From Bacteroidia bacterium (GTDB taxonomy: Bacteria; Bacteroidota; Bacteroidia; AKYH767-A; JBBKVM01), in assembly GCA_037969175.1 (NCBI GenBank), contig JBBKWX010000039.1, forward strand, positions 3,752 to 67,751: 64,000 nucleotides of DNA. The letters run 5' to 3'. The first letter of the stretch is position 1. The number at the start of each line of letters is the position of its first letter. A program made the translations under genes and the position numbers. The notes under the pieces were generated by a model. The model was not told where the DNA came from, did not search any database, and worked only from the letters and a program-made list of their open reading frames with translations. Positions 1 to 64,000 of this stretch are shown here, piece by piece.

Positions 1-1
1 G

Positions 2-1870
2 GCAAGAATACTAACCATTTTGTTTCTTGTGTTTGCTTTTTCTCAGCCATTTATACCTGTTGGAAATGCTGGTCCTGTGGTTCAACAAAGAATTGTAAGT
101 GTATTTATTGACAATTCTTTTAGCATGGAACAGGAGGGTAATAATGGAACCTTGCTAGACGAAGCGAAAGCAAAAGCAGAAGCAATTGCACAAGCATACT
201 CCCCTTCTGACAGATACCATTTGCTTACACAGGATTTTGAAAGTCGTCATCAGCGGAACATGAGTCGTGATGAATTCTTAGAAGCCGTACAAGAGGTCAA
301 ACCCACTGCCAGTGTGCATATGTTGCATGAGATACTGAACAGACAAAAAGAAGCCTTACAAGACTTTGAAGTAGCTGCCCGCAAGATCTATATGCTGACT
401 GATCTACAAAAAACAGGTATTGATCTAACTCAATTGAATGCTGATACTTTGAATCATATTAATATGATTCCACTTGTTGGGCAAACTTTCAGGAATATTA
501 GCATTGATACCTGTTGGATAAATACGCCTGCTATTCAACCCGGTGCAAGGGTAGAATTAAATGTGAGATTGAAGAATTTTAGTGAAACGGATGAAAGTCA
601 GATTCCATTAAAACTAAGTGTAAATGGAAGTCAGCGAGCTATAAGTTCAGTTGATATTTCGGGAAATGGAGAATCTGAAGTTGTACTTTCATTTACAGTA
701 AATGAAAGTGGTTGGCAGAATTGTCAATTATCAATCAGCGATCATCCCATCACTTTTGATGACACGTATTATTTAAGCTTTCCGGTTTCGGAAGTGCTCA
801 ATGTTTTAACCATTATTTCCAGTGGTGACAATCAGAATTTAAATGCGGTTTATTCTACAGACCCTTATTATAAACAAAGTCAGACAGAAGTAACGAAAGT
901 TGACTATGGAAGTCTTAGCAAGTATGACCTAATAATTCTTCAGGGTCTTGATATGATACCCAGTGGCTTATCGGCTTCTATTTCAGAATTGGTAAAGCAA
1001 GGAGGTACTGTTTGCGTTGTTCCGGGAACAAAAGCTGATTTGGGTAGTTATCAATCGTTTTTAAGCAATGTTGATGCAAATTATTTAAGTGGCTCCGATA
1101 CTCAATATGTAAAGGTCAATGCTATCGATATCAGAAATGAACTATTCAAAGATGTTTTTGAAAAGGCGCCCGATAATATTGAAATGCCCTGGACAAAAAA
1201 GAGATATTTATTGAGTCTGAATACGCGTATCAGTGGTGAAAATCTGATGACATATACAGATGGTCAGGTATTTTTAAAGAAATTTAATTCAGGAAACGGA
1301 AAAGTATATCTTTTTACTTCTTCCCTATCTGCTTCTGAAAGTAATTTCAGCAGTCATGCATTATTTGTTCCTGTATTCCTAAGATTAGCTTTATTAAGCA
1401 GACAAGATGGTGGTAATGCAAATATTATTGGCAGAGACAGAAGTATTTCTATTCCGATACAAATTGATCTGCAAGGAGATAAAGTAGCTCATTTGATAAA
1501 TAAAGAAAATCAATTTGATATAATTCCTGAAATAAAGAATATTGGTCGGCGGTCATTTCTTGAGATCTATGATCAGATCAAAGATGCCGGTATATATGAA
1601 TTGAATCACAACGAAAAAGCAATATGGAATTACGCTTTTAATTTTGACAGGAAAGAAAGTGATCCTAAGATATACACAATTGAGGAACTGAAGAATTTTA
1701 CAGAACAGGCGGGGATAACACAAATCAGCTTTATGGAAGGCGGGGTGAAAAACTTTGAAAAATTCATCAGTGAATCCGAAAAAGGAATTTCTCTTTGGAA
1801 GATCTGTATTCTGCTTGCATTGGTTTTTATAGGAATTGAAGTGTTGCTTTTAAAATTCATGAAATCATGA
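2..1870 (+). CDS. vWA-domain membrane protein, BatA-like (aerotolerance-regulator N-terminal-domain family). 5'-partial: the reading frame is open to the window edge.
   Basis: Frame is open from nt 2 (ARILTILFLVFAFSQ...) with no upstream stop, so the N-terminus lies outside the window. A VWA MIDAS-like motif VFIDNSFSM is present. A C-terminal hydrophobic TM segment LWKICILLALVFIGIEVLLL is present. The stop overlaps the next ATG (ATGA at 1867-1870). Confidence 0.6.
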   Translation, partial: ARILTILFLVFAFSQPFIPVGNAGPVVQQRIVSVFIDNSFSMEQEGNNGTLLDEAKAKAEAIAQAYSPSDRYHLLTQDFESRHQRNMSRDEFLEAVQEVKPTASVHMLHEILNRQKEALQDFEVAARKIYMLTDLQKTGIDLTQLNADTLNHINMIPLVGQTFRNISIDTCWINTPAIQPGARVELNVRLKNFSETDESQIPLKLSVNGSQRAISSVDISGNGESEVVLSFTVNESGWQNCQLSISDHPITFDDTYYLSFPVSEVLNVLTIISSGDNQNLNAVYSTDPYYKQSQTEVTKVDYGSLSKYDLIILQGLDMIPSGLSASISELVKQGGTVCVVPGTKADLGSYQSFLSNVDANYLSGSDTQYVKVNAIDIRNELFKDVFEKAPDNIEMPWTKKRYLLSLNTRISGENLMTYTDGQVFLKKFNSGNGKVYLFTSSLSASESNFSSHALFVPVFLRLALLSRQDGGNANIIGRDRSISIPIQIDLQGDKVAHLINKENQFDIIPEIKNIGRRSFLEIYDQIKDAGIYELNHNEKAIWNYAFNFDRKESDPKIYTIEELKNFTEQAGITQISFMEGGVKNFEKFISESEKGISLWKICILLALVFIGIEVLLLKFMKS

Positions 1871-3141
1871 TCTATCTTTTGAAATCTGCGATCTTACGAT
1901 CACCGGGGCATTCATTAAATGGGAAAAAAGTTGATCTTTTGGTAACTCACGGCAAGATCAATCAACTATCCGGTAAAAGTATAACTGAAACAAAAGTTGA
2001 TGAAGTGATCGACTGTCAAGGATTAAGCATTAGTCCGGGATGGTTTGATATGCAGGTCAATTTCAGGGAGCCGGGTTATGAATATAAGGAAGAGATAGCT
2101 ACAGGACTTGAAGCAGCAAAAGCAGGAGGATTTACCGGAGTTGCACTGATGCCAAGCACTAAGCCCGCCATTCAAAGCAGGTCAGAAGTTGAATATGTGA
2201 TCCGGAAAGCACAGAATAGCGGAGTGGATCTGATACCGGTTGGTTGTATCTCTGTGAACAGAGAAGGTGTTGATATTGCAGAAATGTATGATATGTATCA
2301 AGCCGGAGCAAGAGCTTTTTCGGATGATCAAAGACCTGTGAAAGATGCAGGATTGATGTTACGTGTTTTGCAATATTCTCTGAATTTTGGTGGATTGGTA
2401 TTTTCTTTTCCTGAAGATACAAGTATTAGTGGCAAGGGGCAGGTAAATGAAAGTGAGGTGACCATTTCATTGGGAATTAAGACCTCGCCTGCAATGGCCG
2501 AAGAATTATGTATTGCAAGAGATATTGAATTATCAAAATATGCGGAGGCTCCGATACACTTTAATACAATCTCTACTTCAAAAGGAGTTGAACTTATAAG
2601 GCAAGCAAAAAAAGCAGGTTTACAAGTAAGCGCCGGTGTTAGTATGAACCATTTGGTTCTTGATGATAGTTCTTTGGAAGGTTTTGATAGTAATTTCAAG
2701 ATCAAGCCTCCATTGAGATCTAAAGCAGACAGAAAAGCTTTGATCGCAGGTTTAAAAGACGGCACTATCGATGTAATTGTTTCGGATCACCGACCCGAAG
2801 ATGAAGAATCCAAAGTAAGAGAATTTGAACATGCCTCTTATGGAACTATCGGTTTGGAGAGTTTGTTTGGTTTAGCCGGCAAATACATAATTCCTGAGAT
2901 AGGAATGGATAACTTCATCAATGCGGTGTCAATAAAACCCAGGATTTTGATGGATGCTCCTCAAGCCCTTATTGAAACAGGAGCGAATGCGAATTTTACG
3001 ATCTTTTCTGAAGATGAAGAATATGATTTTGATAAAAAGCATATCAGATCAAAATCCATGAATACTCCTTACCTGGGAGAATTAATGAAGGGCAAGGTGA
3101 AAGGAGTATTAAATCAAGGAGTTTATTTTAAGGTCGACTAA
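1867..3141 (+). CDS. Dihydroorotase-like cyclic amidohydrolase, probably a catalytically inactive PyrC'-type pseudoenzyme.
   Basis: 424 aa. Colinear with class I DHOase: ...DMQVNFREPGYEYKEEIATGLEAAKAGGFT..., SDDQRPV, and DHRPE in place of DHAPH. The canonical HxH Zn ligands (D-x-H-V-H-x-REPG) are replaced by Q-V-N. ATG at 1867 is coupled to the upstream gene. Confidence 0.75.
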   Translation: MIYLLKSAILRSPGHSLNGKKVDLLVTHGKINQLSGKSITETKVDEVIDCQGLSISPGWFDMQVNFREPGYEYKEEIATGLEAAKAGGFTGVALMPSTKPAIQSRSEVEYVIRKAQNSGVDLIPVGCISVNREGVDIAEMYDMYQAGARAFSDDQRPVKDAGLMLRVLQYSLNFGGLVFSFPEDTSISGKGQVNESEVTISLGIKTSPAMAEELCIARDIELSKYAEAPIHFNTISTSKGVELIRQAKKAGLQVSAGVSMNHLVLDDSSLEGFDSNFKIKPPLRSKADRKALIAGLKDGTIDVIVSDHRPEDEESKVREFEHASYGTIGLESLFGLAGKYIIPEIGMDNFINAVSIKPRILMDAPQALIETGANANFTIFSEDEEYDFDKKHIRSKSMNTPYLGELMKGKVKGVLNQGVYFKVD

Positions 3142-3255
3142 TCAAAATCCGGTGATTTGTATAAATATCCACCATCGGCTATCTGATGCATATTGATCAA
3201 ATAAGAAACTACTGAAATAGGATATATAATTTATCCCAAAATGTATTTAAAAAAA

Positions 3256-3286
3256 GAACCCCGAAACAAGTTTCGGGGTTCTTTGT
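3256..3286. terminator. Bidirectional rho-independent terminator hairpin between convergent genes.
   Basis: Perfect 12-bp inverted repeat GAACCCCGAAAC-aag-GTTTCGGGGTTC. It is preceded by an A7 run, which is a U-run for the minus-strand gene ending at 3304, and followed by TTTGT on the + strand. Confidence 0.8.
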
Positions 3287-3303
3287 ATCATAAGTGAAAG
3301 CAA

Positions 3304-5136
3304 TTATTTGGTCACGACCATTTTCCTTCTAACATCATTATTTCCAACAGTAATAACTGCAGAATAGACACCAGCAGGTAATGAACGTAAGTCAAGCTGC
3401 ATACTGTTAGCACCTTGAGAAACAAATCCATAATTCTGATCCATAATAAGCTGCCCATTGATATTGAATATCTTCAAAGCCATTTTTGAAGGTGTATCCA
3501 GATTAAAATCAAGGTTGATCAGATTATTAGCAGGGTTTGGATAGAACATTCCGAATTCACCTTTAGCAATGTTATTCTCTTGAACAGCAACGCCGGATTG
3601 TCTTTTGATAGTTGCATTGATCATCAGATCACGAATCTCTCTGTAACGATACGGAGCCCATGAATTTGATAAGATCTCATATGTATTGTTTGAGATAGGA
3701 AGGTTGGTATCTTCTCCCAAAACAATTCCTTCTCCATCCATAACCCAACCAATATACACTGAACCTGAGGTGATAACAATTGGTGTAGGAAGCGTTACAG
3801 CATTCCAAGCATTCAAAAGGACAGAGGTAGAAGCAACAGTGATTGAATCGATCAAAGCACCCGGAGCACCATTTACACCACTGTCATCATAAACTTTAGC
3901 ATGGAATCCTGAATTAGTTGGATTAGTCATGATGAAGTAGTCAAGTTGTGTAAGATCGCAAGGATAAAATGGAGGTGTAAATTTCACTCCTGTTCCACCA
4001 TTGCCACCAGTCCAGCTAATTCCTGTTCCATCTGCAATTCCATCATCATAGCTAAGACGAATATTACTCAAAGTAGTATCGACAACCTGAAGCTCCATGA
4101 TCTTACGATTGTTTGAAGGAGTAGCGTCACCAGCCAACTGTGTATCTGTAAAGAAACGATAAACACCCGCAGTGGTAGGGTTGAATACAGTAGGACCAAC
4201 CAATATTTGAGAAGTACTTGGTGCCATTGGTGCAGTCATGATATTATCCTGAGCCTGAACAAAATTCGAAGCATTCAATACACGCATCCATACATTGAAC
4301 GGATTCAATGGCTGATTTCCTGTGTTGCTGATCTCAGTAGACATCTGGAATGAATTTCCTCCTTTTGAAAGAAATTTTCCACCCGTGGTTGGATTATCAT
4401 TTGATTGAACAGAAGCATCATTCACCTGGAATGTTACTACCGGAGGATAAGTAAAACCAACTACAGTATTCGCCGGTGGATATACCAACGTAGAATATTG
4501 AAGTCCGATATTACCAGTATTATTTTCCATCCCAATGGAAATAAATGACGCTGTTGAAACTGAAGCACCTTGCTGTTGAAGGTATTGGAATTTCAAACTG
4601 CTATCCGCTTTAGCTAGAATTATCTGGAATGAATTGCTTCCAGTATAACCGGCACCTACATTAGTATAAAAAGGAGCGTCGAGCCAGGAAACAACCAAAG
4701 AATCAGCTCCAGGGCTTGTATAGTACCAACAAGTTCCAATGTTACCCGGTTCACCGAATGTAAGATCAGAAGCAAATGGTGCTATCACATCATTTGGTGC
4801 AGCTGCAGTTGGAAATGATGGAAAAGGATGAGCCATCATGTTAAGGCCATTAAATTTAATATAACCATTAGATCCTATCCAGAACTGGGATACATCGTAC
4901 CAATAATATCTGAAAGGGAATCCTATGACAAATGGGCCAACTACATTATCATCCAATAGTCCGGATACCTGAGTAGCTCCAGGAAGAGTTGTGATATCGA
5001 CCCAATTAAATACGGGACCTCCTACTGCATTTTGATCGGCCCAGGTATAGCCAAAAGTGTCAGGTCCACCCGTTTGAGCCTGAAGCCCAAATGCAGTACC
5101 AATTAAAAATAAGCTTGAGAATAATAGTTTTTTCAT
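3304..5136 (-). CDS. Secreted protein with a T9SS type-A C-terminal sorting domain (Por_Secre_tail). Function unknown.
   Basis: Signal peptide MKKLLFSSLFLIGTAFGLQAQ. C-terminal ~80 aa ...FYPNPANNLINLDFNLD...LKIFNINGQLIMDQ...GVYSAVITVGNNDVRRKMVVTK is typical of T9SS CTD type A. ATG confirmed at 5134-5136. Confidence 0.8.
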   Translation of the reverse strand: MKKLLFSSLFLIGTAFGLQAQTGGPDTFGYTWADQNAVGGPVFNWVDITTLPGATQVSGLLDDNVVGPFVIGFPFRYYWYDVSQFWIGSNGYIKFNGLNMMAHPFPSFPTAAAPNDVIAPFASDLTFGEPGNIGTCWYYTSPGADSLVVSWLDAPFYTNVGAGYTGSNSFQIILAKADSSLKFQYLQQQGASVSTASFISIGMENNTGNIGLQYSTLVYPPANTVVGFTYPPVVTFQVNDASVQSNDNPTTGGKFLSKGGNSFQMSTEISNTGNQPLNPFNVWMRVLNASNFVQAQDNIMTAPMAPSTSQILVGPTVFNPTTAGVYRFFTDTQLAGDATPSNNRKIMELQVVDTTLSNIRLSYDDGIADGTGISWTGGNGGTGVKFTPPFYPCDLTQLDYFIMTNPTNSGFHAKVYDDSGVNGAPGALIDSITVASTSVLLNAWNAVTLPTPIVITSGSVYIGWVMDGEGIVLGEDTNLPISNNTYEILSNSWAPYRYREIRDLMINATIKRQSGVAVQENNIAKGEFGMFYPNPANNLINLDFNLDTPSKMALKIFNINGQLIMDQNYGFVSQGANSMQLDLRSLPAGVYSAVITVGNNDVRRKMVVTK

Positions 5137-5265
5137 GAGTTATGGTTTTGTGTGATTGTGTGGTATTCTAATTGCCTAAATTATTCAATTGTATATTCTA
5201 AAACAAACTATTTTAGATTTACTAAATTTTTGTTTTATCAGAGCATGAATTCTGAACAATGAATT

Positions 5266-6054
5266 TTAAAAATCCATCTTCACTTGTAGACCATCATAAG
5301 CGCAGTGAACATTTTCCGGTAGAATCAATTCTACTTCTTCGTGTTTACCTAATTGATGACTTATATGTGTAAGAAACGCTTTTTCAGGTTTTAAATCTTT
5401 TATAAGATCCAATGCTTCCTGTAGATTAAAATGTGAAATATGTTGTTCTTTCCTGAGAGCGTTTAATACTAATACTTTAGAACCCCTGATCTTTTCTTTT
5501 TCTTTTTCCGAAATAAAGTTTGCATCCGTAATATAGGTAAAATCCTCAATCCTAAAGCCGAATACAGGTAAGTTTAAATGTAAAACTTCAATTGGTAAAA
5601 TGTCAAATTCAGCAGCTTTGAAGAGTTTATTCCCTATATGATTCAAATTTAGTTTTGGGATTCCGGGATATGAGTCATTATTAAAAATATAACTAAACTC
5701 TCTTTTTAATGCTTGCTCTACCCTATCTGAAGCATATACTTCAGTTGGATTACCGGATACATAATTGAAAGCACGGATATCATCCATACCGGCAATATGG
5801 TCTTTATGTTCATGAGTAAAAATGAGGGCATCCAGTTTTGTAACTTTCTCTCTTAGCATTTGCGCCCGAAAATCAGGGCCCGAATCGATTACTAATACCC
5901 TTCCCGCCTTTTCAAACATGATAGAAGTACGGGTTCTGTTATCTTTTAGGTCTGTTGAAGTGCAAACACGGCATGAACAAGCAATGACGGGTACTCCTTG
6001 CGAAGTACCCGTTCCTAAGAAAGTTGCTTTGAGAACGGAATCCATATCGGTCAT
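5266..6054 (-). CDS. MBL-fold metallo-hydrolase, PhnP-like (cyclic phosphodiesterase family).
   Basis: THEHKDH (HxHxDH) motif. An N-terminal CxCxxC cluster (CSCRVCTS) as in PhnP-type MBL enzymes. ATG at 6052-6054. Confidence 0.8.
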   Translation of the reverse strand: MTDMDSVLKATFLGTGTSQGVPVIACSCRVCTSTDLKDNRTRTSIMFEKAGRVLVIDSGPDFRAQMLREKVTKLDALIFTHEHKDHIAGMDDIRAFNYVSGNPTEVYASDRVEQALKREFSYIFNNDSYPGIPKLNLNHIGNKLFKAAEFDILPIEVLHLNLPVFGFRIEDFTYITDANFISEKEKEKIRGSKVLVLNALRKEQHISHFNLQEALDLIKDLKPEKAFLTHISHQLGKHEEVELILPENVHCAYDGLQVKMDF

Positions 6055-6084
6055 AAAGATATGTATCCCGACAAAGAATAAAAA

Positions 6085-9000
6085 TCAATTTTTCTTTATT
6101 AATCGAATTGATTCCTTTAGTCCTTCTTTATTCATGATCGTTAAAATATATGAGCCGGGTGTCAGATCAGAATTTGTATTTATAAGGATCTCGTTATATC
6201 CATAATGTGTGTTTTTGTCAAGCTCCATGATTCTATTGCCTAAAGAATTGTCGAGATATATCGTCAATGATTCTTCTGCAATACACTTTAATTCAATCGT
6301 AAATTGATCAACGAAAGGATTAGGAAATACCTTTGTTAATTCAAAAGCCGGCAGTTCTTTTTCAAGTTTGATCTGGACAACTATCGGATCAAATATTTCA
6401 AATTTTCCATCAAAATCTGTTTGTGTCAAACGATAATAGTTGTTTCCTGCTGCAGGATCCCGATGTACATATTCATAGTTTCGTGTTTGATTGACCGTAC
6501 CACTTCCGGCTATTTTACCTATGGTCTTATAATCAATTCCATCAATGCTATGTTGGATATTGAAATAATCGTTGTTCAATTCAGATCCTGTAGTCCAACT
6601 GTTTAGTACTCCATTATCTGTATTTTTCGCAGTGTAATTTAACAGGGTTACCGGTAATGGAGACTGAACTCTGTTTATACTTCCTATATAAAACTGGTTG
6701 ACCAAGGTTATTGGGGTCAAGCCGGTTCTTTCCACCCAAGGAAGTAGAATACTGCCAGAATTTAAGCCACTATTGCCTATAACTGAATTTGCAGCCATGA
6801 TCCGAAGATCATTCACATTTCCAATAGTTCCGAATCCGGTACCACCGATTCGCAGGTTAAATATTCCTGAAGTGATCAATGTGTTTGTTATGAGCCAGTT
6901 TGCATTCAACCTGTTTACGATTGTTGCGGTACCATCCGGAACACTTACAGGTATGACTTGAGCAGAAGGCGTGTGTGTCAAAGTGATGCTTCCGCCATTG
7001 CTTACAGTTACAGGGTTTGAAATGTACACACCTCGACTATCCCAAGCTGAACCAACGGGAAAAAATCCGGCTGTATCATTATCAGCTATTTTAGTATTTA
7101 ACAGCCATCTTGTTACTGAACCACCATGAAGCCATCCTTTTTGAACTTTTAAATTTCCTATTGTTGTTGATGCCCTTCCACTGCCAACAGTAAGATTAAA
7201 ATTATTCAAAAAGACTTTGGAAGTATTTAATAAGAGTTGTTTGTATACCTGTACATTTCCGTTCAATTGTACGGCATCTGCAATCAGAGCTGTATTTGAT
7301 AAGTTCAAGTTATTAAAATTCTCTTTTAAGGTTACCGTGATGTTTTGTTTGGTGCTTCCATTAAAAGTCACCGTACCATCTCTTCGGGTAAATGTGCCGG
7401 CATTTTTCCAATCCCCTTGTAGTTCTATATTATAGTTCGATAAGGTTGCATCTAGTGACGCTCCCGGCAAGATCTCAAGAGAAGATAAAAGTTTCAGATC
7501 CGATTTTAGATATGTGACTGATGAATAAAGACTGAGGTTATTCAATGTCATCGTATTTCCGCCATTCTGAGATTGTAAGTTGCTTACATTAGAACCCATC
7601 AAAATAGTGCTTTGTCCTGCGTTCACAATCCCTTTTATATAGGTAAGGTCGCGAGTCATGGTTATAAAATTTTCAAGATAAAGCGTTCCGGAATTCTTAT
7701 TAATGATCAATCCTCCTATCCTGCCCTGCCCTGAAGTCGGAGTGCCTGATAAAATCTGATCTGTATTTCCGATCAGATTGATTATCACGGAACTGTTACC
7801 ACCAATTGGAGTATTAGCAATTGTAACATTCTTCATTACATCCAACTGTCCACCATTAATAGTAATGGTACCAATTCCATTTTGTTCAAAATTATTAGAT
7901 ACGGAAACAGTATCATTTAATGTATGTGTATTGGTTCCGGTAGTGATCTTACTATATATAAGATCGTAAAACGCCGCTTTACCTTTGACGTTATTAGATG
8001 TTGTAAAAAGAAAGGTTGAAGTCCCGGGATCCACATTGCCTTGAAGGTATTCGAAATCTCCTGCGCTGGAAATAATTCCCGAATAAGTCAAAATACCACC
8101 CGTCTTATTTATTGAAAGATGAGGAACTCTGCATGAATTTGCAATTGCTTGACTCATTAATTTTTGATCTTTAGTTCCTTCAAAAGAAATGACACAAGAA
8201 CCAGCACCCAAAGTCCCGGTTGATGTCAACTCAAGATCTCCCAACAGTACAATTTTACCTGATCCGGCTTTATTGAGTATGCTATTGGATAAACCTGTAA
8301 TGTTTATTTTATCAGTGACAGTAATTTTTGAATTATCTGAAACAGTATATGTATTGTTCGCAGCCGGAGTAGCTCCATTGCTATCAAAAATGATCTCTTT
8401 GAAAGTCCAGTTTCCACTTATAGTTGCGCTCGAAGAACTTAAATATAAGGTAGCGGCTGAAGCATCAACATTACCTGATATCAGATTTAAATTTCGTGTA
8501 GGACTGATAGTTCCATTAATAAATAATGTTCCGGAAGGTTTATCAATAATAATATCATCAGGTAAGCGATTGTACCCGGGCATTTGCGTACCGTTGATCC
8601 GCTGAACTCCGGTTCCGTTAAAAACAATATCTGCAGTTCCCTGTCCGCCTTTGAATGTATTCAAAAGATGAAGATCACCTTGTATGTAGATCTTCCCACC
8701 CGAATTAAGATCTATTCTGCCAGCACCTTCCAGACTGAAGTCATGTTCCAAATTAAGACCCGTAGCCACAGGTACTGATATTGATTTGGTATTGGAATTA
8801 GAAACAAAAGTTAGATCATACAAACTCACACTTGATGTAATCGTTACACTATTATCATTCACAAGGATCTTTCCTTTGTTATGATAGAATGACGGACCGG
8901 TAAGTGTCAGATCCTTACGGGTAATGATGTTGCCTGAAGTTGATACAAAAGTTCCACCAGTATATCTAAGACTTCCGGTATTGAGTTCTATATCAGTATC

Positions 9001-9888
9001 GCCGCCAATGAATGTACCGCCCAATACATCAAAGTGAGAAGCATTTACACTCAGTGGCTGATCTCCCTGACGAATTGATCCCGTAAAGGTTGTCAACATA
9101 TCTATTCCCAAAACATTAATAGCAGTATCCAGGTAGCAATCACCGGAGCCGGTTCCAAAGATCGCTAATCCACTTGCAGCAGGAACTCCCGCTCCACCTG
9201 TTCCATTACTGGAAAGTGACCAGTTTGAAGGATTAGACCAAAGTATAGATGATGAAGTGTAATTGAAAGTTCTTAGATCAACATATCCCTGAATATTATT
9301 TGTATTGACTGTGTTGATCACAAACTGGACTTGTGTCATTGCAGATGAGAATTGCACAGTATTCAGATTAAATATATACGAACCGGCAGTTACTATCGGA
9401 AATCCAATATTTGTTGTTGAAACAAGATTGCCTCCATTATTAAATTCCCTGGCACGTAGCTGAATAACCTGTCCGGCTGATAAATCCTGTATTTTAAGTT
9501 CAACCTTTCCTGTACTCTTGTCCAGAGAAATAAGGTTTGGAATATTGTTTTTAATATTTTCAATATTCAGTTCATATCCACCGGATAGATCATCTACTCT
9601 AAGCCGGGCGCTACCTGAATCATTTAATGCAAATGAACCTGTTCCATTATTATCAGCTAAACTCCATGAATTCAAAGCATCTGAAGTGCAAAATCTGCTG
9701 ATCACTCCGGATTGTCCAACCCAATATCTGTTTGGTCCGGCTGCAATAGCGTCCTGATTTGGAGCAAAATTGAAAAATATTAAAGAGCTGATGCAGGCCA
9801 TCAGAAAGATAGAGCTAGAAATAAGAATAACAGCTCTCCTGCTAATTTTTTGCTTCTGCTTAGTGCGTTGAACGTAACGGATTTTCAT
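6085..9888 (-). CDS. Large (~1267 aa) secreted beta-helix/adhesin-like protein with a T9SS type-A C-terminal sorting domain.
   Basis: The ORF track starts at a TTG at 9909. An in-frame ATG at 9888 gives MKIRYVQRTKQKQKISRRAVILISSSIFLMA, with a charged n-region plus hydrophobic core, so it is taken as the start. The C-terminus ...KVFPNPFVDQFTIELKC...SYILTIMNKEGLKESIRLIKKN is a T9SS CTD. The body is a long, repetitive N/G/T/S-rich region. Confidence 0.75.
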   Translation of the reverse strand: MKIRYVQRTKQKQKISRRAVILISSSIFLMACISSLIFFNFAPNQDAIAAGPNRYWVGQSGVISRFCTSDALNSWSLADNNGTGSFALNDSGSARLRVDDLSGGYELNIENIKNNIPNLISLDKSTGKVELKIQDLSAGQVIQLRAREFNNGGNLVSTTNIGFPIVTAGSYIFNLNTVQFSSAMTQVQFVINTVNTNNIQGYVDLRTFNYTSSSILWSNPSNWSLSSNGTGGAGVPAASGLAIFGTGSGDCYLDTAINVLGIDMLTTFTGSIRQGDQPLSVNASHFDVLGGTFIGGDTDIELNTGSLRYTGGTFVSTSGNIITRKDLTLTGPSFYHNKGKILVNDNSVTITSSVSLYDLTFVSNSNTKSISVPVATGLNLEHDFSLEGAGRIDLNSGGKIYIQGDLHLLNTFKGGQGTADIVFNGTGVQRINGTQMPGYNRLPDDIIIDKPSGTLFINGTISPTRNLNLISGNVDASAATLYLSSSSATISGNWTFKEIIFDSNGATPAANNTYTVSDNSKITVTDKINITGLSNSILNKAGSGKIVLLGDLELTSTGTLGAGSCVISFEGTKDQKLMSQAIANSCRVPHLSINKTGGILTYSGIISSAGDFEYLQGNVDPGTSTFLFTTSNNVKGKAAFYDLIYSKITTGTNTHTLNDTVSVSNNFEQNGIGTITINGGQLDVMKNVTIANTPIGGNSSVIINLIGNTDQILSGTPTSGQGRIGGLIINKNSGTLYLENFITMTRDLTYIKGIVNAGQSTILMGSNVSNLQSQNGGNTMTLNNLSLYSSVTYLKSDLKLLSSLEILPGASLDATLSNYNIELQGDWKNAGTFTRRDGTVTFNGSTKQNITVTLKENFNNLNLSNTALIADAVQLNGNVQVYKQLLLNTSKVFLNNFNLTVGSGRASTTIGNLKVQKGWLHGGSVTRWLLNTKIADNDTAGFFPVGSAWDSRGVYISNPVTVSNGGSITLTHTPSAQVIPVSVPDGTATIVNRLNANWLITNTLITSGIFNLRIGGTGFGTIGNVNDLRIMAANSVIGNSGLNSGSILLPWVERTGLTPITLVNQFYIGSINRVQSPLPVTLLNYTAKNTDNGVLNSWTTGSELNNDYFNIQHSIDGIDYKTIGKIAGSGTVNQTRNYEYVHRDPAAGNNYYRLTQTDFDGKFEIFDPIVVQIKLEKELPAFELTKVFPNPFVDQFTIELKCIAEESLTIYLDNSLGNRIMELDKNTHYGYNEILINTNSDLTPGSYILTIMNKEGLKESIRLIKKN

Positions 9889-9906
9889 GGGTATATTTTG
9901 TAGTTT

Positions 9907-9914
9907 CAAAACTA
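9907..9914 (-). promoter_or_regulatory. Candidate Bacteroidota -7 promoter box (TAGTTTTG on the minus strand) for the large T9SS cargo gene.
   Basis: Minus-strand sequence ...GGGGTAGTTTTGAAACTACAAAATATACC-ATG. The TAnnTTTG consensus lies 17 nt upstream of ATG 9888. It also forms a 7-bp palindrome GTAGTTT/AAACTAC. Confidence 0.35.
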
Positions 9915-9938
9915 CCCCAATGGATAAATAGAAAATCG

Positions 9939-9949
9939 TGAATCATTCA
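9939..9949. promoter_or_regulatory. 11-bp palindrome TGAATcATTCA in the upstream region of the large T9SS cargo gene; possible operator.
   Basis: Perfect 5+1+5 inverted repeat about 50-60 nt upstream of ATG 9888. A GTGAAT direct repeat flanks it at 9938-9943 and 9955-9960. Confidence 0.2.
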
Positions 9950-10122
9950 ATTAAGTGAATAATGTAAGTTCTTTCAATAAAAGTTGGATTTCAAGAGAAA
10001 TAATACTCTGACAAGTAATGTACGGATTCAGATATACCAAGGATATCAAGAGAATAGCATGCGGGTACGAAAAAAGCTATTATGTAAGATAATGCAGACC
10101 GGAAACCAAAAAAGTCAGTAAA

Positions 10123-10404
10123 TCAAAATTTGATCTCAGTTTGTCTAAGTTCTGACAGCAGTCCTTTATTTGGATCGCTCAATTTATCAGCATCTATCTC
10201 TTCATTTCTGATCAATTCAACTAGAAATTGAACTTTGTTTTCTACAGATCCGAATTTGTTGATCACCAGAACTTGTGAATCCAAAAGCACACATTGACCT
10301 GACCTGAAATTTCCTTTTTCAAAACGAATGGTATATCCAGCTTCTTTAAGCAATGCTTCAAGCTTGGACTGAAAAGCCGGTGTATATTTAACAGGTGTTG
10401 CCAT
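10123..10404 (-). CDS. Hypothetical small protein (93 aa), divergently transcribed from pntA.
   Basis: The ORF-track version (168 aa) starts at a TTG at 10629 and overlaps the pntA start. The in-frame ATG at 10402-10404 (MATPVKYTPAFQSKLEALLKEAGYTIRFEKGNF...) avoids the overlap and leaves a 112-nt divergent promoter region. No family recognised. Confidence 0.4.
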   Translation of the reverse strand: MATPVKYTPAFQSKLEALLKEAGYTIRFEKGNFRSGQCVLLDSQVLVINKFGSVENKVQFLVELIRNEEIDADKLSDPNKGLLSELRQTEIKF

Positions 10405-10516
10405 ATTCGCAGAGGTCAAAGATAGTGAATCCCGCGTCCTGACGAATATTGTATATCCATTAATTATTATTTTCTTTGCAACATTCAGAAAGAAACCTTT
10501 TTCCAACATATTTACA

Positions 10517-11635
10517 GTGATCATAGGGGTACCAAAAGAAACAAAAGCTCGCGAAATGCGGGTAGCATTAACACCGGATGTAGTGAAAGCACTCGTATTA
10601 GCCGGTTTCAAATGTAATGTAGAGAGCAATTCAGGAACAGGATCCTATTATTCAGATGAATCCTATGTTTCTGCAGGAGCTGAAATAAAAGATAAAACAA
10701 GCATTTATTCCCAATCAGATGTGATTGTGAAAGTTAACCCTCCTGAATCTTCGGAGATCCAAAGCATGAAGAAAGGTTCAGTCCTGATATCTTTCATGTA
10801 TGCTGCGTCTAATCCTGATCTGGTATCTGCATGTGAACATGCTGGCATAAGCAGTTTCTCTGTTGATGCCATACCGCGTATTTCCAGAGCACAAAAGATG
10901 GATGCATTGAGCAGCCAGGCTAATCTTGCGGGTTATAAATCCGTTTTGATCGGAGCAAATGCATTGGGGAAGATCTTCCCGATGTTAATGACTGCTGCGG
11001 GAACATTGAAGCCATCCAAGGTTGTTATAATGGGTGCCGGAGTTGCCGGTCTGCAAGCAATTGCAACCGCAAAGAGATTGGGTGCTATTGTAGAAGTTTC
11101 AGATATACGTCCTGAATCAAAAGAACAGATCGAGTCACTGGGAGGAAAATTTATTGAGATCAAGGGTGATGAAAGTGTGCAGACTGAAGGTGGTTATGTA
11201 AAAGGGGTTTCTGATGACTTCTTAAAAAGACAACAAGAATTGCTATTCAAACATATAACTGCAGCTGATCTTGTAATCACTACTGCATTGATTCCGGGAA
11301 AGAAAGCGCCGATACTTGTAACAGAAGATATGGTTAAAAACATGAGACCGGGTTCTGTTATTGTTGATATGGCTGTAGAACAAGGTGGAAATTGCGCCTT
11401 GAGTAAGTTGAATGAAACAGTAGAATTGAATGGTGTAAGAATAATTGGTGAATCAAATTTACCAAGTCTTTTACCTATGAATGCAAGTGATTTGTATGCT
11501 AAAAACATTCAGGCATTTCTAACACATCTTGCAGGACCTGATGGGTTCAAATGGGAGATGGAAGAAGAGATCACTAAAGGATCCCTGATCACGCACGACG
11601 GAAAGAAAGTACATCCAAGTTTATTAACAAATTAA
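10517..11635 (+). CDS. pntAA: NAD(P) transhydrogenase alpha subunit, part 1 (dI, AlaDH/PNT domain).
   Basis: N-terminus (GTG)IIGVPKETKAREMRVALTPD matches the PntA start. Rossmann motif MGAGVAGLQAIATAKRLGA. The apparent start is GTG at 10517, with no in-frame ATG before the conserved N-terminus. Confidence 0.9.
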   Translation: MIIGVPKETKAREMRVALTPDVVKALVLAGFKCNVESNSGTGSYYSDESYVSAGAEIKDKTSIYSQSDVIVKVNPPESSEIQSMKKGSVLISFMYAASNPDLVSACEHAGISSFSVDAIPRISRAQKMDALSSQANLAGYKSVLIGANALGKIFPMLMTAAGTLKPSKVVIMGAGVAGLQAIATAKRLGAIVEVSDIRPESKEQIESLGGKFIEIKGDESVQTEGGYVKGVSDDFLKRQQELLFKHITAADLVITTALIPGKKAPILVTEDMVKNMRPGSVIVDMAVEQGGNCALSKLNETVELNGVRIIGESNLPSLLPMNASDLYAKNIQAFLTHLAGPDGFKWEMEEEITKGSLITHDGKKVHPSLLTN

Positions 11636-11647
11636 ATTCCTTTATAC

Positions 11648-11965
11648 ATGGAAGCAATCATTGAATTTCTGGGACAAAATATGCAGATGATATACATTGT
11701 CATTTTGAGCATTTTTGTTGGTGTAGAAGTTATTGGCAAAGTTCCATCCGTATTACACACACCACTTATGTCAGGGGCAAATGCCATACATGGAGTGGTT
11801 ATCATCGGAGCAATTTTGGTGATGTTGAATATAGATGAAGCAAGCAGTCATTATATGTTGTCAGTGAGTTTAGGCTTTGTAGCTGTGGTACTTGGAACTC
11901 TTAATGTCGTTGGAGGATTCGTAGTAACTGACCGTATGCTTGAGATGTTCAAAAAGAAAAAATAA
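11648..11965 (+). CDS. pntAB: NAD(P) transhydrogenase alpha subunit, part 2 (small membrane subunit).
   Basis: 105-aa polytopic membrane protein (VILSIFVGVEVIG..., GVVIIGAILVMLN...) located between pntAA and pntB. Confidence 0.85.
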   Translation: MEAIIEFLGQNMQMIYIVILSIFVGVEVIGKVPSVLHTPLMSGANAIHGVVIIGAILVMLNIDEASSHYMLSVSLGFVAVVLGTLNVVGGFVVTDRMLEMFKKKK

Positions 11966-11990
11966 TTAAGATCCACATTAATCATCCTTA

Positions 11991-13376
11991 ATGGAAACCC
12001 AATATATACTTGAAATTATTTACCTGATCGCATCGGTAACTTTTGTATTAGGATTGAAAATGCTTAGCCATCCTGAATCGGCGCGGAAAGGAAATCTCTT
12101 TGCTGCATTTGGAATGACCATAGCTATCATTGGCACCTTGTTCATTCATGAGAAAGAAGTATCACCCATGATCTATGGTTTGATCCTTACTGCTATCGGA
12201 ATTGGAACTGTAGTTGGCTGGTTGACGGCTATGAAAGTGAAGATGACAAAGATGCCTGAATTGGTATCCTTATTCAATGGAATGGGTGGTGCATGTGCAG
12301 CGTTGATTTCATTAGTTGAATTTGAACATTATATGGGACAAGCGGGTCCAATGATCACCGTTATGGGAGGCTTGGTAATCGGAAGCGTTTCTTTCTCAGG
12401 AAGTATGATAGCCTGGGCAAAATTGAACGGAACAATTAACAAGGCGATACGTCTCCCCTCTTATAATATCATCAACCTGATTTTGCTGATCGTAACTGTT
12501 TTGGCTGCTGTATCTGTTGTTGTTATGGGTGGAGCAAGCAGTCTATTCATCTACCTGATCTTTGCTTTGGCATTGGCTTACGGTATTATGCTTGTACTTC
12601 CGATCGGTGGTGCTGATATGCCTGTAGTAATCTCTTTATTGAACTCATTTACGGGAGTTGCCGCTGCATTTGGTGGATTTCTTTATGGCAATCAGGTAAT
12701 GCTGACCGGTGGTATTTTGGTAGGTTCAGCAGGAACAATTCTGACCCTGGTGATGTGTAATGCAATGAACCGTCCATTAGGTAATGTGATCTTCGGAGCA
12801 TTTGGTGAATCTGCCGTAGCTTCAGACAGAGGTGATTTTGCCGGAAGTGTAAAAGATATCTCCATTTCTGATGCTGCTACATTGATGAATTATTCTAAGA
12901 AAGTTATCATTGTACCGGGATACGGATTGGCTGTAGCACAGGCTCAGCATGTGATACATGAATTGGAACTTATATTGGAAGAACGTGGTGTGGAAGTGAA
13001 ATATGCGATCCATCCTGTAGCAGGAAGGATGCCGGGCCATATGAATGTTTTGCTTGCTGAATCAAATGTTGACTATGGAAAACTTTCAGAAATGGAAGAG
13101 ATAAATCCTGAATTTACATCGACAGATGTGGTTTTAGTTGTTGGAGCAAATGACGTTGTAAACCCTGCAGCACACAATGACCCATCAAGCCCGATCTATG
13201 GAATGCCAATTCTCGATGTGGAATTTGCCAAGAATATTCTTATCAATAAGCGTAGTATGAATGCAGGTTATGCGGGTATAGAAAATGAACTTTTCTATGA
13301 TCCAAAGACCAGTATGTTATTTGGTGATGCAAAAGCAGTTCTTACAAAACTTGTGACAGAGTTGAAGTCTATGTAA
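11991..13376 (+). CDS. pntB: NAD(P) transhydrogenase beta subunit.
   Basis: 461 aa. N-terminal TM domain plus C-terminal NADP(H)-binding dIII (...VIIVPGYGLAVAQAQH..., GANDVVNPAA). Canonical operon position. Confidence 0.9.
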   Translation: METQYILEIIYLIASVTFVLGLKMLSHPESARKGNLFAAFGMTIAIIGTLFIHEKEVSPMIYGLILTAIGIGTVVGWLTAMKVKMTKMPELVSLFNGMGGACAALISLVEFEHYMGQAGPMITVMGGLVIGSVSFSGSMIAWAKLNGTINKAIRLPSYNIINLILLIVTVLAAVSVVVMGGASSLFIYLIFALALAYGIMLVLPIGGADMPVVISLLNSFTGVAAAFGGFLYGNQVMLTGGILVGSAGTILTLVMCNAMNRPLGNVIFGAFGESAVASDRGDFAGSVKDISISDAATLMNYSKKVIIVPGYGLAVAQAQHVIHELELILEERGVEVKYAIHPVAGRMPGHMNVLLAESNVDYGKLSEMEEINPEFTSTDVVLVVGANDVVNPAAHNDPSSPIYGMPILDVEFAKNILINKRSMNAGYAGIENELFYDPKTSMLFGDAKAVLTKLVTELKSM

Positions 13377-14571
13377 ACAAGTTGAGGAGGGGGAATTCTT
13401 TTGATAAGATCAATTTATCATCTGCCCCTAACCATTTTTTCAATATTGTTGAATAGACAGATCTAAAATCAAGCTTGAATTTAAGATCTCCATTTTCCAA
13501 ATCATTTAAATCAGGGAGTTCATTAAAGAATCCGGATCTATTTAATTTTCCACCGGCAAGAAAAATTTGGTTTGCGGTTCCATGATCGGTACCGGCTGAA
13601 CCATTTTCATTAACCCTTCTTCCAAATTCGGAAAATGTCATGATCAGTGTTTCATCTAACAACTGGTCTTTGCGCAGGTCATCGCAGAATGCTGTTATGC
13701 CATCGGCATACATTTGCAATAGCCTCCCCTGCCTACCCTGTTGACGGTTATGTGTATCAAATCCACCCAAAGAAACATAGTATATTTTTGTTTCTGAACC
13801 ACTTTTAATTAATTGTGCAACGGTACTAAGGTCCTGTGAAAAAGCAGTATTTGCATAATCCGTTCGGTTCTTTTTCAGATCTAATTTCTCTTTGAGATAA
13901 TCAGCTGATGATACTGTTTCAGTTAAGGTCTTGTAGAGATATGCAACATTTTCATGATCCGAATCTATGATGGTATTTGCAGATCTTCTGATGGATGGTG
14001 AAGAGACCACTCTTGAGAAAGTATTGATATCTGAAAAAGAAAGTCCCTTAACGTTTTTTCCCTTTAAAGCCAATGCCAGACTATCATCCAATTCAATGGC
14101 AGTATAGGGTTTACATTCCCCTTTACACTCAGAATCCAGATATCTTCCAATCCATCCGGTTTCCAAATATTCTTTTGAATCAGAAGCAGTTTGCCAGATG
14201 TCCATCGATCTGAAATGTGATCGATCCGGATTAGGATATCCTACATTATTCAGAATACTCAACTCGTTTTTCTCAAGCAATTTCATCATGGGTTTCAATG
14301 CCTGATTGAATCCCATATCGGATCCTATATTTATGATATCCTTAGCTGGAATTGCAATCTGGGGTCGGGAAGAATAATAGATATCATTTCTAAATGGAAT
14401 GATCGTGTTAAGTCCGTCATTACCACCTCCCAGTTGAATTATAACTAGTTTCCTTGACCCTCCGGCAGGAAAAACTTGACTAACCGGATTATTCATTCCC
14501 TTGAGGAAAGCCGGGATGAATAAACTACCGGAAGCCAATGCGGAATATCTTAAAAACTGTCTCCTTTTCAT
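13369..14571 (-). CDS. DUF1501 domain protein (sulfatase/alkaline-phosphatase-like fold), Tat-signal secreted.
   Basis: Twin-arginine signal MKRRQFLRYSALASGSLFIPAFLKG. Conserved partner of DUF1800. ATG at 14569-14571 overlaps the upstream stop (ATGA). Confidence 0.8.
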   Translation of the reverse strand: MKRRQFLRYSALASGSLFIPAFLKGMNNPVSQVFPAGGSRKLVIIQLGGGNDGLNTIIPFRNDIYYSSRPQIAIPAKDIINIGSDMGFNQALKPMMKLLEKNELSILNNVGYPNPDRSHFRSMDIWQTASDSKEYLETGWIGRYLDSECKGECKPYTAIELDDSLALALKGKNVKGLSFSDINTFSRVVSSPSIRRSANTIIDSDHENVAYLYKTLTETVSSADYLKEKLDLKKNRTDYANTAFSQDLSTVAQLIKSGSETKIYYVSLGGFDTHNRQQGRQGRLLQMYADGITAFCDDLRKDQLLDETLIMTFSEFGRRVNENGSAGTDHGTANQIFLAGGKLNRSGFFNELPDLNDLENGDLKFKLDFRSVYSTILKKWLGADDKLILSKEFPLLNLFT

Positions 14572-15962
14572 GTCAATTGGTATTCAGGCAAGGCCATCAA
14601 TTCTATGATCGCATTCTTTATTGAGGTTTGATCATGCAGTTCGATTGATTCTACAACATAATTTTTCGGTTTGACTCTCAGCATTATCTCAACAAGTGTA
14701 TTTTTCTTTTCATTTTTGGAAACACCATTTAGATCTGATTCAATCTTAGACCAATTTGCAAATGGTTTGAATTTCGCCAGGGCTCTACCTCCCATCATAC
14801 GAGCTTCATCGTTTGGTTCCATTTGTCGTTCTGTTTCGGCAAGATCAACATAAGCAACAGAAAGAATCTTTGCAGGCAATTCAAGTCTGAATAAAAGCGA
14901 TGAACTATCGATCCAGGCTTTTCCCCAGGACCATCCTGCAACACTGGGAGGAAATAATAAAACTTGCCCCATTAATCTTTGCAGATTAGCATTAGGATCA
15001 TCTCCTTCGTAGCGAACGGGAACTAATCTATAGATCCCTACTAGTAATTCAACCGGAGACTTTATTCTTGCTCCATGGTATTTATTCTGATAGAAAAAAT
15101 CAGATGAGAATATGTACACCAATAATTTCGAGGTATCATAATCGGACTTATAATAAAATTCAGCCATCTCATTTATGATCTTTTCATCGGGATCATCACT
15201 GATGTAAAAGGCATAAAATTTTGAAGCGATAAATTTTGCTGTCCGTTTATCTGCTAACACCAGGTCAATAACTTCTTCCGCACCGAAATTCCCCTTTTTT
15301 CCAAAAATAGTTTTAACAGAATTATCATATAATCTGGGTTCGAACCTTGAATTTCCCTTGATGTCAGTTCTCCAACCTGTAAGAGCTCTAGCTGTTTCTT
15401 TTATATCGGTTTCCGAATAATTTCCTCTTCCTATGGTAAATAATTCTAAAAATTCCCTTGCAAAATTTTCATTGATCGCTCCTGCCCTATTTTGCTGATT
15501 ATTTAGGAATATCAACATGGCAGGGTCTGATACCATCGCTAATAAAAGATTTTTGAAAGGTCCCAGAGCTAGGCTACGTATGGTATTCAATTGTTTTTGA
15601 ATGTACCAGGGATTAAACACTTTAGTTGCAAAATGATCATGCCAAAAGAAAGTGAGTTTCTCTATGTAGCCGGAATCAGTCAAGATCATTTTATTCAACC
15701 AAAATTTATTCAGATCTATTTGACTCATGCGGGAATTTCGTTCCACCTTATCTCTCTCTTCTTTGGTAAGACCCTTTTTTGAAAGCAAAGATGGATCGTC
15801 TGATCTGATAAGATCAAAAGCTGTTGCTTTTACAGATTCCTTCAGAAAGTAAGTTGCAAGATCAGCTGAATTTTTTCCTACCCATTTAGATGCGGTAGAG
15901 TGATCACATCCAAAACCCGCTCTGGCAAATGCATGAAAGATATCTTCTCTTGTCAGTCTCAT
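14568..15962 (-). CDS. DUF1800 domain protein.
   Basis: 464 aa, no signal peptide. Sits immediately upstream of, and translationally coupled to, the DUF1501 gene. This is the classic DUF1800/DUF1501 pair. Confidence 0.75.
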   Translation of the reverse strand: MRLTREDIFHAFARAGFGCDHSTASKWVGKNSADLATYFLKESVKATAFDLIRSDDPSLLSKKGLTKEERDKVERNSRMSQIDLNKFWLNKMILTDSGYIEKLTFFWHDHFATKVFNPWYIQKQLNTIRSLALGPFKNLLLAMVSDPAMLIFLNNQQNRAGAINENFAREFLELFTIGRGNYSETDIKETARALTGWRTDIKGNSRFEPRLYDNSVKTIFGKKGNFGAEEVIDLVLADKRTAKFIASKFYAFYISDDPDEKIINEMAEFYYKSDYDTSKLLVYIFSSDFFYQNKYHGARIKSPVELLVGIYRLVPVRYEGDDPNANLQRLMGQVLLFPPSVAGWSWGKAWIDSSSLLFRLELPAKILSVAYVDLAETERQMEPNDEARMMGGRALAKFKPFANWSKIESDLNGVSKNEKKNTLVEIMLRVKPKNYVVESIELHDQTSIKNAIIELMALPEYQLT

Positions 15963-16041
15963 TAAAGCTAGGATGTTTAAATATTCAGAAGGTTTAATTT
16001 AAATGAAAGATCAGGAAAAGATCTTATGGTTGAATAATTAG

Positions 16042-16049
16042 TATTTTTG
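16042..16049 (+). promoter_or_regulatory. Bacteroidota -7 promoter box TATTTTTG for the M1 peptidase gene.
   Basis: TAnnTTTG consensus 16 nt upstream of ATG 16065. Confidence 0.4.
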
Positions 16050-16064
16050 GCCTGCCATTTACCA

Positions 16065-18494
16065 ATGAAGAACATGATCCGTATCCTTTTTATTGCCTCA
16101 TTCATCCTTTGTCAATTTGTATCCGCGTTTGCACAAGATACTAAGATCAGCTTTCTTGAAGATACAAAAGGTGGATTCCGAGAGCGTACAGTTGATATGG
16201 AGAAAATGAGACTGGAACTTGAATTTGAGCCGGAGATCGGTTTGGTCAAAGGCAGTGTTTCATTCAAATTCCGGACACTCAGAAGAAAAGTGGATACATT
16301 ATTCTTTGATGGTCCGGGGATAAAAGTCAGAGATGCATATCTGAATGGGAAACACATTAACGTGATCCACAGACCGGAAGGAATCACAGTGGTCCCTCCT
16401 ACTCCTTTTCTCGCCGGTTCGGTTGACAGTATTACATTTGATTATACTGCAACACCTGCAAAAGGATTGTATTTTATCGGATGGGAAAAAGGGAATGTGA
16501 ATAGCAGAAAACAAATTTGGAGTCAGGGACAAGGAATTGATAACAGACATTGGTTTCCATGTTTTGATGATATGAACGATAAGCTATTGACTGAGTTGGT
16601 GGTCACTTTCGATTCTACTTACAAGGTCTTGAGTAATGGAAAGAAATTAATTGAAAAGGATAATAAGGACGGTACATATACCTGGACCTATATTATGAGT
16701 AATCCCCATTCTCCATATTTGGTTATGCTGGCTATCGGGAAGTATGCGATAAAAACCAGTAAGACAAACAGAGGTGTTCAGGTCAACAATTATTACTATC
16801 CTGAGTTTCCCAGAAAAGTAGAACCGACCTTTATCTATACAGAAAGGATCATTGATTTCATGGAAAAATCAACGGGTCTAAATTATCCTTGGGATCAATA
16901 TTCACAAATACCTGTACAGGATTATTTGCATGGTGCAATGGAAAATACAACTGCAACAATTTTTGGTGATTTTTATCTTGTTGATGAAAGAGCTTTTTTG
17001 GATAAAAATTATATTGGTGTAAATGCCCATGAAATTACACATCAGTGGTTTGGAAATTATTTGACAGCCAGAAGTGCAAAGCACGCTTGGTTGCAGGAAA
17101 GTTTTGCAACATATTATGCAAAACGCTTTATCAAAGAAGTTTTTGGGGAAGACTATTATCAATGGGAAAAACGTGGCGAGCAAAACAATGCTATTTCTGC
17201 ATCTTCAAAAAACAGATATCCCGTTATTCATTCCAAAGGAGGCTCAGCACGTTTATATTCAAAGGGCTCCTTCGTTCTCGACATGCTGCGAACGGTTGTG
17301 GGTGATGAAGACTTCAAACGAACCATTACTTTTTTTCTCAAGAAATATCCTTATGGTTTAGTAGATTCCAATGATTTCCTGAATGCATTTAAAGATTGTT
17401 TGGGAATGGATCTGGATTGGTTTTTTCAGCAATGGTTATACAGAGACGGTGAACCGCATTATAAGGTCAGCTATGAACAGGCATTATTAAATGACTCACC
17501 TGTTGTTTTGATAACTGTAAAACAAATTCAAAAAAAGGATGAATTGTCGGGATTATTCAGGATGCCAATTGATCTGGAAGTACATTTTAAGGATGGCACA
17601 TTTGAAGCGGTAACGCAATGGATAGAGAATGAAGAACAAGTTATCAAGATCTCAAACAGAAACCGAAAGGCCATAGATTATGTTTTGTTTGATCCGGGAA
17701 ATAAAATTTTGAAGAACCTTACTTTTGAGAAAAGTGAAGAAGAGTTATATGCTCAGGCGATGAAAGCTAAAAATCTTCTTGACAGATATGATGCAGTATT
17801 GGCATTAAGACAGATCTACATCGAAGATAAACGAGTTCCTTTGATCGGGATATTTGATAAAGAAAGATTCTATGCCGTCAAAGCAGAAATCGTAAGTCAA
17901 TTGATCAATGATCAGGATCCAAGAAGTCGCCAGATGTTAGTACGTGCATTGAAAGATGATGAGCCTAAGGTGAGATTATCTGTTGTGAAAAATACCACAC
18001 AACTTGATGATGTACTAAAGCCGGCATTGATGAAAAACCTCAATGATCCATCCTATGAAGTTCTTGCAGGAGCTATGGAAAAACTATGTACCCTCGATAG
18101 AAATAATATTTCAACCTATTTGGATCTTGCAGAAAATACCAGTGGTCAAAATAAGAATGTTGAGATCAAACGCCTTGAAATGGGCAGTATGATCGAGAGA
18201 TTCAGGTATCTGCCTCAACTTATTGATTACAGCTCACCCGGATATGAATTTCGAACTAGAATAAACGCGATTGAAGCACTTTCTCGTCTAAATTATCTGG
18301 ATGAAGTTGTGGCTCTAAACTTACTGGAAGCGGCAACACATTTCAATTTCCGTCTTGCCGGGGTAGCAAATATTGCTTTGGAGAATTACATGAAGCAAAC
18401 TGTCAACAAGGCTATAATCAGAGATGCACTACAAAAATCCAAGCTATCCGAAAAGCGTTTGGATAAATTATCTGCACAAATCAAGGCAGGATAA
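16065..18494 (+). CDS. M1-family zinc metallopeptidase (aminopeptidase N-like) with a C-terminal HEAT-like repeat region; secreted.
   Basis: HEITHQWFGN...WLQESFATYY (HEXXH-18-E gluzincin signature). Signal peptide MKNMIRILFIASFILCQFVSAFAQ. The track start 16047 is a TTG; ATG 16065 is preferred. Confidence 0.85.
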   Translation: MKNMIRILFIASFILCQFVSAFAQDTKISFLEDTKGGFRERTVDMEKMRLELEFEPEIGLVKGSVSFKFRTLRRKVDTLFFDGPGIKVRDAYLNGKHINVIHRPEGITVVPPTPFLAGSVDSITFDYTATPAKGLYFIGWEKGNVNSRKQIWSQGQGIDNRHWFPCFDDMNDKLLTELVVTFDSTYKVLSNGKKLIEKDNKDGTYTWTYIMSNPHSPYLVMLAIGKYAIKTSKTNRGVQVNNYYYPEFPRKVEPTFIYTERIIDFMEKSTGLNYPWDQYSQIPVQDYLHGAMENTTATIFGDFYLVDERAFLDKNYIGVNAHEITHQWFGNYLTARSAKHAWLQESFATYYAKRFIKEVFGEDYYQWEKRGEQNNAISASSKNRYPVIHSKGGSARLYSKGSFVLDMLRTVVGDEDFKRTITFFLKKYPYGLVDSNDFLNAFKDCLGMDLDWFFQQWLYRDGEPHYKVSYEQALLNDSPVVLITVKQIQKKDELSGLFRMPIDLEVHFKDGTFEAVTQWIENEEQVIKISNRNRKAIDYVLFDPGNKILKNLTFEKSEEELYAQAMKAKNLLDRYDAVLALRQIYIEDKRVPLIGIFDKERFYAVKAEIVSQLINDQDPRSRQMLVRALKDDEPKVRLSVVKNTTQLDDVLKPALMKNLNDPSYEVLAGAMEKLCTLDRNNISTYLDLAENTSGQNKNVEIKRLEMGSMIERFRYLPQLIDYSSPGYEFRTRINAIEALSRLNYLDEVVALNLLEAATHFNFRLAGVANIALENYMKQTVNKAIIRDALQKSKLSEKRLDKLSAQIKAG

Positions 18495-18555
18495 GTGTTC
18501 TTATATACTGTTCAAATTTATTAACTTAGGGCTGATTTACCTGACCTGATCCTAA

Positions 18556-20934
18556 GTGAAAAAAATTCTATTCAGACTCTTGAGTATTTTCTTACTTAGC
18601 TGTGCCATTCCTACGGAGAGCATGGCTACTCATATAGTCGGAGGTGAATTGAATTATGTCTATCTGGGATCGAATCGATATGAAATAAGACTCACTGTCT
18701 ACAGAGACTGTTTCAATGGTGTTCCCCCTTTTGATGATCCTGCATTTCTCGGAATTTTCAATGGCTCAAATACACTTTTGACCTCGATTCAAATGGCATT
18801 GAGAACTATTGATACTTTACCCTCAGCTATCAATACACCCTGTTTCAATGCCCCATTGAGTATTTGTTATGAGATCACAACCTATATAGATACATTGGTT
18901 TTGCCACCCTCTGCAAGTGGTTATAAATTGGTTTATCAGCGCTGTTGTAGAAATCAAACTATATTAAACATCAATGACCCCGGAGCTACGGGTGCTGCTT
19001 ATATTGCCACAGTTCCGGGTTCTGCTGTGGCAACAAATAACAGTAATCCGATATTTAAAAACCTTCCACCGTCGTTTGTATGTGTTAATGCACCTTTCCT
19101 TTTTGACCATTCTGCAATAGACCCGGATGGTGATTCATTGGTTTATGAATTATGTGCCCCATTATCCGGTGGTGACCAGGTTGTGCCTCAACCTCAACCA
19201 CCATTTAATCCCCCCTATGCTCCTCCTTTCAATCCTGTAAATTGGAAAAGTCCATATAGCCTGAACAATTTATTTGGCGGAATACCACTCGTCATTGATT
19301 CAAATTCCGGACTGCTTTCAGCTGTACCAAATACGCAAGGACAATTTGTTTACGGCGTATGTGTAAAAGAATTTAGAAACGGAGTTTATATCAGTGAGAC
19401 CCGGAGAGATTTCCAGGCAAATGTTATTCAGTGTCCAACATTATTATTGAGCAGTTTTTTAGCACCCGAGTTCCAATGCGGAAATACAAATGTTTCATTT
19501 ATCAATCAAAGTATTGGAGCGGCTGCATTCCACTGGGATTTTGGAGTAACTGGCAGTAATGTGGATACATCAAATCAGATCAGCCCAAATTTCACTTACC
19601 CCGATACAGGAACTTACACTGTTACATTAATTGCGTATTCAGCAATTATTCCGGGTTGTACGGATACCATTAAAAAGATTATCAAGTTTTATCCGGAACT
19701 TATAACCAGTGCCGGTTTCTCAACCGATCCTTGTACCTATGGCGTACAATTTAATGACAGTACAGATCTGAGCAGTGGTCCTACGACCCAATGGCAGTGG
19801 CAGTTTGGCGATGCAGGAGTAAGTAATACCTCTGATCCAATGCATGTATATCCGGGAGCAGGAATATTCAACGGGCAATTGATTCAAACATCTACTGCCG
19901 GATGTAAAGATACCGTTGTGTTTTCTGTCGATCTCAAAAAAAGACTCCAAGCTGACCAGACCACATTTATCTCACCGGATTGTTTTGGAGTTTGCAACGC
20001 TACAGCCACTACCCTGTTCAGTGGCGGAATATCACCCTATATTATTCAGTGGAATGATCCTCTGAACCAACAAACACAAACTGCATCAGGACTCTGTGCG
20101 GGAGCATATCAAGTGTCCATCACAGACAGTAATAATTGTGTTGTTAATTCAAATATCAATATCAACCAACCTCCGCTGCTTACAGGTTCGATAGTTAGTT
20201 CTGAAGCCTATTGCAATGGTGCATGTATTGGTACTGCTTTCATCGCCACGTCCGGTGGGACATTGCCATTAACTTATCAATGGAATGACACGAATTTACA
20301 AACTACTGCTTATGCAACAGGCCTTTGTCAGGGTGTATACAATGTAATTGTAAGAGATACAAATGGCTGTATTTATTCCGATAGTGTAACAATTAATTCA
20401 AGTTCTTATCAACCTTCGGTCTCAGTTTTTGCTGATCCGGATACTGTTTTTGTTGGACAGACTTCACAGTTAACTTCTAACTTTCCACTGCCTGCTAATA
20501 TTGATTGGACACCTATACAAACATTGACTTCAACTACTATTAGCAACCCGATTGCTTTTCCCGGAGAGCTAACAACATACGTTTTAACAATCACAGATTC
20601 TTTAGGTTGTTCAAATTCTGATTCGGTAACAGTCTATGTTAAAACAACGATCTGCAGAGATCCCGAACTTTTTGTTCCTTCCGCATTCAGTCCAAATCAG
20701 GATGGCAAGAATGATATTTTATTTGTTAGAGGTAATGCGATAAAGGAATTATATTTTGCGGTCTATGACCGATGGGGAGAATTGGTTTTTGAAAGCAACA
20801 ATAAAACCATAGGATGGAATGGAATGCATAAAGGACAAGAAGCACATCCGGGAGTTTATGTTTATTATTTGAAAGCAATTTGTTTTGGCGAATCTGAATT
20901 TAAATACAAAGGAAATGTAACGTTATTGAGATGA
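18556..20934 (+). CDS. SprB-repeat surface adhesin with a T9SS type-B C-terminal sorting domain (gliding-motility-associated CTD).
   Basis: GTG start with signal peptide KKILFRLLSIFLLSCAIPTESMA. Tandem SprB-type repeats (...CFGVCNATATTLFSGGISPYIIQWND...GLCAGAYQVSITDSNNC... and ...CNGACIGTAFIATSGGTLPLTYQWND...GLCQGVYNVIVRDTNGC). C-terminus ...FSPNQDGKNDILFVRGNAIKELYFAVYDRWGELVFESNN...WNGMHKGQEAHPGVYVYYL... is a type-B CTD. Confidence 0.8.
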   Translation: MKKILFRLLSIFLLSCAIPTESMATHIVGGELNYVYLGSNRYEIRLTVYRDCFNGVPPFDDPAFLGIFNGSNTLLTSIQMALRTIDTLPSAINTPCFNAPLSICYEITTYIDTLVLPPSASGYKLVYQRCCRNQTILNINDPGATGAAYIATVPGSAVATNNSNPIFKNLPPSFVCVNAPFLFDHSAIDPDGDSLVYELCAPLSGGDQVVPQPQPPFNPPYAPPFNPVNWKSPYSLNNLFGGIPLVIDSNSGLLSAVPNTQGQFVYGVCVKEFRNGVYISETRRDFQANVIQCPTLLLSSFLAPEFQCGNTNVSFINQSIGAAAFHWDFGVTGSNVDTSNQISPNFTYPDTGTYTVTLIAYSAIIPGCTDTIKKIIKFYPELITSAGFSTDPCTYGVQFNDSTDLSSGPTTQWQWQFGDAGVSNTSDPMHVYPGAGIFNGQLIQTSTAGCKDTVVFSVDLKKRLQADQTTFISPDCFGVCNATATTLFSGGISPYIIQWNDPLNQQTQTASGLCAGAYQVSITDSNNCVVNSNININQPPLLTGSIVSSEAYCNGACIGTAFIATSGGTLPLTYQWNDTNLQTTAYATGLCQGVYNVIVRDTNGCIYSDSVTINSSSYQPSVSVFADPDTVFVGQTSQLTSNFPLPANIDWTPIQTLTSTTISNPIAFPGELTTYVLTITDSLGCSNSDSVTVYVKTTICRDPELFVPSAFSPNQDGKNDILFVRGNAIKELYFAVYDRWGELVFESNNKTIGWNGMHKGQEAHPGVYVYYLKAICFGESEFKYKGNVTLLR

Positions 20935-21947
20935 GGAAAGTAATTTGCCATATCTTTTTCCTTTTGGTTGTTGGTATTTCATCATCAGCCCAGGATGTTC
21001 ATTTCGGCCAAACTGTTTTTGTTCCGGTTCATCAAAACCCTGCTAATACAGGAAATTATGATGGGAATTATCGCTTTGCCGGTATCTATAGAAATCAATG
21101 GCGATCTGTAACTGTACCTTATGTAAGTACAGGAATTTCTGCTGAGTTAGCTTCGCAAAGAACTCCGGATGCAAAAAACAGATTGGGATTTGGTTTTCAG
21201 ATTATAAGAGATCAGGCAGGAGACGGGAATTTGCTAAGCTTAGATCCGGCAATTTCAGCAGCTTATTACGTGAAGCCCAAAGGTGATAGTGGGATGTATG
21301 TTGGACTTGGAGTAAATGCAGGAATTGGTATTCGAAGAATTGATTACTCCGCATTCACTTTTGATGATCAGTTTGATGGAGATCAATTTAATCCCGGGCT
21401 AGCTACTAATGAACTTTTCCCCAACAATAGTTTTTCATATCCGGATTTAGGACTGGGATTTAGTATTGGGAGTAGCTATCTAAAAAAAACAAGATTCTAT
21501 TTATCAGCCGCAATATTGCATATCAACAAGCCTGAACAAGGATTTGCTTACTCTTCTAAAAAGCAGCTGGCGATGAGAAATGTAGCAGATGCCGGTATGA
21601 GTTTTCCTGTATCAAAGTTGATACAGTTAGAACCCGGGATCAGAACATTAATGCAAGGAGAATTTTCCGAGATCCGGGTTGGAGGAGATCTGAAATTTGG
21701 TTTGAGAAAAGCATTTTTAAATCCTCCGGCACTGATACTGGGAGGATGGTATAGAACAGGAGATGCATTGATCGCGAAAATTGGTTGGAAAAAAGATAAT
21801 CTCGAAGCAGGAATAAGTTATGATTTCACTATTTCAAATTTACAAGAAGTCAATAATAACAAAGGCGGATTAGAATTTGGGCTAGTCTATATCATTAAAA
21901 AAGTACCCAAGGTAAATCCTAATAAGGCAGGTTGTCCGGTGTTATGA
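20931..21947 (+). CDS. PorP/SprF-family type IX secretion outer-membrane protein.
   Basis: N-terminus ...AQDVHFGQTVFVPVHQNPANTG...RFAGIYRNQWRSV matches the PorP/SprF family signature. Its ATG overlaps the upstream type-B cargo stop (ATGA). Confidence 0.85.
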   Translation: MRKVICHIFFLLVVGISSSAQDVHFGQTVFVPVHQNPANTGNYDGNYRFAGIYRNQWRSVTVPYVSTGISAELASQRTPDAKNRLGFGFQIIRDQAGDGNLLSLDPAISAAYYVKPKGDSGMYVGLGVNAGIGIRRIDYSAFTFDDQFDGDQFNPGLATNELFPNNSFSYPDLGLGFSIGSSYLKKTRFYLSAAILHINKPEQGFAYSSKKQLAMRNVADAGMSFPVSKLIQLEPGIRTLMQGEFSEIRVGGDLKFGLRKAFLNPPALILGGWYRTGDALIAKIGWKKDNLEAGISYDFTISNLQEVNNNKGGLEFGLVYIIKKVPKVNPNKAGCPVL

Positions 21948-23890
21948 GCAAGAAGCTATCATTTATTTTTTTGTGTGTGCTCATGACCTTTTCCATTTGC
22001 GGGAATGGGCAAACAAGAAATGCTTGGTTGAATGCCGGTGTGAAATCATTAAATGGAAATGACTTTATTTCTGCGAGTTATTATCTTGAACGCGCATTCT
22101 TAATGGACAGTACTGATGTAAGTACAGCATTGCTTTATGGCAAGGCCTTGGAGGGCATGAGAGATTATGACAGATCTCTTTCTTTGTATGGTTGGCTTAG
22201 TACAAATGATGCAATATGGCAATATCCCCAATTTGTATTTGAATTCGGAATGAACTTAAAACGAATTGGAGAATACGAACAAGCCGGGCTTGCATTTGGA
22301 TTTTGTTATGGAATGATGAAATCTGATACAGCATATTTTGCAAGAAGAAGTTTACATGAGATATCAGCATGCAAAGAAGCCAGGGAATTAATTAATAATC
22401 CTCTACAAACAGTACCAGAAAATATGGGCAAAAAGGTCAACAGTCCTTTTTCTGAAGGTGGGGCTAGAACAGATCTTTCCGGAAATTTATTTTACTATTC
22501 GAATAAATTCATCAAGAAAAATAAAAAGAATAAACCGGTTTATCAAAGTCGTTTACTAAAACTGGAACCTAATTCTTCCAGACCAAAAGAATTGGAAAGT
22601 TCGATCAATGAAAATGGATACGATTTAGGTTCAGTCTCATTGAATAAAGCTGGGAATATTTTGTATTTCAGCAAATGTGAGAATCTGGAAAATGGGGAAC
22701 GCATTTGTACAATATGGAAAAGTAAACTTGAAAATAAAAAATGGAGTAACAGTGTTCTGTTGGATGAACGGATCAACTATCCCGGGAGTAGCACAGGTTT
22801 CCCGCACATTGTAGACTCTGAAAATAACCACGATATTTTATTTTTTAGCAGCAATAGATCCGGAGGTTTCGGTAAATGGGATGTCTGGTTTTCTGAGATC
22901 GACAGCTCAGGGAATTTCTCTGATGCAAAAAATGCAGGTAGCATGATCAATACGGAAGAAAATGAGATCAGTCCTGCAACAGATGATAGCTTACATATCA
23001 TCTATTTTAGTAGTGATGGTCATAAAAGTCTGGGTGGCTTAGATATTTTTTACAGCAGAAAAAAGGATAGTACATGGACTCAACCAGTCAACATAGGATA
23101 TCCCATTAATTCATCAGCTGATGAACATTCATTCTTCAGAGAGAGTACTGAAGACCATGTAACCTATTTGGCCAGTAACCGCACCGGTTCTCAGTCTTAT
23201 GAAGGAAGTACGTGTTGTTTTGATCTGTATAAATTTGAATTGTATGAGTTGCGAGACAAACCGGAAATGATTCAATTGCCTTTGGTTAGAATGAGAGAGA
23301 TCTTGCCGTTTGATCTATTTTTTCATAATGATGAGCCCGATGCGCGCTCGACTAAAACAGAAACAAAAAAAGAATATGATCAGGTCTATCGCGAGTATAT
23401 TAAATTATATTCTCAATATTTAAAAGGATTTACCGCAAACATGTCAATTCCGATGAAGGACTCGGCTAGAAAAGAGGTTGATAGTTTTTTCACAGACCAT
23501 TTGAAAAAAGGAAAGAAAGAACTTGATGATTTCTTAGACATTTTAACGGAGGCTCTGGAAGATGGTGATTCGTTTGAAGTTACATTGATGGGGTTTACAA
23601 GTCCTCTTGCAAAAGACGATTATAATTTGAAACTAGCTTCAAGAAGGATTTCAAGTGTTGAAAAATATATTGGGAAATACAATAATGGAGCATTGAAAAA
23701 CTATTTAAATCCTTCTGATAATTCTACGCCTCGATTAATTTTGAAAAGAGAGGCGCTTGGAGAAAGTCTTGCTTCTACAGAAGTGAGTGATGATCCACAT
23801 AATTTACGAGAGTCAATTTACAGCCCGAAAGCCTCAAAAGAAAGAAGAATCAGGGTAGTCGGAATAAATCCCATTTCAATTCCGGATTGA
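21944..23890 (+). CDS. OmpA-family (peptidoglycan-binding) protein with TPR and TolB/WD40-like propeller repeats; PorE-like architecture.
   Basis: Signal/lipo-type N-terminus MSKKLSFIFLCVLMTFSICGNGQ. Repeated ...IYFSSD/...LASNRTG... propeller motifs. C-terminal OmpA_C motif TLMGFTSPLAKDDYNLKLASRRISSV. The ATG at 21944 forms ATGA with the PorP/SprF stop. Confidence 0.75.
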   Translation: MSKKLSFIFLCVLMTFSICGNGQTRNAWLNAGVKSLNGNDFISASYYLERAFLMDSTDVSTALLYGKALEGMRDYDRSLSLYGWLSTNDAIWQYPQFVFEFGMNLKRIGEYEQAGLAFGFCYGMMKSDTAYFARRSLHEISACKEARELINNPLQTVPENMGKKVNSPFSEGGARTDLSGNLFYYSNKFIKKNKKNKPVYQSRLLKLEPNSSRPKELESSINENGYDLGSVSLNKAGNILYFSKCENLENGERICTIWKSKLENKKWSNSVLLDERINYPGSSTGFPHIVDSENNHDILFFSSNRSGGFGKWDVWFSEIDSSGNFSDAKNAGSMINTEENEISPATDDSLHIIYFSSDGHKSLGGLDIFYSRKKDSTWTQPVNIGYPINSSADEHSFFRESTEDHVTYLASNRTGSQSYEGSTCCFDLYKFELYELRDKPEMIQLPLVRMREILPFDLFFHNDEPDARSTKTETKKEYDQVYREYIKLYSQYLKGFTANMSIPMKDSARKEVDSFFTDHLKKGKKELDDFLDILTEALEDGDSFEVTLMGFTSPLAKDDYNLKLASRRISSVEKYIGKYNNGALKNYLNPSDNSTPRLILKREALGESLASTEVSDDPHNLRESIYSPKASKERRIRVVGINPISIPD

Positions 23891-23932
23891 AGGTCTGTAG
23901 AAAATGTTTATTTTTGAGACAAACAAGCATTC

Positions 23933-25564
23933 ATGCGCTCTATTGCACTAATCACTACTATTTTTTTAATTCAGAGTTTCACAACAAGTGCCCAAAACCT
24001 GGTACCAAACCCCAGTTTTGAGACAAGTTCCTCTTGCCCTACCGGATTAAGTCAACTTGTAATATGTGGTCCATGGAGTGATCCTGCATTCAGTTCATCA
24101 ACTTCCGATTACTTCAATGCTTGTATGATCCCTATCGGAAATTGCAATGATGTAAGTGTTCCAAATAATTTTGTTGGGAATGCTTTAGCAAGAACCGGTG
24201 ATGCATATGCCGGAATAATTTGTAAATATAGTACCGCAAACCTGCGCGAATATCTCCAGGTACAACTAACTTCTTCAATGGTTGCAGGTACTAACTATAT
24301 TGTTGAAGCATGGGTAAGAAGAGCTCCAAATTGCAGATACGGTGTATCAAATATTGGATTGTATGTTTCTTCAGGCGCTGCTATCCAACCCGGAAATGTT
24401 AACATCCCTGTTACTCCTCAAGTCGAAAGTTCAGCTCCAATTACAAATAGCGCAGGCTGGACTTTAATCACCTCTATCTACACAGCTGCAGGCGGAGAGA
24501 ACTTCGTAACAATAGGCAGTTTCAGATCTGATGCGAACACAAATGTGATCGATTTGGGACCGAGTGGAACTCCTTGCCCTATTCCAATGAATGCAGCTTA
24601 TTATTATGTAGATGATGTGAGAGTTGAACAGATCCAGGAGATAGTAGAAATATACGGTGATACATTGATGTGCGTTGGTAGTAACTTGACTCTTGAAGCG
24701 GACGCAAATGTGGTTTTCTTTTGGTCTTCAAATTCTTCCGGTACCGATACATTGAGTACTGACACTTTATTTCAGGTAAGTCCTCTGATCAACACAACTT
24801 ATTTCCTGCATGGTATACAAACCATGGATTCAATCACTGTATATGTACTTCCTATTCCTGCCCCGGATCTTGGTGCTGACGATACGATATGTGCAAATAC
24901 TTCTATTGTATTAGATGCAGGTTATCCCGGCTCGACATATTTTTGGTCCACCGGCCAAAGAACTCAAAAGATCAATGTTTCCAATGCCGGAATTTATTGG
25001 GTGCGAGTTGATAATGGGGCTTGTGCCGGATGGGATTCGACACAGGTAACTGTTCTGCCAAATCCATTGGTTGAATTGGGAAATACCAGCGTGTTTTGTC
25101 CTTACCTCGATCTGTATGTCGACCTGACCGCGAATACAGGTACAGCATGGGTCTGGTCACCCGGGATGGACACCAGCCGTACGATTCGAGTTACGAAAGC
25201 AGGATTATATAGTATCAGTATTCTTCAGAGTAATGGTTGTGAAAGTTCAGATAGTGTATATGTGATTGAACAGTGTCCGGCTTCCATTTATCTTCCTTCC
25301 GGATTTACACCAAACGGTGATGGATCAAATGATTATTTTGTACCCGTAGGAACACAAATCAGTTCTTATAAATTAAGGATCTTTGATCGATGGGGATCGA
25401 TGGTTTTTGAATCCTCAGATCAAGATCAAGGTTGGGATGGGAAAATAAAAGGTAATTATGCATCCGTGGGAGTCTATATCTGGGTTTGTGAATTTAAGGG
25501 ACCGGATGAATATGGGGTATTAACTGATCAAACTATAAGAGGCCGGGTTAATCTTATTCGCTAG
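23933..25564 (+). CDS. Secreted protein with a T9SS type-B C-terminal sorting domain (gliding-motility-associated CTD).
   Basis: Signal peptide MRSIALITTIFLIQSFTTSAQ. C-terminus ...CPASIYLPSGFTPNGDGSNDYFVPVG...YKLRIFDRWGSMVFES...WDGKIKGNYASVGVYIWVCEF... Confidence 0.8.
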   Translation: MRSIALITTIFLIQSFTTSAQNLVPNPSFETSSSCPTGLSQLVICGPWSDPAFSSSTSDYFNACMIPIGNCNDVSVPNNFVGNALARTGDAYAGIICKYSTANLREYLQVQLTSSMVAGTNYIVEAWVRRAPNCRYGVSNIGLYVSSGAAIQPGNVNIPVTPQVESSAPITNSAGWTLITSIYTAAGGENFVTIGSFRSDANTNVIDLGPSGTPCPIPMNAAYYYVDDVRVEQIQEIVEIYGDTLMCVGSNLTLEADANVVFFWSSNSSGTDTLSTDTLFQVSPLINTTYFLHGIQTMDSITVYVLPIPAPDLGADDTICANTSIVLDAGYPGSTYFWSTGQRTQKINVSNAGIYWVRVDNGACAGWDSTQVTVLPNPLVELGNTSVFCPYLDLYVDLTANTGTAWVWSPGMDTSRTIRVTKAGLYSISILQSNGCESSDSVYVIEQCPASIYLPSGFTPNGDGSNDYFVPVGTQISSYKLRIFDRWGSMVFESSDQDQGWDGKIKGNYASVGVYIWVCEFKGPDEYGVLTDQTIRGRVNLIR

Positions 25565-25624
25565 TATTAATATATTCTTTCAAAATTTCTTAAATTGCTA
25601 ATAGTAGAATCGAATCACTAAGTT

Positions 25625-28216
25625 ATGCCAGAACGTTTAACAGAAATCCAACTTGAATCACAGATTGAGGTCGCTCTTGAACTTGCGGGTAGGAATGTTT
25701 CTGAAGGTATTCGATTGTTGGAAAGTGCTAAAACTCAAGCTGAAATTCTTCAATATCCTTTAGGAAAAGCAAGATGTTTGTGTTACTTAGGGGTTTGTTA
25801 TTTCAAGAAATCTCATCATAAAGATGCAATAAAATATCTTGTAGAAGCTGTACAGATCCTTGAAGATATTCAGAATCCGGAGGCTTTGATCGAATGTTAT
25901 AAAAAATTGGCTGATGTCTATTTTGATGTCGGGGATTATGAACATTCACTCGAAACAATTCTATTGGCATTGCCCCTCACAAGAGTTTCAAATAATATTC
26001 AAGAGGAAGCTAAACTGCGAATATTTATTGGAAACATTTACAGAAGTATTCGTGAATACGATAAGTCAATTGAAGAGTATCGTTATGCACTAAAGATCTT
26101 TGAAAAGGAAGGTCAAAAGGCAGAAATGGTGAATGCATTATTTCATATTGGCAATGCTTATAACTGGGCTGATCAACTCGATGCTTCATTAAGTTATCTT
26201 GAGAAAAGTCTAGAAGTTGCAGAAGAACTAAAAGATCTGAGTTTGACTGTGAAACCCCTAGCCAGTCTAGCGATATTATATACCAAACTTCAAAAAACAG
26301 ATCTTGCTCTTGACTATTTCTACAGAGCAATTGACTGTGCCAATTTTGTAAATGATCAAAGGATCAAAGCGGATATATTAAAGAGTCTTGGTAATCTTTA
26401 TCTTGAAAAAGGAGATTATGCAAAAGCAATTGAATCCCTGATAGAGAGTCTCCAAATTTGCAGGGAATTAAATCTGACACTACCAACAAATCTTGTTCAT
26501 CAATTTCTTTCCATGGCATATGAGAAAATAGGTGAATATCAAAAAGCACTTGATCATCATAAACAATATAATGAATTGATGGAGGTGATCACACAGGAAG
26601 AGATCAACATAAAGACGAAAGGAATACAGGTGAGGTTTGATATGGAGGAGTTGAAAAAAGATAAAGAGCTTGCTGAAAGATCCGCTTCCCTTAAAGATCA
26701 ATTTCTTGCCAACGTAAGTCATGAGATAAGAACTCCTATGAATGGCATCTTGGGTATGGTAGCTTTACTTGAAGATACATCTCTGGATCCCGATCAGGTA
26801 GATTATACAAATGCCATCCGATTATCAGCAAATAATCTGGTTGTGATCATCAATGATCTACTTGATATTGCCAAGATAAATGCAGGGAAAATGGAACTTA
26901 ATCTTGAACCATTTCTCATTGAAGAGATCCTTGAAAACCTGATCCATTTTCAACATTTAAAAGCAGAAGAAAAGGGTATCAGATTGGAGTTGAAACGTGA
27001 AGCCGGAGTACCTGATGCCATCATGGTTGATCATGTCAGGTTAAATCAGATCTTATTGAACATAGTGAGCAATGCTATAAAATTCACTGAAGAAGGAAGT
27101 GTGAAGTTGAAAATAAGTGCTTTGGAAGTAAATGAAAAAACTTCCAGATTAAAATTTGAAGTTATCGATACAGGAATAGGAATACCTGAAGAAGTTTTAC
27201 CCAATATCTTTAATAGTTTTACTCAGGCTTCCAATGACCTGAGTAAGAAATATCAGGGTACGGGTTTAGGGCTAACAATAGTAAAGCAATTGGTAGAGTT
27301 ACACGGTGGAATAATCCATGTCGTCAGCAAACTAAATATCGGAAGCCACTTTACTGTTGAAATTCCGTTTCAGATAGCATCTAGAAATCAAATTCCTGAC
27401 AAAAAGAAAAACAATCCGGTTGTCAAACAAAGTGAACTTGAACAGTCGCATGAAGGACAGCATATACTACTAGTTGAGGACAATAAGATAAATCAATTTC
27501 TTGCAAAACGACTGCTTGAAAAACATGGATTTAGTCTTGACATGGCTAGTAATGGAGAAGAAGCTATTGAACTGATCAAAGAAAAATATTTTGATCTTGT
27601 ATTGATGGATGTACAAATGCCGGGCATGAATGGCTATGAGTTAACAGGATATATCCGGAATACTATGGGTATAACGGGAGATGATCTTCCAATTGTTGCT
27701 CTTACAGCCTATGCAAGCAGTATGGAAAAAGAAAAAGCTATCAGTGCCGGAATGAATGATTATTTAAGTAAGCCTTATTCACCAAATGAATTGGTTACTA
27801 CCATTGGACGTAATATAAAACACAATGGAATTGAAGTAGCTACTGATTCATCAAGCTCAATTGAACTTTATCCGGATTGGTATTTAAATTTGATCAAACT
27901 GGTTGGCAATGAAAAATCGGAGTTAATTGAAGTCATCGAAATGGTGCTTGAACAAATTCCGGAGAGTATAGACAGCCTCGATCGTTCATTAAGCAGTTCA
28001 GACTGGGATGAATTCCACAGAGTATCACACAAAATAAAATCATCACTTAGCATTCTAGGAGTAAAAGAAATAAAAGAGCCCCTTTTCAGAATGCATGATC
28101 TTGCGATGTTGAAACAAGAGTTGCATGAAATTCCTGACTTATATACAGATTTCAAAACTCATTGCAATGGAATTACTGCTTCACTTCGTTCTGAATTAAG
28201 CAAGTTGAAAGAATGA
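25625..28216 (+). CDS. Cytoplasmic hybrid sensor histidine kinase: TPR repeats, HisKA, HATPase_c, receiver, Hpt.
   Basis: N-terminal TPR-like repeats. H-box [22 protein letters not shown]-binding G-boxes ([17 protein letters not shown]). Receiver [11 protein letters not shown]...[17 protein letters not shown]...KPY. C-terminal Hpt ...[16 protein letters not shown]. No TM helices. Confidence 0.85.
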
Positions 28217-28241
28217 TCTTTCAGAGTTACCTACTTCTATA

Positions 28242-30776
28242 ATGAGAAATAATCCAAAAATCATTTTCTTTTCAATTCTTAGTTTTTCAATTTTATTTTT
28301 TTCGTGCAGCGAAAAACAAGAGAAGCAAAAGAAAACATTTAATGGTGTTTGGAAATCTATGGGTGAATGGTATGATAGCCGTGCCTATCCATATAAAACA
28401 ATTGATACTCAAATCTGGAAAACGGCCTTTGAAAATATGTTGCACAGGGATGGCAACAAACAGAGTTCGTCAGTTACGTCCTGGGAAGCCCTGGGGCCGA
28501 TGAACTTTGGCGGGAGGACACTTTGTATTACTTTTAATCCGATCCGTCCTCAAAGCATGTATGCCGGTTCAGCTTCAGGCGGATTGTGGAGAAGTTACTC
28601 AGGAGCTCTGGGTGTACAGGCATGGCATCCAATACCCACCGGTTTTCCTGTTCTTGGAGTTGCATCGATCGCTATTTCCCCTACCGATACCAATACGATC
28701 TATATTGGCACAGGTGAAGTATACAATTATCAAAACACAGGTACTGGATTTTCGGTTCGAACAACAAGAGGCACCTACGGGATAGGAATTTTAAAGTCAA
28801 TAGATAATGGGATAACCTGGACAAAGTCACTGGATTGGCAGCTTGATGAACTAAAAGGAGTACAGGATCTTTTGATCAATCCGCTTAATTCCAATACAGT
28901 CTGGGCATGCACTACAGAAGGTACTTATGTAAGTTATGATGCCGGAAACAACTGGATATTAAAACATCCTGTTCAAATGGCTACAGACATTGTGATGCCT
29001 CCGGGCGATACATCTGTAGTTTTGATAGCGGCAGGTAATCTGGGTTCTCCCGGAACGGGAATATATAGAAGTACGAATGGTGGCTTTAGCTTTAGTCAAA
29101 TCACCAATGGTCTTCCCGGTTCTTATGATGGAAAAGTTGTTTTTTCATTTTCTGAATCTTCTCCCAATATAGTTTATGCCAGTATTGCAAATTCATTTGC
29201 CGGAGTAGGTCTGTATATTTCAACAAATCAGGGGCTATCCTGGTCTCTTAAAAGTACTGAAGATTATCCTAAATATCAGGGATGGTACAGCCACGGAATT
29301 ACGGTAGATCCAAGTAATTCTAACAATGTGATTGCCTTTGGTATCGATGTTTGGAAATCAACGTCTCAAGGAACCGGATTGATTCAAAAATCCTATTGGA
29401 GTAATTGGAATTTTTCGGCAACTCCTGTTGGTGGACCTGAAGGTCCTTCTGATTATGTACATGCTGATATTCATCAAGCTATATATATGCCCGGATCTCC
29501 CCAAACTGTCTATTTTGCTACAGATGGCGGAATTTTCAGAAGTACGGATAATGGTGAAACATTTTCCGGGCATAATGGCATGTATCATACACAACAATTT
29601 TATGCGAATATTAGTAATTCAAGCACGGATTCATTGTTTATAATTGGTGGGATGCAGGATAATGCCACAGCTGTATATGAGGGTAATCCGGCATGGAGAA
29701 GAGTGATAGGCGGCGATGGTCTAAGTACGGCTGTTGATCCTCTGAATGATAATCGGGTATATGCATCATCGCAATATTTAAATGTATACAGATCGATGAA
29801 TAAAGCAATGAGCTTCGGTTATCTGTCGGGTCTTCCTTCAGGATCTTCAGCTAATACGACTTTTGCAGGTGCTTTTGAACATTGCAGTTCATCCCCTAAC
29901 AAAATGTATGCTGCCAGAACTGAGGTTTACAGATCCTCAAATTATGGTGATTCATTTCAAACAGGTCCTGTTTTAAATGGGAATACAATTATTGCTCTGG
30001 GAGTATCTCCGTTAAATTGTAACTATGTTTTTGCAAGTGTAACACCTGTTCCTAATCCACCCAACAGTATTTATAAAAGTATTGATGGAGGAATAAGCTG
30101 GAATCTTTCTGGTAGCGGTTTACCGGACAGGTATTATATGGATTTTGCATTCGATCCTTTGAATGATCAAAATGTGTACGTCGTTCTTTCCGGATTCGGG
30201 ACCGAACATCTTTATAAAAGCACAGATGCAGGAATCAGCTGGAATGCAGTTCCCGGACTTCCTGATGTGCCTGCAAATTGCATTGTGATCGACCCACTCT
30301 ACCCTTCCAATATTTATGTTGGAACTGATCTTGGAATATTTGTATCAGCAGATGCCGGAGCTTCATGGATCTCCTGGAATGATGGCTTATGGGATGCTAC
30401 AATGGTGATGCATATGACCATATCCAACTCAAATCGGAAATTAAGAATAGGTACACATGGAAAAGGTATTTGGCAACGCGAACTTTTACTGCCGGGAACA
30501 ACTTCAATAAATCAATTAACTAAAATTGAAGGTTCTGTTTATCCCATTCCTGCAATCGATGTATGTACAATAGAGTTGAAAAACATTCAAGGGCAAGCTC
30601 TTGAAATAAAGATCTATGACCTAAACGGAAAGCAAGTTTTTCCTAAATTTTCTATTTCCAGAGATCACAATACTGCTGAGATCCGCATTCAAAAAACAAA
30701 TCTGAATTCCGGATTATATTTGGTTAATGTGAATGATTCACAGAATCAAAAAACGATGCGAATATTGTTTAGATAA
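28242..30776 (+). CDS. BNR/Asp-box repeat beta-propeller protein with a T9SS type-A C-terminal sorting domain.
   Basis: Signal/lipo N-terminus ...FFSCSEKQ. At least 6 S-x-D-x-G-x-T/S-W Asp-boxes (SIDNGITW, STNQGLSW, STDNGETF, SIDGGISW, STDAGISW, SADAGASW). C-terminal CTD ...IYDLNGKQVF...SGLYLVNVNDSQNQKTMRILFR. Confidence 0.75.
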   Translation: MRNNPKIIFFSILSFSILFFSCSEKQEKQKKTFNGVWKSMGEWYDSRAYPYKTIDTQIWKTAFENMLHRDGNKQSSSVTSWEALGPMNFGGRTLCITFNPIRPQSMYAGSASGGLWRSYSGALGVQAWHPIPTGFPVLGVASIAISPTDTNTIYIGTGEVYNYQNTGTGFSVRTTRGTYGIGILKSIDNGITWTKSLDWQLDELKGVQDLLINPLNSNTVWACTTEGTYVSYDAGNNWILKHPVQMATDIVMPPGDTSVVLIAAGNLGSPGTGIYRSTNGGFSFSQITNGLPGSYDGKVVFSFSESSPNIVYASIANSFAGVGLYISTNQGLSWSLKSTEDYPKYQGWYSHGITVDPSNSNNVIAFGIDVWKSTSQGTGLIQKSYWSNWNFSATPVGGPEGPSDYVHADIHQAIYMPGSPQTVYFATDGGIFRSTDNGETFSGHNGMYHTQQFYANISNSSTDSLFIIGGMQDNATAVYEGNPAWRRVIGGDGLSTAVDPLNDNRVYASSQYLNVYRSMNKAMSFGYLSGLPSGSSANTTFAGAFEHCSSSPNKMYAARTEVYRSSNYGDSFQTGPVLNGNTIIALGVSPLNCNYVFASVTPVPNPPNSIYKSIDGGISWNLSGSGLPDRYYMDFAFDPLNDQNVYVVLSGFGTEHLYKSTDAGISWNAVPGLPDVPANCIVIDPLYPSNIYVGTDLGIFVSADAGASWISWNDGLWDATMVMHMTISNSNRKLRIGTHGKGIWQRELLLPGTTSINQLTKIEGSVYPIPAIDVCTIELKNIQGQALEIKIYDLNGKQVFPKFSISRDHNTAEIRIQKTNLNSGLYLVNVNDSQNQKTMRILFR

Positions 30777-30777
30777 T

Positions 30778-32445
30778 TTAGAACCTGACTATCTTTCGAA
30801 CATAGTTTTGTCGGGCTGTTTTCATTTCCAAAAAGTAAATTCCCTTACTGAGATCTGAAGGTGTATCTATTGTTATAGTGTTTATGCTATAAGGCAATAC
30901 ATTTTCAATTTGATTGAATATTAATTTGCCTGTTATATCATGAAATCCAAAATTCAGATCCTGACTTTTATCCGAATAGAACCTTACACTGATCCTATCT
31001 TCAAATGGATTTGGATAAACACTCATCAATTGTTCTGAGCCCGGGTCACTAATCGTATAAGCTGAAAGGTTGAGATTTGCAAGAGCAAAATCGGGTACGC
31101 CATAACCTTTAAATTCATCCGGAGTTAAATATTGATCAGCACTTTGTTCAATTGCCCTGAATATTTCCATATTGTTTTTTATCGGATTGGCTTGCCATAA
31201 ACAAGCTGCAAGACCGGCAACTATGGGTCCGCTAAACGAAGTGCCACTTCCTGTTTGAGTACCACCACCAGATGAAGCAACAATGGCACTACCACCCTGA
31301 GCAGTAACATTTGGCTTGACTCTGCCATCAAATGAGGGCCCTTTTCCACTGAATCCTACATAGGTTTCAAATGCATCAACTGCACCAATAGCAAGTACAC
31401 TATCGCCATCTGCGGCTGCACTGATATGGTACCATGCTGAGTTACCTTCATTTCCTGCACTGTTTACAACCAACATACCTTTAGTAGCAGCGATATCCGC
31501 AGCGATCGTAATTGGAATTGTATTTCCATCCATTTGGTTATATGAATGATCCATCGCTGATTCATCAAACAAGGTGTATCCCAAAGAAGTATTAATAACA
31601 TCCGCGCCTGCACTGTCAGCATATTCTGCTGCAGCAGCCCAGTTATATTCTTCAATTATGTACTCAGTAGGTGCATCTTCAGAACGAAGTAATAAAAAGT
31701 CAGCTTTTGGAGCTGTACCAACCAATTCATTGGGAATATAACCACCGATCAATGAAAGCACCATCATTCCATGCCAGTGATCATCATACACATTCGCATT
31801 TCCATCAACAAAATCCCATGTGGCTTTGATCTGATTGTTTGCTCTCAAAGAATCAAATACAGTCATGATATCCGCATCACTAAATCCTGCATCTATGATC
31901 GCTATTAATTTACCCTGCCCTGCAAAACCCTGGTCATGCAACAAGTGCCCATTCAGCATTGCAATCTGGTTGAATGATGAACCATATGAAAATCCTCCTG
32001 TTTTAAGGTTAGATTCTGCAGCCATATACGGATTTACAAATGATCTTTTGAAACTATCCTCTGCAGGTTCTGTGCCGATATTAATTACTCTACCTGCCAC
32101 TGTAGTTGAACTCACAAATGGTAAAGCCTGGATGGCAGATAATACGGCGGGATCATTTGTTCTGATCACAACAGCATTAAACCATTTGCTTCTATTCAAG
32201 ATCTGTGCACCTTTAGAAATAACAGAATCCACATAGGCCGGATTAACAGGAAGATCTTGAGAAATTATGGAGATATTCTGTGCTGTTCTTCTATTGATCG
32301 CACGCTGACTTAAAAATGATTGAGGTGATGCTATGTTGAAGGGAGAATTATTCTTATCCGTAAAAAATACAACATATCGATCAAGCGATTGAGCGATGCC
32401 GGAGAATGGTAAAAACCAAATCAAGGCAAATAAAAATCTTCTCAT
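30778..32445 (-). CDS. S8-family subtilisin-like serine peptidase with a T9SS type-A C-terminal sorting domain.
   Basis: Catalytic Asp AIIDAGF. Ser motif GTSFSGPIVAGLAACL. Signal peptide MRRFLFALIWFLPFSGIAQS. C-terminus ...MSVYPNPFEDRISVRFY...KGIYFLEMKTARQNYVRKIVRF. Confidence 0.85.
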   Translation of the reverse strand: MRRFLFALIWFLPFSGIAQSLDRYVVFFTDKNNSPFNIASPQSFLSQRAINRRTAQNISIISQDLPVNPAYVDSVISKGAQILNRSKWFNAVVIRTNDPAVLSAIQALPFVSSTTVAGRVINIGTEPAEDSFKRSFVNPYMAAESNLKTGGFSYGSSFNQIAMLNGHLLHDQGFAGQGKLIAIIDAGFSDADIMTVFDSLRANNQIKATWDFVDGNANVYDDHWHGMMVLSLIGGYIPNELVGTAPKADFLLLRSEDAPTEYIIEEYNWAAAAEYADSAGADVINTSLGYTLFDESAMDHSYNQMDGNTIPITIAADIAATKGMLVVNSAGNEGNSAWYHISAAADGDSVLAIGAVDAFETYVGFSGKGPSFDGRVKPNVTAQGGSAIVASSGGGTQTGSGTSFSGPIVAGLAACLWQANPIKNNMEIFRAIEQSADQYLTPDEFKGYGVPDFALANLNLSAYTISDPGSEQLMSVYPNPFEDRISVRFYSDKSQDLNFGFHDITGKLIFNQIENVLPYSINTITIDTPSDLSKGIYFLEMKTARQNYVRKIVRF

Positions 32446-32456
32446 TATTATGATAT

Positions 32457-33131
32457 TTAAAGACTATAACCTTTAAGTTTATAGCGGTAACTAACACCAC
32501 TTTTTATCACTCCATTCGTGAGTGTTTTTACCGAAATAAATTCCTTAAAAACAAGGCCAACATTCTTAGCATAAACTTCAACCGAATAATCGCGAAGTAT
32601 CAGATTAAACTCATCAATTTGTACAACAGTTGCTGAAGAATCAAATGCAAAATTTCCGGTTGAATATGGAACATCTACCTCATCAAATTTGTACTCCTGA
32701 AAACCAAGTGTGTTGAAACTATTTCCGTTCCATGATTTTCCATCTTTAACCGGGAAAACCATTTTTACAAACCGTTCATTATTTTCTGTTTTCTCAAATG
32801 TAGCCGCATTCAGATTTGAGGTCCAAACATCTGTTATAGCCCATTGAGCAGTGTCTTGAGCCCTTTGATAACGTTCGATACGTAATGCGCTCAATCCTGC
32901 ATGATCAACAAAAGATTCAGCGATCAATTCTTTTAGAAAATATCTATAGGTATCAACTGTTTGATTAAACTCATCATAAACAATTGAATCCACAGAAAAT
33001 TCAGTGTACTGGCCTGGTTTATACTGAGCATATCCATATCCGGCATTTAACTCAACCAATTTTTCTTTCTTACAGGCATTGAAGATCAATACTGCAAATA
33101 ATACAATCAAAATTGAATGAATTCTTTTCAT
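32457..33131 (-). CDS. Hypothetical lipoprotein.
   Basis: Signal plus lipobox MKRIHSILIVLFAVLIFNAC-KKEK. The ATG overlaps the mnmA stop (ATGA). No family recognised. Confidence 0.5.
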   Translation of the reverse strand: MKRIHSILIVLFAVLIFNACKKEKLVELNAGYGYAQYKPGQYTEFSVDSIVYDEFNQTVDTYRYFLKELIAESFVDHAGLSALRIERYQRAQDTAQWAITDVWTSNLNAATFEKTENNERFVKMVFPVKDGKSWNGNSFNTLGFQEYKFDEVDVPYSTGNFAFDSSATVVQIDEFNLILRDYSVEVYAKNVGLVFKEFISVKTLTNGVIKSGVSYRYKLKGYSL

Positions 33132-34225
33132 ACGATTGATTTTTCAATAAAACCTCCGCCAATCACATCATCTCCTTCATAGAAAACTGCACTTTGCCCT
33201 GGAGCAACTGCATTTACTTTTTTATGAAATACTACTCTCGCTTTTTCTCCAACCATAGACAGTGTGCTCATCGCACCGGCATCTTTGTACCTGATTCGTG
33301 TGATAGCTTCAAGTCCATCCTCAATTTTATCATACTTAACAAGATTTAGATCTCTAACTATCATTTCTTGTCTTTCCAGATCTTCAAAGTTTCCTAATAC
33401 GACAGTATTCGTTTCAGGTTGTATAGAAGTAACATATAATGGCTTTCCAACAGCAACTTCAAGTCCTTTTCTTTGTCCGATTGTATAAAACGGATAGCCT
33501 CTGTGAGAGCCCAATATTTTGCCATGCACATCTACAAACATTCCACCATCCAGATGATCCACTTTTTCAGGAGATCTGTTTTTCAGGAATGATCTGTAGT
33601 CATTGTCAGGAATAAAACAGATCTCATAGCTCTCCCCTTTTTTTGCAAGTTCATGAAAACCCATGTCATGCGCTATTCTGCGGATTTCAGGTTTTTCAAA
33701 TTCACCTACAGGAAATATTGTACGGGAAAGGCAATCCTGGGTCACTCCCCAAAGCACATAGCTTTGATCTTTTTTATCATCAAGTCCTTTGGAGATAACA
33801 TATCTGCCGTTCTCTTCCCTGATCTTAGCATAATGCCCGGTTGCAATAAACTCACAATCAAGCATATCTGCCCTTTTGGCCAAAGCATCCCATTTGATAT
33901 GTGTATTACACATTACACAAGGGTTTGGTGTACGACCGGCAAGGTATTCATCAACAAAATTATCGATAACATGGTTTCCAAATTCACCACGTATATCAAG
34001 TATATAATGAGGGAATCCGATCTTTACGGCAAGTTCCCGGGCATCATTTATACTGTCAAGACTGCAACAACCTGTCTCTTTCTTACCACCACCGGCTCCT
34101 GCATAATCCCAGGTTTTCATGGTAATCCCAATCACCTCATAACCTTGCTCATGGAGCAAGGCAGCAGTAACGGAACTATCTATTCCGCCACTCATTGCTA
34201 CTAATACTCTTCCTTTTTTACTCAT
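33128..34225 (-). CDS. mnmA: tRNA-specific 2-thiouridylase MnmA.
   Basis: PP-loop VLVAMSGGIDSSV. MnmA-typical conserved Cys-containing segments (CSLDSINDA, PNPCVMCN). Confidence 0.9.
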   Translation of the reverse strand: MSKKGRVLVAMSGGIDSSVTAALLHEQGYEVIGITMKTWDYAGAGGGKKETGCCSLDSINDARELAVKIGFPHYILDIRGEFGNHVIDNFVDEYLAGRTPNPCVMCNTHIKWDALAKRADMLDCEFIATGHYAKIREENGRYVISKGLDDKKDQSYVLWGVTQDCLSRTIFPVGEFEKPEIRRIAHDMGFHELAKKGESYEICFIPDNDYRSFLKNRSPEKVDHLDGGMFVDVHGKILGSHRGYPFYTIGQRKGLEVAVGKPLYVTSIQPETNTVVLGNFEDLERQEMIVRDLNLVKYDKIEDGLEAITRIRYKDAGAMSTLSMVGEKARVVFHKKVNAVAPGQSAVFYEGDDVIGGGFIEKSIV

Positions 34226-34252
34226 TACTTTACAATTCCTTGCAAAGATAAG

Positions 34253-34993
34253 CTATTTTTCACTCGGTTCAGGTGGGTTTTGGAGTACTCCTTTTTTGTA
34301 ATCCTCCTGTTTCTCGACAGTACCATTTTCATTATAATAAAGCCAGGAGCCCTCTTTATCACCATTTTTGTAAGTTCCCCGGATCCATGTTTTTCCGTTA
34401 GAGAAATTGAACAAAAATGGACCATTGGCTATATCCGCTTTAAATGTCATTTGCTTTTGAATGACACCTGTTTCAAAAAAATCGGTTTGTGTACCTTCTT
34501 TTTTACCCTCTTTCCATTGAGTCACCTGAGTCTCTTTCCCTCCGGGAAAATACACTTTCCATGTCCCATTTGGTATACCTTTTCGATAGAATTCAGTCAT
34601 TGAGATTCCACCTTGTTCATCGTAATAATTCCACAGACTATCTTTTTCTATTCCCAGATAGTAACCCGTACCCAACTTCTTTCCAGATTCTGAAAACATG
34701 ACAGAGTATTTCTGATTGCTTTTGGCTTTATAGATTAGCATGGCTTTCATCTTCCCTGAAGCATAATAATACATTGCTGTATCTACCGGCTGACCGTTCC
34801 TGAATTTAGTGCGGGCATATAAAACATCATTGCTGTAAAATTTCTCCCATACTCCCTGCTTCAGTCCTTTCGCATCTGTTCTGTTAATCGTATCTCCGTT
34901 ATGTATGTGAAATGTCTGGGCTTGAGCTAACAAGCCAGAAAAACATACAGAAAATATAAATAGTATGATTTTAATTATTGATTCTGATCGCAT
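34253..34993 (-). CDS. Secreted MORN-variant repeat protein (YwqK-family-like).
   Basis: Signal peptide MRSESIIKIILFIFSVCFSGLLAQA. Repeated G-x-W-x-x-Y/F-Y-x-N-G MORN-variant units (GVWEKFYSNDVL, GTWKVYFPGGKE, GPFLFNFSNGKT, GSWLYYNENGTV). Confidence 0.6.
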   Translation of the reverse strand: MRSESIIKIILFIFSVCFSGLLAQAQTFHIHNGDTINRTDAKGLKQGVWEKFYSNDVLYARTKFRNGQPVDTAMYYYASGKMKAMLIYKAKSNQKYSVMFSESGKKLGTGYYLGIEKDSLWNYYDEQGGISMTEFYRKGIPNGTWKVYFPGGKETQVTQWKEGKKEGTQTDFFETGVIQKQMTFKADIANGPFLFNFSNGKTWIRGTYKNGDKEGSWLYYNENGTVEKQEDYKKGVLQNPPEPSEK

Positions 34994-36144
34994 TATTTCT
35001 TTCTTGTTTTAATAAGATCAACATATAGTTCCTTGAATGCATTCACCATGCCCTCCCATGAAAATCTTTTCTTTTCTTCTTTCACTCCCAAAGTTAACTC
35101 TGCTTGCTTTTCATTATTGTAAAAATCAACAATCGCATTTTCAATCGAAAAACCATCAGGTTCGCAAACATATCCCGCTATACCATGAGGAACTATCTCC
35201 GGCAATCCCCCAACATTGGTAACGATCATCGGTTTTTCAAAGTGATAGGCGATTTGAGTTACTCCACTTTGGGTTGCACTAAGGTATGGTTGAGTAACAA
35301 TATCAGCTGCACCAAACAAATACTTCACTTTGTCATCAGGAATAAATTCATCCATGATGATAATGTTGTCAGAGAGACCATTATTTTGGATAAAATCAGT
35401 ATAACTCTGTTTATCCTCATAAAATTCTCCGGCAACTATAAGCTTGGTGCCAAGAGCTTTAATTTTTTCAGAATTCATTGCTTCTAATAAGATCTGAAGC
35501 CCTTTGTATTTCCTGATAAAACCAAAGAATAACAAGTAATTGTAAGTTGGATCAAGACCTAAAACTTTGCAAGATTCAATTTTCTCAACTTTTTCACCAT
35601 AATGAGAATAAATTGGATGCGGATTATTTCGGATCAATTTAATGTCATCAAATTTCTTAAGATCTGCACCAACAGCATCTGACATTACCATAAAGCCATC
35701 GCATGCTTTCACAAATAGTGATGTGAAAAATTTGTCACCTATTCTTTTTTCATGTGGGATAATATTATCTGCAAAGCCAACAACTCTTCCGGGTATCGAT
35801 TTTCTGGATAATGCTGAAACCAATGCCAGTGTAGGTGCCATAAATGGAATCCAATATCTGAGTATTAGCATATCCGGCTGCTCCTTCTTTATAAATTGAG
35901 CTGTTTTATACCATGACCAGGGATTCACAGAGCTTAATAAGGAATGAATCTTTAGGTTTTCAGGCGCAGATCTGGTTAGATCTATCTGTGATTTACCAGG
36001 AAATAAGATCGAAGGATACTGAAGATAATAAGATATGATCTGCACATGATGTCCATCTGTGATAAATGATTTTGCCAACTCTTCATCAAAGCTTGCTATG
36101 CCTCCCCTCAATGGCCAAGCGGGTCCTACAATAATAATTTTCAA
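34993..36144 (-). CDS. Glycosyltransferase family 4 (GT-B, group 1).
   Basis: N-terminus (TTG)KIIIVGPAWPLRGGIASFDEE. C-terminal GT1 motifs (...EGFGLP-like ...GGLPEIV). The TTG start overlaps the upstream TGA (TTGA). Confidence 0.7.
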   Translation of the reverse strand: MKIIIVGPAWPLRGGIASFDEELAKSFITDGHHVQIISYYLQYPSILFPGKSQIDLTRSAPENLKIHSLLSSVNPWSWYKTAQFIKKEQPDMLILRYWIPFMAPTLALVSALSRKSIPGRVVGFADNIIPHEKRIGDKFFTSLFVKACDGFMVMSDAVGADLKKFDDIKLIRNNPHPIYSHYGEKVEKIESCKVLGLDPTYNYLLFFGFIRKYKGLQILLEAMNSEKIKALGTKLIVAGEFYEDKQSYTDFIQNNGLSDNIIIMDEFIPDDKVKYLFGAADIVTQPYLSATQSGVTQIAYHFEKPMIVTNVGGLPEIVPHGIAGYVCEPDGFSIENAIVDFYNNEKQAELTLGVKEEKKRFSWEGMVNAFKELYVDLIKTRKK

Positions 36145-37115
36145 CTGACCTCAATTTGATTTTCAGTTCCGACGACTTTATCCACCAAATAATCATTTCT
36201 GTCAGCAGCTGAGCGTGAGACCAATTCACCTATAAAACCGGTTAGAAACATTTGAGTACCAATGATCATCGCCAGTAATCCAAAATAAAACAAAGGCCGG
36301 GATGTCATATTATAAGCATCAAAAAAGTATTTCGTTAATGCCAGGTAGACCGCGATACATAATCCTCCAAAAAAAGATAAAGAACCTAATAATCCAAAAA
36401 AGTGCATAGGCCGCTTACCAAATCTAGCCATGAATGTGATGGATAACAGATCCAGGAACCCATTGACAAATCTTTCAAGGCCAAACTTAGTGACTCCATA
36501 TTTTCTGGCTCTGTGTTCTACCGGTTTCTCGGTGATCTTTGAAAACCCGGCCCATTTTGCAAGCAATGGAATATATCTGTGCATTTCACCATATACTTCT
36601 ATGCTCTTCACAACATCTCTATGATATGCTTTTAGTCCACAATTAAAATCATGTAAATTATAGATTCCGGAAACTTTGCTGGTGGTCCAGTTAAAAAATT
36701 TACTTGGAATTGTTTTGGATATTGGATCATACCTCTTTTGTTTCCATCCTGAAACCAGGTCATAGCCTTCTTTCCTTATCATATCGACCATGGCCGGAAT
36801 CTCATCAGGACTGTCCTGCAGATCTGCATCCATTGTCATGACAACCTGACCTTTTGCTTCCCGAAAACCAATATTCAGTGCAGCAGATTTTCCATAATTT
36901 CTACGGAACCGAAAACCTTTTACATTGTTGTACTCCTTGCTTAGTTCTTCAACAACATTCCAGGAATTGTCTTTACTCCCATCATCAACAAAAATTATTT
37001 CTGTCGAAAGATTATTTTCTTTTACTACCCGCTGGATCCATGTACAAAGTTCTGGTAAAGATTCCTCTTCATTGTATAATGGAATGACGATCGAAAGTTC
37101 CGGATTATGCTTCAT
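36141..37115 (-). CDS. Glycosyltransferase family 2 with C-terminal TM helices (polyprenyl-phosphate glycosyltransferase, GtrB/ArnC/DPM1-like).
   Basis: LSIVIPLYNEEESL...IIFVDDGSKDNS...DADLQD DxD-type motifs. Two C-terminal TM segments. ATG at 37113-37115 (MKHNPELS...) is preferred over the TTG-extended 37181 start. Confidence 0.8.
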   Translation of the reverse strand: MKHNPELSIVIPLYNEEESLPELCTWIQRVVKENNLSTEIIFVDDGSKDNSWNVVEELSKEYNNVKGFRFRRNYGKSAALNIGFREAKGQVVMTMDADLQDSPDEIPAMVDMIRKEGYDLVSGWKQKRYDPISKTIPSKFFNWTTSKVSGIYNLHDFNCGLKAYHRDVVKSIEVYGEMHRYIPLLAKWAGFSKITEKPVEHRARKYGVTKFGLERFVNGFLDLLSITFMARFGKRPMHFFGLLGSLSFFGGLCIAVYLALTKYFFDAYNMTSRPLFYFGLLAMIIGTQMFLTGFIGELVSRSAADRNDYLVDKVVGTENQIEVS

Positions 37116-37644
37116 CTGCAGAAAATGGGCTGGCTTTTTTCTTAATAAATAAAGCAATGACTGATGCGAAGATACCACCAAGTATAAAACTCTGCAGGTA
37201 TTGTATCATCAATCCTTTTATAGTGTATTGATCTTCAAAATTTTCGAATCTTGCTAATGCCTTCTCTATTTCATTTTCAGGAGTATTAAAACGCTCCATC
37301 ATCGACAATATCTTGTCTTCCATCAATATTTTCAGATTGGCTGCAAGCGAAGGGTCCACAAAATTGTAAAATATGATATTGAATATCAACATCACAAAAC
37401 CGGAAACTATAAAGGCAGTAAACATTACCAAAAATGCCTCTTTGAATGAAATGTATCCATCCTGCAGTTTACGAAAACTGATTCCTGTATAAATTAAGAA
37501 TCCCAGTAACATTGCAACCAGAAATGCCATGATCCAATAATTCACCATGTATTCAATATTGATAAAATAAAGGGTTATAAATACGATGATATTAATCAAG
37601 CCAAATTTAAGGCCCAGATCTAATGCATATTTCTTTAAATCCAT
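37105..37644 (-). CDS. DUF4199 family membrane protein.
   Basis: 179 aa, 4 predicted TM helices. Typical Bacteroidota partner gene immediately upstream of a GT2 polyprenyl-phosphate glycosyltransferase. Confidence 0.6.
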   Translation of the reverse strand: MDLKKYALDLGLKFGLINIIVFITLYFINIEYMVNYWIMAFLVAMLLGFLIYTGISFRKLQDGYISFKEAFLVMFTAFIVSGFVMLIFNIIFYNFVDPSLAANLKILMEDKILSMMERFNTPENEIEKALARFENFEDQYTIKGLMIQYLQSFILGGIFASVIALFIKKKASPFSADEA

Positions 37645-37715
37645 AATTATTAAATTGATTACAAATGTAAAAATACGATTCGGCTTATTACTTTATTTTT
37701 GTTCAATAATTTTTC

Positions 37716-37723
37716 TACCTTTG
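37716..37723 (+). promoter_or_regulatory. -7 promoter box TACCTTTG for the SRP RNA gene.
   Basis: TAnnTTTG consensus ending 5 nt before the first G of the predicted RNA. An upstream TATTTTTG/TTTG sits at 37694-37701. Confidence 0.4.
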
Positions 37724-37727
37724 TCCC

Positions 37728-37823
37728 GGGTAAGTCTTATACGACCAGCTCCTATTGAAATTCCCCAGGATCGGAAGGTAGCAAGGATAAATGGTTGAGC
37801 GGTGCGATGTAAGTAGCTTACCC
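37728..37823 (+). ncRNA. ffs: Signal recognition particle RNA (small bacterial type, 4.5S).
   Basis: 96-nt sequence GGGUAAG...CUUACCC with a 7-bp terminal helix. Domain IV motifs CCCCAGGAUC-GGAA-GGUAGCAAGG: GGAA tetraloop closed by C-G, with flanking AGG/AGCA loop. Compare E. coli CCAGGUCCGGAAGGAAGCAGCCAAGG. The 3' GAUGUAAGUAGCU resembles the E. coli GAUGUAGCU. It is followed by T7 (37824-37830). It lies in a 190-nt gap between minus-strand operons. Confidence 0.8.
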
Positions 37824-37835
37824 TTTTTTTGTGCC

Positions 37836-38240
37836 TTATTTTTTGAAATGATTTTCATTAATTTCTACCATCTTGCTAATTGACAGTGGCTTGGTAATAT
37901 AATCTGTTACTTCTGTATATGCTTTGGCTCTGTCCAGATCTTTCTGATAAATGGAAGATGAAAGCATAATAATTTTAATTCCTTCCTTTTTATCCAGTTT
38001 TATTTTTTTGAACTCATCGAGGAAATCCCATCCATTCATCACAGGCATATTGATATCCAAAAACAAAAGATCAGGCAGATCAGCTGCGTTTGCATCCTGA
38101 ATGCTTTGTAAGGCTGCAATACCGGTTAGATGTGTTTCTATATCGCATGCAAGACCGGATTTAGAAATGATCTTAGTACACAAAAAATTGTTGACGTCAT
38201 CATCATCAATGATCATGATCCGTTTCAATTGTTTTGACAT
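37836..38240 (-). CDS. Stand-alone response-regulator receiver domain protein (CheY-like).
   Basis: 134 aa. IMIIDDDDVNNF...DLLFLDINMPVMNGWDFL...KIIMLSSS... The receiver domain has the acidic pocket, the phospho-Asp and the conserved Lys region. Confidence 0.85.
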   Translation of the reverse strand: MSKQLKRIMIIDDDDVNNFLCTKIISKSGLACDIETHLTGIAALQSIQDANAADLPDLLFLDINMPVMNGWDFLDEFKKIKLDKKEGIKIIMLSSSIYQKDLDRAKAYTEVTDYITKPLSISKMVEINENHFKK

Positions 38241-38249
38241 AAAGTACGA

Positions 38250-41200
38250 TTATACAGTGTAATCCTTCAAAGATATGTGAAAAGTCGTACCAATCCCAAC
38301 TTCACTTTCAACTTCTATTTTCCCGCCATGAGCTTCAACTTGAGATTTTATTATAAAGAGTCCCAGTCCTTTACCCTCAATTCTTTCATGAAAACGTTGG
38401 TAAAAACCGAATAATTTCTCTTTATATTTCGCAAGATCAATTCCAAGGCCGTTATCTTTAACACTTATAATCACCATTCCGCTTTCTTTTGTAGTCTTGA
38501 TTTCGATCAAAGGATCACGTTCAGGTGCCCTATATTTAATAGCATTTGTGATCAGGTTCAATAAGATACTTTGTATATGGCTTTGCGGATAAACCATTGT
38601 AGGGGTCATTGCAAAATCAACATTAAAGACAACATTAGATTTAAGTACTTGAGTCTCTATGCTATGAATCACAGAATCCAGAACTTGCTGAAATGAAACT
38701 TGAATGATATCATCATTTAGTGTTTTCTTTTCAACAAGCATTTTGATCAGATCATTAAGGGTAATATGCAGGTAATTCAAGGATTGATTCATCCTTTTCA
38801 TTACTTGAGGATTTTCAATATTCAAAGGATCAACGGAATCATATAACCCCATCAATCCAATTAAATTTGCAACCGGAGAACGTAAATTATGAGATGCAAC
38901 ATATGCAAATTGTTCCAGTTCATTATTTGATAAGATCAATTCATTGGTAAGCTGTTGTAAGGCTCTTTCTGCAGCCTTTCTTTCATCAATATCAAGGAGA
39001 GTACCCGACATTCTCTTAGCCTGATATCTATTGTCCCTGATAAATGCCCTGCCTTTTTTCAGTATCCACTTGTAGGTGCCACTCTTGGTTCTAAGCCTTT
39101 GTTCAGATTCGTAATGATCGGTCTTGCCTTCAAGATGCAATTTCAATTTTTCATTCACAAAATCAATGTCCTCAGGATGAATTAAATCTTCCCATGAATT
39201 TCTTGAACTAAATTCATTCAAATTATCTTCATAATCATATCCCAGCATTTCATACCAACGTTGATTATAAATTGCAACATCTTTTTCTATATCCCATTCC
39301 CACATCGCCAGATCTGCGCCTTTTATAGCAAGATCAAGTCTTTCCTCTGAGATCCTTAGCTCGTCCTCTGCATGCTTTATTGCCGTGATCTCTTGTTGAG
39401 AAACAACAGCATAACCCTGTCCAATTTCCATTCGGGAAACTCGTACAATAAACCATTGTACACGATGATCGGTATGCATTGGATATTCAATATGAAAGAT
39501 CCTTTTATCTGAATTAAAGAGTGTTTGAATGCCATTTTTTAAATTCTGAGAAAATTCACATCCTTTTTTATAATTAGAATCCAGTATTTGATAATAATTT
39601 GAATTTACTTCTCCTCCTATGATCCATGCATTATTCAATAAGCTCGCTTCTTTCCAGCCATCATTGACAGCCATGATATTACCTGTGTTTTCAACAACAG
39701 CAATTAAAGAAGTGAGAGAGTTCAATATTCCCTTGGTAAAACTCTCGTTATTCCGGAGAGCCTCCGTCATTTTGTTTTTATGAATAAAGGACCCAATTCC
39801 TACGGCGATCGTTCGCAGCATAGATAGCTCATCAGGATTCCAGGATCTAGCTGATTCACAAGAATCCATTCCTAAAAATCCCCAAAATAAATTGTCAATA
39901 AAAATTGGGACTACCGCAATCGAAAGTATATTTTGTGAGGCAAGAAATTTATGTTCAGGTTTCGGAAAATCATTAATGTTTCCATCTATTGAATTTCCTT
40001 TTTGAAATTCAGATAACCATCTACCCATACCTAATTCGGAATAAGAAGCATTCTTAGCTGAACCAAATTTAGAAGTCCCATATTTTTTGTTGCTAAACCA
40101 TTCATATAGCATAGTACAAGAAAGGTTTGCCGGATCTTCAAAACTATTTTTAAATATATAACAACGATCTAATTTATTTTTCTTCCCCAAAATCTCTACC
40201 GCTTGTAATAGGGCAGTTTCATCATCAGGATTCGTAAGCAATACATTTGAAGATTCAGCTGCCGATTGTATCAATTGTGTTCTTTGCTCATTTACTTTTT
40301 TCAGCTTCTTTTTCTCAGTTACATCTCTGATAATAGCTTGAAAATATAATTTCTCAGCAAAATTTATCTTACTCAACCTTACTTCTACATCCATTAATGT
40401 ACCGTCCATCTTGGAATGAATCCAATCAAAATTGATCTGATTTTCCTCTTGAATAAGTTCTCTAATAATTTTGACTTTTTGGTCTTTGTCAATACCATTC
40501 TGATCATTTGGTGAATAATCAATTGGAGATTTCCCCAGAAGATCCGTTTTCTTGCAAGCAAAAATCTCTGACGCCTTTGGATTACAATCCATAATTTCGA
40601 GATCTCGCATCAGAATTATGGCATCTTCTGATGCATTGAATAAGTTCTTGTACTTTGTTTCGCTCTCAGTCAGAGTATCCAGTGCTCTTTTCTTTTGAGT
40701 GATGTCATGTGAAATATCCATCAAAATCCGTGAACCATCTATGTCAACAAACATGGTTCTTGTTGAGGACCATCTGTAATCTCCATCCGTATTTAATATC
40801 CGGAAATCTATTTTATTTTCTGCACTCTGCCCTTGAAACAACGCATTATAACTCTTGGCAACTTCTTCTCTTTCATCCGGATGAACTCTTTCCAAGATAT
40901 CGTATACCGACATTCCTGCCATATCATCTCTGGAATAACCGATGATCTTAGCTGATGCATCATTGACCATTATGATCTTCTTGGTGGTGATATCCGTTAG
41001 CGTTATACCTACGTTTGCATTTTCAACTAAACTACGATACAACTTTTCGCTTTGGCGAAGTTTTTTACTTGTGAGCAATCGTTCTAATTCTGCAGAAGCC
41101 CGGGTGGAAAATATTTTAAGAATGCTTCGGCTAAACTCCATATCTTCAATCGGCTTTGAGTCGATAACAGCAAGACTACCAATAATATCCCCTTTAGATG

Positions 41201-42014
41201 ATTTTAGTGCTACACCAAGATAAGATTCCGCTTTTAACTCTTTCAAATAAAGGAGGTCGGGATATTTTGAAATAATGTTTTTTGAGATCCCATTGAATCC
41301 TGAGGTCAAACTATCTTCGCAAGGAGAGCCGGCCAGCTCATATTCGAAATTGTCTATTAATTTTTGATCATCAACAAAAGCAACAGTTTCAACTGTTGTT
41401 AATGAATCATGTACCCGCTGGGTCACATATGAATATTTAACATTTAATGTAGAAGACAATCTCTTTACCAGATCAACAAAAAAAGTCTCTTCGTGGCTCC
41501 CGGATACACCATAACTAATCTGCTCAACAATTTCAATCACTTTGTTACGCTTTGAGAATTCGAGATCCTGGATCTCGTCTCTAAGTATCCCCAATTCCTT
41601 TTTCATTTTATAGGATTCGAGAATCCTGATCACAGAAAAGGGTAATAGATCTAACTTGTTTTTTAATATGAAATCATCAGCACCATTTCGCAAACATTCA
41701 ACAGCAAGCTCTTCGCCAATAGAACCCGTAACAAATATAAAAGGTGTATTTGATTTGTGTTTTGTGAAATTAAAAGCAGCGGCGCCATCATATCCCGGGA
41801 TTCTGTAATCAGCAATTACGAGATCCGGTTTATTATCAATAATACAATTTTCGAAGCTAATTTTATCTGTAGTTTGAATTATGTCTAATTCAAAATCAAG
41901 GGTGTTTAATTGATTTACAGTTAATTCAAGATCATAAGGGTTATCTTCCAATACAACTATTTGAATTTTATCCTTGCTGGTTTTAAATGTATCCAAGTAT
42001 TTACAATTAATCAA
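38250..42014 (-). CDS. Hybrid receiver-GAF-multi-PAS sensor histidine kinase (1254 aa).
   Basis: N-terminal receiver (KIQIVVLEDNPYDLEL...DLVIADYRIPGYDGAAAF). GAF and at least 4 PAS/PAC modules. H-box ...FAYVASHNLRSPVANLIGL. C-terminal HATPase_c (...DNGLGIDL...GKGLGLFIIK). The only possible start is TTG at 42014, overlapping the upstream TGA. Confidence 0.85.
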   Translation of the reverse strand: MINCKYLDTFKTSKDKIQIVVLEDNPYDLELTVNQLNTLDFELDIIQTTDKISFENCIIDNKPDLVIADYRIPGYDGAAAFNFTKHKSNTPFIFVTGSIGEELAVECLRNGADDFILKNKLDLLPFSVIRILESYKMKKELGILRDEIQDLEFSKRNKVIEIVEQISYGVSGSHEETFFVDLVKRLSSTLNVKYSYVTQRVHDSLTTVETVAFVDDQKLIDNFEYELAGSPCEDSLTSGFNGISKNIISKYPDLLYLKELKAESYLGVALKSSKGDIIGSLAVIDSKPIEDMEFSRSILKIFSTRASAELERLLTSKKLRQSEKLYRSLVENANVGITLTDITTKKIIMVNDASAKIIGYSRDDMAGMSVYDILERVHPDEREEVAKSYNALFQGQSAENKIDFRILNTDGDYRWSSTRTMFVDIDGSRILMDISHDITQKKRALDTLTESETKYKNLFNASEDAIILMRDLEIMDCNPKASEIFACKKTDLLGKSPIDYSPNDQNGIDKDQKVKIIRELIQEENQINFDWIHSKMDGTLMDVEVRLSKINFAEKLYFQAIIRDVTEKKKLKKVNEQRTQLIQSAAESSNVLLTNPDDETALLQAVEILGKKNKLDRCYIFKNSFEDPANLSCTMLYEWFSNKKYGTSKFGSAKNASYSELGMGRWLSEFQKGNSIDGNINDFPKPEHKFLASQNILSIAVVPIFIDNLFWGFLGMDSCESARSWNPDELSMLRTIAVGIGSFIHKNKMTEALRNNESFTKGILNSLTSLIAVVENTGNIMAVNDGWKEASLLNNAWIIGGEVNSNYYQILDSNYKKGCEFSQNLKNGIQTLFNSDKRIFHIEYPMHTDHRVQWFIVRVSRMEIGQGYAVVSQQEITAIKHAEDELRISEERLDLAIKGADLAMWEWDIEKDVAIYNQRWYEMLGYDYEDNLNEFSSRNSWEDLIHPEDIDFVNEKLKLHLEGKTDHYESEQRLRTKSGTYKWILKKGRAFIRDNRYQAKRMSGTLLDIDERKAAERALQQLTNELILSNNELEQFAYVASHNLRSPVANLIGLMGLYDSVDPLNIENPQVMKRMNQSLNYLHITLNDLIKMLVEKKTLNDDIIQVSFQQVLDSVIHSIETQVLKSNVVFNVDFAMTPTMVYPQSHIQSILLNLITNAIKYRAPERDPLIEIKTTKESGMVIISVKDNGLGIDLAKYKEKLFGFYQRFHERIEGKGLGLFIIKSQVEAHGGKIEVESEVGIGTTFHISLKDYTV

Positions 42015-44827
42015 TGAATATAATCTACAAAAGGAAGAGCAATAAAAAGCTTGATTTTATTATCGCTTGAAATTTCAGCACTGATCTTTCCATCCATTTT
42101 TTCAACTATCTTTTTCACTTTTGTTAAACCTAAACCAGGTCTTGCTGAATCGCTTACTATGAAGGGTTGAAAAATATTTTTTGAATCTATGTTTTCTGAG
42201 AAGCTTCCATTATCACAATATTCCAGCACCGGTCCTCCAACCTTATTCATCCAACGAGCTTTTATTTCAAGATGTGGCAAATCTTTATTGTGATTTATAG
42301 AGTTAGTGATCAATTCTTTAAATACCAGTGCCAACTGATCTTTATCAGCACGAATTTTCATGGGAAACTCATTGTTAATAATCAATTCGCATTTTGAAGA
42401 TATTGAATCTTTATCAAAGACTTGCGATATGAGACGTATCGGATCAATTTCCGTGAGCTTCAATTCCTTTCTCAAAGTGCGTGAGAAATCAACCATCGCA
42501 TCCATCCACTCAGACGAATTACTTTCCGCATCCCGTAAGTGCAAAAATTGAAACATGTTGTCAAGCTCTAAATTTTCAAATTCACCACGCAATTTGGGTG
42601 TTTCATTTAGTTCAGTATCAGATTCAACGATATTACTTGCTGAATCAATAACGTTTCTGTAATTTCCTATGATCCCCCCGATAGAAGTATTATTCAAAAG
42701 ATTAATAAGCGAACTTTGAATCGAAATATATTCGCCATTTTTTGATCTCATTCTTAAAACCGTGTTATAAGCAACACCCGGATTACTCAACAAATTTGAT
42801 AGATCCGATACAGCTTTTGGCATATCATCTTCATGGATCAGATCAAAAATTGATCTTTCAATCAATTCACTGGGTTGATATCCCAAGATCCTGAGAAGTG
42901 CAGGTCCCTGAAATTTCACAATTCCATTTTTATCAAATACACCTACTCCATCGAAAGAATTTTCCAAAATTGCTTTGAAAAAATCCTGGCTGTTCAATAG
43001 TTTTTCTTCGACATCCTTCAAGTTGGTGACATCCGTTAGATATCCTTCCAATAAGTGCTTTTGTTCAACTTCAGACCAAACGGATTTCCCATTCTCGAGT
43101 ATCCAACGGAATGTTCCATTAGCAGACTTGATCTTATAAGAGATCTGGAAATCTTCTTCTGCTTTTACATATTCAGCAATATAACTCAAGATCTTTTCCT
43201 TATGTTCTTCAACGATCAGTTCTCTATAATCCAGATCCGAAGCAAGAATTAATTCTGATGCATCATAACCTGTGAGATTTGAAACTCCACTACTTAAGAA
43301 TTTCATGTTGAAAGGATACTTTGCTTCAGCACTATATGCTGCACCGGGCAAATTCTCCATCAAGGTTCCTATTTTGCGATTTGTTTCCTTTAACTCAAGT
43401 TCACTGTGTTTTCTAGATGTAATATCTCTGATAACTAACTGAATGATCTTATTATTAGAGGCATCAATTACATTCATGCTTAGATCTACCGGGATCAATA
43501 AGCCTTCCTTATTTTCTATAATATATTCTTCAGAAAACAATTCCCCATCCTCTTCAAGCATTAAATTAAATTCTTCTAAAAATTCATTATGTTGCCCGGC
43601 TAATAAGGAAGTAAACAACGTGTCTTTTAGCTGGTCTTCATTTTGACCAAAGAGTAATTCAGCTTGCAAATTACATCCATTTATCTTTCCATTTGAATAA
43701 TCAAGTATAAGAATTGCATCTAAAGAAGATTCAATAAGAGATTTAAATTTTGTTTCTGAAACTACCAGATCAACTTCCATCTCGCGTCGTTTAGAAATAT
43801 CTGTGATCATAGCCAAGGCTCCAATATATTTATCTTCATCCATAATAGGATTCGTATTCAAAATACACCAAAGATCACTGCCGTCTTTTCTCTTAAATTT
43901 AAAATCGTGCTGTTCAGGGATTCCACGTTTTCTTTTATCCAAATTTAATTTGGTTATCATTTTGCCCTCTTCATCCATAAAATCATATAGGGTCTTACCT
44001 ATCATCTCATCTACAGAATATCCTAGCATTTCTGCCATTTTAGGATTGACAAATGTGGTAATTTCCTTTTCTTCGATCATCCACATTCCCTCCTGTGACG
44101 TTTCGACGATCAACTTGTACAATGCTTCACTTTTAGCAAGTCCAATTTCTGAGATCTTTCTCTTTTCTATATTATTTGCCATTACCAGACAAGCAGGTGT
44201 GGAATTATAAGTAGTCAGATGAGAATGGATCTCTACAGGAAATATTTTCCCGGATTTGGTCTTATGCCTCCATTCCCCTGAATGCCTAAATTTTGTTTGT
44301 CTTTTTTTAATAACATCTTCTAGTTTTTCGATGTCTTCAACAGGTCGGATATCAGCAATTGTAAGATCCAAAAACTCCGATTTATCCCATCCGTAAAGAT
44401 CAAGAGCTGAATTGTTAACATCTAAAATTTTTAAGTTTTCCAAATCATAGATAAACATACTCATCGGGTTATCTCTAAAAAGATATTCTCCCATATGTGG
44501 ATTTGAACTAGCGTTTGTATCGATCAATTCACAAATTAATATTTTATCTACTTTCTGAACCCTCAATAAATAATCACCTGTGAAATGAGGTGTTTGAAGT
44601 TTCACATTTAAATCCCGTTTTAAACCGGATTTACTATTAACAAATTCAGCTAATGGAAGAGCCTCAAGGAATTTGTTCTCGGTCCAGGATCTATCAAGTT
44701 CTTCTGCAGCATGAGTATGCGTGAGTGCTTCCATGCCAGCACTCCAAAAAATTATATTGCCACCCTCATCAATACCAAACAATCTGGTTTTGATCTGAGA
44801 ATAAAAAACTTCGAGAAGGGCTTTCAT
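42011..44827 (-). CDS. Multi-PAS-domain sensor protein with a C-terminal histidine-kinase-like ATPase domain; H-box atypical or not identified.
   Basis: 938 aa. Several PAS S-box-like modules. C-terminal N/G1/G2 boxes (ELITNSINHN, DNGSFSENID, GLGLTKVKKIV). No canonical H-box found by eye. No TM segments. Confidence 0.75.
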   Translation of the reverse strand: MKALLEVFYSQIKTRLFGIDEGGNIIFWSAGMEALTHTHAAEELDRSWTENKFLEALPLAEFVNSKSGLKRDLNVKLQTPHFTGDYLLRVQKVDKILICELIDTNASSNPHMGEYLFRDNPMSMFIYDLENLKILDVNNSALDLYGWDKSEFLDLTIADIRPVEDIEKLEDVIKKRQTKFRHSGEWRHKTKSGKIFPVEIHSHLTTYNSTPACLVMANNIEKRKISEIGLAKSEALYKLIVETSQEGMWMIEEKEITTFVNPKMAEMLGYSVDEMIGKTLYDFMDEEGKMITKLNLDKRKRGIPEQHDFKFKRKDGSDLWCILNTNPIMDEDKYIGALAMITDISKRREMEVDLVVSETKFKSLIESSLDAILILDYSNGKINGCNLQAELLFGQNEDQLKDTLFTSLLAGQHNEFLEEFNLMLEEDGELFSEEYIIENKEGLLIPVDLSMNVIDASNNKIIQLVIRDITSRKHSELELKETNRKIGTLMENLPGAAYSAEAKYPFNMKFLSSGVSNLTGYDASELILASDLDYRELIVEEHKEKILSYIAEYVKAEEDFQISYKIKSANGTFRWILENGKSVWSEVEQKHLLEGYLTDVTNLKDVEEKLLNSQDFFKAILENSFDGVGVFDKNGIVKFQGPALLRILGYQPSELIERSIFDLIHEDDMPKAVSDLSNLLSNPGVAYNTVLRMRSKNGEYISIQSSLINLLNNTSIGGIIGNYRNVIDSASNIVESDTELNETPKLRGEFENLELDNMFQFLHLRDAESNSSEWMDAMVDFSRTLRKELKLTEIDPIRLISQVFDKDSISSKCELIINNEFPMKIRADKDQLALVFKELITNSINHNKDLPHLEIKARWMNKVGGPVLEYCDNGSFSENIDSKNIFQPFIVSDSARPGLGLTKVKKIVEKMDGKISAEISSDNKIKLFIALPFVDYIH

Positions 44828-44928
44828 AGGGAAATTTCTGAATTATTGGAAGCAAAACAAAAATACAATAATTTACTCCTTACAAAACCAATTTAGTAAT
44901 TCCTTTAGTTTTAAGAAATGTGAATCCT

Positions 44929-44936
44929 TACATTTG
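44929..44936 (+). promoter_or_regulatory. -7 promoter box TACATTTG for the transaldolase-family gene.
   Basis: TAnnTTTG consensus 25 nt upstream of ATG 44962, in a divergent intergenic region. Confidence 0.35.
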
Positions 44937-44961
44937 CATTTCATCTACCAATAGAAGCCAT

Positions 44962-45624
44962 ATGAAGTTCTTTATCGACACCGCTAACCTGAATCAGATA
45001 AGAGAAGCCAATGACCTTGGTGTCTTGGACGGAGTTACAACAAATCCATCGTTGATGGCAAAAGAAGGAATAACCGGTGCAGAGGAAGTTCTTGAACATT
45101 ACAAAGCTATTTGTTCTATCGTCGACGGAGATGTTAGTGCTGAGGTGATCTCCACGGATTTTGATACGATCATTAAAGAAGGAAAAATCCTGGCTGCACT
45201 ACATCCAAATATTGTTGTGAAAGTTCCAATGATAAAAGATGGTGTGAAAGCTCTCAAATATTTTTCATCTGAAGGAATCAGAACAAATTGCACATTGGTG
45301 TTTTCAGCAGGGCAAGCTTTATTGGCCGCAAAAGCAGGAGCATCCTACGTCTCTCCCTTTATCGGAAGATTAGATGATGTGTCTTATGATGGAATTGAAT
45401 TAATTCATCAAATTGTTGACATTTATGAAAATTACGGCTTCGAAACAGAAGTTCTGGCCGCTTCTATCCGACATACAGTTCATATAGTTAAATGTGCAGA
45501 AGCCGGTGCTGACGTAGTAACATGTCCTTTGCAACAGATACTTGATCTGTTAAAACACCCACTTACAGATATTGGGCTTGCAAAGTTCTTGGCTGATCAT
45601 GCCAAAGCTTCCGGCAAAATTTAA
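44962..45624 (+). CDS. tal: Transaldolase / fructose-6-phosphate aldolase family (type 3B, ~220 aa).
   Basis: [31 protein letters not shown]... matches Fsa/TalC. The catalytic Lys region is VVKVP. ATG at 44962 is preferred over the track's extended 44920 start. Confidence 0.88.
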
Positions 45625-45626
45625 TT

Positions 45627-46247
45627 ATGCTCCTTAGAATTCACCCGGATAATCCGCCGGAAAGGCTTATCAGACAAATATCAGAAGTTTTGAATAATGA
45701 TGGAGTAATCATTATACCAACCGATTCTGTTTATGCTATTGCGTGTAGTATTCATCGTATTAAAGCAGTCGATAAGTTATGCCGGATCAGAAATATAAAA
45801 ATTGAAAAAGCAAACTTTTCATTTTTATGCAATGATCTGAGCCATATCTCAGATTTTACAAAACATATAGATACCGCGACTTATAAGCTTATGAAAAGAG
45901 CATTGCCCGGACCCTATACCTTCATTTTGAATGCGAGCAACAGTGTCCCTTCAATTTTCAAAAGCAAAAAAAAAACCATTGGTATCAGGGTTCCGGATAA
46001 TAAAATTACGCAACTCATCATCAAGGAGCTTGGCCACCCATTGATGGTAACCTCTCTGCATGATGAAGATGATATTTTGGAATACATGACCGATCCTGAA
46101 TTGATCGATGAAAAATTTGGTACTGCAGTTGATTTTGTAATTGACGGTGGATACGGCGAATTATCGCCTACAACAGTCGTTGATTGTACAGGTGACAATC
46201 CGGTTTTAATCAGGGAGGGCAAAGGAGACATTAGTATCATCTCCTAA
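45627..46247 (+). CDS. tsaC: L-threonylcarbamoyladenylate synthase, YrdC/TsaC type.
   Basis: 206 aa. ...DGVIIIPTDSVYAIAC... is the YrdC signature. ...KKKTIGIRVPD... also present. Confidence 0.88.
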   Translation: MLLRIHPDNPPERLIRQISEVLNNDGVIIIPTDSVYAIACSIHRIKAVDKLCRIRNIKIEKANFSFLCNDLSHISDFTKHIDTATYKLMKRALPGPYTFILNASNSVPSIFKSKKKTIGIRVPDNKITQLIIKELGHPLMVTSLHDEDDILEYMTDPELIDEKFGTAVDFVIDGGYGELSPTTVVDCTGDNPVLIREGKGDISIIS

Positions 46248-47747
46248 ACTTTTTATTGCTTCGGGTATAAATCGAATTATATCTGTGGCAGTCATTGCCT
46301 CCATGCCTTTTTCGTTAGCGGCATAATCACCGGCTAATCCATGTAAATAAACTGCCCTTATCGCTGCATCCAATGGCTCGTAACCTCTGGCGACCAAGCC
46401 GGTTAGCAAGCCTGTTAAAATATCTCCTGAACCTCCTTTTGCCATGCCCGGATTACCGGTTGAATTATAAAACACTTCACCCTTTGCAGATACAACCGCT
46501 GTACATGCTCCTTTTAGCACCAAAACAATCCCATATTTACGCGCAAATGCCTTTGCCTTATCAATTGCATCAAAATCATTTGAGGATTCACCACACAGCC
46601 TCTTGAATTCTCCGGGGTGCGGAGTGAAAACAGCTCCGTAGGATAAAAAACTTAACCAGGTTGGATTCTCAGCCAAAATATTAATCGCATCTGCATCGAA
46701 AATGACAGGCATTTTAAAATCCTGTATCAATTGTTTTATTAAAAATGCAGTTTCAGGATTTGTGCCTATTCCGGGACCAATTCCACAAGCAGAAAATCTA
46801 CCTGAAGGAGGAACTGAAACCAAATGGTCAATCCCCGAACCGGCAATTGTCATGGCTTCCGGAGTGCTTATATTAATACTTTGTACTATAGATTCAGGAA
46901 CACTTGCTGTTACCAGCCCAACTCCTGATCGGATACATGCGGAAACTGCCAATATTGCGGCACCCGCTTTCCCCTGAGAACCCGCAACGATAAGTGCATG
47001 ACCATAGTCACCTTTATGAGAATGCTTTTTTCTTTGAATTGATTTTGCCTTTAGATCTTTAGAGCTTATTTGAAAATACTTGGTCTCCATTTCATCAATA
47101 CATGTTTTGGACAAACCAATATCAATAATATGAAAATCACCAACATACACGTCATTTTCAGCCATGAAAAATGCTAATCTGGGTAATTGCAAACTCAAGG
47201 TATGTTTTGCTTTAATAATTGAATCATTATCACAGCTGCTCTGATCAGCATACAAACCACTTGGTATGTCCACAGAAACTATTTCAACACCCGATCCATT
47301 GATGGTTTTTACCATATCAGCATAAATTCCCCGGAGCGGCCGGTTAAGCCCTGAGCCAAACAAGCAGTCAATGATGATGGTATTCTCGGAGTTGGTAAAA
47401 ATTTCATCAGATGCAAGTTCATAGTTAATTTCAACAGCATTACATTCTGTCATACGAACTTTATTTATCGCATGATCCTCACTTAGATTCTTGACACTGT
47501 TCGGACTTGTATACAATACCTGAAAACCGGCATTAGCAAGATATCTGGTAATCACTAATCCATCACCTCCATTATTACCGGGACCGCAAAAAATAAGATA
47601 CTTTACGCCTTTTCCATAATGATTCTTCAGCCATTGGAAACAGGCCATGCCGGCTCTTTCCATTAGCTCCACCGATGTTATTCCGGCTTCAAGGATAGTT
47701 GCTTCATCTAATTTTCTGATCTGATTCGTGTGGAGAATCTTGCGCAT
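46206..47747 (-). CDS. nnr: Bifunctional NAD(P)H-hydrate repair enzyme Nnr (epimerase plus ADP-dependent dehydratase).
   Basis: N-terminal YjeF_N (...FCGPGNNGGDGLV...). C-terminal carbohydrate-kinase-like dehydratase (...GSGDILTGL...). ATG at 47745-47747 (MRKILHTNQIRKLDEATI) is preferred over the TTG at 47762. Confidence 0.88.
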   Translation of the reverse strand: MRKILHTNQIRKLDEATILEAGITSVELMERAGMACFQWLKNHYGKGVKYLIFCGPGNNGGDGLVITRYLANAGFQVLYTSPNSVKNLSEDHAINKVRMTECNAVEINYELASDEIFTNSENTIIIDCLFGSGLNRPLRGIYADMVKTINGSGVEIVSVDIPSGLYADQSSCDNDSIIKAKHTLSLQLPRLAFFMAENDVYVGDFHIIDIGLSKTCIDEMETKYFQISSKDLKAKSIQRKKHSHKGDYGHALIVAGSQGKAGAAILAVSACIRSGVGLVTASVPESIVQSINISTPEAMTIAGSGIDHLVSVPPSGRFSACGIGPGIGTNPETAFLIKQLIQDFKMPVIFDADAINILAENPTWLSFLSYGAVFTPHPGEFKRLCGESSNDFDAIDKAKAFARKYGIVLVLKGACTAVVSAKGEVFYNSTGNPGMAKGGSGDILTGLLTGLVARGYEPLDAAIRAVYLHGLAGDYAANEKGMEAMTATDIIRFIPEAIKSLGDDTNVSFALPD

Positions 47748-47774
47748 GTAAGCAAGATACAAAAGGCTAGATGC

Positions 47775-48725
47775 TTATGAAAGATTTGAAGAATAAGATT
47801 TTTCACCTAGAAACGATCTCAATTTTTCTCCATCGCCATGAACAGTCATCACTTTACTTGCACCTGAATTATCAATCAATTCTATCAATTCATTCCAATC
47901 TGCATGATCAGAAACAGGCAAAACATGGTTTCCCCTTGCGCCATAGTGATCCCAACCGGAGGCGAAAAATTTAACTAAATTTTTCTTCCAGGGATAGGAA
48001 TGATAATAAGGAGGCGGCACAATGATTTTCAAAGAGCTATTTTCTTTTAATTCATGTTTATCATACACTTTCCAGTCACCGAGAAAGATCCCGGCTTTTT
48101 CATAAGCTTTGTGAAAGGGTAAAATATCCGCATGAATCCTTATGTTTGTTTGACCATGATCATGCAAGAGGCGAGTGATACTCTGAGCCTTACCCATTAC
48201 ATAAGACCCGATCAAAATGTTGTGATCTTGAAAATCAGAAAGTTTATTAACTGCAATTTGTAATTCCGGATGAGTTTTAAAAGGATCAGCATATGTGCTT
48301 TCCGTAATTAATACATCACATGCTATAAGTTCAAAATTTTCGCATGAAAAGTCCTTTCTTAATTTGAAATCACCTGTATACAAAAACCGGATCCCTTCAA
48401 ACTCCATCAATACCTGAGCACTTCCTAGCATATGACCTGCAGGATAAAAACTGAATTTAACAGGTCCTGAAACAAATGTTTCTCCAAAATCATGAATACA
48501 TAACTCATTTTTAAGGCGAGTACCATATCGGGCTATTGCCAGTGAAGCAGTATGAGGAGTACAATGGATCTTTTTTACTCCCGGATTAAAATGATCAGCA
48601 TGTGCATGTGAAACAACTGCTTCCGAAACAACTCTTCTGGCATCAAGCCACATATCTACAGGCAAGATCTTTAATCCAGTTTTCGTTTCTTCAATAAATT
48701 CAGAAATTGAATTATCCGGAATCAT
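47775..48725 (-). CDS. MBL-fold metallo-hydrolase (beta-CASP / RNA-metabolising or ligase-associated-exonuclease-like subgroup; specific function not assignable).
   Basis: HAHADH motif near the N-terminus. A downstream ...GH...D...H pattern is present. 316 aa. Confidence 0.65.
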   Translation of the reverse strand: MIPDNSISEFIEETKTGLKILPVDMWLDARRVVSEAVVSHAHADHFNPGVKKIHCTPHTASLAIARYGTRLKNELCIHDFGETFVSGPVKFSFYPAGHMLGSAQVLMEFEGIRFLYTGDFKLRKDFSCENFELIACDVLITESTYADPFKTHPELQIAVNKLSDFQDHNILIGSYVMGKAQSITRLLHDHGQTNIRIHADILPFHKAYEKAGIFLGDWKVYDKHELKENSSLKIIVPPPYYHSYPWKKNLVKFFASGWDHYGARGNHVLPVSDHADWNELIELIDNSGASKVMTVHGDGEKLRSFLGEKSYSSNLS

Positions 48726-49324
48726 TATGCTTTTGCTCTACTTATAAATGTTCTGTGCAGTGATAAAACTTGTGGAATCAGTAAATCAGTTCCTGAATTA
48801 TCAATCACAAAATCAGACAAAGCTTCAACTTTATCTTGTGACAATTGAGCATCGATTATTTTCTTGATCTGTTCCCGATTCTTACCATCTCTGAGCATGA
48901 CCCTTTCAATCCTGACATCAACGGGAGCAGACACACACACGATCTTGTCCATTCCATTATTGCTTCCACTTTCAAACATGATGGCTGCTTCTTTTATCAC
49001 ATAACTGATCGAAGCAGGAAATGATCTATGCCACTTATCGAAATCTTTGGCTACTGCAGGATGAACCAGATCATTCAAATTTAGTCTTAAGTTATCATCG
49101 TTAAATATTCTTGATGAAACATAAGCTGTGTCAAGCTTTCCTAAAGAGTTATAAGCTGGCGACCCAATTAAGTTGCTTATCTCGGTCATCAATACAGCAT
49201 CCGAATTCATTAAGTATTTAGCTCTGAGATCGGCATTGTAAACGGGGGTGCCAAGTATATTGAATACTTCTGAAATTAAAGATTTTCCACTTCCTATCCC
49301 TCCTGTAAGTCCGATCTTTAACAT
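48725..49324 (-). CDS. coaE: Dephospho-CoA kinase.
   Basis: Walker A IGLTGGIGSGKS at the N-terminus. 199 aa. Confidence 0.9.
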   Translation of the reverse strand: MLKIGLTGGIGSGKSLISEVFNILGTPVYNADLRAKYLMNSDAVLMTEISNLIGSPAYNSLGKLDTAYVSSRIFNDDNLRLNLNDLVHPAVAKDFDKWHRSFPASISYVIKEAAIMFESGSNNGMDKIVCVSAPVDVRIERVMLRDGKNREQIKKIIDAQLSQDKVEALSDFVIDNSGTDLLIPQVLSLHRTFISRAKA

Positions 49325-49326
49325 AT

Positions 49327-50328
49327 TTATTTTTTGAGTATAAAATCCAAACTTACCGGATCGATACTCATTATTTTAACAAAATCCGGATGTTTGCCAA
49401 CATTGACTTTCAATCTGGTTGCCCTTTCAAGATCTGTTCCTTGCAAGTCTACAAAAACTTCAAAAAGTCCGGATTCAGCTTTAGTGTATAGACTTAATGG
49501 CACGGTATAAACTATTTCAACTTCGTCAGGAATAAGTCGTAATCTACTTGTTTGATTTAGATTCCTGACCTTAACTTTTGCCATGATTCTTCCTTCCGTA
49601 TATTTTTCAACAGGAATAAATATTCGAACACCCTTTAAATCTGTTCTTATATCTGATTTAATGGGAATATCGATCTCAATATTTTCACTTAGATCCTGCT
49701 CTAATCCTTTTGCCTTAAATAGCTTGGTTGAAATTGAATCAATATCATTGAGTACTTCGGAATCTCCGGATACTAAGATTGATGCTGGTTCTATTCGAAC
49801 CGGTCCGGCATAACCAAATGATCTTGCGAATGTAATTTCAGCATTTAGTTTAACAGGAATTCTTTTAACACTTAAGTTTTTGAATTCTATTTTTACCAAA
49901 CCGGGATTCAATTCTATTATTTCAATATCGCCTTTCAATTTTGTTTTGAATATACTTTCGAAATATTCTTTGGATAGATTAACTTCCGTTTTCGAGGTTT
50001 GGGACTTCGAATAAGTTAATTTTGATAGATCTATTTTGATCGAATCTGTGGTATTTGAAAATAAAAATCTACGCAAGTTAAACCCACTGCCCCTGATCAC
50101 AAGTTCAAACTTGGAAGGTAGGGAGTTTGCCAATACTTTATCCGATGGAATACCTGAAAAAGACACGGGGACATTAATATGTGTCGAGTATTCTTTAGTT
50201 AAAGCAGTAAGTACCCAGAAAATTGTAGCAAGAAAAAGACAGAACAGAAATATTGGAATTCTGTCCTGTCTTTTATTATCAGAATCAATAGATCCTGATC
50301 TTATAAATTTGAGCAAGCGTGTCTTCAT
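49327..50328 (-). CDS. YbbR-like (CdaR-like) domain protein; N-terminal TM anchor.
   Basis: 333 aa. A single N-terminal TM helix, then repeated beta-rich YbbR-like segments. Conserved position between coaE and yajC in Bacteroidota. Confidence 0.6.
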   Translation of the reverse strand: MKTRLLKFIRSGSIDSDNKRQDRIPIFLFCLFLATIFWVLTALTKEYSTHINVPVSFSGIPSDKVLANSLPSKFELVIRGSGFNLRRFLFSNTTDSIKIDLSKLTYSKSQTSKTEVNLSKEYFESIFKTKLKGDIEIIELNPGLVKIEFKNLSVKRIPVKLNAEITFARSFGYAGPVRIEPASILVSGDSEVLNDIDSISTKLFKAKGLEQDLSENIEIDIPIKSDIRTDLKGVRIFIPVEKYTEGRIMAKVKVRNLNQTSRLRLIPDEVEIVYTVPLSLYTKAESGLFEVFVDLQGTDLERATRLKVNVGKHPDFVKIMSIDPVSLDFILKK

Positions 50329-50340
50329 GCTCCGGAATTA

Positions 50341-50658
50341 TTATTTTCCTTCCTGAAACTGCTTACTTGCTTCTGCAGATATGGATGACTTTTCAAAACG
50401 AAGTTTAACATTACCATCTACTTCAATCAAAATAGTACGCTCTTCAATATCAGCAATTTTTCCATGCATTCCACCAATAGTAACTACTTTATCGCCTTTT
50501 TTAATACTTTCTCTGAAAGTTCTTTCTGTTTTCGCTTTTTTGGTCTGAGGACGAATCATGAAAAAGTAAAAAACTACAAAGATCAAAAGGATCATTAATA
50601 AGGATTGCATTCCAGATCCTTCTGGTGCTGCCTGTAAGAGCAAATTTGGTATCATCAT
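50341..50658 (-). CDS. yajC: Preprotein translocase subunit YajC.
   Basis: 105 aa. A single TM helix then KKGDKVVTIGGMHGKIADIEE, the YajC signature. Confidence 0.88.
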   Translation of the reverse strand: MMIPNLLLQAAPEGSGMQSLLMILLIFVVFYFFMIRPQTKKAKTERTFRESIKKGDKVVTIGGMHGKIADIEERTILIEVDGNVKLRFEKSSISAEASKQFQEGK

Positions 50659-50676
50659 ATTTATATTCTTAAACGT

Positions 50677-51147
50677 TTACTTGGTTAAAACTTCTCCTGT
50701 AAGAGTAAGTACTTTGGTATTTGGGACTGTGTTCGCTACAACTGTAACGGTGACACGCTGAATTCCGGTTTTCCCTTCGCTGTTGAACACAACGTCAATA
50801 ACTCCCTCTTGACCGGCTTTAATTGGTTCTTTAGGAAACGAAGGTACTGTACATCCACAACTTCCTGCAGCTGAAGAAATAATCAGGTCAGTATTCCCAT
50901 CATTTTTAAACTTGAAAGAATGGTTTACCTTTTCACCTTGTGCTATTTTCCCAAAATCATGTTCAATATGATCAAATGTAAACTCAGGAAGCTTGTCAGC
51001 ATCAGGCTCAGGAGAATCTGCAGATGCAGGATTATTCACTATATCTGAATTCAATGTCCCATCAGCATTTGTTGATGAATCATTCCCGCAGGAAACAAAT
51101 AAGATTGAAATAGCTATTGCTATGACTTTAACTGATAATATTCTCAT
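50677..51147 (-). CDS. DUF1573 domain lipoprotein.
   Basis: Lipobox ILFVSCG. Conserved ...GAGSCGCTVP...EGVIDVVFN... is the DUF1573 core. Confidence 0.75.
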   Translation of the reverse strand: MRILSVKVIAIAISILFVSCGNDSSTNADGTLNSDIVNNPASADSPEPDADKLPEFTFDHIEHDFGKIAQGEKVNHSFKFKNDGNTDLIISSAAGSCGCTVPSFPKEPIKAGQEGVIDVVFNSEGKTGIQRVTVTVVANTVPNTKVLTLTGEVLTK

Positions 51148-51192
51148 TTTTTATTCGATTTAGAATACAATATTATTGAAAATTTGATTTAC

Positions 51193-52137
51193 TTATTCCA
51201 TCAATCCTCTTCCGGACTTCTTAATATCACCTTTATTTTTTCTGTCAGTGACCAATTTATCCAAAACTCCATTGATAAATACTCTGCTTTTGGGAGTACT
51301 ATAATCTTTGCTGATATCAATATATTCATTGATAGAAACCTTAACCGGAATAGCAGAAAAATTTAAGATCTCAGAAAGTGACATCTTTAGTAAGATGATA
51401 TCCATCAATGCTATCCTTTCTACTTCCCAATTTTTTGTCTTTTCTGCTATCTCCGTTTCAAAATCCTTATCATTTCGAATTGTACCTCTTAACAGATCCC
51501 TGCAAAAATCAACATCATCTTCAGGATCTCTGAATTGAGCCATCAGAACGGTTCCCGTTTGGCCTTCCTTAATAGCTTTAATCGTTTTGATGACCATCGT
51601 ATCAATGAATTTCTGATCCTCACTCCAAAAGATGGACTTGTCTTCAAAGTGAGCCTCCAATAATTCATTATCAGATAAAAATTTCTTGTATACCCAAATC
51701 AAAAAATCCTTTTCCTGGGCAACGGTTCTATCTGAAATATTGATGTGCTCCAGATATTCGGGAGTATTTCTAAACTCTTTAAATACTTTTTTTACCTGAT
51801 CGATATCCTTTTGCCAGGAGATCTTCTTATCCTTGATCAATTTGGCAAACAACGTATCATCTGTGATTGCAGAAATAATTCTGTTATCAAAGAAACGTCC
51901 TTTGGAAATGAGATCATTTGCATCCGGCCTGTGTTTCAACTGGGAATCCATGGCGTAGGTACGGTCCACATCTGCCAACTCCAAAAGGAACAGGATCTTG
52001 TATAAGTATAGCTCATACAATTTATCAAGACTTGAGAACAGATCTTTCTCGGTCTTATAAAGATCGGGCGACTCTGATTGAAAATGAGCGTACAAGGCCT
52101 GCATTACCTTTACACGAAGGTGTCTTCTACTGAGCAT
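51193..52137 (-). CDS. nusB: Transcription antitermination factor NusB (long Bacteroidota form).
   Basis: MLSRRHLRVKVMQALYA..., with the C-terminal NusB fold segment ...ERIALMDIILLKMSLSEIL... Confidence 0.85.
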   Translation of the reverse strand: MLSRRHLRVKVMQALYAHFQSESPDLYKTEKDLFSSLDKLYELYLYKILFLLELADVDRTYAMDSQLKHRPDANDLISKGRFFDNRIISAITDDTLFAKLIKDKKISWQKDIDQVKKVFKEFRNTPEYLEHINISDRTVAQEKDFLIWVYKKFLSDNELLEAHFEDKSIFWSEDQKFIDTMVIKTIKAIKEGQTGTVLMAQFRDPEDDVDFCRDLLRGTIRNDKDFETEIAEKTKNWEVERIALMDIILLKMSLSEILNFSAIPVKVSINEYIDISKDYSTPKSRVFINGVLDKLVTDRKNKGDIKKSGRGLME

Positions 52138-52192
52138 ACTTAAGAATAAGAACGATTGAGGATATTCCTCTTTTTATTGCCAAAAGGCTTAA

Positions 52193-53299
52193 TTAAAATG
52201 ATGACTTAACTCTTCCAATATCAAGAATTCGCTTCTCTGCAATCTGCATTGCAGCTTGCTGTGTTGGAATAGATTTTTCTGCAGAAAGTTTTAATATGTC
52301 TAGAGTTACATGATAGATCTTTTCAGTTGCAACTTTTGCTCTTTCTCTGTTATATCCTTGCAATTCACTGTAAACATTGATCAAACCACCCGCATTTATC
52401 AGGAAATCAGGAGCATAAACTATTCCTTTTTGGATAAGCATATCGCCATGTCTTTTCTCAACAGCAAGTTGATTATTTGCAGCCCCGGCAACAATAGCAC
52501 ATTTTAATCTGCTGATCGTATCATCATTCAAGGTTGCACCCAAAGCACAAGGAGCATAAATATCCACATCCAGGTCATAGATTGAATCTTTATCAACTAC
52601 TGTTGCACCATGTTCACGAGATACCTGATCTAACTGGTCCTGGTGGATATCAGAAATAAAAACGATAGCATTCTCAGCTCTTAGCATTTTAACAAGATGC
52701 TCTCCCACGTGTCCTACTCCTTGAACTGATACTCTTTTACCTTCCAGACTATCATTTCCATAGACATGTTTTGCAGAGGCTTTCATTCCCATGTAAACAC
52801 CATAAGCGGTTACAGGAGATGGGTCTCCTCCTCCACCCATAGATTCAGGAAGTCCGGTTACGTGTTCTGTTTCCATGGCCACAAATTCCATGTCACGAGT
52901 ACTTGTACCAACATCTTCAGCAGTAATGTATTTACCATTTAGATTTTGAACAAATTTTCCAAACTTTCTAAAAAGGGCTTCAGACTTATCGACTTTAGAA
53001 TCAGCGATGATCACCGCTTTTCCACCACCTAAATTTAAACCTGAGATAGCAGCCTTGTAGGACATTCCTCTTGAAAGTCGCAAAACATCTTTCAATGCCT
53101 CGGCTTCAGTAGCATATTTCCACATTCTTGTTCCGCCCAAAGCAGGTCCCAGAACTGTGTTATGAATAGCAATTATGGCTTTTAACCCACTGTCTTTATC
53201 ATGACAATAAACAACCTGTTCATGGCCCAATTCATCCATCTGCCCAAATACAGAATCTTCAGATACAGGCATATTTTTTATATCAGTTACTTCAAGCAT
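52193..53299 (-). CDS. Leu/Phe/Val (Glu/Leu/Phe/Val family) amino-acid dehydrogenase, probably leucine dehydrogenase.
   Basis: 368 aa. Catalytic Lys region ...LGGGKAVI... NAD Rossmann VSVQGVGHVGEHLV. Confidence 0.85.
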   Translation of the reverse strand: MLEVTDIKNMPVSEDSVFGQMDELGHEQVVYCHDKDSGLKAIIAIHNTVLGPALGGTRMWKYATEAEALKDVLRLSRGMSYKAAISGLNLGGGKAVIIADSKVDKSEALFRKFGKFVQNLNGKYITAEDVGTSTRDMEFVAMETEHVTGLPESMGGGGDPSPVTAYGVYMGMKASAKHVYGNDSLEGKRVSVQGVGHVGEHLVKMLRAENAIVFISDIHQDQLDQVSREHGATVVDKDSIYDLDVDIYAPCALGATLNDDTISRLKCAIVAGAANNQLAVEKRHGDMLIQKGIVYAPDFLINAGGLINVYSELQGYNRERAKVATEKIYHVTLDILKLSAEKSIPTQQAAMQIAEKRILDIGRVKSSF

Positions 53300-53431
53300 T
53301 TCTGAAAGTTTTGAGGTATTAATTGTAAATTTGTCAAATCCGGTTTCCAGATAGATTCTTACCCCGTTTTTGACCGGCGCAAAGGTAGAGTTTATTTTTA
53401 GTTGAGCAAAACAGATATTGCCGGCAATTTT

Positions 53432-55240
53432 ATGAGATCCCTCTTCTATCTAAATAAATATTTCTATAAGTACCGTCGACGTATGTTGCTCGGAGTCATA
53501 TTTGTAGCAGTCTCAAATTTGTTTGCAATTTATCCTGCTCAAGTCATCGGACATGCCTTTGATCTGATCGCAGAATCCCTGCAACTGAGTAGTTTATTTA
53601 CACAATTCAGTCATGAAAGTGGTATCCGGAGATCACTTGCCCTCAATGCCTTTATGTTTGGGCTATTGGTCATCGTGCTTGCTCTTCTCAAAGGACTCTT
53701 TACGTTTTTCATGCGTCAAACGATCATTGTTGTATCCAGACTTATCGAATATGATCTCAAAAATGAGATCTTCAACCATTATCAAAAACTGGGTTTGGCT
53801 TTCTATAAGAAAAACAATACCGGCGATCTGATGGCAAGAATAAGTGAAGATGTAAGCAGGGTAAGAATGTATCTGGGACCGGCAATAATGTATACAATAA
53901 ACCTGATCGTCTTGTTCATTCTGGTTGTATCTACTATGATCAGTGTCAATCCCCGATTGACCTTATATGTTTTACTGCCTCTGCCTTTACTTTCGTTTTC
54001 AATTTGGTATGTCCACAGTATCATAATCATGCGATCGGAGAGAGTTCAATCGAAGCTGTCTGATCTTTCTACTTTTGTTCAGGAATCATTCTCCGGCGTC
54101 AGGGTCTTAAAATCATTCGGAAGAGAAGAACAAAACTCTCAAACATTTGCTGCTGAATGTGACAACTATAAAGATAAATCGCTGTCATTAGTTAAAGTTA
54201 ATGCACTTTTCCAACCTATCATGCTCATTTTGATAGGCCTTAGCACCTTATTGACAGTTTATGTAGGCGGGCTTAAAACCATTTCCGGGGAAATCAGTGC
54301 AGGAAATATTGCCGAATTCATCATATATGTGAATATGCTTACATGGCCTGTTACATCCCTTGGATGGGTCACTTCTTTGGTTCAAAGAGCCGCAGCATCA
54401 CAAGAAAGAATAAATGAATTTCTGCATACCAAGCCTGAGATTGTTTCTGTTGAACATGGACCATCGATCACCAAAGCAGATATTGAATTTAAGAACGTAA
54501 GTTTTATTTACCCCGATTCGGGGATCAGGGCATTAGAAAATGTTTCCTTTAAGATAGAAGATGGTAAATCTCTGGCCATTTTGGGAAGAACCGGATCCGG
54601 AAAATCGACAATAGCTCATCTGATTTCCAGATTGTATGATCCTACATCAGGCGAAATATTGATCGGAGGGATAAACATTAAAGAATATCCTTTAGATCAT
54701 ATCAGAAATGAAATGGGCTATGTACCACAAGATGTATTTCTCTTTTCAGATACATTAGCCGAAAATATTGCCTTTGGGAAAGACACTGAGAAAGGAAGTA
54801 AACGAGAAGAATTGATCAAAAATGCTGCAAAACAAGCCGCCGTGTTTGATAACATATCGGAATTCCCCTTAGGATTCGAAACCCGATTGGGAGAAAGAGG
54901 TATCACATTATCCGGTGGTCAAAAGCAACGAGTTTCTATTGCCAGAGCGCTGATCCGCGAGCCGCGTATCCTGGTCCTCGATGACAGTCTTTCTGCAGTT
55001 GATACCAAAACGGAGGAAACAATTCTGGAAAACCTGAAAGATGTGATCAAAAACAGAACTTCGATTTTGATCAGTCATCGTATATCTACATTGAAGTATG
55101 CAGATCATATACTAGTTATAGATGCCGGTAAATCCATAGAATATGGAACACATAAAGCCCTGTTGGAACAGGGAGAACTTTATGCTGAATTGTATGAAAA
55201 GCAGCTAACAGAAGAGGATTCATTGAAGGATCAGTTATAA
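53432..55240 (+). CDS. ABC transporter ATP-binding/permease fusion (MsbA-like type I exporter).
   Basis: 6-TM N-domain. Walker A GRTGSGKST. Signature LSGGQKQRVSIARAL. Walker B ILVLDD. ATG 53432 is preferred over the track's TTG at 53402. Confidence 0.88.
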   Translation: MRSLFYLNKYFYKYRRRMLLGVIFVAVSNLFAIYPAQVIGHAFDLIAESLQLSSLFTQFSHESGIRRSLALNAFMFGLLVIVLALLKGLFTFFMRQTIIVVSRLIEYDLKNEIFNHYQKLGLAFYKKNNTGDLMARISEDVSRVRMYLGPAIMYTINLIVLFILVVSTMISVNPRLTLYVLLPLPLLSFSIWYVHSIIIMRSERVQSKLSDLSTFVQESFSGVRVLKSFGREEQNSQTFAAECDNYKDKSLSLVKVNALFQPIMLILIGLSTLLTVYVGGLKTISGEISAGNIAEFIIYVNMLTWPVTSLGWVTSLVQRAAASQERINEFLHTKPEIVSVEHGPSITKADIEFKNVSFIYPDSGIRALENVSFKIEDGKSLAILGRTGSGKSTIAHLISRLYDPTSGEILIGGINIKEYPLDHIRNEMGYVPQDVFLFSDTLAENIAFGKDTEKGSKREELIKNAAKQAAVFDNISEFPLGFETRLGERGITLSGGQKQRVSIARALIREPRILVLDDSLSAVDTKTEETILENLKDVIKNRTSILISHRISTLKYADHILVIDAGKSIEYGTHKALLEQGELYAELYEKQLTEEDSLKDQL

Positions 55241-55322
55241 TAAAACATATATTTCAATATATCAAACTGATTTTCAGAATATAAATTATTTTACTTCACC
55301 CTCTACTAATTAAATAATTTCC

Positions 55323-55330
55323 TATTTTTG
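55323..55330 (+). promoter_or_regulatory. -7 promoter box TATTTTTG for the DUF3276 gene.
   Basis: TAnnTTTG consensus 20 nt upstream of ATG 55351. Confidence 0.4.
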
Positions 55331-55350
55331 CCTTATTCAATACCAGAACG

Positions 55351-55755
55351 ATGAGTGATTTTGAGAATAACGACCAAGGTGAAATTTTTTCTAAAGCGGT
55401 TCGCGCCGGAAAAAGAACCTATTTTTTTGATGTGAAGGCAACCAGAGGAAATGAATATTACCTCACCATCACAGAAAGCAAAAAGTATTTTGAGGACGAC
55501 AAACCTTTTTATAAAAAGCACAAGCTATTCTTATACAAAGAAGATTTCGAAAAATTTGTAGAAGGATTAGATGAAGCCGTTTCATATATCCAGGATAATC
55601 AACCTGAATCTGACAGACCATCTTATTCAGAGCCTGATGAAAGCCCTACTCCTACTCAAAGCGATGAAAGTCAGGATAATTCAAATTCAAATCCATCATT
55701 TACGGACATCAAATTTGAAGATCTGGGCTCCGACGACTCAAACAACAATAGCTAA
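55351..55755 (+). CDS. PUR-alpha-like nucleic-acid-binding protein (DUF3276) with an acidic disordered C-terminal tail.
   Basis: ...RAGKRTYFFDVKATRGNEYYLTITESKK...HKLFLYKEDFEKFVEGL is the DUF3276 PUR repeat. The C-terminal ~50 aa are S/D/E/N/P-rich low complexity. Confidence 0.8.
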   Translation: MSDFENNDQGEIFSKAVRAGKRTYFFDVKATRGNEYYLTITESKKYFEDDKPFYKKHKLFLYKEDFEKFVEGLDEAVSYIQDNQPESDRPSYSEPDESPTPTQSDESQDNSNSNPSFTDIKFEDLGSDDSNNNS

Positions 55756-55772
55756 AAACTAAGATCTTATGG

Positions 55773-55803
55773 AAAGCCCTGTTTGTTTAACAGGGCTTTT
55801 TCA
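55773..55803 (+). terminator. Rho-independent terminator after the DUF3276 gene.
   Basis: AAAGCCCTG-tttgtttaa-CAGGGCTTT followed by TTTC. Confidence 0.7.
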
Positions 55804-55981
55804 TTTAAGCACTCACATTGCTCTGTGTATAACTTACCGGCAGATGTGGATAAATAGCAACAACCACGTAGTATCTTTAAAGGGTCAAACCAAAAAGTTC
55901 AGTATTTTTGCAATGCTGAATGATTTGATAATTGCCCTATAAATACTTTATTCAGGCTTAGCTAGTTTAAGTAATGTAAAC

Positions 55982-56686
55982 ATGAAAATTACATATTACG
56001 GACATGCGTGTTTCTTACTTGAGGTAAAAGGAAAATCCCTTTTGTTTGATCCATTTATAAGTCCAAATAGTTTAGCATCTAAAATAGACGTAAATACCAT
56101 CCCTGCTGATTATATATTGATCTCTCACGGACATGAAGATCATATTGCAGATGCTATTTCTATTGCTGAAAGAACCGGTGCAATGGTCATCAGTAATTTT
56201 GAGATCATCCAATGGTTGGGTACAAAAGGAATTGAAAATAGTCATCCTATGAACACAGGAGGTCATTGGAATTTCGATTTTGGAAAAGTGAAATGCGTGA
56301 ATGCAGTTCATTCCAGCTCTATGCCGGATGGCAGTTATGGTGGGACTGCAATGGGTTTCTTGATAGAAACTGAAGAAGGAAATATATATTATTCAGGTGA
56401 TACTGCACTTAACTACGACATGAAATTAATTGGCGGATATAAAGAAATTGATCTTGCCCTGCTTCCTATCGGGGGTAATTTCACTATGGGTGTTGATAAT
56501 GCAATCATTGCTGCCGAATTTGTAAAATGCGATAAAATAATTGGTTTGCATTACGATACTTTTGGTTTGATCAAGATCGACCATGAAGATGCGATCCGAA
56601 AATTCAGCGCCAATGGACTGGACCTTATGCTGATGGAGATAGGAACTTCCAGAGAATTTAATTTAAAAACTCAAGCCCATGGGTAA
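55982..56686 (+). CDS. MBL-fold metallo-hydrolase (UPF0173-like).
   Basis: 234 aa. ISHGHEDH motif. Downstream His/Asp ligands (...HYDTF...). Confidence 0.8.
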   Translation: MKITYYGHACFLLEVKGKSLLFDPFISPNSLASKIDVNTIPADYILISHGHEDHIADAISIAERTGAMVISNFEIIQWLGTKGIENSHPMNTGGHWNFDFGKVKCVNAVHSSSMPDGSYGGTAMGFLIETEEGNIYYSGDTALNYDMKLIGGYKEIDLALLPIGGNFTMGVDNAIIAAEFVKCDKIIGLHYDTFGLIKIDHEDAIRKFSANGLDLMLMEIGTSREFNLKTQAHG

Positions 56687-57491
56687 AATAATAGCTATTG
56701 CCAATCAAAAAGGCGGAGTAGGAAAAACAACAACTGCAATAAATCTTGCTGCAAGTTTAGCCGTTCTTGAATACAAAACGCTTCTTGTAGATGCTGACCC
56801 ACAGGCCAACGCTACTTCGGGAGTCGGTTTTGATCCAAGAAATATCAAGACTTCTGTCTATGAATGCATTATCAACGATGTGAATCCAATTGATATCATT
56901 CTGAGTACGGAAACACCAAATCTCTACTTACTTCCAAGTCATATTGATCTTGTTGGTGCTGAGATTGAAATGATCAATCTTCCAAACCGTGAGAAAAGAA
57001 TGAAACAGGTCTTTTCATTGATCAAGGATGATTATGATTTTATAATTATTGATTGTTCACCATCTTTGGGATTGATCACGATCAACGCCCTATGTGGTGC
57101 TGATTCAGTAATCATCCCGGTTCAATGCGAATATTTTGCACTTGAAGGATTAGGGAAATTGCTGAATACAATCAAGATCGTTCAAACTAGACTTAATCCT
57201 GAACTGGAGATCGAAGGAATCTTGCTTACCATGTATGATACCCGCCTTCGCCTTTCCAACCAGGTTGTTGAAGAAGTTAAGACGCATTTCCAGCAAATGG
57301 TTTTTGATACCATCATACAACGAAATACCAAACTGGGTGAAGCACCTAGTTTTGGACAAACCATCATAATGCATGATGTAGATTGTAAAGGATCTATCAA
57401 TTATCTTAACCTTGCCAGAGAGGTGCTTCAGAAAAATAATTTTACCCGTATAACGGAATCAGACAAAATAATTGATATTGATGAGCAGTAA
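56679..57491 (+). CDS. parA: ParA/Soj chromosome-partitioning ATPase.
   Basis: Deviant Walker A KIIAIANQKGGVGKTTTAINLA. Confidence 0.92.
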   Translation: MGKIIAIANQKGGVGKTTTAINLAASLAVLEYKTLLVDADPQANATSGVGFDPRNIKTSVYECIINDVNPIDIILSTETPNLYLLPSHIDLVGAEIEMINLPNREKRMKQVFSLIKDDYDFIIIDCSPSLGLITINALCGADSVIIPVQCEYFALEGLGKLLNTIKIVQTRLNPELEIEGILLTMYDTRLRLSNQVVEEVKTHFQQMVFDTIIQRNTKLGEAPSFGQTIIMHDVDCKGSINYLNLAREVLQKNNFTRITESDKIIDIDEQ

Positions 57492-58377
57492 GAAAAGTGC
57501 ATTGGGAAAAGGATTGAGTGCTCTGCTGCAGAGCGAAGACACCAACGTTACCTCTAAATCAGATTTCGCAGGAAACTCCACGGTTGTTGGAGCTGTTGCA
57601 ACCATTTCAGTAGATAAGATAGAGGCTAACCCATTCCAGCCAAGATCTAATTTTGAAGCAGTTGCTCTTCAGGAACTATCAGATTCGATTCGTGAGCAAG
57701 GAATAATTCAACCTGTTACCGTTCGTAAGATGGGCTATGATAAATTCCAGCTTATCTCAGGTGAAAGAAGATTGAAAGCTTCTAAAATGGCCGGATTGGA
57801 ATACATCCCGGCTTATATCCGTATTGCCAATGATCAGGCGATGCTTGAAATGGCATTGGTAGAAAACATTCAGCGTGAAAATCTGGATGCGATCGAGATC
57901 GCTATTTCTTATAAAAGATTGATCGATGAATGCAGCCTTACTCAGGAACAATTATCCGATAGAGTAAGCAAGAACAGAAGTACCGTAACAAATTACCTCC
58001 GCTTGCTCAAGTTACCCCCGGATATTCAGATCGGTATCAGAGATAACAAGATCACGATGGGTCATGCCAGAGCATTGATCAATATTGATGATGTCGCCAC
58101 GCAGATTGCTTTATATAAGGAGATCATTGATAGCGAACATTCAGTCCGCAAAGCTGAAGAAATGGCCAGAGATGCCAATTCCAATAGAAAAGCTAAAGGT
58201 GAGAAACAGCTCAAACTTAAGCTGAGTCCGGAACTTAACCGTGTTCAAAAAGAACTTACCGGTAAGCTTGAGACCAAAGTTGAGATCAAAGCGAATGCTA
58301 AGGGAAAAGGCAAGATTGTTATTCCTTTTGAAAACGATGATGATTTCAACAGAATTCTTGAATTCTTTGATTACTAA
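57481..58377 (+). CDS. parB: ParB/Spo0J partition protein.
   Basis: ...KSALGKGLSALL... N-terminus. ParB box GERRLKASKMAGL. HTH. ATG 57481 is preferred over the TTG at 57472. Overlaps the parA end by 11 nt. Confidence 0.9.
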   Translation: MSSKKSALGKGLSALLQSEDTNVTSKSDFAGNSTVVGAVATISVDKIEANPFQPRSNFEAVALQELSDSIREQGIIQPVTVRKMGYDKFQLISGERRLKASKMAGLEYIPAYIRIANDQAMLEMALVENIQRENLDAIEIAISYKRLIDECSLTQEQLSDRVSKNRSTVTNYLRLLKLPPDIQIGIRDNKITMGHARALINIDDVATQIALYKEIIDSEHSVRKAEEMARDANSNRKAKGEKQLKLKLSPELNRVQKELTGKLETKVEIKANAKGKGKIVIPFENDDDFNRILEFFDY

Positions 58378-58383
58378 ATTAAG

Positions 58384-58911
58384 ATGAAGTATTCCCCTGC
58401 CTCAATTAGGGGTACTTTACTCCTGCTTATCTTCCTGGTTCCGGGTACACTCTTTTCTTTCGCGCAAATAGATTCAACTTTAGCTGAGCATTCACCCCGT
58501 AAAGCGACAATTTATTCTACCGTTTTGCCGGGACTGGGTCAGGCCTACAACAAAAAATACTGGAAGATCCCAATAGTTTATGCAGGACTTGGGGCTTTGG
58601 GGTATAGTTTTGTATTCAATAATGATAAATACAAAACCTTTCGCAGTGCCTATATTGCCAGACTTGATGGGGATCCTTTGACAGGAGATAATTATGAAAA
58701 TATCTATACCGCTGAAAACCTGAAAGTGTTGAGAGACTATTACCGTCGTAATCGTGACTTATCCGTAGTCGGGTTTGCTGCTGTATATGTTTTAAATATC
58801 ATCGATGCCCATGTCGATGCTCATCTTTTCTATTTTGATCTGAGCGATGACATCAGCTTTAAACTTTATCAACGACCGGATCAGGCATTGAGTTTATGTT
58901 TCAAATTCTAA
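58384..58911 (+). CDS. DUF5683 domain protein.
   Basis: ...TVLPGLGQAYNKKYWKIPIVYAGLGALGY... Conserved position after parB in Bacteroidota. Confidence 0.7.
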   Translation: MKYSPASIRGTLLLLIFLVPGTLFSFAQIDSTLAEHSPRKATIYSTVLPGLGQAYNKKYWKIPIVYAGLGALGYSFVFNNDKYKTFRSAYIARLDGDPLTGDNYENIYTAENLKVLRDYYRRNRDLSVVGFAAVYVLNIIDAHVDAHLFYFDLSDDISFKLYQRPDQALSLCFKF

Positions 58912-58923
58912 AAGCCATTTGAC

Positions 58924-59676
58924 ATGAATACAAATGAACCCTTAAAAATTGTGATCATTGGATATGGGAAAATGGGTCGTGAAATAGAGCAGATCTGTAT
59001 TCAACGGGGACATAAGATCCTTCTTATTGCAGATCATGAACGGCCTTTGGCAGACAACCTCCATGTACTTTCTGACGCTGATGTGGCTATAGAATTTACC
59101 GAGCCGGGAGTTGCCTTTTCAAACGTCAGTATCTGTGCAAAAAAAGGGATTCCGGTCATATGCGGAACAACCGGATGGAATGCGGATCTGGAAAAAGCCA
59201 AAGAGATCGTAAAAGCAAATTCATCTGCTATGATGTGGAGTAGCAATTTCAGTATAGGTGTCAATTTGTTTTTTGAAGTAAACAAGCAACTTGCACAGCT
59301 CATGAATGCTTATCCGGGATATGTTCCAGCTTTAAGTGAAACACATCATGTACATAAGAAGGATGCACCTAGTGGGACGGCAATAACTATAGCAGAAGGA
59401 ATCATTTCAAATCTAGAATCCAAAAGATCATGGTTAGGGAAACTGAATACTGATTCAAAAAATATTATTGAAAAGGAAGTTCTTCCAATAATCAGCTATC
59501 GCGAAGATGAAGTTCCGGGCACACATGAAGTGAGTTATATTTCGGAGGAAGATGAAATAATCCTGACTCACAGAGCGTTTAGTCGCCGTGGTTTCGCATT
59601 GGGCGCTGTTGTAGCAGCTGAATGGATAATCGGCAAAAAAGGTATATTTGCCTTCCAAGATTTGATTCAAAAATAA
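58924..59676 (+). CDS. dapB: 4-hydroxy-tetrahydrodipicolinate reductase.
   Basis: N-terminal Rossmann KIVIIGYGKMGREI. DapB signature ETHHVHKKDAPSGTA. Confidence 0.9.
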   Translation: MNTNEPLKIVIIGYGKMGREIEQICIQRGHKILLIADHERPLADNLHVLSDADVAIEFTEPGVAFSNVSICAKKGIPVICGTTGWNADLEKAKEIVKANSSAMMWSSNFSIGVNLFFEVNKQLAQLMNAYPGYVPALSETHHVHKKDAPSGTAITIAEGIISNLESKRSWLGKLNTDSKNIIEKEVLPIISYREDEVPGTHEVSYISEEDEIILTHRAFSRRGFALGAVVAAEWIIGKKGIFAFQDLIQK

Positions 59677-59686
59677 ACTACTGATA

Positions 59687-60931
59687 ATGAGACGTTTTCT
59701 CGACAGAATGACATCTTCACAAAGAAGATTTTTTATAGGATTGTCTATCGCAAGCCTTTTGTTTTTTATTGTTCTTCTGGTATCAGGAGTTGGATTACTT
59801 TCTTCATTCATATTTTATATGGCTGTTGAAATAATCATTCTTGCATATTATCTGACTATAAATACGACTGTTAGAAAATCAAAAACCAGAGAATGGGTAG
59901 ATGCGATAGTTTTCGCTGTTGTAGCGGCTACAATTATCCGAACCTTCTTCATAGAAGCATTTACGATTCCTACTCCATCTATGGAAAAAACATTGATGGT
60001 CGGTGATTTCTTATTTGTAAGTAAGGTCTCTTATGGTCCAAGGACTCCATTGACTCCTTTATCATTCCCATTTGCCCATCAGGATATGCCCATTATTGGC
60101 GGAAAATCTTATCTGGAATGGTTAAAGTTGCCTTATTATAGATTGCCCGGTTTTGGAACCGTTGAAAACAATGATATCGTGGTTTTCAATTATCCGATGG
60201 AAGATGAAAGGCCCATTGATAAGCAAACTCATTATATCAAGAGATGTATTGGGATCCCCGGAGATAATATCACAATTGAAAATCGGAATGTTTATATCAA
60301 TGATAAGTTAGTTGATATGCCTGAGCATGGGCAATATTTTTATCATGTAAAGACAGACGGGAGCATGCTCAATCCAACTACCCTGCGTGATCTGGATATA
60401 ACCGATGGGGGTGCTGCATCAAACCAGGGAGACTTCAGATATGCACTTACCAAAGCAACTGCTGAAAAGCTGAAGCAGTTTACTAATGTCCGTGAAGTAG
60501 ATGCGCTTGGAGATCCAAAAGGATATTATGAAGATTATATTTTCCCGCATGATCCTAATTTCCCATGGAACGTAGATAATTTTGGTCCACTGCATATTCC
60601 AAAAGCCGGAGATAAGATCGCTCTTGATCCAAGAACAATTGCTCCCTATTTAAGAGCTATCTCGGTGTATGAGAATAACAAAGTAGAGATAAAAGACAAT
60701 CAGGTATATATCAACGATCAGGTAGCAACAGAATACACATTCAAAATGGGGTATTATTTTATGATGGGTGATAACCGTCATAACTCAGCTGATTCACGTT
60801 TCTGGGGATTCGTTCCGGAAGATCATATAGTTGGAAAAGCAGTATTCATCTGGCTTTCATTGGATGGAAATGCTTCTTTCTTTAAGAAGATCAGATGGAA
60901 CAGATTGTTCAGGTATATTGGGAATTGGTAA
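59687..60931 (+). CDS. lepB: Signal peptidase I (S26 family) with an N-terminal membrane extension.
   Basis: Catalytic Ser box IPTPSMEKTLMVGDFLFVSK. Lys box, and GDNRHNSADSRFWGFVPEDHIVGKAVFIW. Confidence 0.88.
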   Translation: MRRFLDRMTSSQRRFFIGLSIASLLFFIVLLVSGVGLLSSFIFYMAVEIIILAYYLTINTTVRKSKTREWVDAIVFAVVAATIIRTFFIEAFTIPTPSMEKTLMVGDFLFVSKVSYGPRTPLTPLSFPFAHQDMPIIGGKSYLEWLKLPYYRLPGFGTVENNDIVVFNYPMEDERPIDKQTHYIKRCIGIPGDNITIENRNVYINDKLVDMPEHGQYFYHVKTDGSMLNPTTLRDLDITDGGAASNQGDFRYALTKATAEKLKQFTNVREVDALGDPKGYYEDYIFPHDPNFPWNVDNFGPLHIPKAGDKIALDPRTIAPYLRAISVYENNKVEIKDNQVYINDQVATEYTFKMGYYFMMGDNRHNSADSRFWGFVPEDHIVGKAVFIWLSLDGNASFFKKIRWNRLFRYIGNW

Positions 60932-60937
60932 TCACTC

Positions 60938-61525
60938 ATGCCTCAAATAATATTTCCTGCATTCTGCCTCCCTCCTGCTTCCTATTTCTCTGAACTTATA
61001 TCAGATTCAGAAAAAATAATTGATCTGGGTGAGCACTTTGTAAGACAATCTTACCGCAGCCGATTTAATATTCTTTCAGCCAATGGCCCGATTACTCTAT
61101 CAATTCCGGTACAGCATCCTGCAAGTAACAAGGCGATGCGTGACGTCAGGATAAGTTATCAGGATGAATGGATACGTAAACATTTTAATGCAATCCGTTC
61201 AGCCTATGGCAGAGCATCCTATTTTGAATTTCTAAATGAGGATCTGTTTGATATTTTTAATAAAAAGCATTCTTTTCTTATCGACCTAAATATTGAATTG
61301 ATAAATTGGATCTTGAAGATCCTCAGAGAAGCACCACAGATCAATTATGACAAGATCTATGTTGTACCTGTTGAGGGTTCCAATGATCTAAGATCTGTTG
61401 AGCTTCCGGTACACACATCACCCTATTATCAGGTGTTCTCGGATAAGTTTGGATTTGTTCCTAACCTCTCCATTCTTGACTTGGTATTCAATACCGGATC
61501 ACAAGCACGAACATCACTTAAATAA
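60938..61525 (+). CDS. WbqC-family protein.
   Basis: N-terminus MPQIIFPAFCLPPASYFSELI... is WbqC-like. Conserved lepB-wbqC adjacency in Bacteroidota. Confidence 0.6.
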   Translation: MPQIIFPAFCLPPASYFSELISDSEKIIDLGEHFVRQSYRSRFNILSANGPITLSIPVQHPASNKAMRDVRISYQDEWIRKHFNAIRSAYGRASYFEFLNEDLFDIFNKKHSFLIDLNIELINWILKILREAPQINYDKIYVVPVEGSNDLRSVELPVHTSPYYQVFSDKFGFVPNLSILDLVFNTGSQARTSLK

Positions 61526-61578
61526 AAGCTTATTGGGCTTATATTGCTATTTTTGGCAAATAAACCTGCGGGAAATTT

Positions 61579-63219
61579 ATGGCAAAGAAGATAGACCTGG
61601 AATTTAACAGAAACGAAGACCTTTATAAACAACTCCTTACACGTCTTGAGTTCGAGAAACAAAAAGCACGTGAAGGTGGTGGTAAAGCCAATCAAAAAAA
61701 ACAGCATGACAAGGGTAAACTGTTGGCAAGAGAGCGGATCGAGTATTTAATTGATGATGGTTCGGAGTTTCTGGAATTGGGTTTACTTGCAGGCAAGGAC
61801 ATGTATGAAGAAGAAGGTGGTTGTCCTTCCGCAGGTGTTGCAATGGGCATAGGCTATGTTCAGGGAAGGTTATGCATGATCGTAGCCAATGATGCTACAG
61901 TAAAGGCAGGAGCCTGGTTTCCGATTACTGCAAAAAAAAATCTCAGAGCTCAGGAAATCGCAATTGAAAATCGTTTGCCGGTTATTTATTTAGTGGATAG
62001 TGCCGGTGTTTTTCTTCCTATGCAAGATGAGATCTTTCCTGACAAAGAACATTTTGGAAGAATGTTTCGCAATAATGCTGTAATGTCATCGATGGGCATC
62101 ATACAGATCGCTGCGATCATGGGATCCTGTGTTGCAGGCGGTGCTTACCTTCCTATCATGAGTGATGAAGCCATGATCGTAGATAAAACCGGAAGTATTT
62201 TTCTTGCAGGTTCCTATCTGGTAAAAGCTGCTATTGGTGAGGATATAGATAATGAAACCCTGGGTGGAGCTACTACGCATTGCGAGATCTCGGGTGTTAC
62301 GGATAATAAATTTGACAGCGATGAAGAATGTCTTGATTATATCCGAAGTATTATGGGCAAAGTTGGCACCTATGAAAAAGCAGGATATGACAGAATAAAA
62401 CCTTCGCTTCCAAAAAAAGATCCAAAAGAGATCTATGGTATTTATCCCGCCGATAGGGAAAAGCAGTTTGATATGCACGAGATCATTTACCGTTTGGTGG
62501 ATGATTCTTTGTTTGATGAATACAAAGCTTTGTACGGTAAATCACTGATATGTGGGTATGCTCGCATAGATGGATGGGCAGTTGGAATAGTTGCAAATCA
62601 AAGAAAAGTTGTTAAAAACAAGAAAGGTGAAATGCAGTTTGGCGGAGTGATTTATTCTGATTCCGCCGACAAAGCCGCGCGATTCATAATGAATTGCAAT
62701 CAACGCAAAATCCCATTGGTCTTTTTGCAGGATGTAACGGGCTTTATGGTTGGTTCGAGATCTGAACATGGGGGTATCATAAAAGACGGAGCTAAAATGG
62801 TAAATGCAGTTGCAAATTCTGTTGTTCCAAAATTTACGATCATAGCAGGTAACTCCTTTGGTGCCGGTAACTATGCCATGTGCGGCAAGGCCTATGACCC
62901 TCGCTTGATACTGGCCTGGCCAACTGCACAAATCGCAGTGATGGGTGGAACACAAGCAGCAAAAGTATTATTACAGATACAAGTAAGCTCGTTGAAAGCT
63001 CAAGGGAAAATTATTGCTCCGGAAGATGAAGCTGAATTATTAAAGACCATTACAGAAAGATACGAGCGACAAACTTCACCTTATTATGCCGCTTCGCGTT
63101 TATGGGTTGATGAGATCATAGATCCCCTTGATACACGTAAAGCAATTTCAATGGGTATTGAAGCAGCCGACCATTCTCCTATCACAAGAGCCTTTAATCC
63201 AGGCATAATCCAAACCTAA
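61579..63219 (+). CDS. Acyl-CoA carboxylase carboxyltransferase subunit (MccB/PccB family; the N-terminus most resembles methylcrotonyl-CoA carboxylase beta).
   Basis: 546 aa. N-terminus ...GGGKANQKKQHDKGKLLARERIEYLIDDGSEFLELGLLAG... Two carboxyltransferase subdomains (...GGAYLPIMSDE..., ...NSFGAGNYAMCG...). Confidence 0.8.
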   Translation: MAKKIDLEFNRNEDLYKQLLTRLEFEKQKAREGGGKANQKKQHDKGKLLARERIEYLIDDGSEFLELGLLAGKDMYEEEGGCPSAGVAMGIGYVQGRLCMIVANDATVKAGAWFPITAKKNLRAQEIAIENRLPVIYLVDSAGVFLPMQDEIFPDKEHFGRMFRNNAVMSSMGIIQIAAIMGSCVAGGAYLPIMSDEAMIVDKTGSIFLAGSYLVKAAIGEDIDNETLGGATTHCEISGVTDNKFDSDEECLDYIRSIMGKVGTYEKAGYDRIKPSLPKKDPKEIYGIYPADREKQFDMHEIIYRLVDDSLFDEYKALYGKSLICGYARIDGWAVGIVANQRKVVKNKKGEMQFGGVIYSDSADKAARFIMNCNQRKIPLVFLQDVTGFMVGSRSEHGGIIKDGAKMVNAVANSVVPKFTIIAGNSFGAGNYAMCGKAYDPRLILAWPTAQIAVMGGTQAAKVLLQIQVSSLKAQGKIIAPEDEAELLKTITERYERQTSPYYAASRLWVDEIIDPLDTRKAISMGIEAADHSPITRAFNPGIIQT

Positions 63220-63220
63220 C

Positions 63221-63622
63221 ATGTCACATTCCTTCCGAGAATTGATGAATATGGTTCAAGAATTTCAAACTGTATTCAAGCTTCCAATTAATGAATATCC
63301 TAACGCATCTCCGGGAACTGAATTAACAGATCTCCGACATCGTTTGATGCAGGAAGAAAATGATGAATATTTTCAAGCTTGTAAAGATGAAGATATTATT
63401 CAGATCGCAGATGCTTTGGGTGATAAGCTATACATACTCTTAGGCACTATAATTACACATGGATTGCAGGATCAAATTGAAAATATTTTCAAAGAAATTC
63501 ATCGTTCCAATATGTCTAAGTTAGATGCTGCGGGAAAACCGGTTGTAAGGAATGATGGAAAAATATTAAAAAGTGATTTGTATTCACCTCCAAATTTTTC
63601 TGGAATTATTGAGACAAAATAA
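63221..63622 (+). CDS. MazG-like all-alpha nucleoside-triphosphate pyrophosphohydrolase family protein.
   Basis: 133 aa. EExxE...D..D motif pattern (QEENDEYFQA...IADALGDKLY). Confidence 0.5.
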   Translation: MSHSFRELMNMVQEFQTVFKLPINEYPNASPGTELTDLRHRLMQEENDEYFQACKDEDIIQIADALGDKLYILLGTIITHGLQDQIENIFKEIHRSNMSKLDAAGKPVVRNDGKILKSDLYSPPNFSGIIETK

Positions 63623-63716
63623 AAATCACTGCCTTATTTTTTGAATTGACTTTTTAAATGCTTATATTCAAGGCAAAGGTAAATAAGTATCACATTAATT
63701 TAATATTGAAAAGATC

Positions 63717-63944
63717 ATGAGTAAAGCGACGAACGCATTGCTGGCATTTGCACTAGGTGCAGTGGCCGGCGCAACAGCAGGACTTTTATTAGCCCCTGCA
63801 ACCGGGGAAGAAACCCGAAAGAATCTGAAAAAGAAAATGGATGGACTTAAAGACGATCTTGGAGATCTCAAAAATGAGATGGCGAGCAAAGCTGAAGAGT
63901 TAAAAAAGTCTTTCGTGAATGGCGATACGGTGAAATCGAAGTAA
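63717..63944 (+). CDS. YtxH-domain small protein.
   Basis: 75 aa. N-terminal hydrophobic helix ALLAFALGAVAGATAGLLLAP. Then a charged coiled-coil TGEETRKNLKKKMDGLKDDL..., as in the YtxH family. Confidence 0.6.
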   Translation: MSKATNALLAFALGAVAGATAGLLLAPATGEETRKNLKKKMDGLKDDLGDLKNEMASKAEELKKSFVNGDTVKSK

Positions 63945-64000
63945 CAGAAATTCATCTTTTTATTTAATCAAACTTTTAAAACTAAGAACATGAGCAGTGG

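Follow-up and report, generated by a model that had tools for sequence, protein, structure and literature searches.

A metal-site-deficient dihydroorotase homologue encoded next to a BatA-like membrane protein in Bacteroidota and its possible role as an aspartate transcarbamoylase scaffold

What does a protein named dihydroorotase (DHOase) do when its gene overlaps that of a membrane protein and the histidines expected at its metal site are missing? The question is raised by a reading frame at one end of the window, i.e., the 64-kb stretch of DNA from a Bacteroidia bacterium analyzed here, whose features are collected in Table 1. A preliminary description had read the product as a full-length class I DHOase homologue stripped of metal ligands and translationally coupled, through an ATGA overlap, to a BatA-like vWA membrane protein, and had proposed mapping the ligands, modeling the structure and surveying how well the gene pair is conserved. 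The first of these readings is borne out, since phmmer aligns residues 4 to 418 with residues 5 to 416 of Aquifex aeolicus DHOase (3d6n), the top PDB match (E 7.7e-72, 246 bits), and by sequence comparison the homology to DHOase is far above chance. The AlphaFold (AF2) model displays an intact and confidently predicted fold (pLDDT 89.4, pTM 0.91), for which Foldseek returns as top structural match 3d6n_A, the Aquifex DHOase bound to aspartate transcarbamoylase (ATCase) (E 3.9e-44, TM 0.92). A hydropathy and sequence scan of the 424-aa protein revealed neither a signal peptide nor a TM segment, and we detected no other DHOase gene within the 64-kb window.

Table 1. Positions of the features discussed, counted from the first nucleotide of the window
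Feature	Position	Strand	Remarks
BatA/TIGR02226 membrane protein, 3' 622 codons of 684 aa	2..1870	+	First 62 aa outside window; full-length identical protein, P0121
DNSFS, DxSxS (MIDAS-type) motif of vWA-like domain	110..124	+	P0121 D99, S101, S103; D99, N100, S101, S103 invariant in 42 orthologues
C-terminal TM helix of BatA-like protein, then tail KFMKS	1793..1855	+	19-residue hydropathy mean 2.7; AF2 helix 661-683
ATGA, pseudo-DHOase start over BatA-like stop	1867..1870	+	Read in sequence AAATCATGATC: ATG at 1867, TGA 1868-1870
Pseudo-DHOase ORF	1867..3141	+	424 aa, ATG start; type-I DHOase fold (TIM barrel + adjacent beta domain), no metal site
Q63-V-N65 in place of alpha-site His-x-His	2053..2061	+	Alignment to 3d6n
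Aquifex H61 -> Q63	2053-2055	+	Replaced, alpha site
Aquifex H63 -> N65	2059-2061	+	Replaced, alpha site
Aquifex R65 (substrate-binding Arg) -> R67			Kept
Aquifex D153 -> D154			Kept
Aquifex H180 -> F181			Replaced, beta site
Loop 5 region, residues 181-226	2407..2544	+	Begins with F181 (replaces beta-site H180); conservation + AF2
Aquifex H232 -> T234	2566..2568	+	Replaced, beta site
Aquifex D305 -> D307			Kept
D307-H308-R-P-E311	2785..2799	+	Asp ligand and next His kept, Aquifex H309 -> Glu
Aquifex H309 -> E311			Replaced
Hairpin between convergent genes	3253..3284	.	14-bp stem, A and T runs at flanks; likely bidirectional terminator closing two-gene operon
Detached module: DUF4199-like 37105-37644, ArnC/GtrB-like GT2 36141-37181, GT4 34993-36144	34993..37644	-	Pfam matches

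When mapped onto Aquifex 3d6n, the window protein has four of the six metal ligands replaced (H61Q, H63N, H180F and H232T in Aquifex numbering), that is, both alpha-site and both beta-site histidines. The preliminary description had rightly seen DxHVHxREPG become DMQVNFREPG and the final His of DHAPH disappear in DHRPE. Its ligand list was correct regarding these His replacements, but it overlooked H180F and left unremarked the survival of both Asp ligands and of the substrate-binding Arg; it was mistaken in counting PHHL to MNHL as a ligand loss, since PNHL is found in the active Aquifex enzyme itself, and the window protein retains the conserved His. According to our analysis, the window protein is, as judged from these residues, a catalytically dead DHOase copy. 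Nor is it an isolated case, since it belongs to a Bacteroidota-wide family, for which we compared 118 full-length relatives (33 to 52% identity) for residue conservation and 122 loci for gene context. The alpha site (H61, H63, D153, D305) is incomplete in all 118, which agrees with the non-catalytic type-I (long) pseudo-DHOase previously proposed; at most three of the six ligand positions are kept in any relative, and 33 retain none. The H61 position is occupied by Q, N, S, F or R (H in 9%), that of H63 by N in 53% and H in 10%, and that of H232 by T, G, N or S; since the replacements are not conserved, they are incompatible with any shared catalytic chemistry. With Ka/Ks values of 0.04 to 0.12 in orthologue pairs and about 60 alignment columns conserved at 90% or more, the gene is, on these measures, held under strong purifying selection.

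We think that a non-enzymatic scaffold is the most likely role of the pseudo-DHOase. Our leading explanation, tentative and held with somewhat less than even confidence, is that of a PyrC'/pDHO-like scaffold for ATCase, left behind when catalysis passed to a type-III DHOase. An inert type-I paralogue would have been retained by purifying selection for protein binding, its partner would be ATCase (PyrB), and the non-Bacteroidales Bacteroidota would possess a class-A2-like, presumably dodecameric ATCase, in which PyrB trimers are bridged or stabilized by dead-DHOase dimers, as in Pseudomonas. The DHOase reaction would fall to a separate, monomeric type-III enzyme of the phylum, of the 2gwn type, and the operon with the BatA-type gene would reflect co-expression without a common pathway or be the sign of a second role. 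The characterized inactive DHOase homologues, Pseudomonas pDHO and the fungal URA2-type domain, are both ATCase scaffolds, and the former is required for ATCase trimerization and activity (PMC7053772). In the searchable literature, we found no report of a physically demonstrated ATCase complex from any Bacteroidota.

Comparison with PyrC' (pDHO, PyrX), the class A2 ATCase subunit of P. aeruginosa and P. putida, reveals likenesses as well as differences. It is likewise a full-length type-I homologue of about 45 kDa, and the N-terminal fragment of P. aeruginosa pDHO, 35% identical to the window protein, also misses both alpha-site His (DLSVALREPGY versus DMQVNFREPGY). In class A2 ATCase, PyrC' forms a dodecamer of about 480 kDa with PyrB and is needed for ATCase activity. 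The scenario would parallel that of Pseudomonas also in that catalysis in the organism or phylum is left to a DHOase of another type, with a structural role presumed for the inactive one. However, pyrC' directly adjoins pyrB in the construct sequence of P. aeruginosa, whereas the pseudo-DHOase gene forms an operon with membrane-protein genes. Furthermore, the PyrC'-type NCBIfam model PRK07627 gives 300 bits for the window protein, no better than generic type-I models, and in view of this lack of specific affinity the metal-site loss is probably independent of that of Pseudomonas PyrC'.

Aquifex DHOase, a type-I enzyme active only in a 6:6 complex with ATCase, resembles the window protein in its length, its adjacent beta domain, its short loop 4 and its conserved loop 5, and its gene, too, is not known to be linked to pyrB; however, it binds one Zn and keeps H61, H63, D153 and D305, whereas the window protein lacks both alpha-site and both beta-site His. 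Loop 5 of the pseudo-DHOase is among its best conserved stretches (E195, G203, P208, E212 and R218 at 98% or more; blocks 201-220 at 0.69 to 0.72), with low AF2 confidence for residues 181-210 (pLDDT 56 to 76). In Aquifex, loop 5 touches ATCase, as proposed for all type-I DHOases (PMC9771888), and the DHOase loops gain order only upon ATCase binding (PMC3880350). The combination of conservation and low modeled confidence resembles the Aquifex loops that are ordered on ATCase binding, although the loop-5 residues are possibly just structural, because they are conserved across all type-I DHOases. The fungal URA2-type dead DHOase likewise adjoins ATCase as a structural spacer or scaffold, but it belongs, as one domain, to a multi-enzyme polypeptide of the eukaryotic CAD lineage and is absent among the 50 best structural matches of the pseudo-DHOase. 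The Zn-containing, apparently monomeric type-III DHOase 2gwn of P. gingivalis comes from the same phylum and superfamily, and its first alpha-site His is naturally Gln, as in the window protein; it binds two Zn, instead, has 449 aa, a long catalytic loop and a carboxylated Lys, and matches the window protein weakly (85 bits in two stretches versus 246 bits for Aquifex).

That the gene does not adjoin pyrB, as the preliminary description had stated, holds true well beyond its immediate surroundings: four PyrB sequences used as probes (E. coli, Aquifex, Pseudomonas and S. aureus) detected no pyrB in the entire 64-kb window, nor within 10 kb of the pseudo-DHOase at any of the 122 loci, which speaks against ATCase as the partner. 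It does not, however, warrant the earlier suggestion of a role unrelated to pyrimidine synthesis, since all the observations are compatible with a PyrC'-like scaffold for ATCase. The core genome of P. gingivalis lists carAB, pyrB together with pyrI, pyrE, pyrF and a single 'dihydroorotase', PG0919, which must be the catalytic DHOase, and this gene complement, together with the retained DUF4199-GT2 genes, points to a PyrC'-like role of the pseudo-DHOase. The same species keeps PG0313-PG0312 (DUF4199)-PG0311 (GT2), with no DHOase-like gene upstream, and two 'Bacteroidales' MAG contigs contain the BatA-like orthologue and lack the pseudo-DHOase; therefore, in these cases, one species and two MAG contigs, which make up the phyletic argument, the neighboring modules would work without the pseudo-DHOase where PyrI is available. 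The lineages that carry the pseudo-DHOase are not known to have pyrI, which is presumed absent there.

A second explanation, the main rival of the first although we deem it rather unlikely, takes the operon at face value: the pseudo-DHOase would be a cytoplasmic non-catalytic subunit or regulator, outside pyrimidine synthesis, of a co-transcribed, phylum-wide envelope gene set comprising the BatA/TIGR02226 vWA protein, a 222-aa acidic protein, DUF4199 and an ArnC/GtrB-like polyprenyl-phosphate GT2 (plus GT4), in which the DUF4199/GT2/GT4 module would serve extracytoplasmic glycosylation. The survey of loci speaks for it. A BatA-like gene lies directly upstream in 90 of the 122 loci, and the two genes overlap by exactly 4 nt in 30 of these 90 pairs and are spaced by no more than 30 nt in 65. 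The DUF4199/ArnC-like GT2/GT4 module follows directly downstream in about a third of the loci, with the hypothetical or DUF4199 gene no more than 16 nt away in 31 of 40 cases. Where both sides could be judged (93 loci), 57 have the upstream BatA-like gene only, 16 both partners, 17 the downstream module only, and just 3 neither; no further neighbor is conserved across the 122 loci, MoxR, DUF58 and BatB-E included. Complete arrays occur in Mucilaginibacter ginsenosidivorans (BatA - pDHO - hypothetical - DUF4199) and Olivibacter (pDHO - hypothetical - DUF4199 - GT2 - GT2), and the arrangement recurs in records of Flavobacteriales, Sphingobacteriales, Chitinophagales and Cytophagales, while pyrB is never close. 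Given this tight packing with membrane and envelope genes, expression of the pseudo-DHOase is tied to those genes and not to pyrB.

Several observations weigh against a shared function. A gene that stood in the middle of an ancestral array still adjoins one flank after any single break. In the window, the DUF4199-GT2-GT4 module lies 32 kb from the pseudo-DHOase (by blastp, its GT2 and GT4 are 69% and 50% identical to those of the locus clusters), and this detachment, together with the MAG contigs that carry the BatA-like orthologue alone, means that neither module strictly requires an adjoining pseudo-DHOase; P. gingivalis, too, has the hypothetical-DUF4199-GT2 genes and no second DHOase-like protein listed. 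Moreover, such a role is without precedent.

The architecture of the upstream protein also bears on this explanation. The ATGA coupling to a BatA-like vWA membrane protein, which the preliminary description had noticed, is evident both in the sequence and in the domain matches, the N-terminal double-TM domain, which falls just off the window, scoring 67.5 bits (1.4e-18) with PF07584 BatA and 57.5 bits with TIGR02226 in the full-length protein P0121. In P0121, a TM hairpin is followed by a vWA-like domain, a beta-sandwich, a GATase1-like a/b domain (DUF7408-like, 19.7 bits), a second beta-sandwich and a C-terminal TM, with hydrophobic segments at 1-29, 53-83 and 655-684. VWA_2 is a weak match (25.4 bits, under the cut-off of 27), and the AF2 model (pLDDT 82) places an a/b domain at 92-220; its Foldseek matches are limited to non-catalytic domains of GH42/GH3 enzymes. 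BatA of the Bacteroides Bat operon shares the N-terminal double-TM BatA/TIGR02226 domain and probably the vWA-type domain with DxSxS, whereas the upstream protein, with 684 aa, has in addition the beta-sandwich and GATase1-like domains and the C-terminal TM; its gene stands outside the MoxR-DUF58-BatA-E operon, the true Bat operon being separate in P. gingivalis (PG1579-PG1586). By the positive-inside rule, its 580-aa body is predicted to be periplasmic, and what could be reached from the cytoplasm would be confined to a basic loop of about 33 aa and the 5-aa tail. The pseudo-DHOase lacks a signal peptide and is therefore unlikely to form a simple complex with the vWA domain.

We consider it quite improbable that the pseudo-DHOase is a regulator that still takes up a ligand (carbamoyl-aspartate, dihydroorotate or a nucleotide) in its barrel and signals to a partner. 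R67, D154, D307 and H308 are retained in the window copy, and all family members share D61, H231, H308 (H306 in Aquifex), K278 and K316; however, these invariant residues are second-shell or structural and common to active type-I enzymes, whereas those that would bind substrate are not conserved: 73% of the family members have Gly or Cys in place of Arg65, an essential substrate residue of DHOase (PMC12524618), 29% keep D153 and 60% D305, and N278 varies. Still more doubtful is the reading implied by the database name, namely a working DHOase whose metal site would be unusual or mononuclear, and we give it very little credence. The window protein does pass the cut-off of the NCBIfam subfamily-domain model TIGR00857 pyrC_multi (321.6 bits versus 279), the Aquifex H180A/H232A variant is still active, so that the alpha site alone suffices (PMC3880350), and type-III enzymes accept Gln at one alpha-site position. 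Instead, both alpha-site His are gone here, the family offers no complete alpha site, and all equivalog DHOase models (at least 13) are failed by a wide margin, e.g., 320.5 versus 695. A decaying, functionless gene, which the loss of catalytic residues might suggest, is ruled out by the Ka/Ks values, the full length kept in 118 lineages, the conserved columns and the confident fold.

If the ATCase-scaffold reading is true, class A2 architecture would occur in a second large phylum, where it would have arisen independently, and an alternation of PyrI and pDHO would be predicted inside Bacteroidota. If, instead, the operon context reflects function, the pseudo-DHOase would provide a handle on an unstudied envelope module, whose DUF4199-GT2 part (PG0312/PG0311) is on the P. 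gingivalis essential-gene list, and a new kind of role for the DHOase fold; this would be the first case in bacteria of a DHOase fold serving as a scaffold or regulator outside pyrimidine synthesis, by analogy with animal CRMPs. CRMP/DPYSL proteins, found among the structural matches (TM about 0.82), are scaffolds of the cyclic-amidohydrolase fold with lost metal ligands, but they are eukaryotic, tetrameric and derived from dihydropyrimidinase, which makes the likeness one of analogy only. Public databases (NCBI and JGI among them) label the family 'dihydroorotase', e.g., in Olivibacter, Sphingobacterium, Parapedobacter, Solitalea and Daejeonella; this label is erroneous, and metabolic reconstructions scoring the family as EC 3.5.2.3 are wrong.

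According to our analysis, the pseudo-DHOase, the 424-aa dihydroorotase (DHOase) homologue of the window, is a type I DHOase homologue over its full length. It scores 321.6 bits against NCBIfam TIGR00857 (pyrC_multi; cut-off, 279) and stays far under the cut-off of every equivalog-level DHOase model (e.g., 320 versus 695). Among solved structures, those of Aquifex aeolicus DHOase match it best (3d6n, E 7.7e-72, residues 4 to 418 on 5 to 416), and the type I enzymes of Bacillus anthracis, S. aureus, and Thermus come next; the Bacteroidota type III enzyme 2gwn, from Porphyromonas gingivalis, is a weak match (85 bits). The AlphaFold2 model, built with 47 homologues (pLDDT 89.4, pTM 0.91), fits onto the structure of ATCase-bound Aquifex DHOase at a TM score of 0.92 and includes three low-confidence loops (181 to 210, 271 to 280, and 311 to 330). 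Neither a hydrophobic segment nor a signal peptide was found in the sequence. The ATG of the gene overlaps, within positions 1867 to 1870, the stop codon (TGA) of the ORF before it (...TCATGATC...), and the transcription unit probably ends at the hairpin that parts the gene from a convergent one.

Coordinates of the features discussed. L numbers denote collected pseudo-DHOase loci, and P0121 is the full-length BatA-like protein encoded upstream of the pseudo-DHOase.
Feature	Sequence	Position	Strand	Basis or remark
Pseudo-DHOase ORF, 424 codons	Window	1867-3141	+	ORF call
Hairpin, 14-bp stem	Window	3253-3284		Between pseudo-DHOase and convergent gene
Type IX secretion content	Window	3304-5136 (−), 20931-21947 (+), 23933-25564 (+), 30778-32445 (−)		
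PntA (AlaDh_PNT) and PntB genes	Window	10517-13376	+	Transhydrogenase
DUF1800/DUF1501 adjoining pair	Window	13369-15962	−	Stop/start codons overlap
DUF4199-like/ArnC-GtrB-like GT2/GT4 trio	Window	34993-37644	−	Pfam and blastp
TM helix 1	P0121	About 6-24		
Loop, strongly basic, highly conserved	P0121	25-57		Low model confidence
TM helix 2	P0121	About 58-76		
vWA-like a/b domain	P0121	92-220		Invariant DNSFS (DxSxS)
Beta-sandwich	P0121	228-324		
GATase1-like a/b domain	P0121	328-530		Weak DUF7408 match
Second beta-sandwich	P0121	543-609		
C-terminal TM helix	P0121			End, KFMKS
Inserted GxxExxY-type ORF	L006	9533-9937		
Inserted GxxExxY-type ORF	L008	6979-7371		
Polytopic membrane protein	L084	1315-3756		
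Polytopic membrane protein	L073	7402-9879		
Polytopic membrane protein	L096	7537-9891		
222-aa acidic protein	L022	1849-2517		
222-aa acidic protein	L124	11274-11945		
222-aa acidic protein	L126	9340-10008		
Pseudo-DHOase copy	L010	10001-11269		Ca. Pollutiaquabacter, CP185379

In the Aquifex enzyme, H61, H63, and D153 form the alpha site and H180 and H232 the beta site, with D305 as a further ligand; the alpha site is indispensable and the beta site dispensable (PMC3880350), which makes the loss of both alpha-site histidines the decisive point. The list of replaced metal residues in the preliminary description is right in substance when aligned to Aquifex, with two exceptions: the change of PHHL to MNHL is not a ligand loss, as the active Aquifex enzyme reads PNHL, and the replacement of H180 had been overlooked.

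Metal-site residues by alignment to Aquifex DHOase, and their variation in 118 full-length pseudo-DHOase sequences.
Aquifex residue	Window residue	State	Family
H61	Q63	Replaced	Q/N/S/F/R; H in 9%
H63	N65	Replaced	N in 53%
D153	D154	Kept	G/D/Y
H180	F181	Replaced	F/Y/H
H232	T234	Replaced	T/G/N
D305	D307	Kept	D in 60%
H309	E311	Replaced	
R65 (substrate)	R67	Kept	

Both H63 and H232 are missing in all 120 best database matches (46 to 52% identity; all Bacteroidota where named). In a family sample of 41 genome and 80 metagenome loci with 118 full-length sequences, each of the six ligand positions varies, at most three of them are kept in any one sequence, 33 of the 118 keep none, and a complete alpha site was found in none of these full-length sequences; the substrate Arg position is Gly or Cys in 73% of the family. 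Since the replacements differ between lineages, any shared alternative chemistry is excluded. Pairs with unsaturated Ks indicate strong purifying selection (Ka/Ks, 0.04 to 0.12) and conservation reaches ≥90% in about 60 columns, so that, despite the lost site, the protein is to be regarded as a functional pseudoenzyme, very probably a non-catalytic, selected protein of scaffold type. The observation of a DHOase homologue with lost Zn ligands is thereby confirmed and extended; pseudo-DHOases as a kind are already known, and what is added here is a phylum-wide Bacteroidota family with a conserved operon, which public sources name "dihydroorotase," a real consequence for annotation.

Among the copies inspected individually, that of L010 comes nearest to a working alpha site, with both alpha-site histidines (H-x-H) and D153 present, regained or retained, Asn at D305, and both beta-site histidines absent. 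Conserved glycines of the family lie near residue 52, before the motif, and at 55 to 60 (PGW motif), and these glycine motifs are common to active DHOases too. A uracil auxotroph of Chryseobacterium nematophagum has been described with DHO G53R, the DHOase paralogue concerned not being stated (preprint, bioRxiv 10.64898/2026.09.25.754504).

Clustering of all ORFs of 122 loci with 10-kb flanks revealed a single dominant neighbour, a BatA-like gene that immediately precedes the pseudo-DHOase, in the same orientation, in 90 loci. Its stop overlaps the pseudo-DHOase start in 34 of the 90 pairs (by exactly 4 nt in 30); the spacing is 0 to 30 nt in 31, 31 to 100 nt in 20, and above 100 nt in only 5, several with an inserted small ORF. 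A GxxExxY-type ORF of ~130 aa explains two of these five. In three loci the gene directly upstream encodes a polytopic membrane protein of ~800 aa for which no Pfam match was found; judged by its layout, it may be a GT-C/YfhO-like glycosyltransferase, which with GT2 would make a Gtr-like three-component system. The BatA-like gene encodes a BatA-domain protein, yet it belongs to no Bat aerotolerance operon.

The second conserved arrangement, downstream, comprises a 222-aa acidic protein, a DUF4199 membrane protein, a GT2 glycosyltransferase whose closest named relative is the undecaprenyl-phosphate glycosyltransferase ArnC and which resembles PgfS too, and a GT4, the first start usually falling ≤16 nt past the pseudo-DHOase stop. 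Where both sides could be judged, 57 loci have the upstream partner only, 16 have partner and downstream module, 17 the module only, and 3 neither. The order is BatA-pDHO-hypothetical-DUF4199 in Mucilaginibacter ginsenosidivorans and pDHO-hypothetical-DUF4199-GT2-GT2 in Olivibacter. In the window, the DUF4199-GT2-GT4 module lies 32 kb from the pseudo-DHOase on the opposite strand, while about a third of the other Bacteroidota loci carry the same trio directly downstream; the mechanical ORFs of DUF4199 and GT2 share 77 nt, which probably places the true GT2 start further downstream. The acidic protein, for which we found no Pfam match, TM segment, or family assignment, is a candidate cytoplasmic partner of the pseudo-DHOase. 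In 25 loci its gene separates those of the pseudo-DHOase and DUF4199, and the stop of one gene often overlaps the start of the next. This gene context is a testable puzzle. An ArnD-like deformylase paired with the ArnC-like GT2 was considered as the identity of the pseudo-DHOase and dropped because no catalytic residue is conserved.

The function that we rank first, if tentatively, is that of an ATCase scaffold as in Pseudomonas, whereby the old type I DHOase would have stayed as a scaffold while a newer type III enzyme took over catalysis. The characterised dead DHOases, Pseudomonas pDHO and the fungal URA2-type domain, hold ATCase together, and Pseudomonas PyrB does not trimerise without pDHO (PMC7053772). 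Bacteroidota own a separate Zn-containing type III DHOase (PMC9771888, PMC12524618), which makes the Pseudomonas scenario available to them. Docking on ATCase via loop 5 has been proposed for type I DHOases as a class (PMC9771888); in our comparison of interface conservation, which was made loop by loop, loop 5 ranks with the best conserved parts of the family, yet it is one of the three low-confidence loops of the model. These recall the three loops of Aquifex DHOase that are disordered until ATCase binds (PMC3880350). P. gingivalis has in its core genome carAB, pyrB plus pyrI, pyrE, pyrF, and a single "dihydroorotase," PG0919 (PMC3547785 Table S4), and its PG0313 (hypothetical)-PG0312 (DUF4199)-PG0311 (GT2) genes have rplU upstream and no DHOase-like gene (PMC3547785); in two "Bacteroidales" MAG contigs the BatA-like orthologue is followed by unrelated genes. 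With a PyrI-type ATCase holoenzyme, then, the neighbour modules persist without the pseudo-DHOase, a pattern that fits the scaffold reading and is the only phyletic evidence obtained. Literature searches for the ATCase class of Bacteroidota, for BatA-domain proteins, and for DUF4199 yielded nothing of use apart from the P. gingivalis locus tags.

The protein would thus work like PyrC'/pDHO, with which it has the loss of metal ligands in common, and is a candidate member of that family. Its sequence is not particularly close to the PyrC'-type NCBIfam models of proteobacteria, so its degeneration was probably independent. The adjacency to pyrB expected of a PyrC' gene is absent: with PyrB probes from E. 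coli, Aquifex, P. aeruginosa, and S. aureus (the last three from PMC7053772 S1), pyrB was found neither in the 64-kb window nor within the 10-kb flanks of any of 121 loci. Such a total lack of linkage is unexpected for an obligate PyrB partner and, together with the strong operon evidence, speaks for a partner of the envelope gene module, a possible but rather unlikely reading, against which, as an obligatory partnership, stand the P. gingivalis and Bacteroidales cases and the topology of the BatA-like protein. Of the interpretation in the preliminary description, the non-catalytic DHOase homologue, the lack of linkage to pyrB, and the coupling to a BatA-like gene stand; the step to a role unrelated to pyrimidine synthesis is not supported.

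As to that topology, the upstream ORF is truncated by the window start, and an identical full-length public protein, P0121 (684 aa), was used. By the positive-inside rule, its 580-aa body is predicted to be periplasmic, only the basic loop and a short tail facing the cytoplasm; as the pseudo-DHOase has no signal peptide, it is, on topological grounds, unlikely to bind the vWA domain, and contact would go via the short cytosolic loop or via the cytoplasmic GT2 or acidic protein. This loop, encoded just upstream of the window start, has the lowest pLDDT of the model (42 to 49), as expected for a short motif folding on a partner, and nine invariant residues lie within 24 to 42 (HLFNFR, then F36, F41, and L42). 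The only matches of a fold search were accessory domains from glycoside hydrolases (GH42 and GH3); we read these matches as a generic GATase1-like/beta-sandwich architecture and not as a sign of enzymatic activity.

Of the remaining readings, a ligand sensor is deemed improbable, residual catalysis, with no complete alpha site in the full-length sequences, highly improbable, and a decaying gene, given the purifying selection, can practically be dismissed.

PG0312 and PG0311 of P. gingivalis W83 are both in the essential-gene list (PMC3547785 Tables S1 and S4), and PG0919 lies between the GtrA-family PG0917 and another GT2, PG0920 (PMC3547785), so that DHOase-type genes beside polyprenyl-phosphate glycosylation genes recur in Bacteroidota. 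Elsewhere in the window, the type IX set, in keeping with the Bacteroidota origin to which the protein homologues point, consists of two Por_Secre_tail cargo proteins, of which one is an S8 peptidase, together with a CHU_C-tailed protein and a PorP/SprF homologue, and the ~350-nt gap between PntA and PntB may leave room for a small PntA-beta subunit.

Follow-up and report, generated by a model that had tools for sequence, protein, structure and literature searches.

A very probable small SRP RNA gene (ffs) between two minus-strand operons of a Bacteroidota bacterium

The intergenic locus and its neighbours

The DNA analysed is a stretch of 64 kb (hereafter the window), whose other content is ordinary chromosomal housekeeping DNA (pyrC, pntAB, mnmA and signal peptidase I). 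An intergenic gap of 191 nt extends from the start codon of a DUF4199 gene (37644) to the stop codon of a response-regulator gene (37836). GT2 and GT1 glycosyltransferases are encoded behind the DUF4199 gene, and a 1254-aa PAS/GAF hybrid kinase is encoded ahead of the response regulator. The gap carries the sequence considered here, attributed below to an SRP RNA gene (ffs), which lies on the plus strand and is flanked by two minus-strand operons (Table 1). A preliminary description of this DNA had placed in the gap a plus-strand RNA of 96 nt running from GGGUAAG to CUUACCC, and this sequence is present at the position given in the table. The gap had also been described as 190 nt long and free of ORFs; a gap between the operons does exist, but it measures 191 nt and is overlapped by two mechanically called ORFs, 37586-37798 (+, 70 aa) and 37715-37858 (-, 47 aa), neither of which is credible as a gene.

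Table 1. Coordinates of the predicted RNA, its parts and the surrounding features (positions in the window)
Feature	Position	Strand	Description
GT2 ORF	36141-37181	-	TTG start; 77-nt overlap with the DUF4199 ORF
DUF4199 gene	37105-37644	-	ATG at 37644
TACATTTG	37662-37669	-	Matches the Bacteroidetes -7 box; its G is 18 nt before the DUF4199 ATG
Second TAnnTTTG match, TATTTTTG	37694-37701	+	22 nt upstream of the ffs -7 box
Candidate -7 promoter box, TACCTTTG	37716-37723	+	Matches TAnnTTTG; followed by TCCC, the first G of the RNA being the fifth base
SRP RNA (ffs) body	37728-37823	+	96 nt; GGGTAAG at the start, CTTACCC at the end
Helix 5, 5' arm	37728-37756	+	Contains the CCAGCUCC block at 37745-37752
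Asymmetric internal loop	GAAAU 37757-37761; UA 37788-37789	+	5' side unpaired in the MFE fold and in RNAalifold
Short helix between the internal loops	UCC 37762-37764; GGA 37785-37787	+	Alignment columns 49-51 with 72-74
Symmetric loop, 5' side	CCAGG 37765-37769	+	Opposite AGCAA 37780-37784
Helix 8 apex	37770-37779	+	Stem AUC/GGU around the GGAA tetraloop 37773-37776
Symmetric loop, 3' side	AGCAA 37780-37784	+	
Helix 5, 3' arm	37790-37823	+	Contains the conserved GGUUGAGCGGUGCGAU block, free in the search pattern
U7 run	37824-37830	+	Directly after the hairpin; together they resemble an intrinsic terminator at the 3' end
Response-regulator gene	37836-38240	-	Stop codon 37836-37838; ATG at 38240
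TATCTTTG	38268-38275	-	Inside the hybrid-kinase ORF, at its 3' end; the response-regulator ATG follows 28 nt downstream

The Pfam match in the GT2 ORF begins only at residue 27-30, so the true start of this gene is probably farther downstream. Two minus-strand matches to the promoter box of the phylum were observed near the gap. The first, TACATTTG, faces away from the ffs box at a distance of 46 bp and is a promoter candidate for the DUF4199-GT2-GT1 operon; the second, TATCTTTG, may act as a promoter of the response regulator from within the operon. Neither ffh nor ftsY was seen among the 10 large window ORFs that were examined, and they are not expected in the window because SRP components need not be linked.

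Covariance-model match and fold

The whole window was compared with all 4227 families of Rfam 15 using their gathering scores. The sole match was to RF04183 (Bacteroidales_small_SRP), the SRP RNA family of Bacteroidetes within the SRP clan CL00003, at 37721-37827 (+), with 95.4 bits and an E-value of 1.5e-18 (gathering score 55.2). The match spans the full model (positions 1-107 of 107) and is not truncated; a second family of the SRP clan also exceeded its own gathering score at this locus, and lost to RF04183 in clan competition. A permissive local Rfam scan of the window added only chance-level matches (E >2, far below gathering scores), and no tRNA or tmRNA was found in the window using ARAGORN. 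The search with an SRP covariance model that the preliminary description had advised was therefore positive, with RF04183 as the best model, and its statement that this is the only RNA gene supported in the window agrees with the Rfam and ARAGORN scans. The core motif CCCCAGGATCGGAAGGTAGCAAGG is present in the RNA, and CCAGGNNNGGAANNNAGCA occurs once in the 64 kb (37765-37783), against 0.08 occurrences expected by chance.

The 96-nt core folds as a single long interrupted hairpin with an MFE of -31.9 kcal/mol, representing 52% of the ensemble; its fold z-score is -3.18, 1 of 200 shuffles being as stable, and addition of the U-tail leaves the fold unchanged. The closing helix, previously given as 7 bp, is present and comprises 8 pairs, seven of them Watson-Crick and the eighth U8-G89. 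The MFE structure of 37700-37860, a segment that takes in 28 nt of promoter DNA, differs from this hairpin and is weak (z-score -0.94, ensemble frequency 0.004). This longer fold was discounted as evidence because the added bases lie upstream of the inferred start, although it does indicate that thermodynamics alone is context-dependent and not decisive.

As in small SRP RNAs, the apex is a GNAR tetraloop, here GGAA, closed by a 3-bp stem of which all three pairs covary. The architecture is a single hairpin made of helix 5 and helix 8, with covariation and without an Alu domain, and both internal loops of clan CL00003 are present, the symmetric one (CCAGG/AGCAA) and, below it, the asymmetric one (GAAAU/UA), which together we take to be the Ffh M-domain binding site of domain IV. 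The domain IV core that had been described, with its GGAA tetraloop and AGG/AGCA loops, was thus recovered as motif and as fold, helix 8 with the tetraloop appearing in the MFE structure of 37728-37823. The interrupted long helix expected below it was likewise recovered, in the MFE hairpin, in the covariation described below and in the inner helices returned by RNAalifold.

Relatives, covariation and transcript ends

Relatives were collected using a pattern that fixed only the loop motifs, which returned at least 120 genome loci. Nearly all the loci listed are titled Bacteroidota (Chitinophagales, Flavobacteriales, Cytophagales, Sphingobacteriales, Bacteroidales and Marinilabiliales), with a few other taxon labels. 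A narrower pattern added 77 metagenome contigs with the SRP motif, which is thus present in at least 197 Bacteroidota loci (genome and metagenome). The blocks CCAGCUCC, GAA, CCAGG and AGCAAGG were set by the search pattern, so that their invariance is not independent evidence, and the pairs inside the CCAGCUCC block could not vary in the sample. Among the matches listed, the nearest genome relatives are 88-92% identical over the whole RNA. The metagenome contigs contain no exact match to the 58-nt central part of the RNA; in the 77 contigs RNA identity is at most 86/96, the flanking GT2 DNA is 65-71% identical, and none is a close relative.

An alignment of 77 distinct copies (A1) was produced by MAFFT, structure not being used, and was scored against the MFE structure of the window RNA. 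Standard pairs are formed in 97.4% of the cells, versus 33-49% in slid controls where the 3' partners were moved by 1-3 columns. Changes on both sides are found in 22 of the 34 pairs (303 cells), and none of 500 column shuffles reached any of the observed covariation measures. Compensatory changes affect 18 of the 28 pairs of helix 5 and all three pairs of the apical stem of helix 8, the first of which occurs as GC (30), AU (27), UA (14) and CG (5). The U35-A60 pair of the window is the compensated form of a common C-G (CG:70, UA:7). RNAalifold, used on its own, recovered the inner 25 pairs, 14 of them with compensatory changes.

Invariant positions in A1 include the pattern-fixed CCAGG (C38, C39, A40, G41, G42) and AGCAA (A53, G54, C55, A56, A57). 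In the 3' arm of helix 5, G67, A71, G72, C73, G74, G75, G77 and G79 are also invariant, while T68, G70, T76, C78, A80 and T81 are at least 90% conserved; the GGUUG(U)AGCGGUGCGAU block of this arm is conserved although the search pattern had left it free.

Rfam was also run on sampled DNA from 18 taxonomically spread relatives, each of which gave one SRP-clan match. RF04183 is the model matched in 17 of the 18, with 72.6-120.4 bits, the 95.4 bits of the window being mid-range. The remaining copy, from a Lewinellaceae (L067, 2697-2792, -), has a shorter, divergent helix 5 and matches RF00169 best (48.7 bits), not RF04183; the "Bacteroidales" model consequently covers most, and not all, of the phylum. 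In two relatives the SRP RNA is immediately followed, on its own strand, by a tRNA gene (Porphyromonas, L095, 1297-1369, -; Prevotella, L002, 2599-2672, -), which suggests that the two RNAs are co-transcribed there; the window has no such tRNA after its SRP RNA.

Promoters of Bacteroidetes carry, for the primary sigma factor, the consensus TAnnTTTG at about -7 (PMC7366714). The box noticed earlier ahead of the first G fits this consensus and lies where it had been placed. Among the 110 loci with enough flank, 94 have a TAnnTTTG whose G is 20-24 nt upstream of the CCAGCTCC core (CCAGCUCC). The G of the window box, at -22 from this conserved core, occupies the modal position, and other offsets within 120 nt have about one match each. 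Between the box and the first paired G, the listed metagenome copies have 4 bases, rarely 5. As a motif by itself, TAnnTTTG shows no enrichment in the window (80 matches, 72 +/- 9 being expected), so that the evidential weight of the ffs box comes from its conserved position. In the second upstream match, the TTTG at 37698-37701 could be a weak "-33" element, imperfectly placed at about -30 to -27 from the inferred start. At the other end, the seven T's that had been reported after the 3' helix are in place; in about 100 of the 110 loci four or more consecutive T's begin 31-40 nt past AGCAAGG, the run of the window beginning at +37.

These positions suggest that ffs probably has a primary-sigma promoter of its own, TACCTTTG being the -7 box. 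Transcription would probably start at G37728 or within 2 nt of it and end in the U7 run, the SRP hairpin itself acting as the terminator stem. The transcript would accordingly extend from about 37728 to 37823-37830, as read from the sequence.

Alternative readings, proposed function and known SRP RNAs

Taken together, these data make it almost certain that 37728-37823 (+) is the ffs gene for the small (4.5S-type) SRP RNA of a Bacteroidota bacterium, and none of the observations contradicts this reading. Synteny bears on the alternative of a second copy, redundant or in decay, of an SRP RNA gene whose functional version is elsewhere in the genome, to which we give very little probability. A GT2 homologue (at least 50% protein identity) was found in 37 loci; in 33 of them it has the upstream, divergent placement seen in the window, at a median distance of about 0.7 kb from the RNA. 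The DUF4199 gene, which is poorly conserved, was detectable in 7 loci, all 7 having the arrangement of the window. The GT2 neighbour of the window is 60-68% identical to those of Bacteroidia MAGs, and the response-regulator neighbour had no tblastn match at the other loci. The shared GT2/DUF4199 arrangement supports orthology with the ffs locus of those genomes, and retention of this neighbourhood speaks against a second copy. A second copy would be compatible with a search that covers only 64 kb of the genome and with two less common features of the RNA, the GAAAU insertion and the U-A in place of C-G. Against it, the conserved loop positions are all intact, the departures from the consensus are compensatory or common to the 77 metagenome contigs, the promoter box and the T-run stand at conserved positions, and the sampled DNA of each of the 18 relatives has a single SRP match.

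Another reading takes the element as a mere structural hairpin, a terminator or insulator between operons with a chance likeness to SRP RNA. It would account for a long hairpin with a U-run and only 5 nt between it and the last stop codon of a convergent operon, but terminators do not have loops conserved across a phylum, an SRP score of 95 bits or a conserved promoter box of their own. Moreover, no U-run follows the hairpin on the minus strand, and the terminator scan was empty on both strands. For ffs itself, this generic scan and that for sigma-70 promoters (none found at the locus) are uninformative, because the promoter type of Bacteroidota differs and the loop limit of 3-8 nt excludes a 96-nt hairpin. 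The probability left to this reading is negligible. Equally negligible is that of a small protein encoded by either of the two overlapping ORFs: both exist, and a stop-free minus-strand frame crosses the RNA in 67 of 67 complete homologues, but 3-nt periodicity is absent (column variability of 0.108, 0.157 and 0.125 by codon position), the homologues commonly differ by single-base indels that would shift any frame (alignment columns 47 and 86), the compensatory substitutions across the helix arms are an RNA signature, and the plus-strand ORF begins inside the opposite-strand DUF4199 gene as the minus-strand ORF does inside the response-regulator gene.

Bacterial SRP RNA, a universal housekeeping RNA with a part in the delivery of membrane proteins, is the scaffold for Ffh and its receptor FtsY in co-translational targeting. 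Both internal loops, symmetric and asymmetric, serve to bind the Ffh M domain, and a GNAR tetraloop speeds FtsY docking. Before GTP is hydrolysed and the cargo released, the Ffh-FtsY GTPase complex relocates to a distal site of helix 5, which activates the hydrolysis. From conserved motifs only, we infer that the ffs RNA would bind Ffh and serve co-translational targeting. Its apical domain IV, formed by the asymmetric loop, the CCAGG/AGCAA symmetric loop and the GGAA tetraloop, would by analogy bind the Ffh M domain to make the SRP, which would capture signal sequences on translating ribosomes, and the GGAA tetraloop would speed docking of FtsY. In lower helix 5, GGUGCGAU opposite CGACC, a region that has GAUGUA in common with E. 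coli, is a plausible counterpart of the distal site.

In addition to this SRP function, the ffs hairpin could act in cis, as a barrier separating the two minus-strand operons, which we consider unlikely. The stop codon of the response-regulator gene is 5 nt from the end of the ffs U-run, and the generic scan found no terminator-like site for the response-regulator/hybrid-kinase operon on the minus strand; transcripts reading through the end of this operon would therefore run antisense through ffs. They would be directed toward the DUF4199 promoter candidate and might be halted by the antisense hairpin, which is very stable, or by collisions where ffs is heavily transcribed. The response-regulator neighbour is, as noted above, not conserved, which argues against a selected arrangement of this kind.

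As an ffs gene the feature is ordinary and already known, its family being in Rfam 15 and its structure and function established. The significance of the locus is limited to annotation, namely a housekeeping SRP RNA gene that is invisible to the ORF track. It is also a clean local example of gene framing in Bacteroidota, with a TAnnTTTG about 4 nt before the RNA and a hairpin with a U-run at its end.

RF04183 is described as the SRP RNA of Bacteroidetes in the Rfam 15 paper (PMC11701678), which cites for it the B. thetaiotaomicron transcriptome map (PMC7366714). SRP RNA is not mentioned by name in the main text and accessible supplements of the latter, and the attribution of RF04183 rests on the Rfam 15 paper. 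The window RNA shares with this family its length class (about 96-100 nt), the framing by promoter and U-run, and the blocks CCAGCUCC, GAA, CCCCAGG, AGCAAGG and GGUUG(U)AGCGGUGCGAU. Relative to the consensus, its asymmetric loop carries one extra base (GAAAuU), and one base of GGUUG-AGCGG is missing. Its apex is the canonical GGAA, whereas that of true Bacteroidales (such as Prevotella, Porphyromonas and Bacteroides) is UUGACC or UUGAUC, and these score 110-120 bits on RF04183 against 95 for the window, so that the source probably belongs to another lineage of the phylum. Indirect signs of Bacteroidota as the phylum are the DUF4199 neighbour, the TAnnTTTG box, the titles of nearly all the RNA relatives and the identity of the GT2 neighbour to those of Bacteroidia MAGs; exact look-ups of the DUF4199 protein and of the response regulator gave no match.

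Nine copies (L021, L025, L037, L069, L070, L075, L091, L095 and L117) have an apex of the form G/U-C-UUGACC-G-C/A and not NNN-GGAA-NNN, with UUGAUC in L095. In the UUGACC-type copies of Bacteroidales the third stem position is U-C, giving 10 "not paired" cells at A1 columns 59/64, and related apex variants were observed in L033 (CCUGACGG) and L053 (UUUUGAUCGA). Replacement of the GNAR tetraloop in Bacteroidales appears to be a known property of RF04183, the consensus of which reads gcuuGAucGc.

With the 4.5S RNA (ffs) of E. coli and RF00169, the window RNA has in common the single-hairpin architecture of small SRP RNAs, identical CAGG, CGGAAGG (GGAA tetraloop) and AGCA elements in domain IV, the GAUGUA of the 3' arm, and, by analogy, the presumed function as Ffh/FtsY scaffold. 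The match to E. coli claimed in the preliminary description holds for these three domain IV elements, but the string that it quoted is slightly conflated, the annotated ffs reading TCAGGTCCGGAAGGAAGCAGCCAAGG. The window hairpin is the shorter one, with 96 nt against 114 nt for mature E. coli 4.5S RNA (the E. coli RefSeq feature is 97 nt). Its predicted loops are a symmetric 5x5 CCAGG/AGCAA and an asymmetric GAAAU/UA, where E. coli has a symmetric 4x4 CAGG/AGCA and an asymmetric ACCA/A. The promoters also differ, that of the window being of the Bacteroidetes TAnnTTTG type and that of E. coli of the sigma-70 type with -35 and -10 elements.

The large bacterial SRP RNA (Bacillus scRNA type, RF01854) shares its clan and its domain IV with the window RNA. 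Compared with it, the window RNA is without an Alu domain and its best Rfam model is of the small type; with the promoter box 4 nt upstream and the U-run directly downstream, the locus has room only for a hairpin of 96-103 nt.
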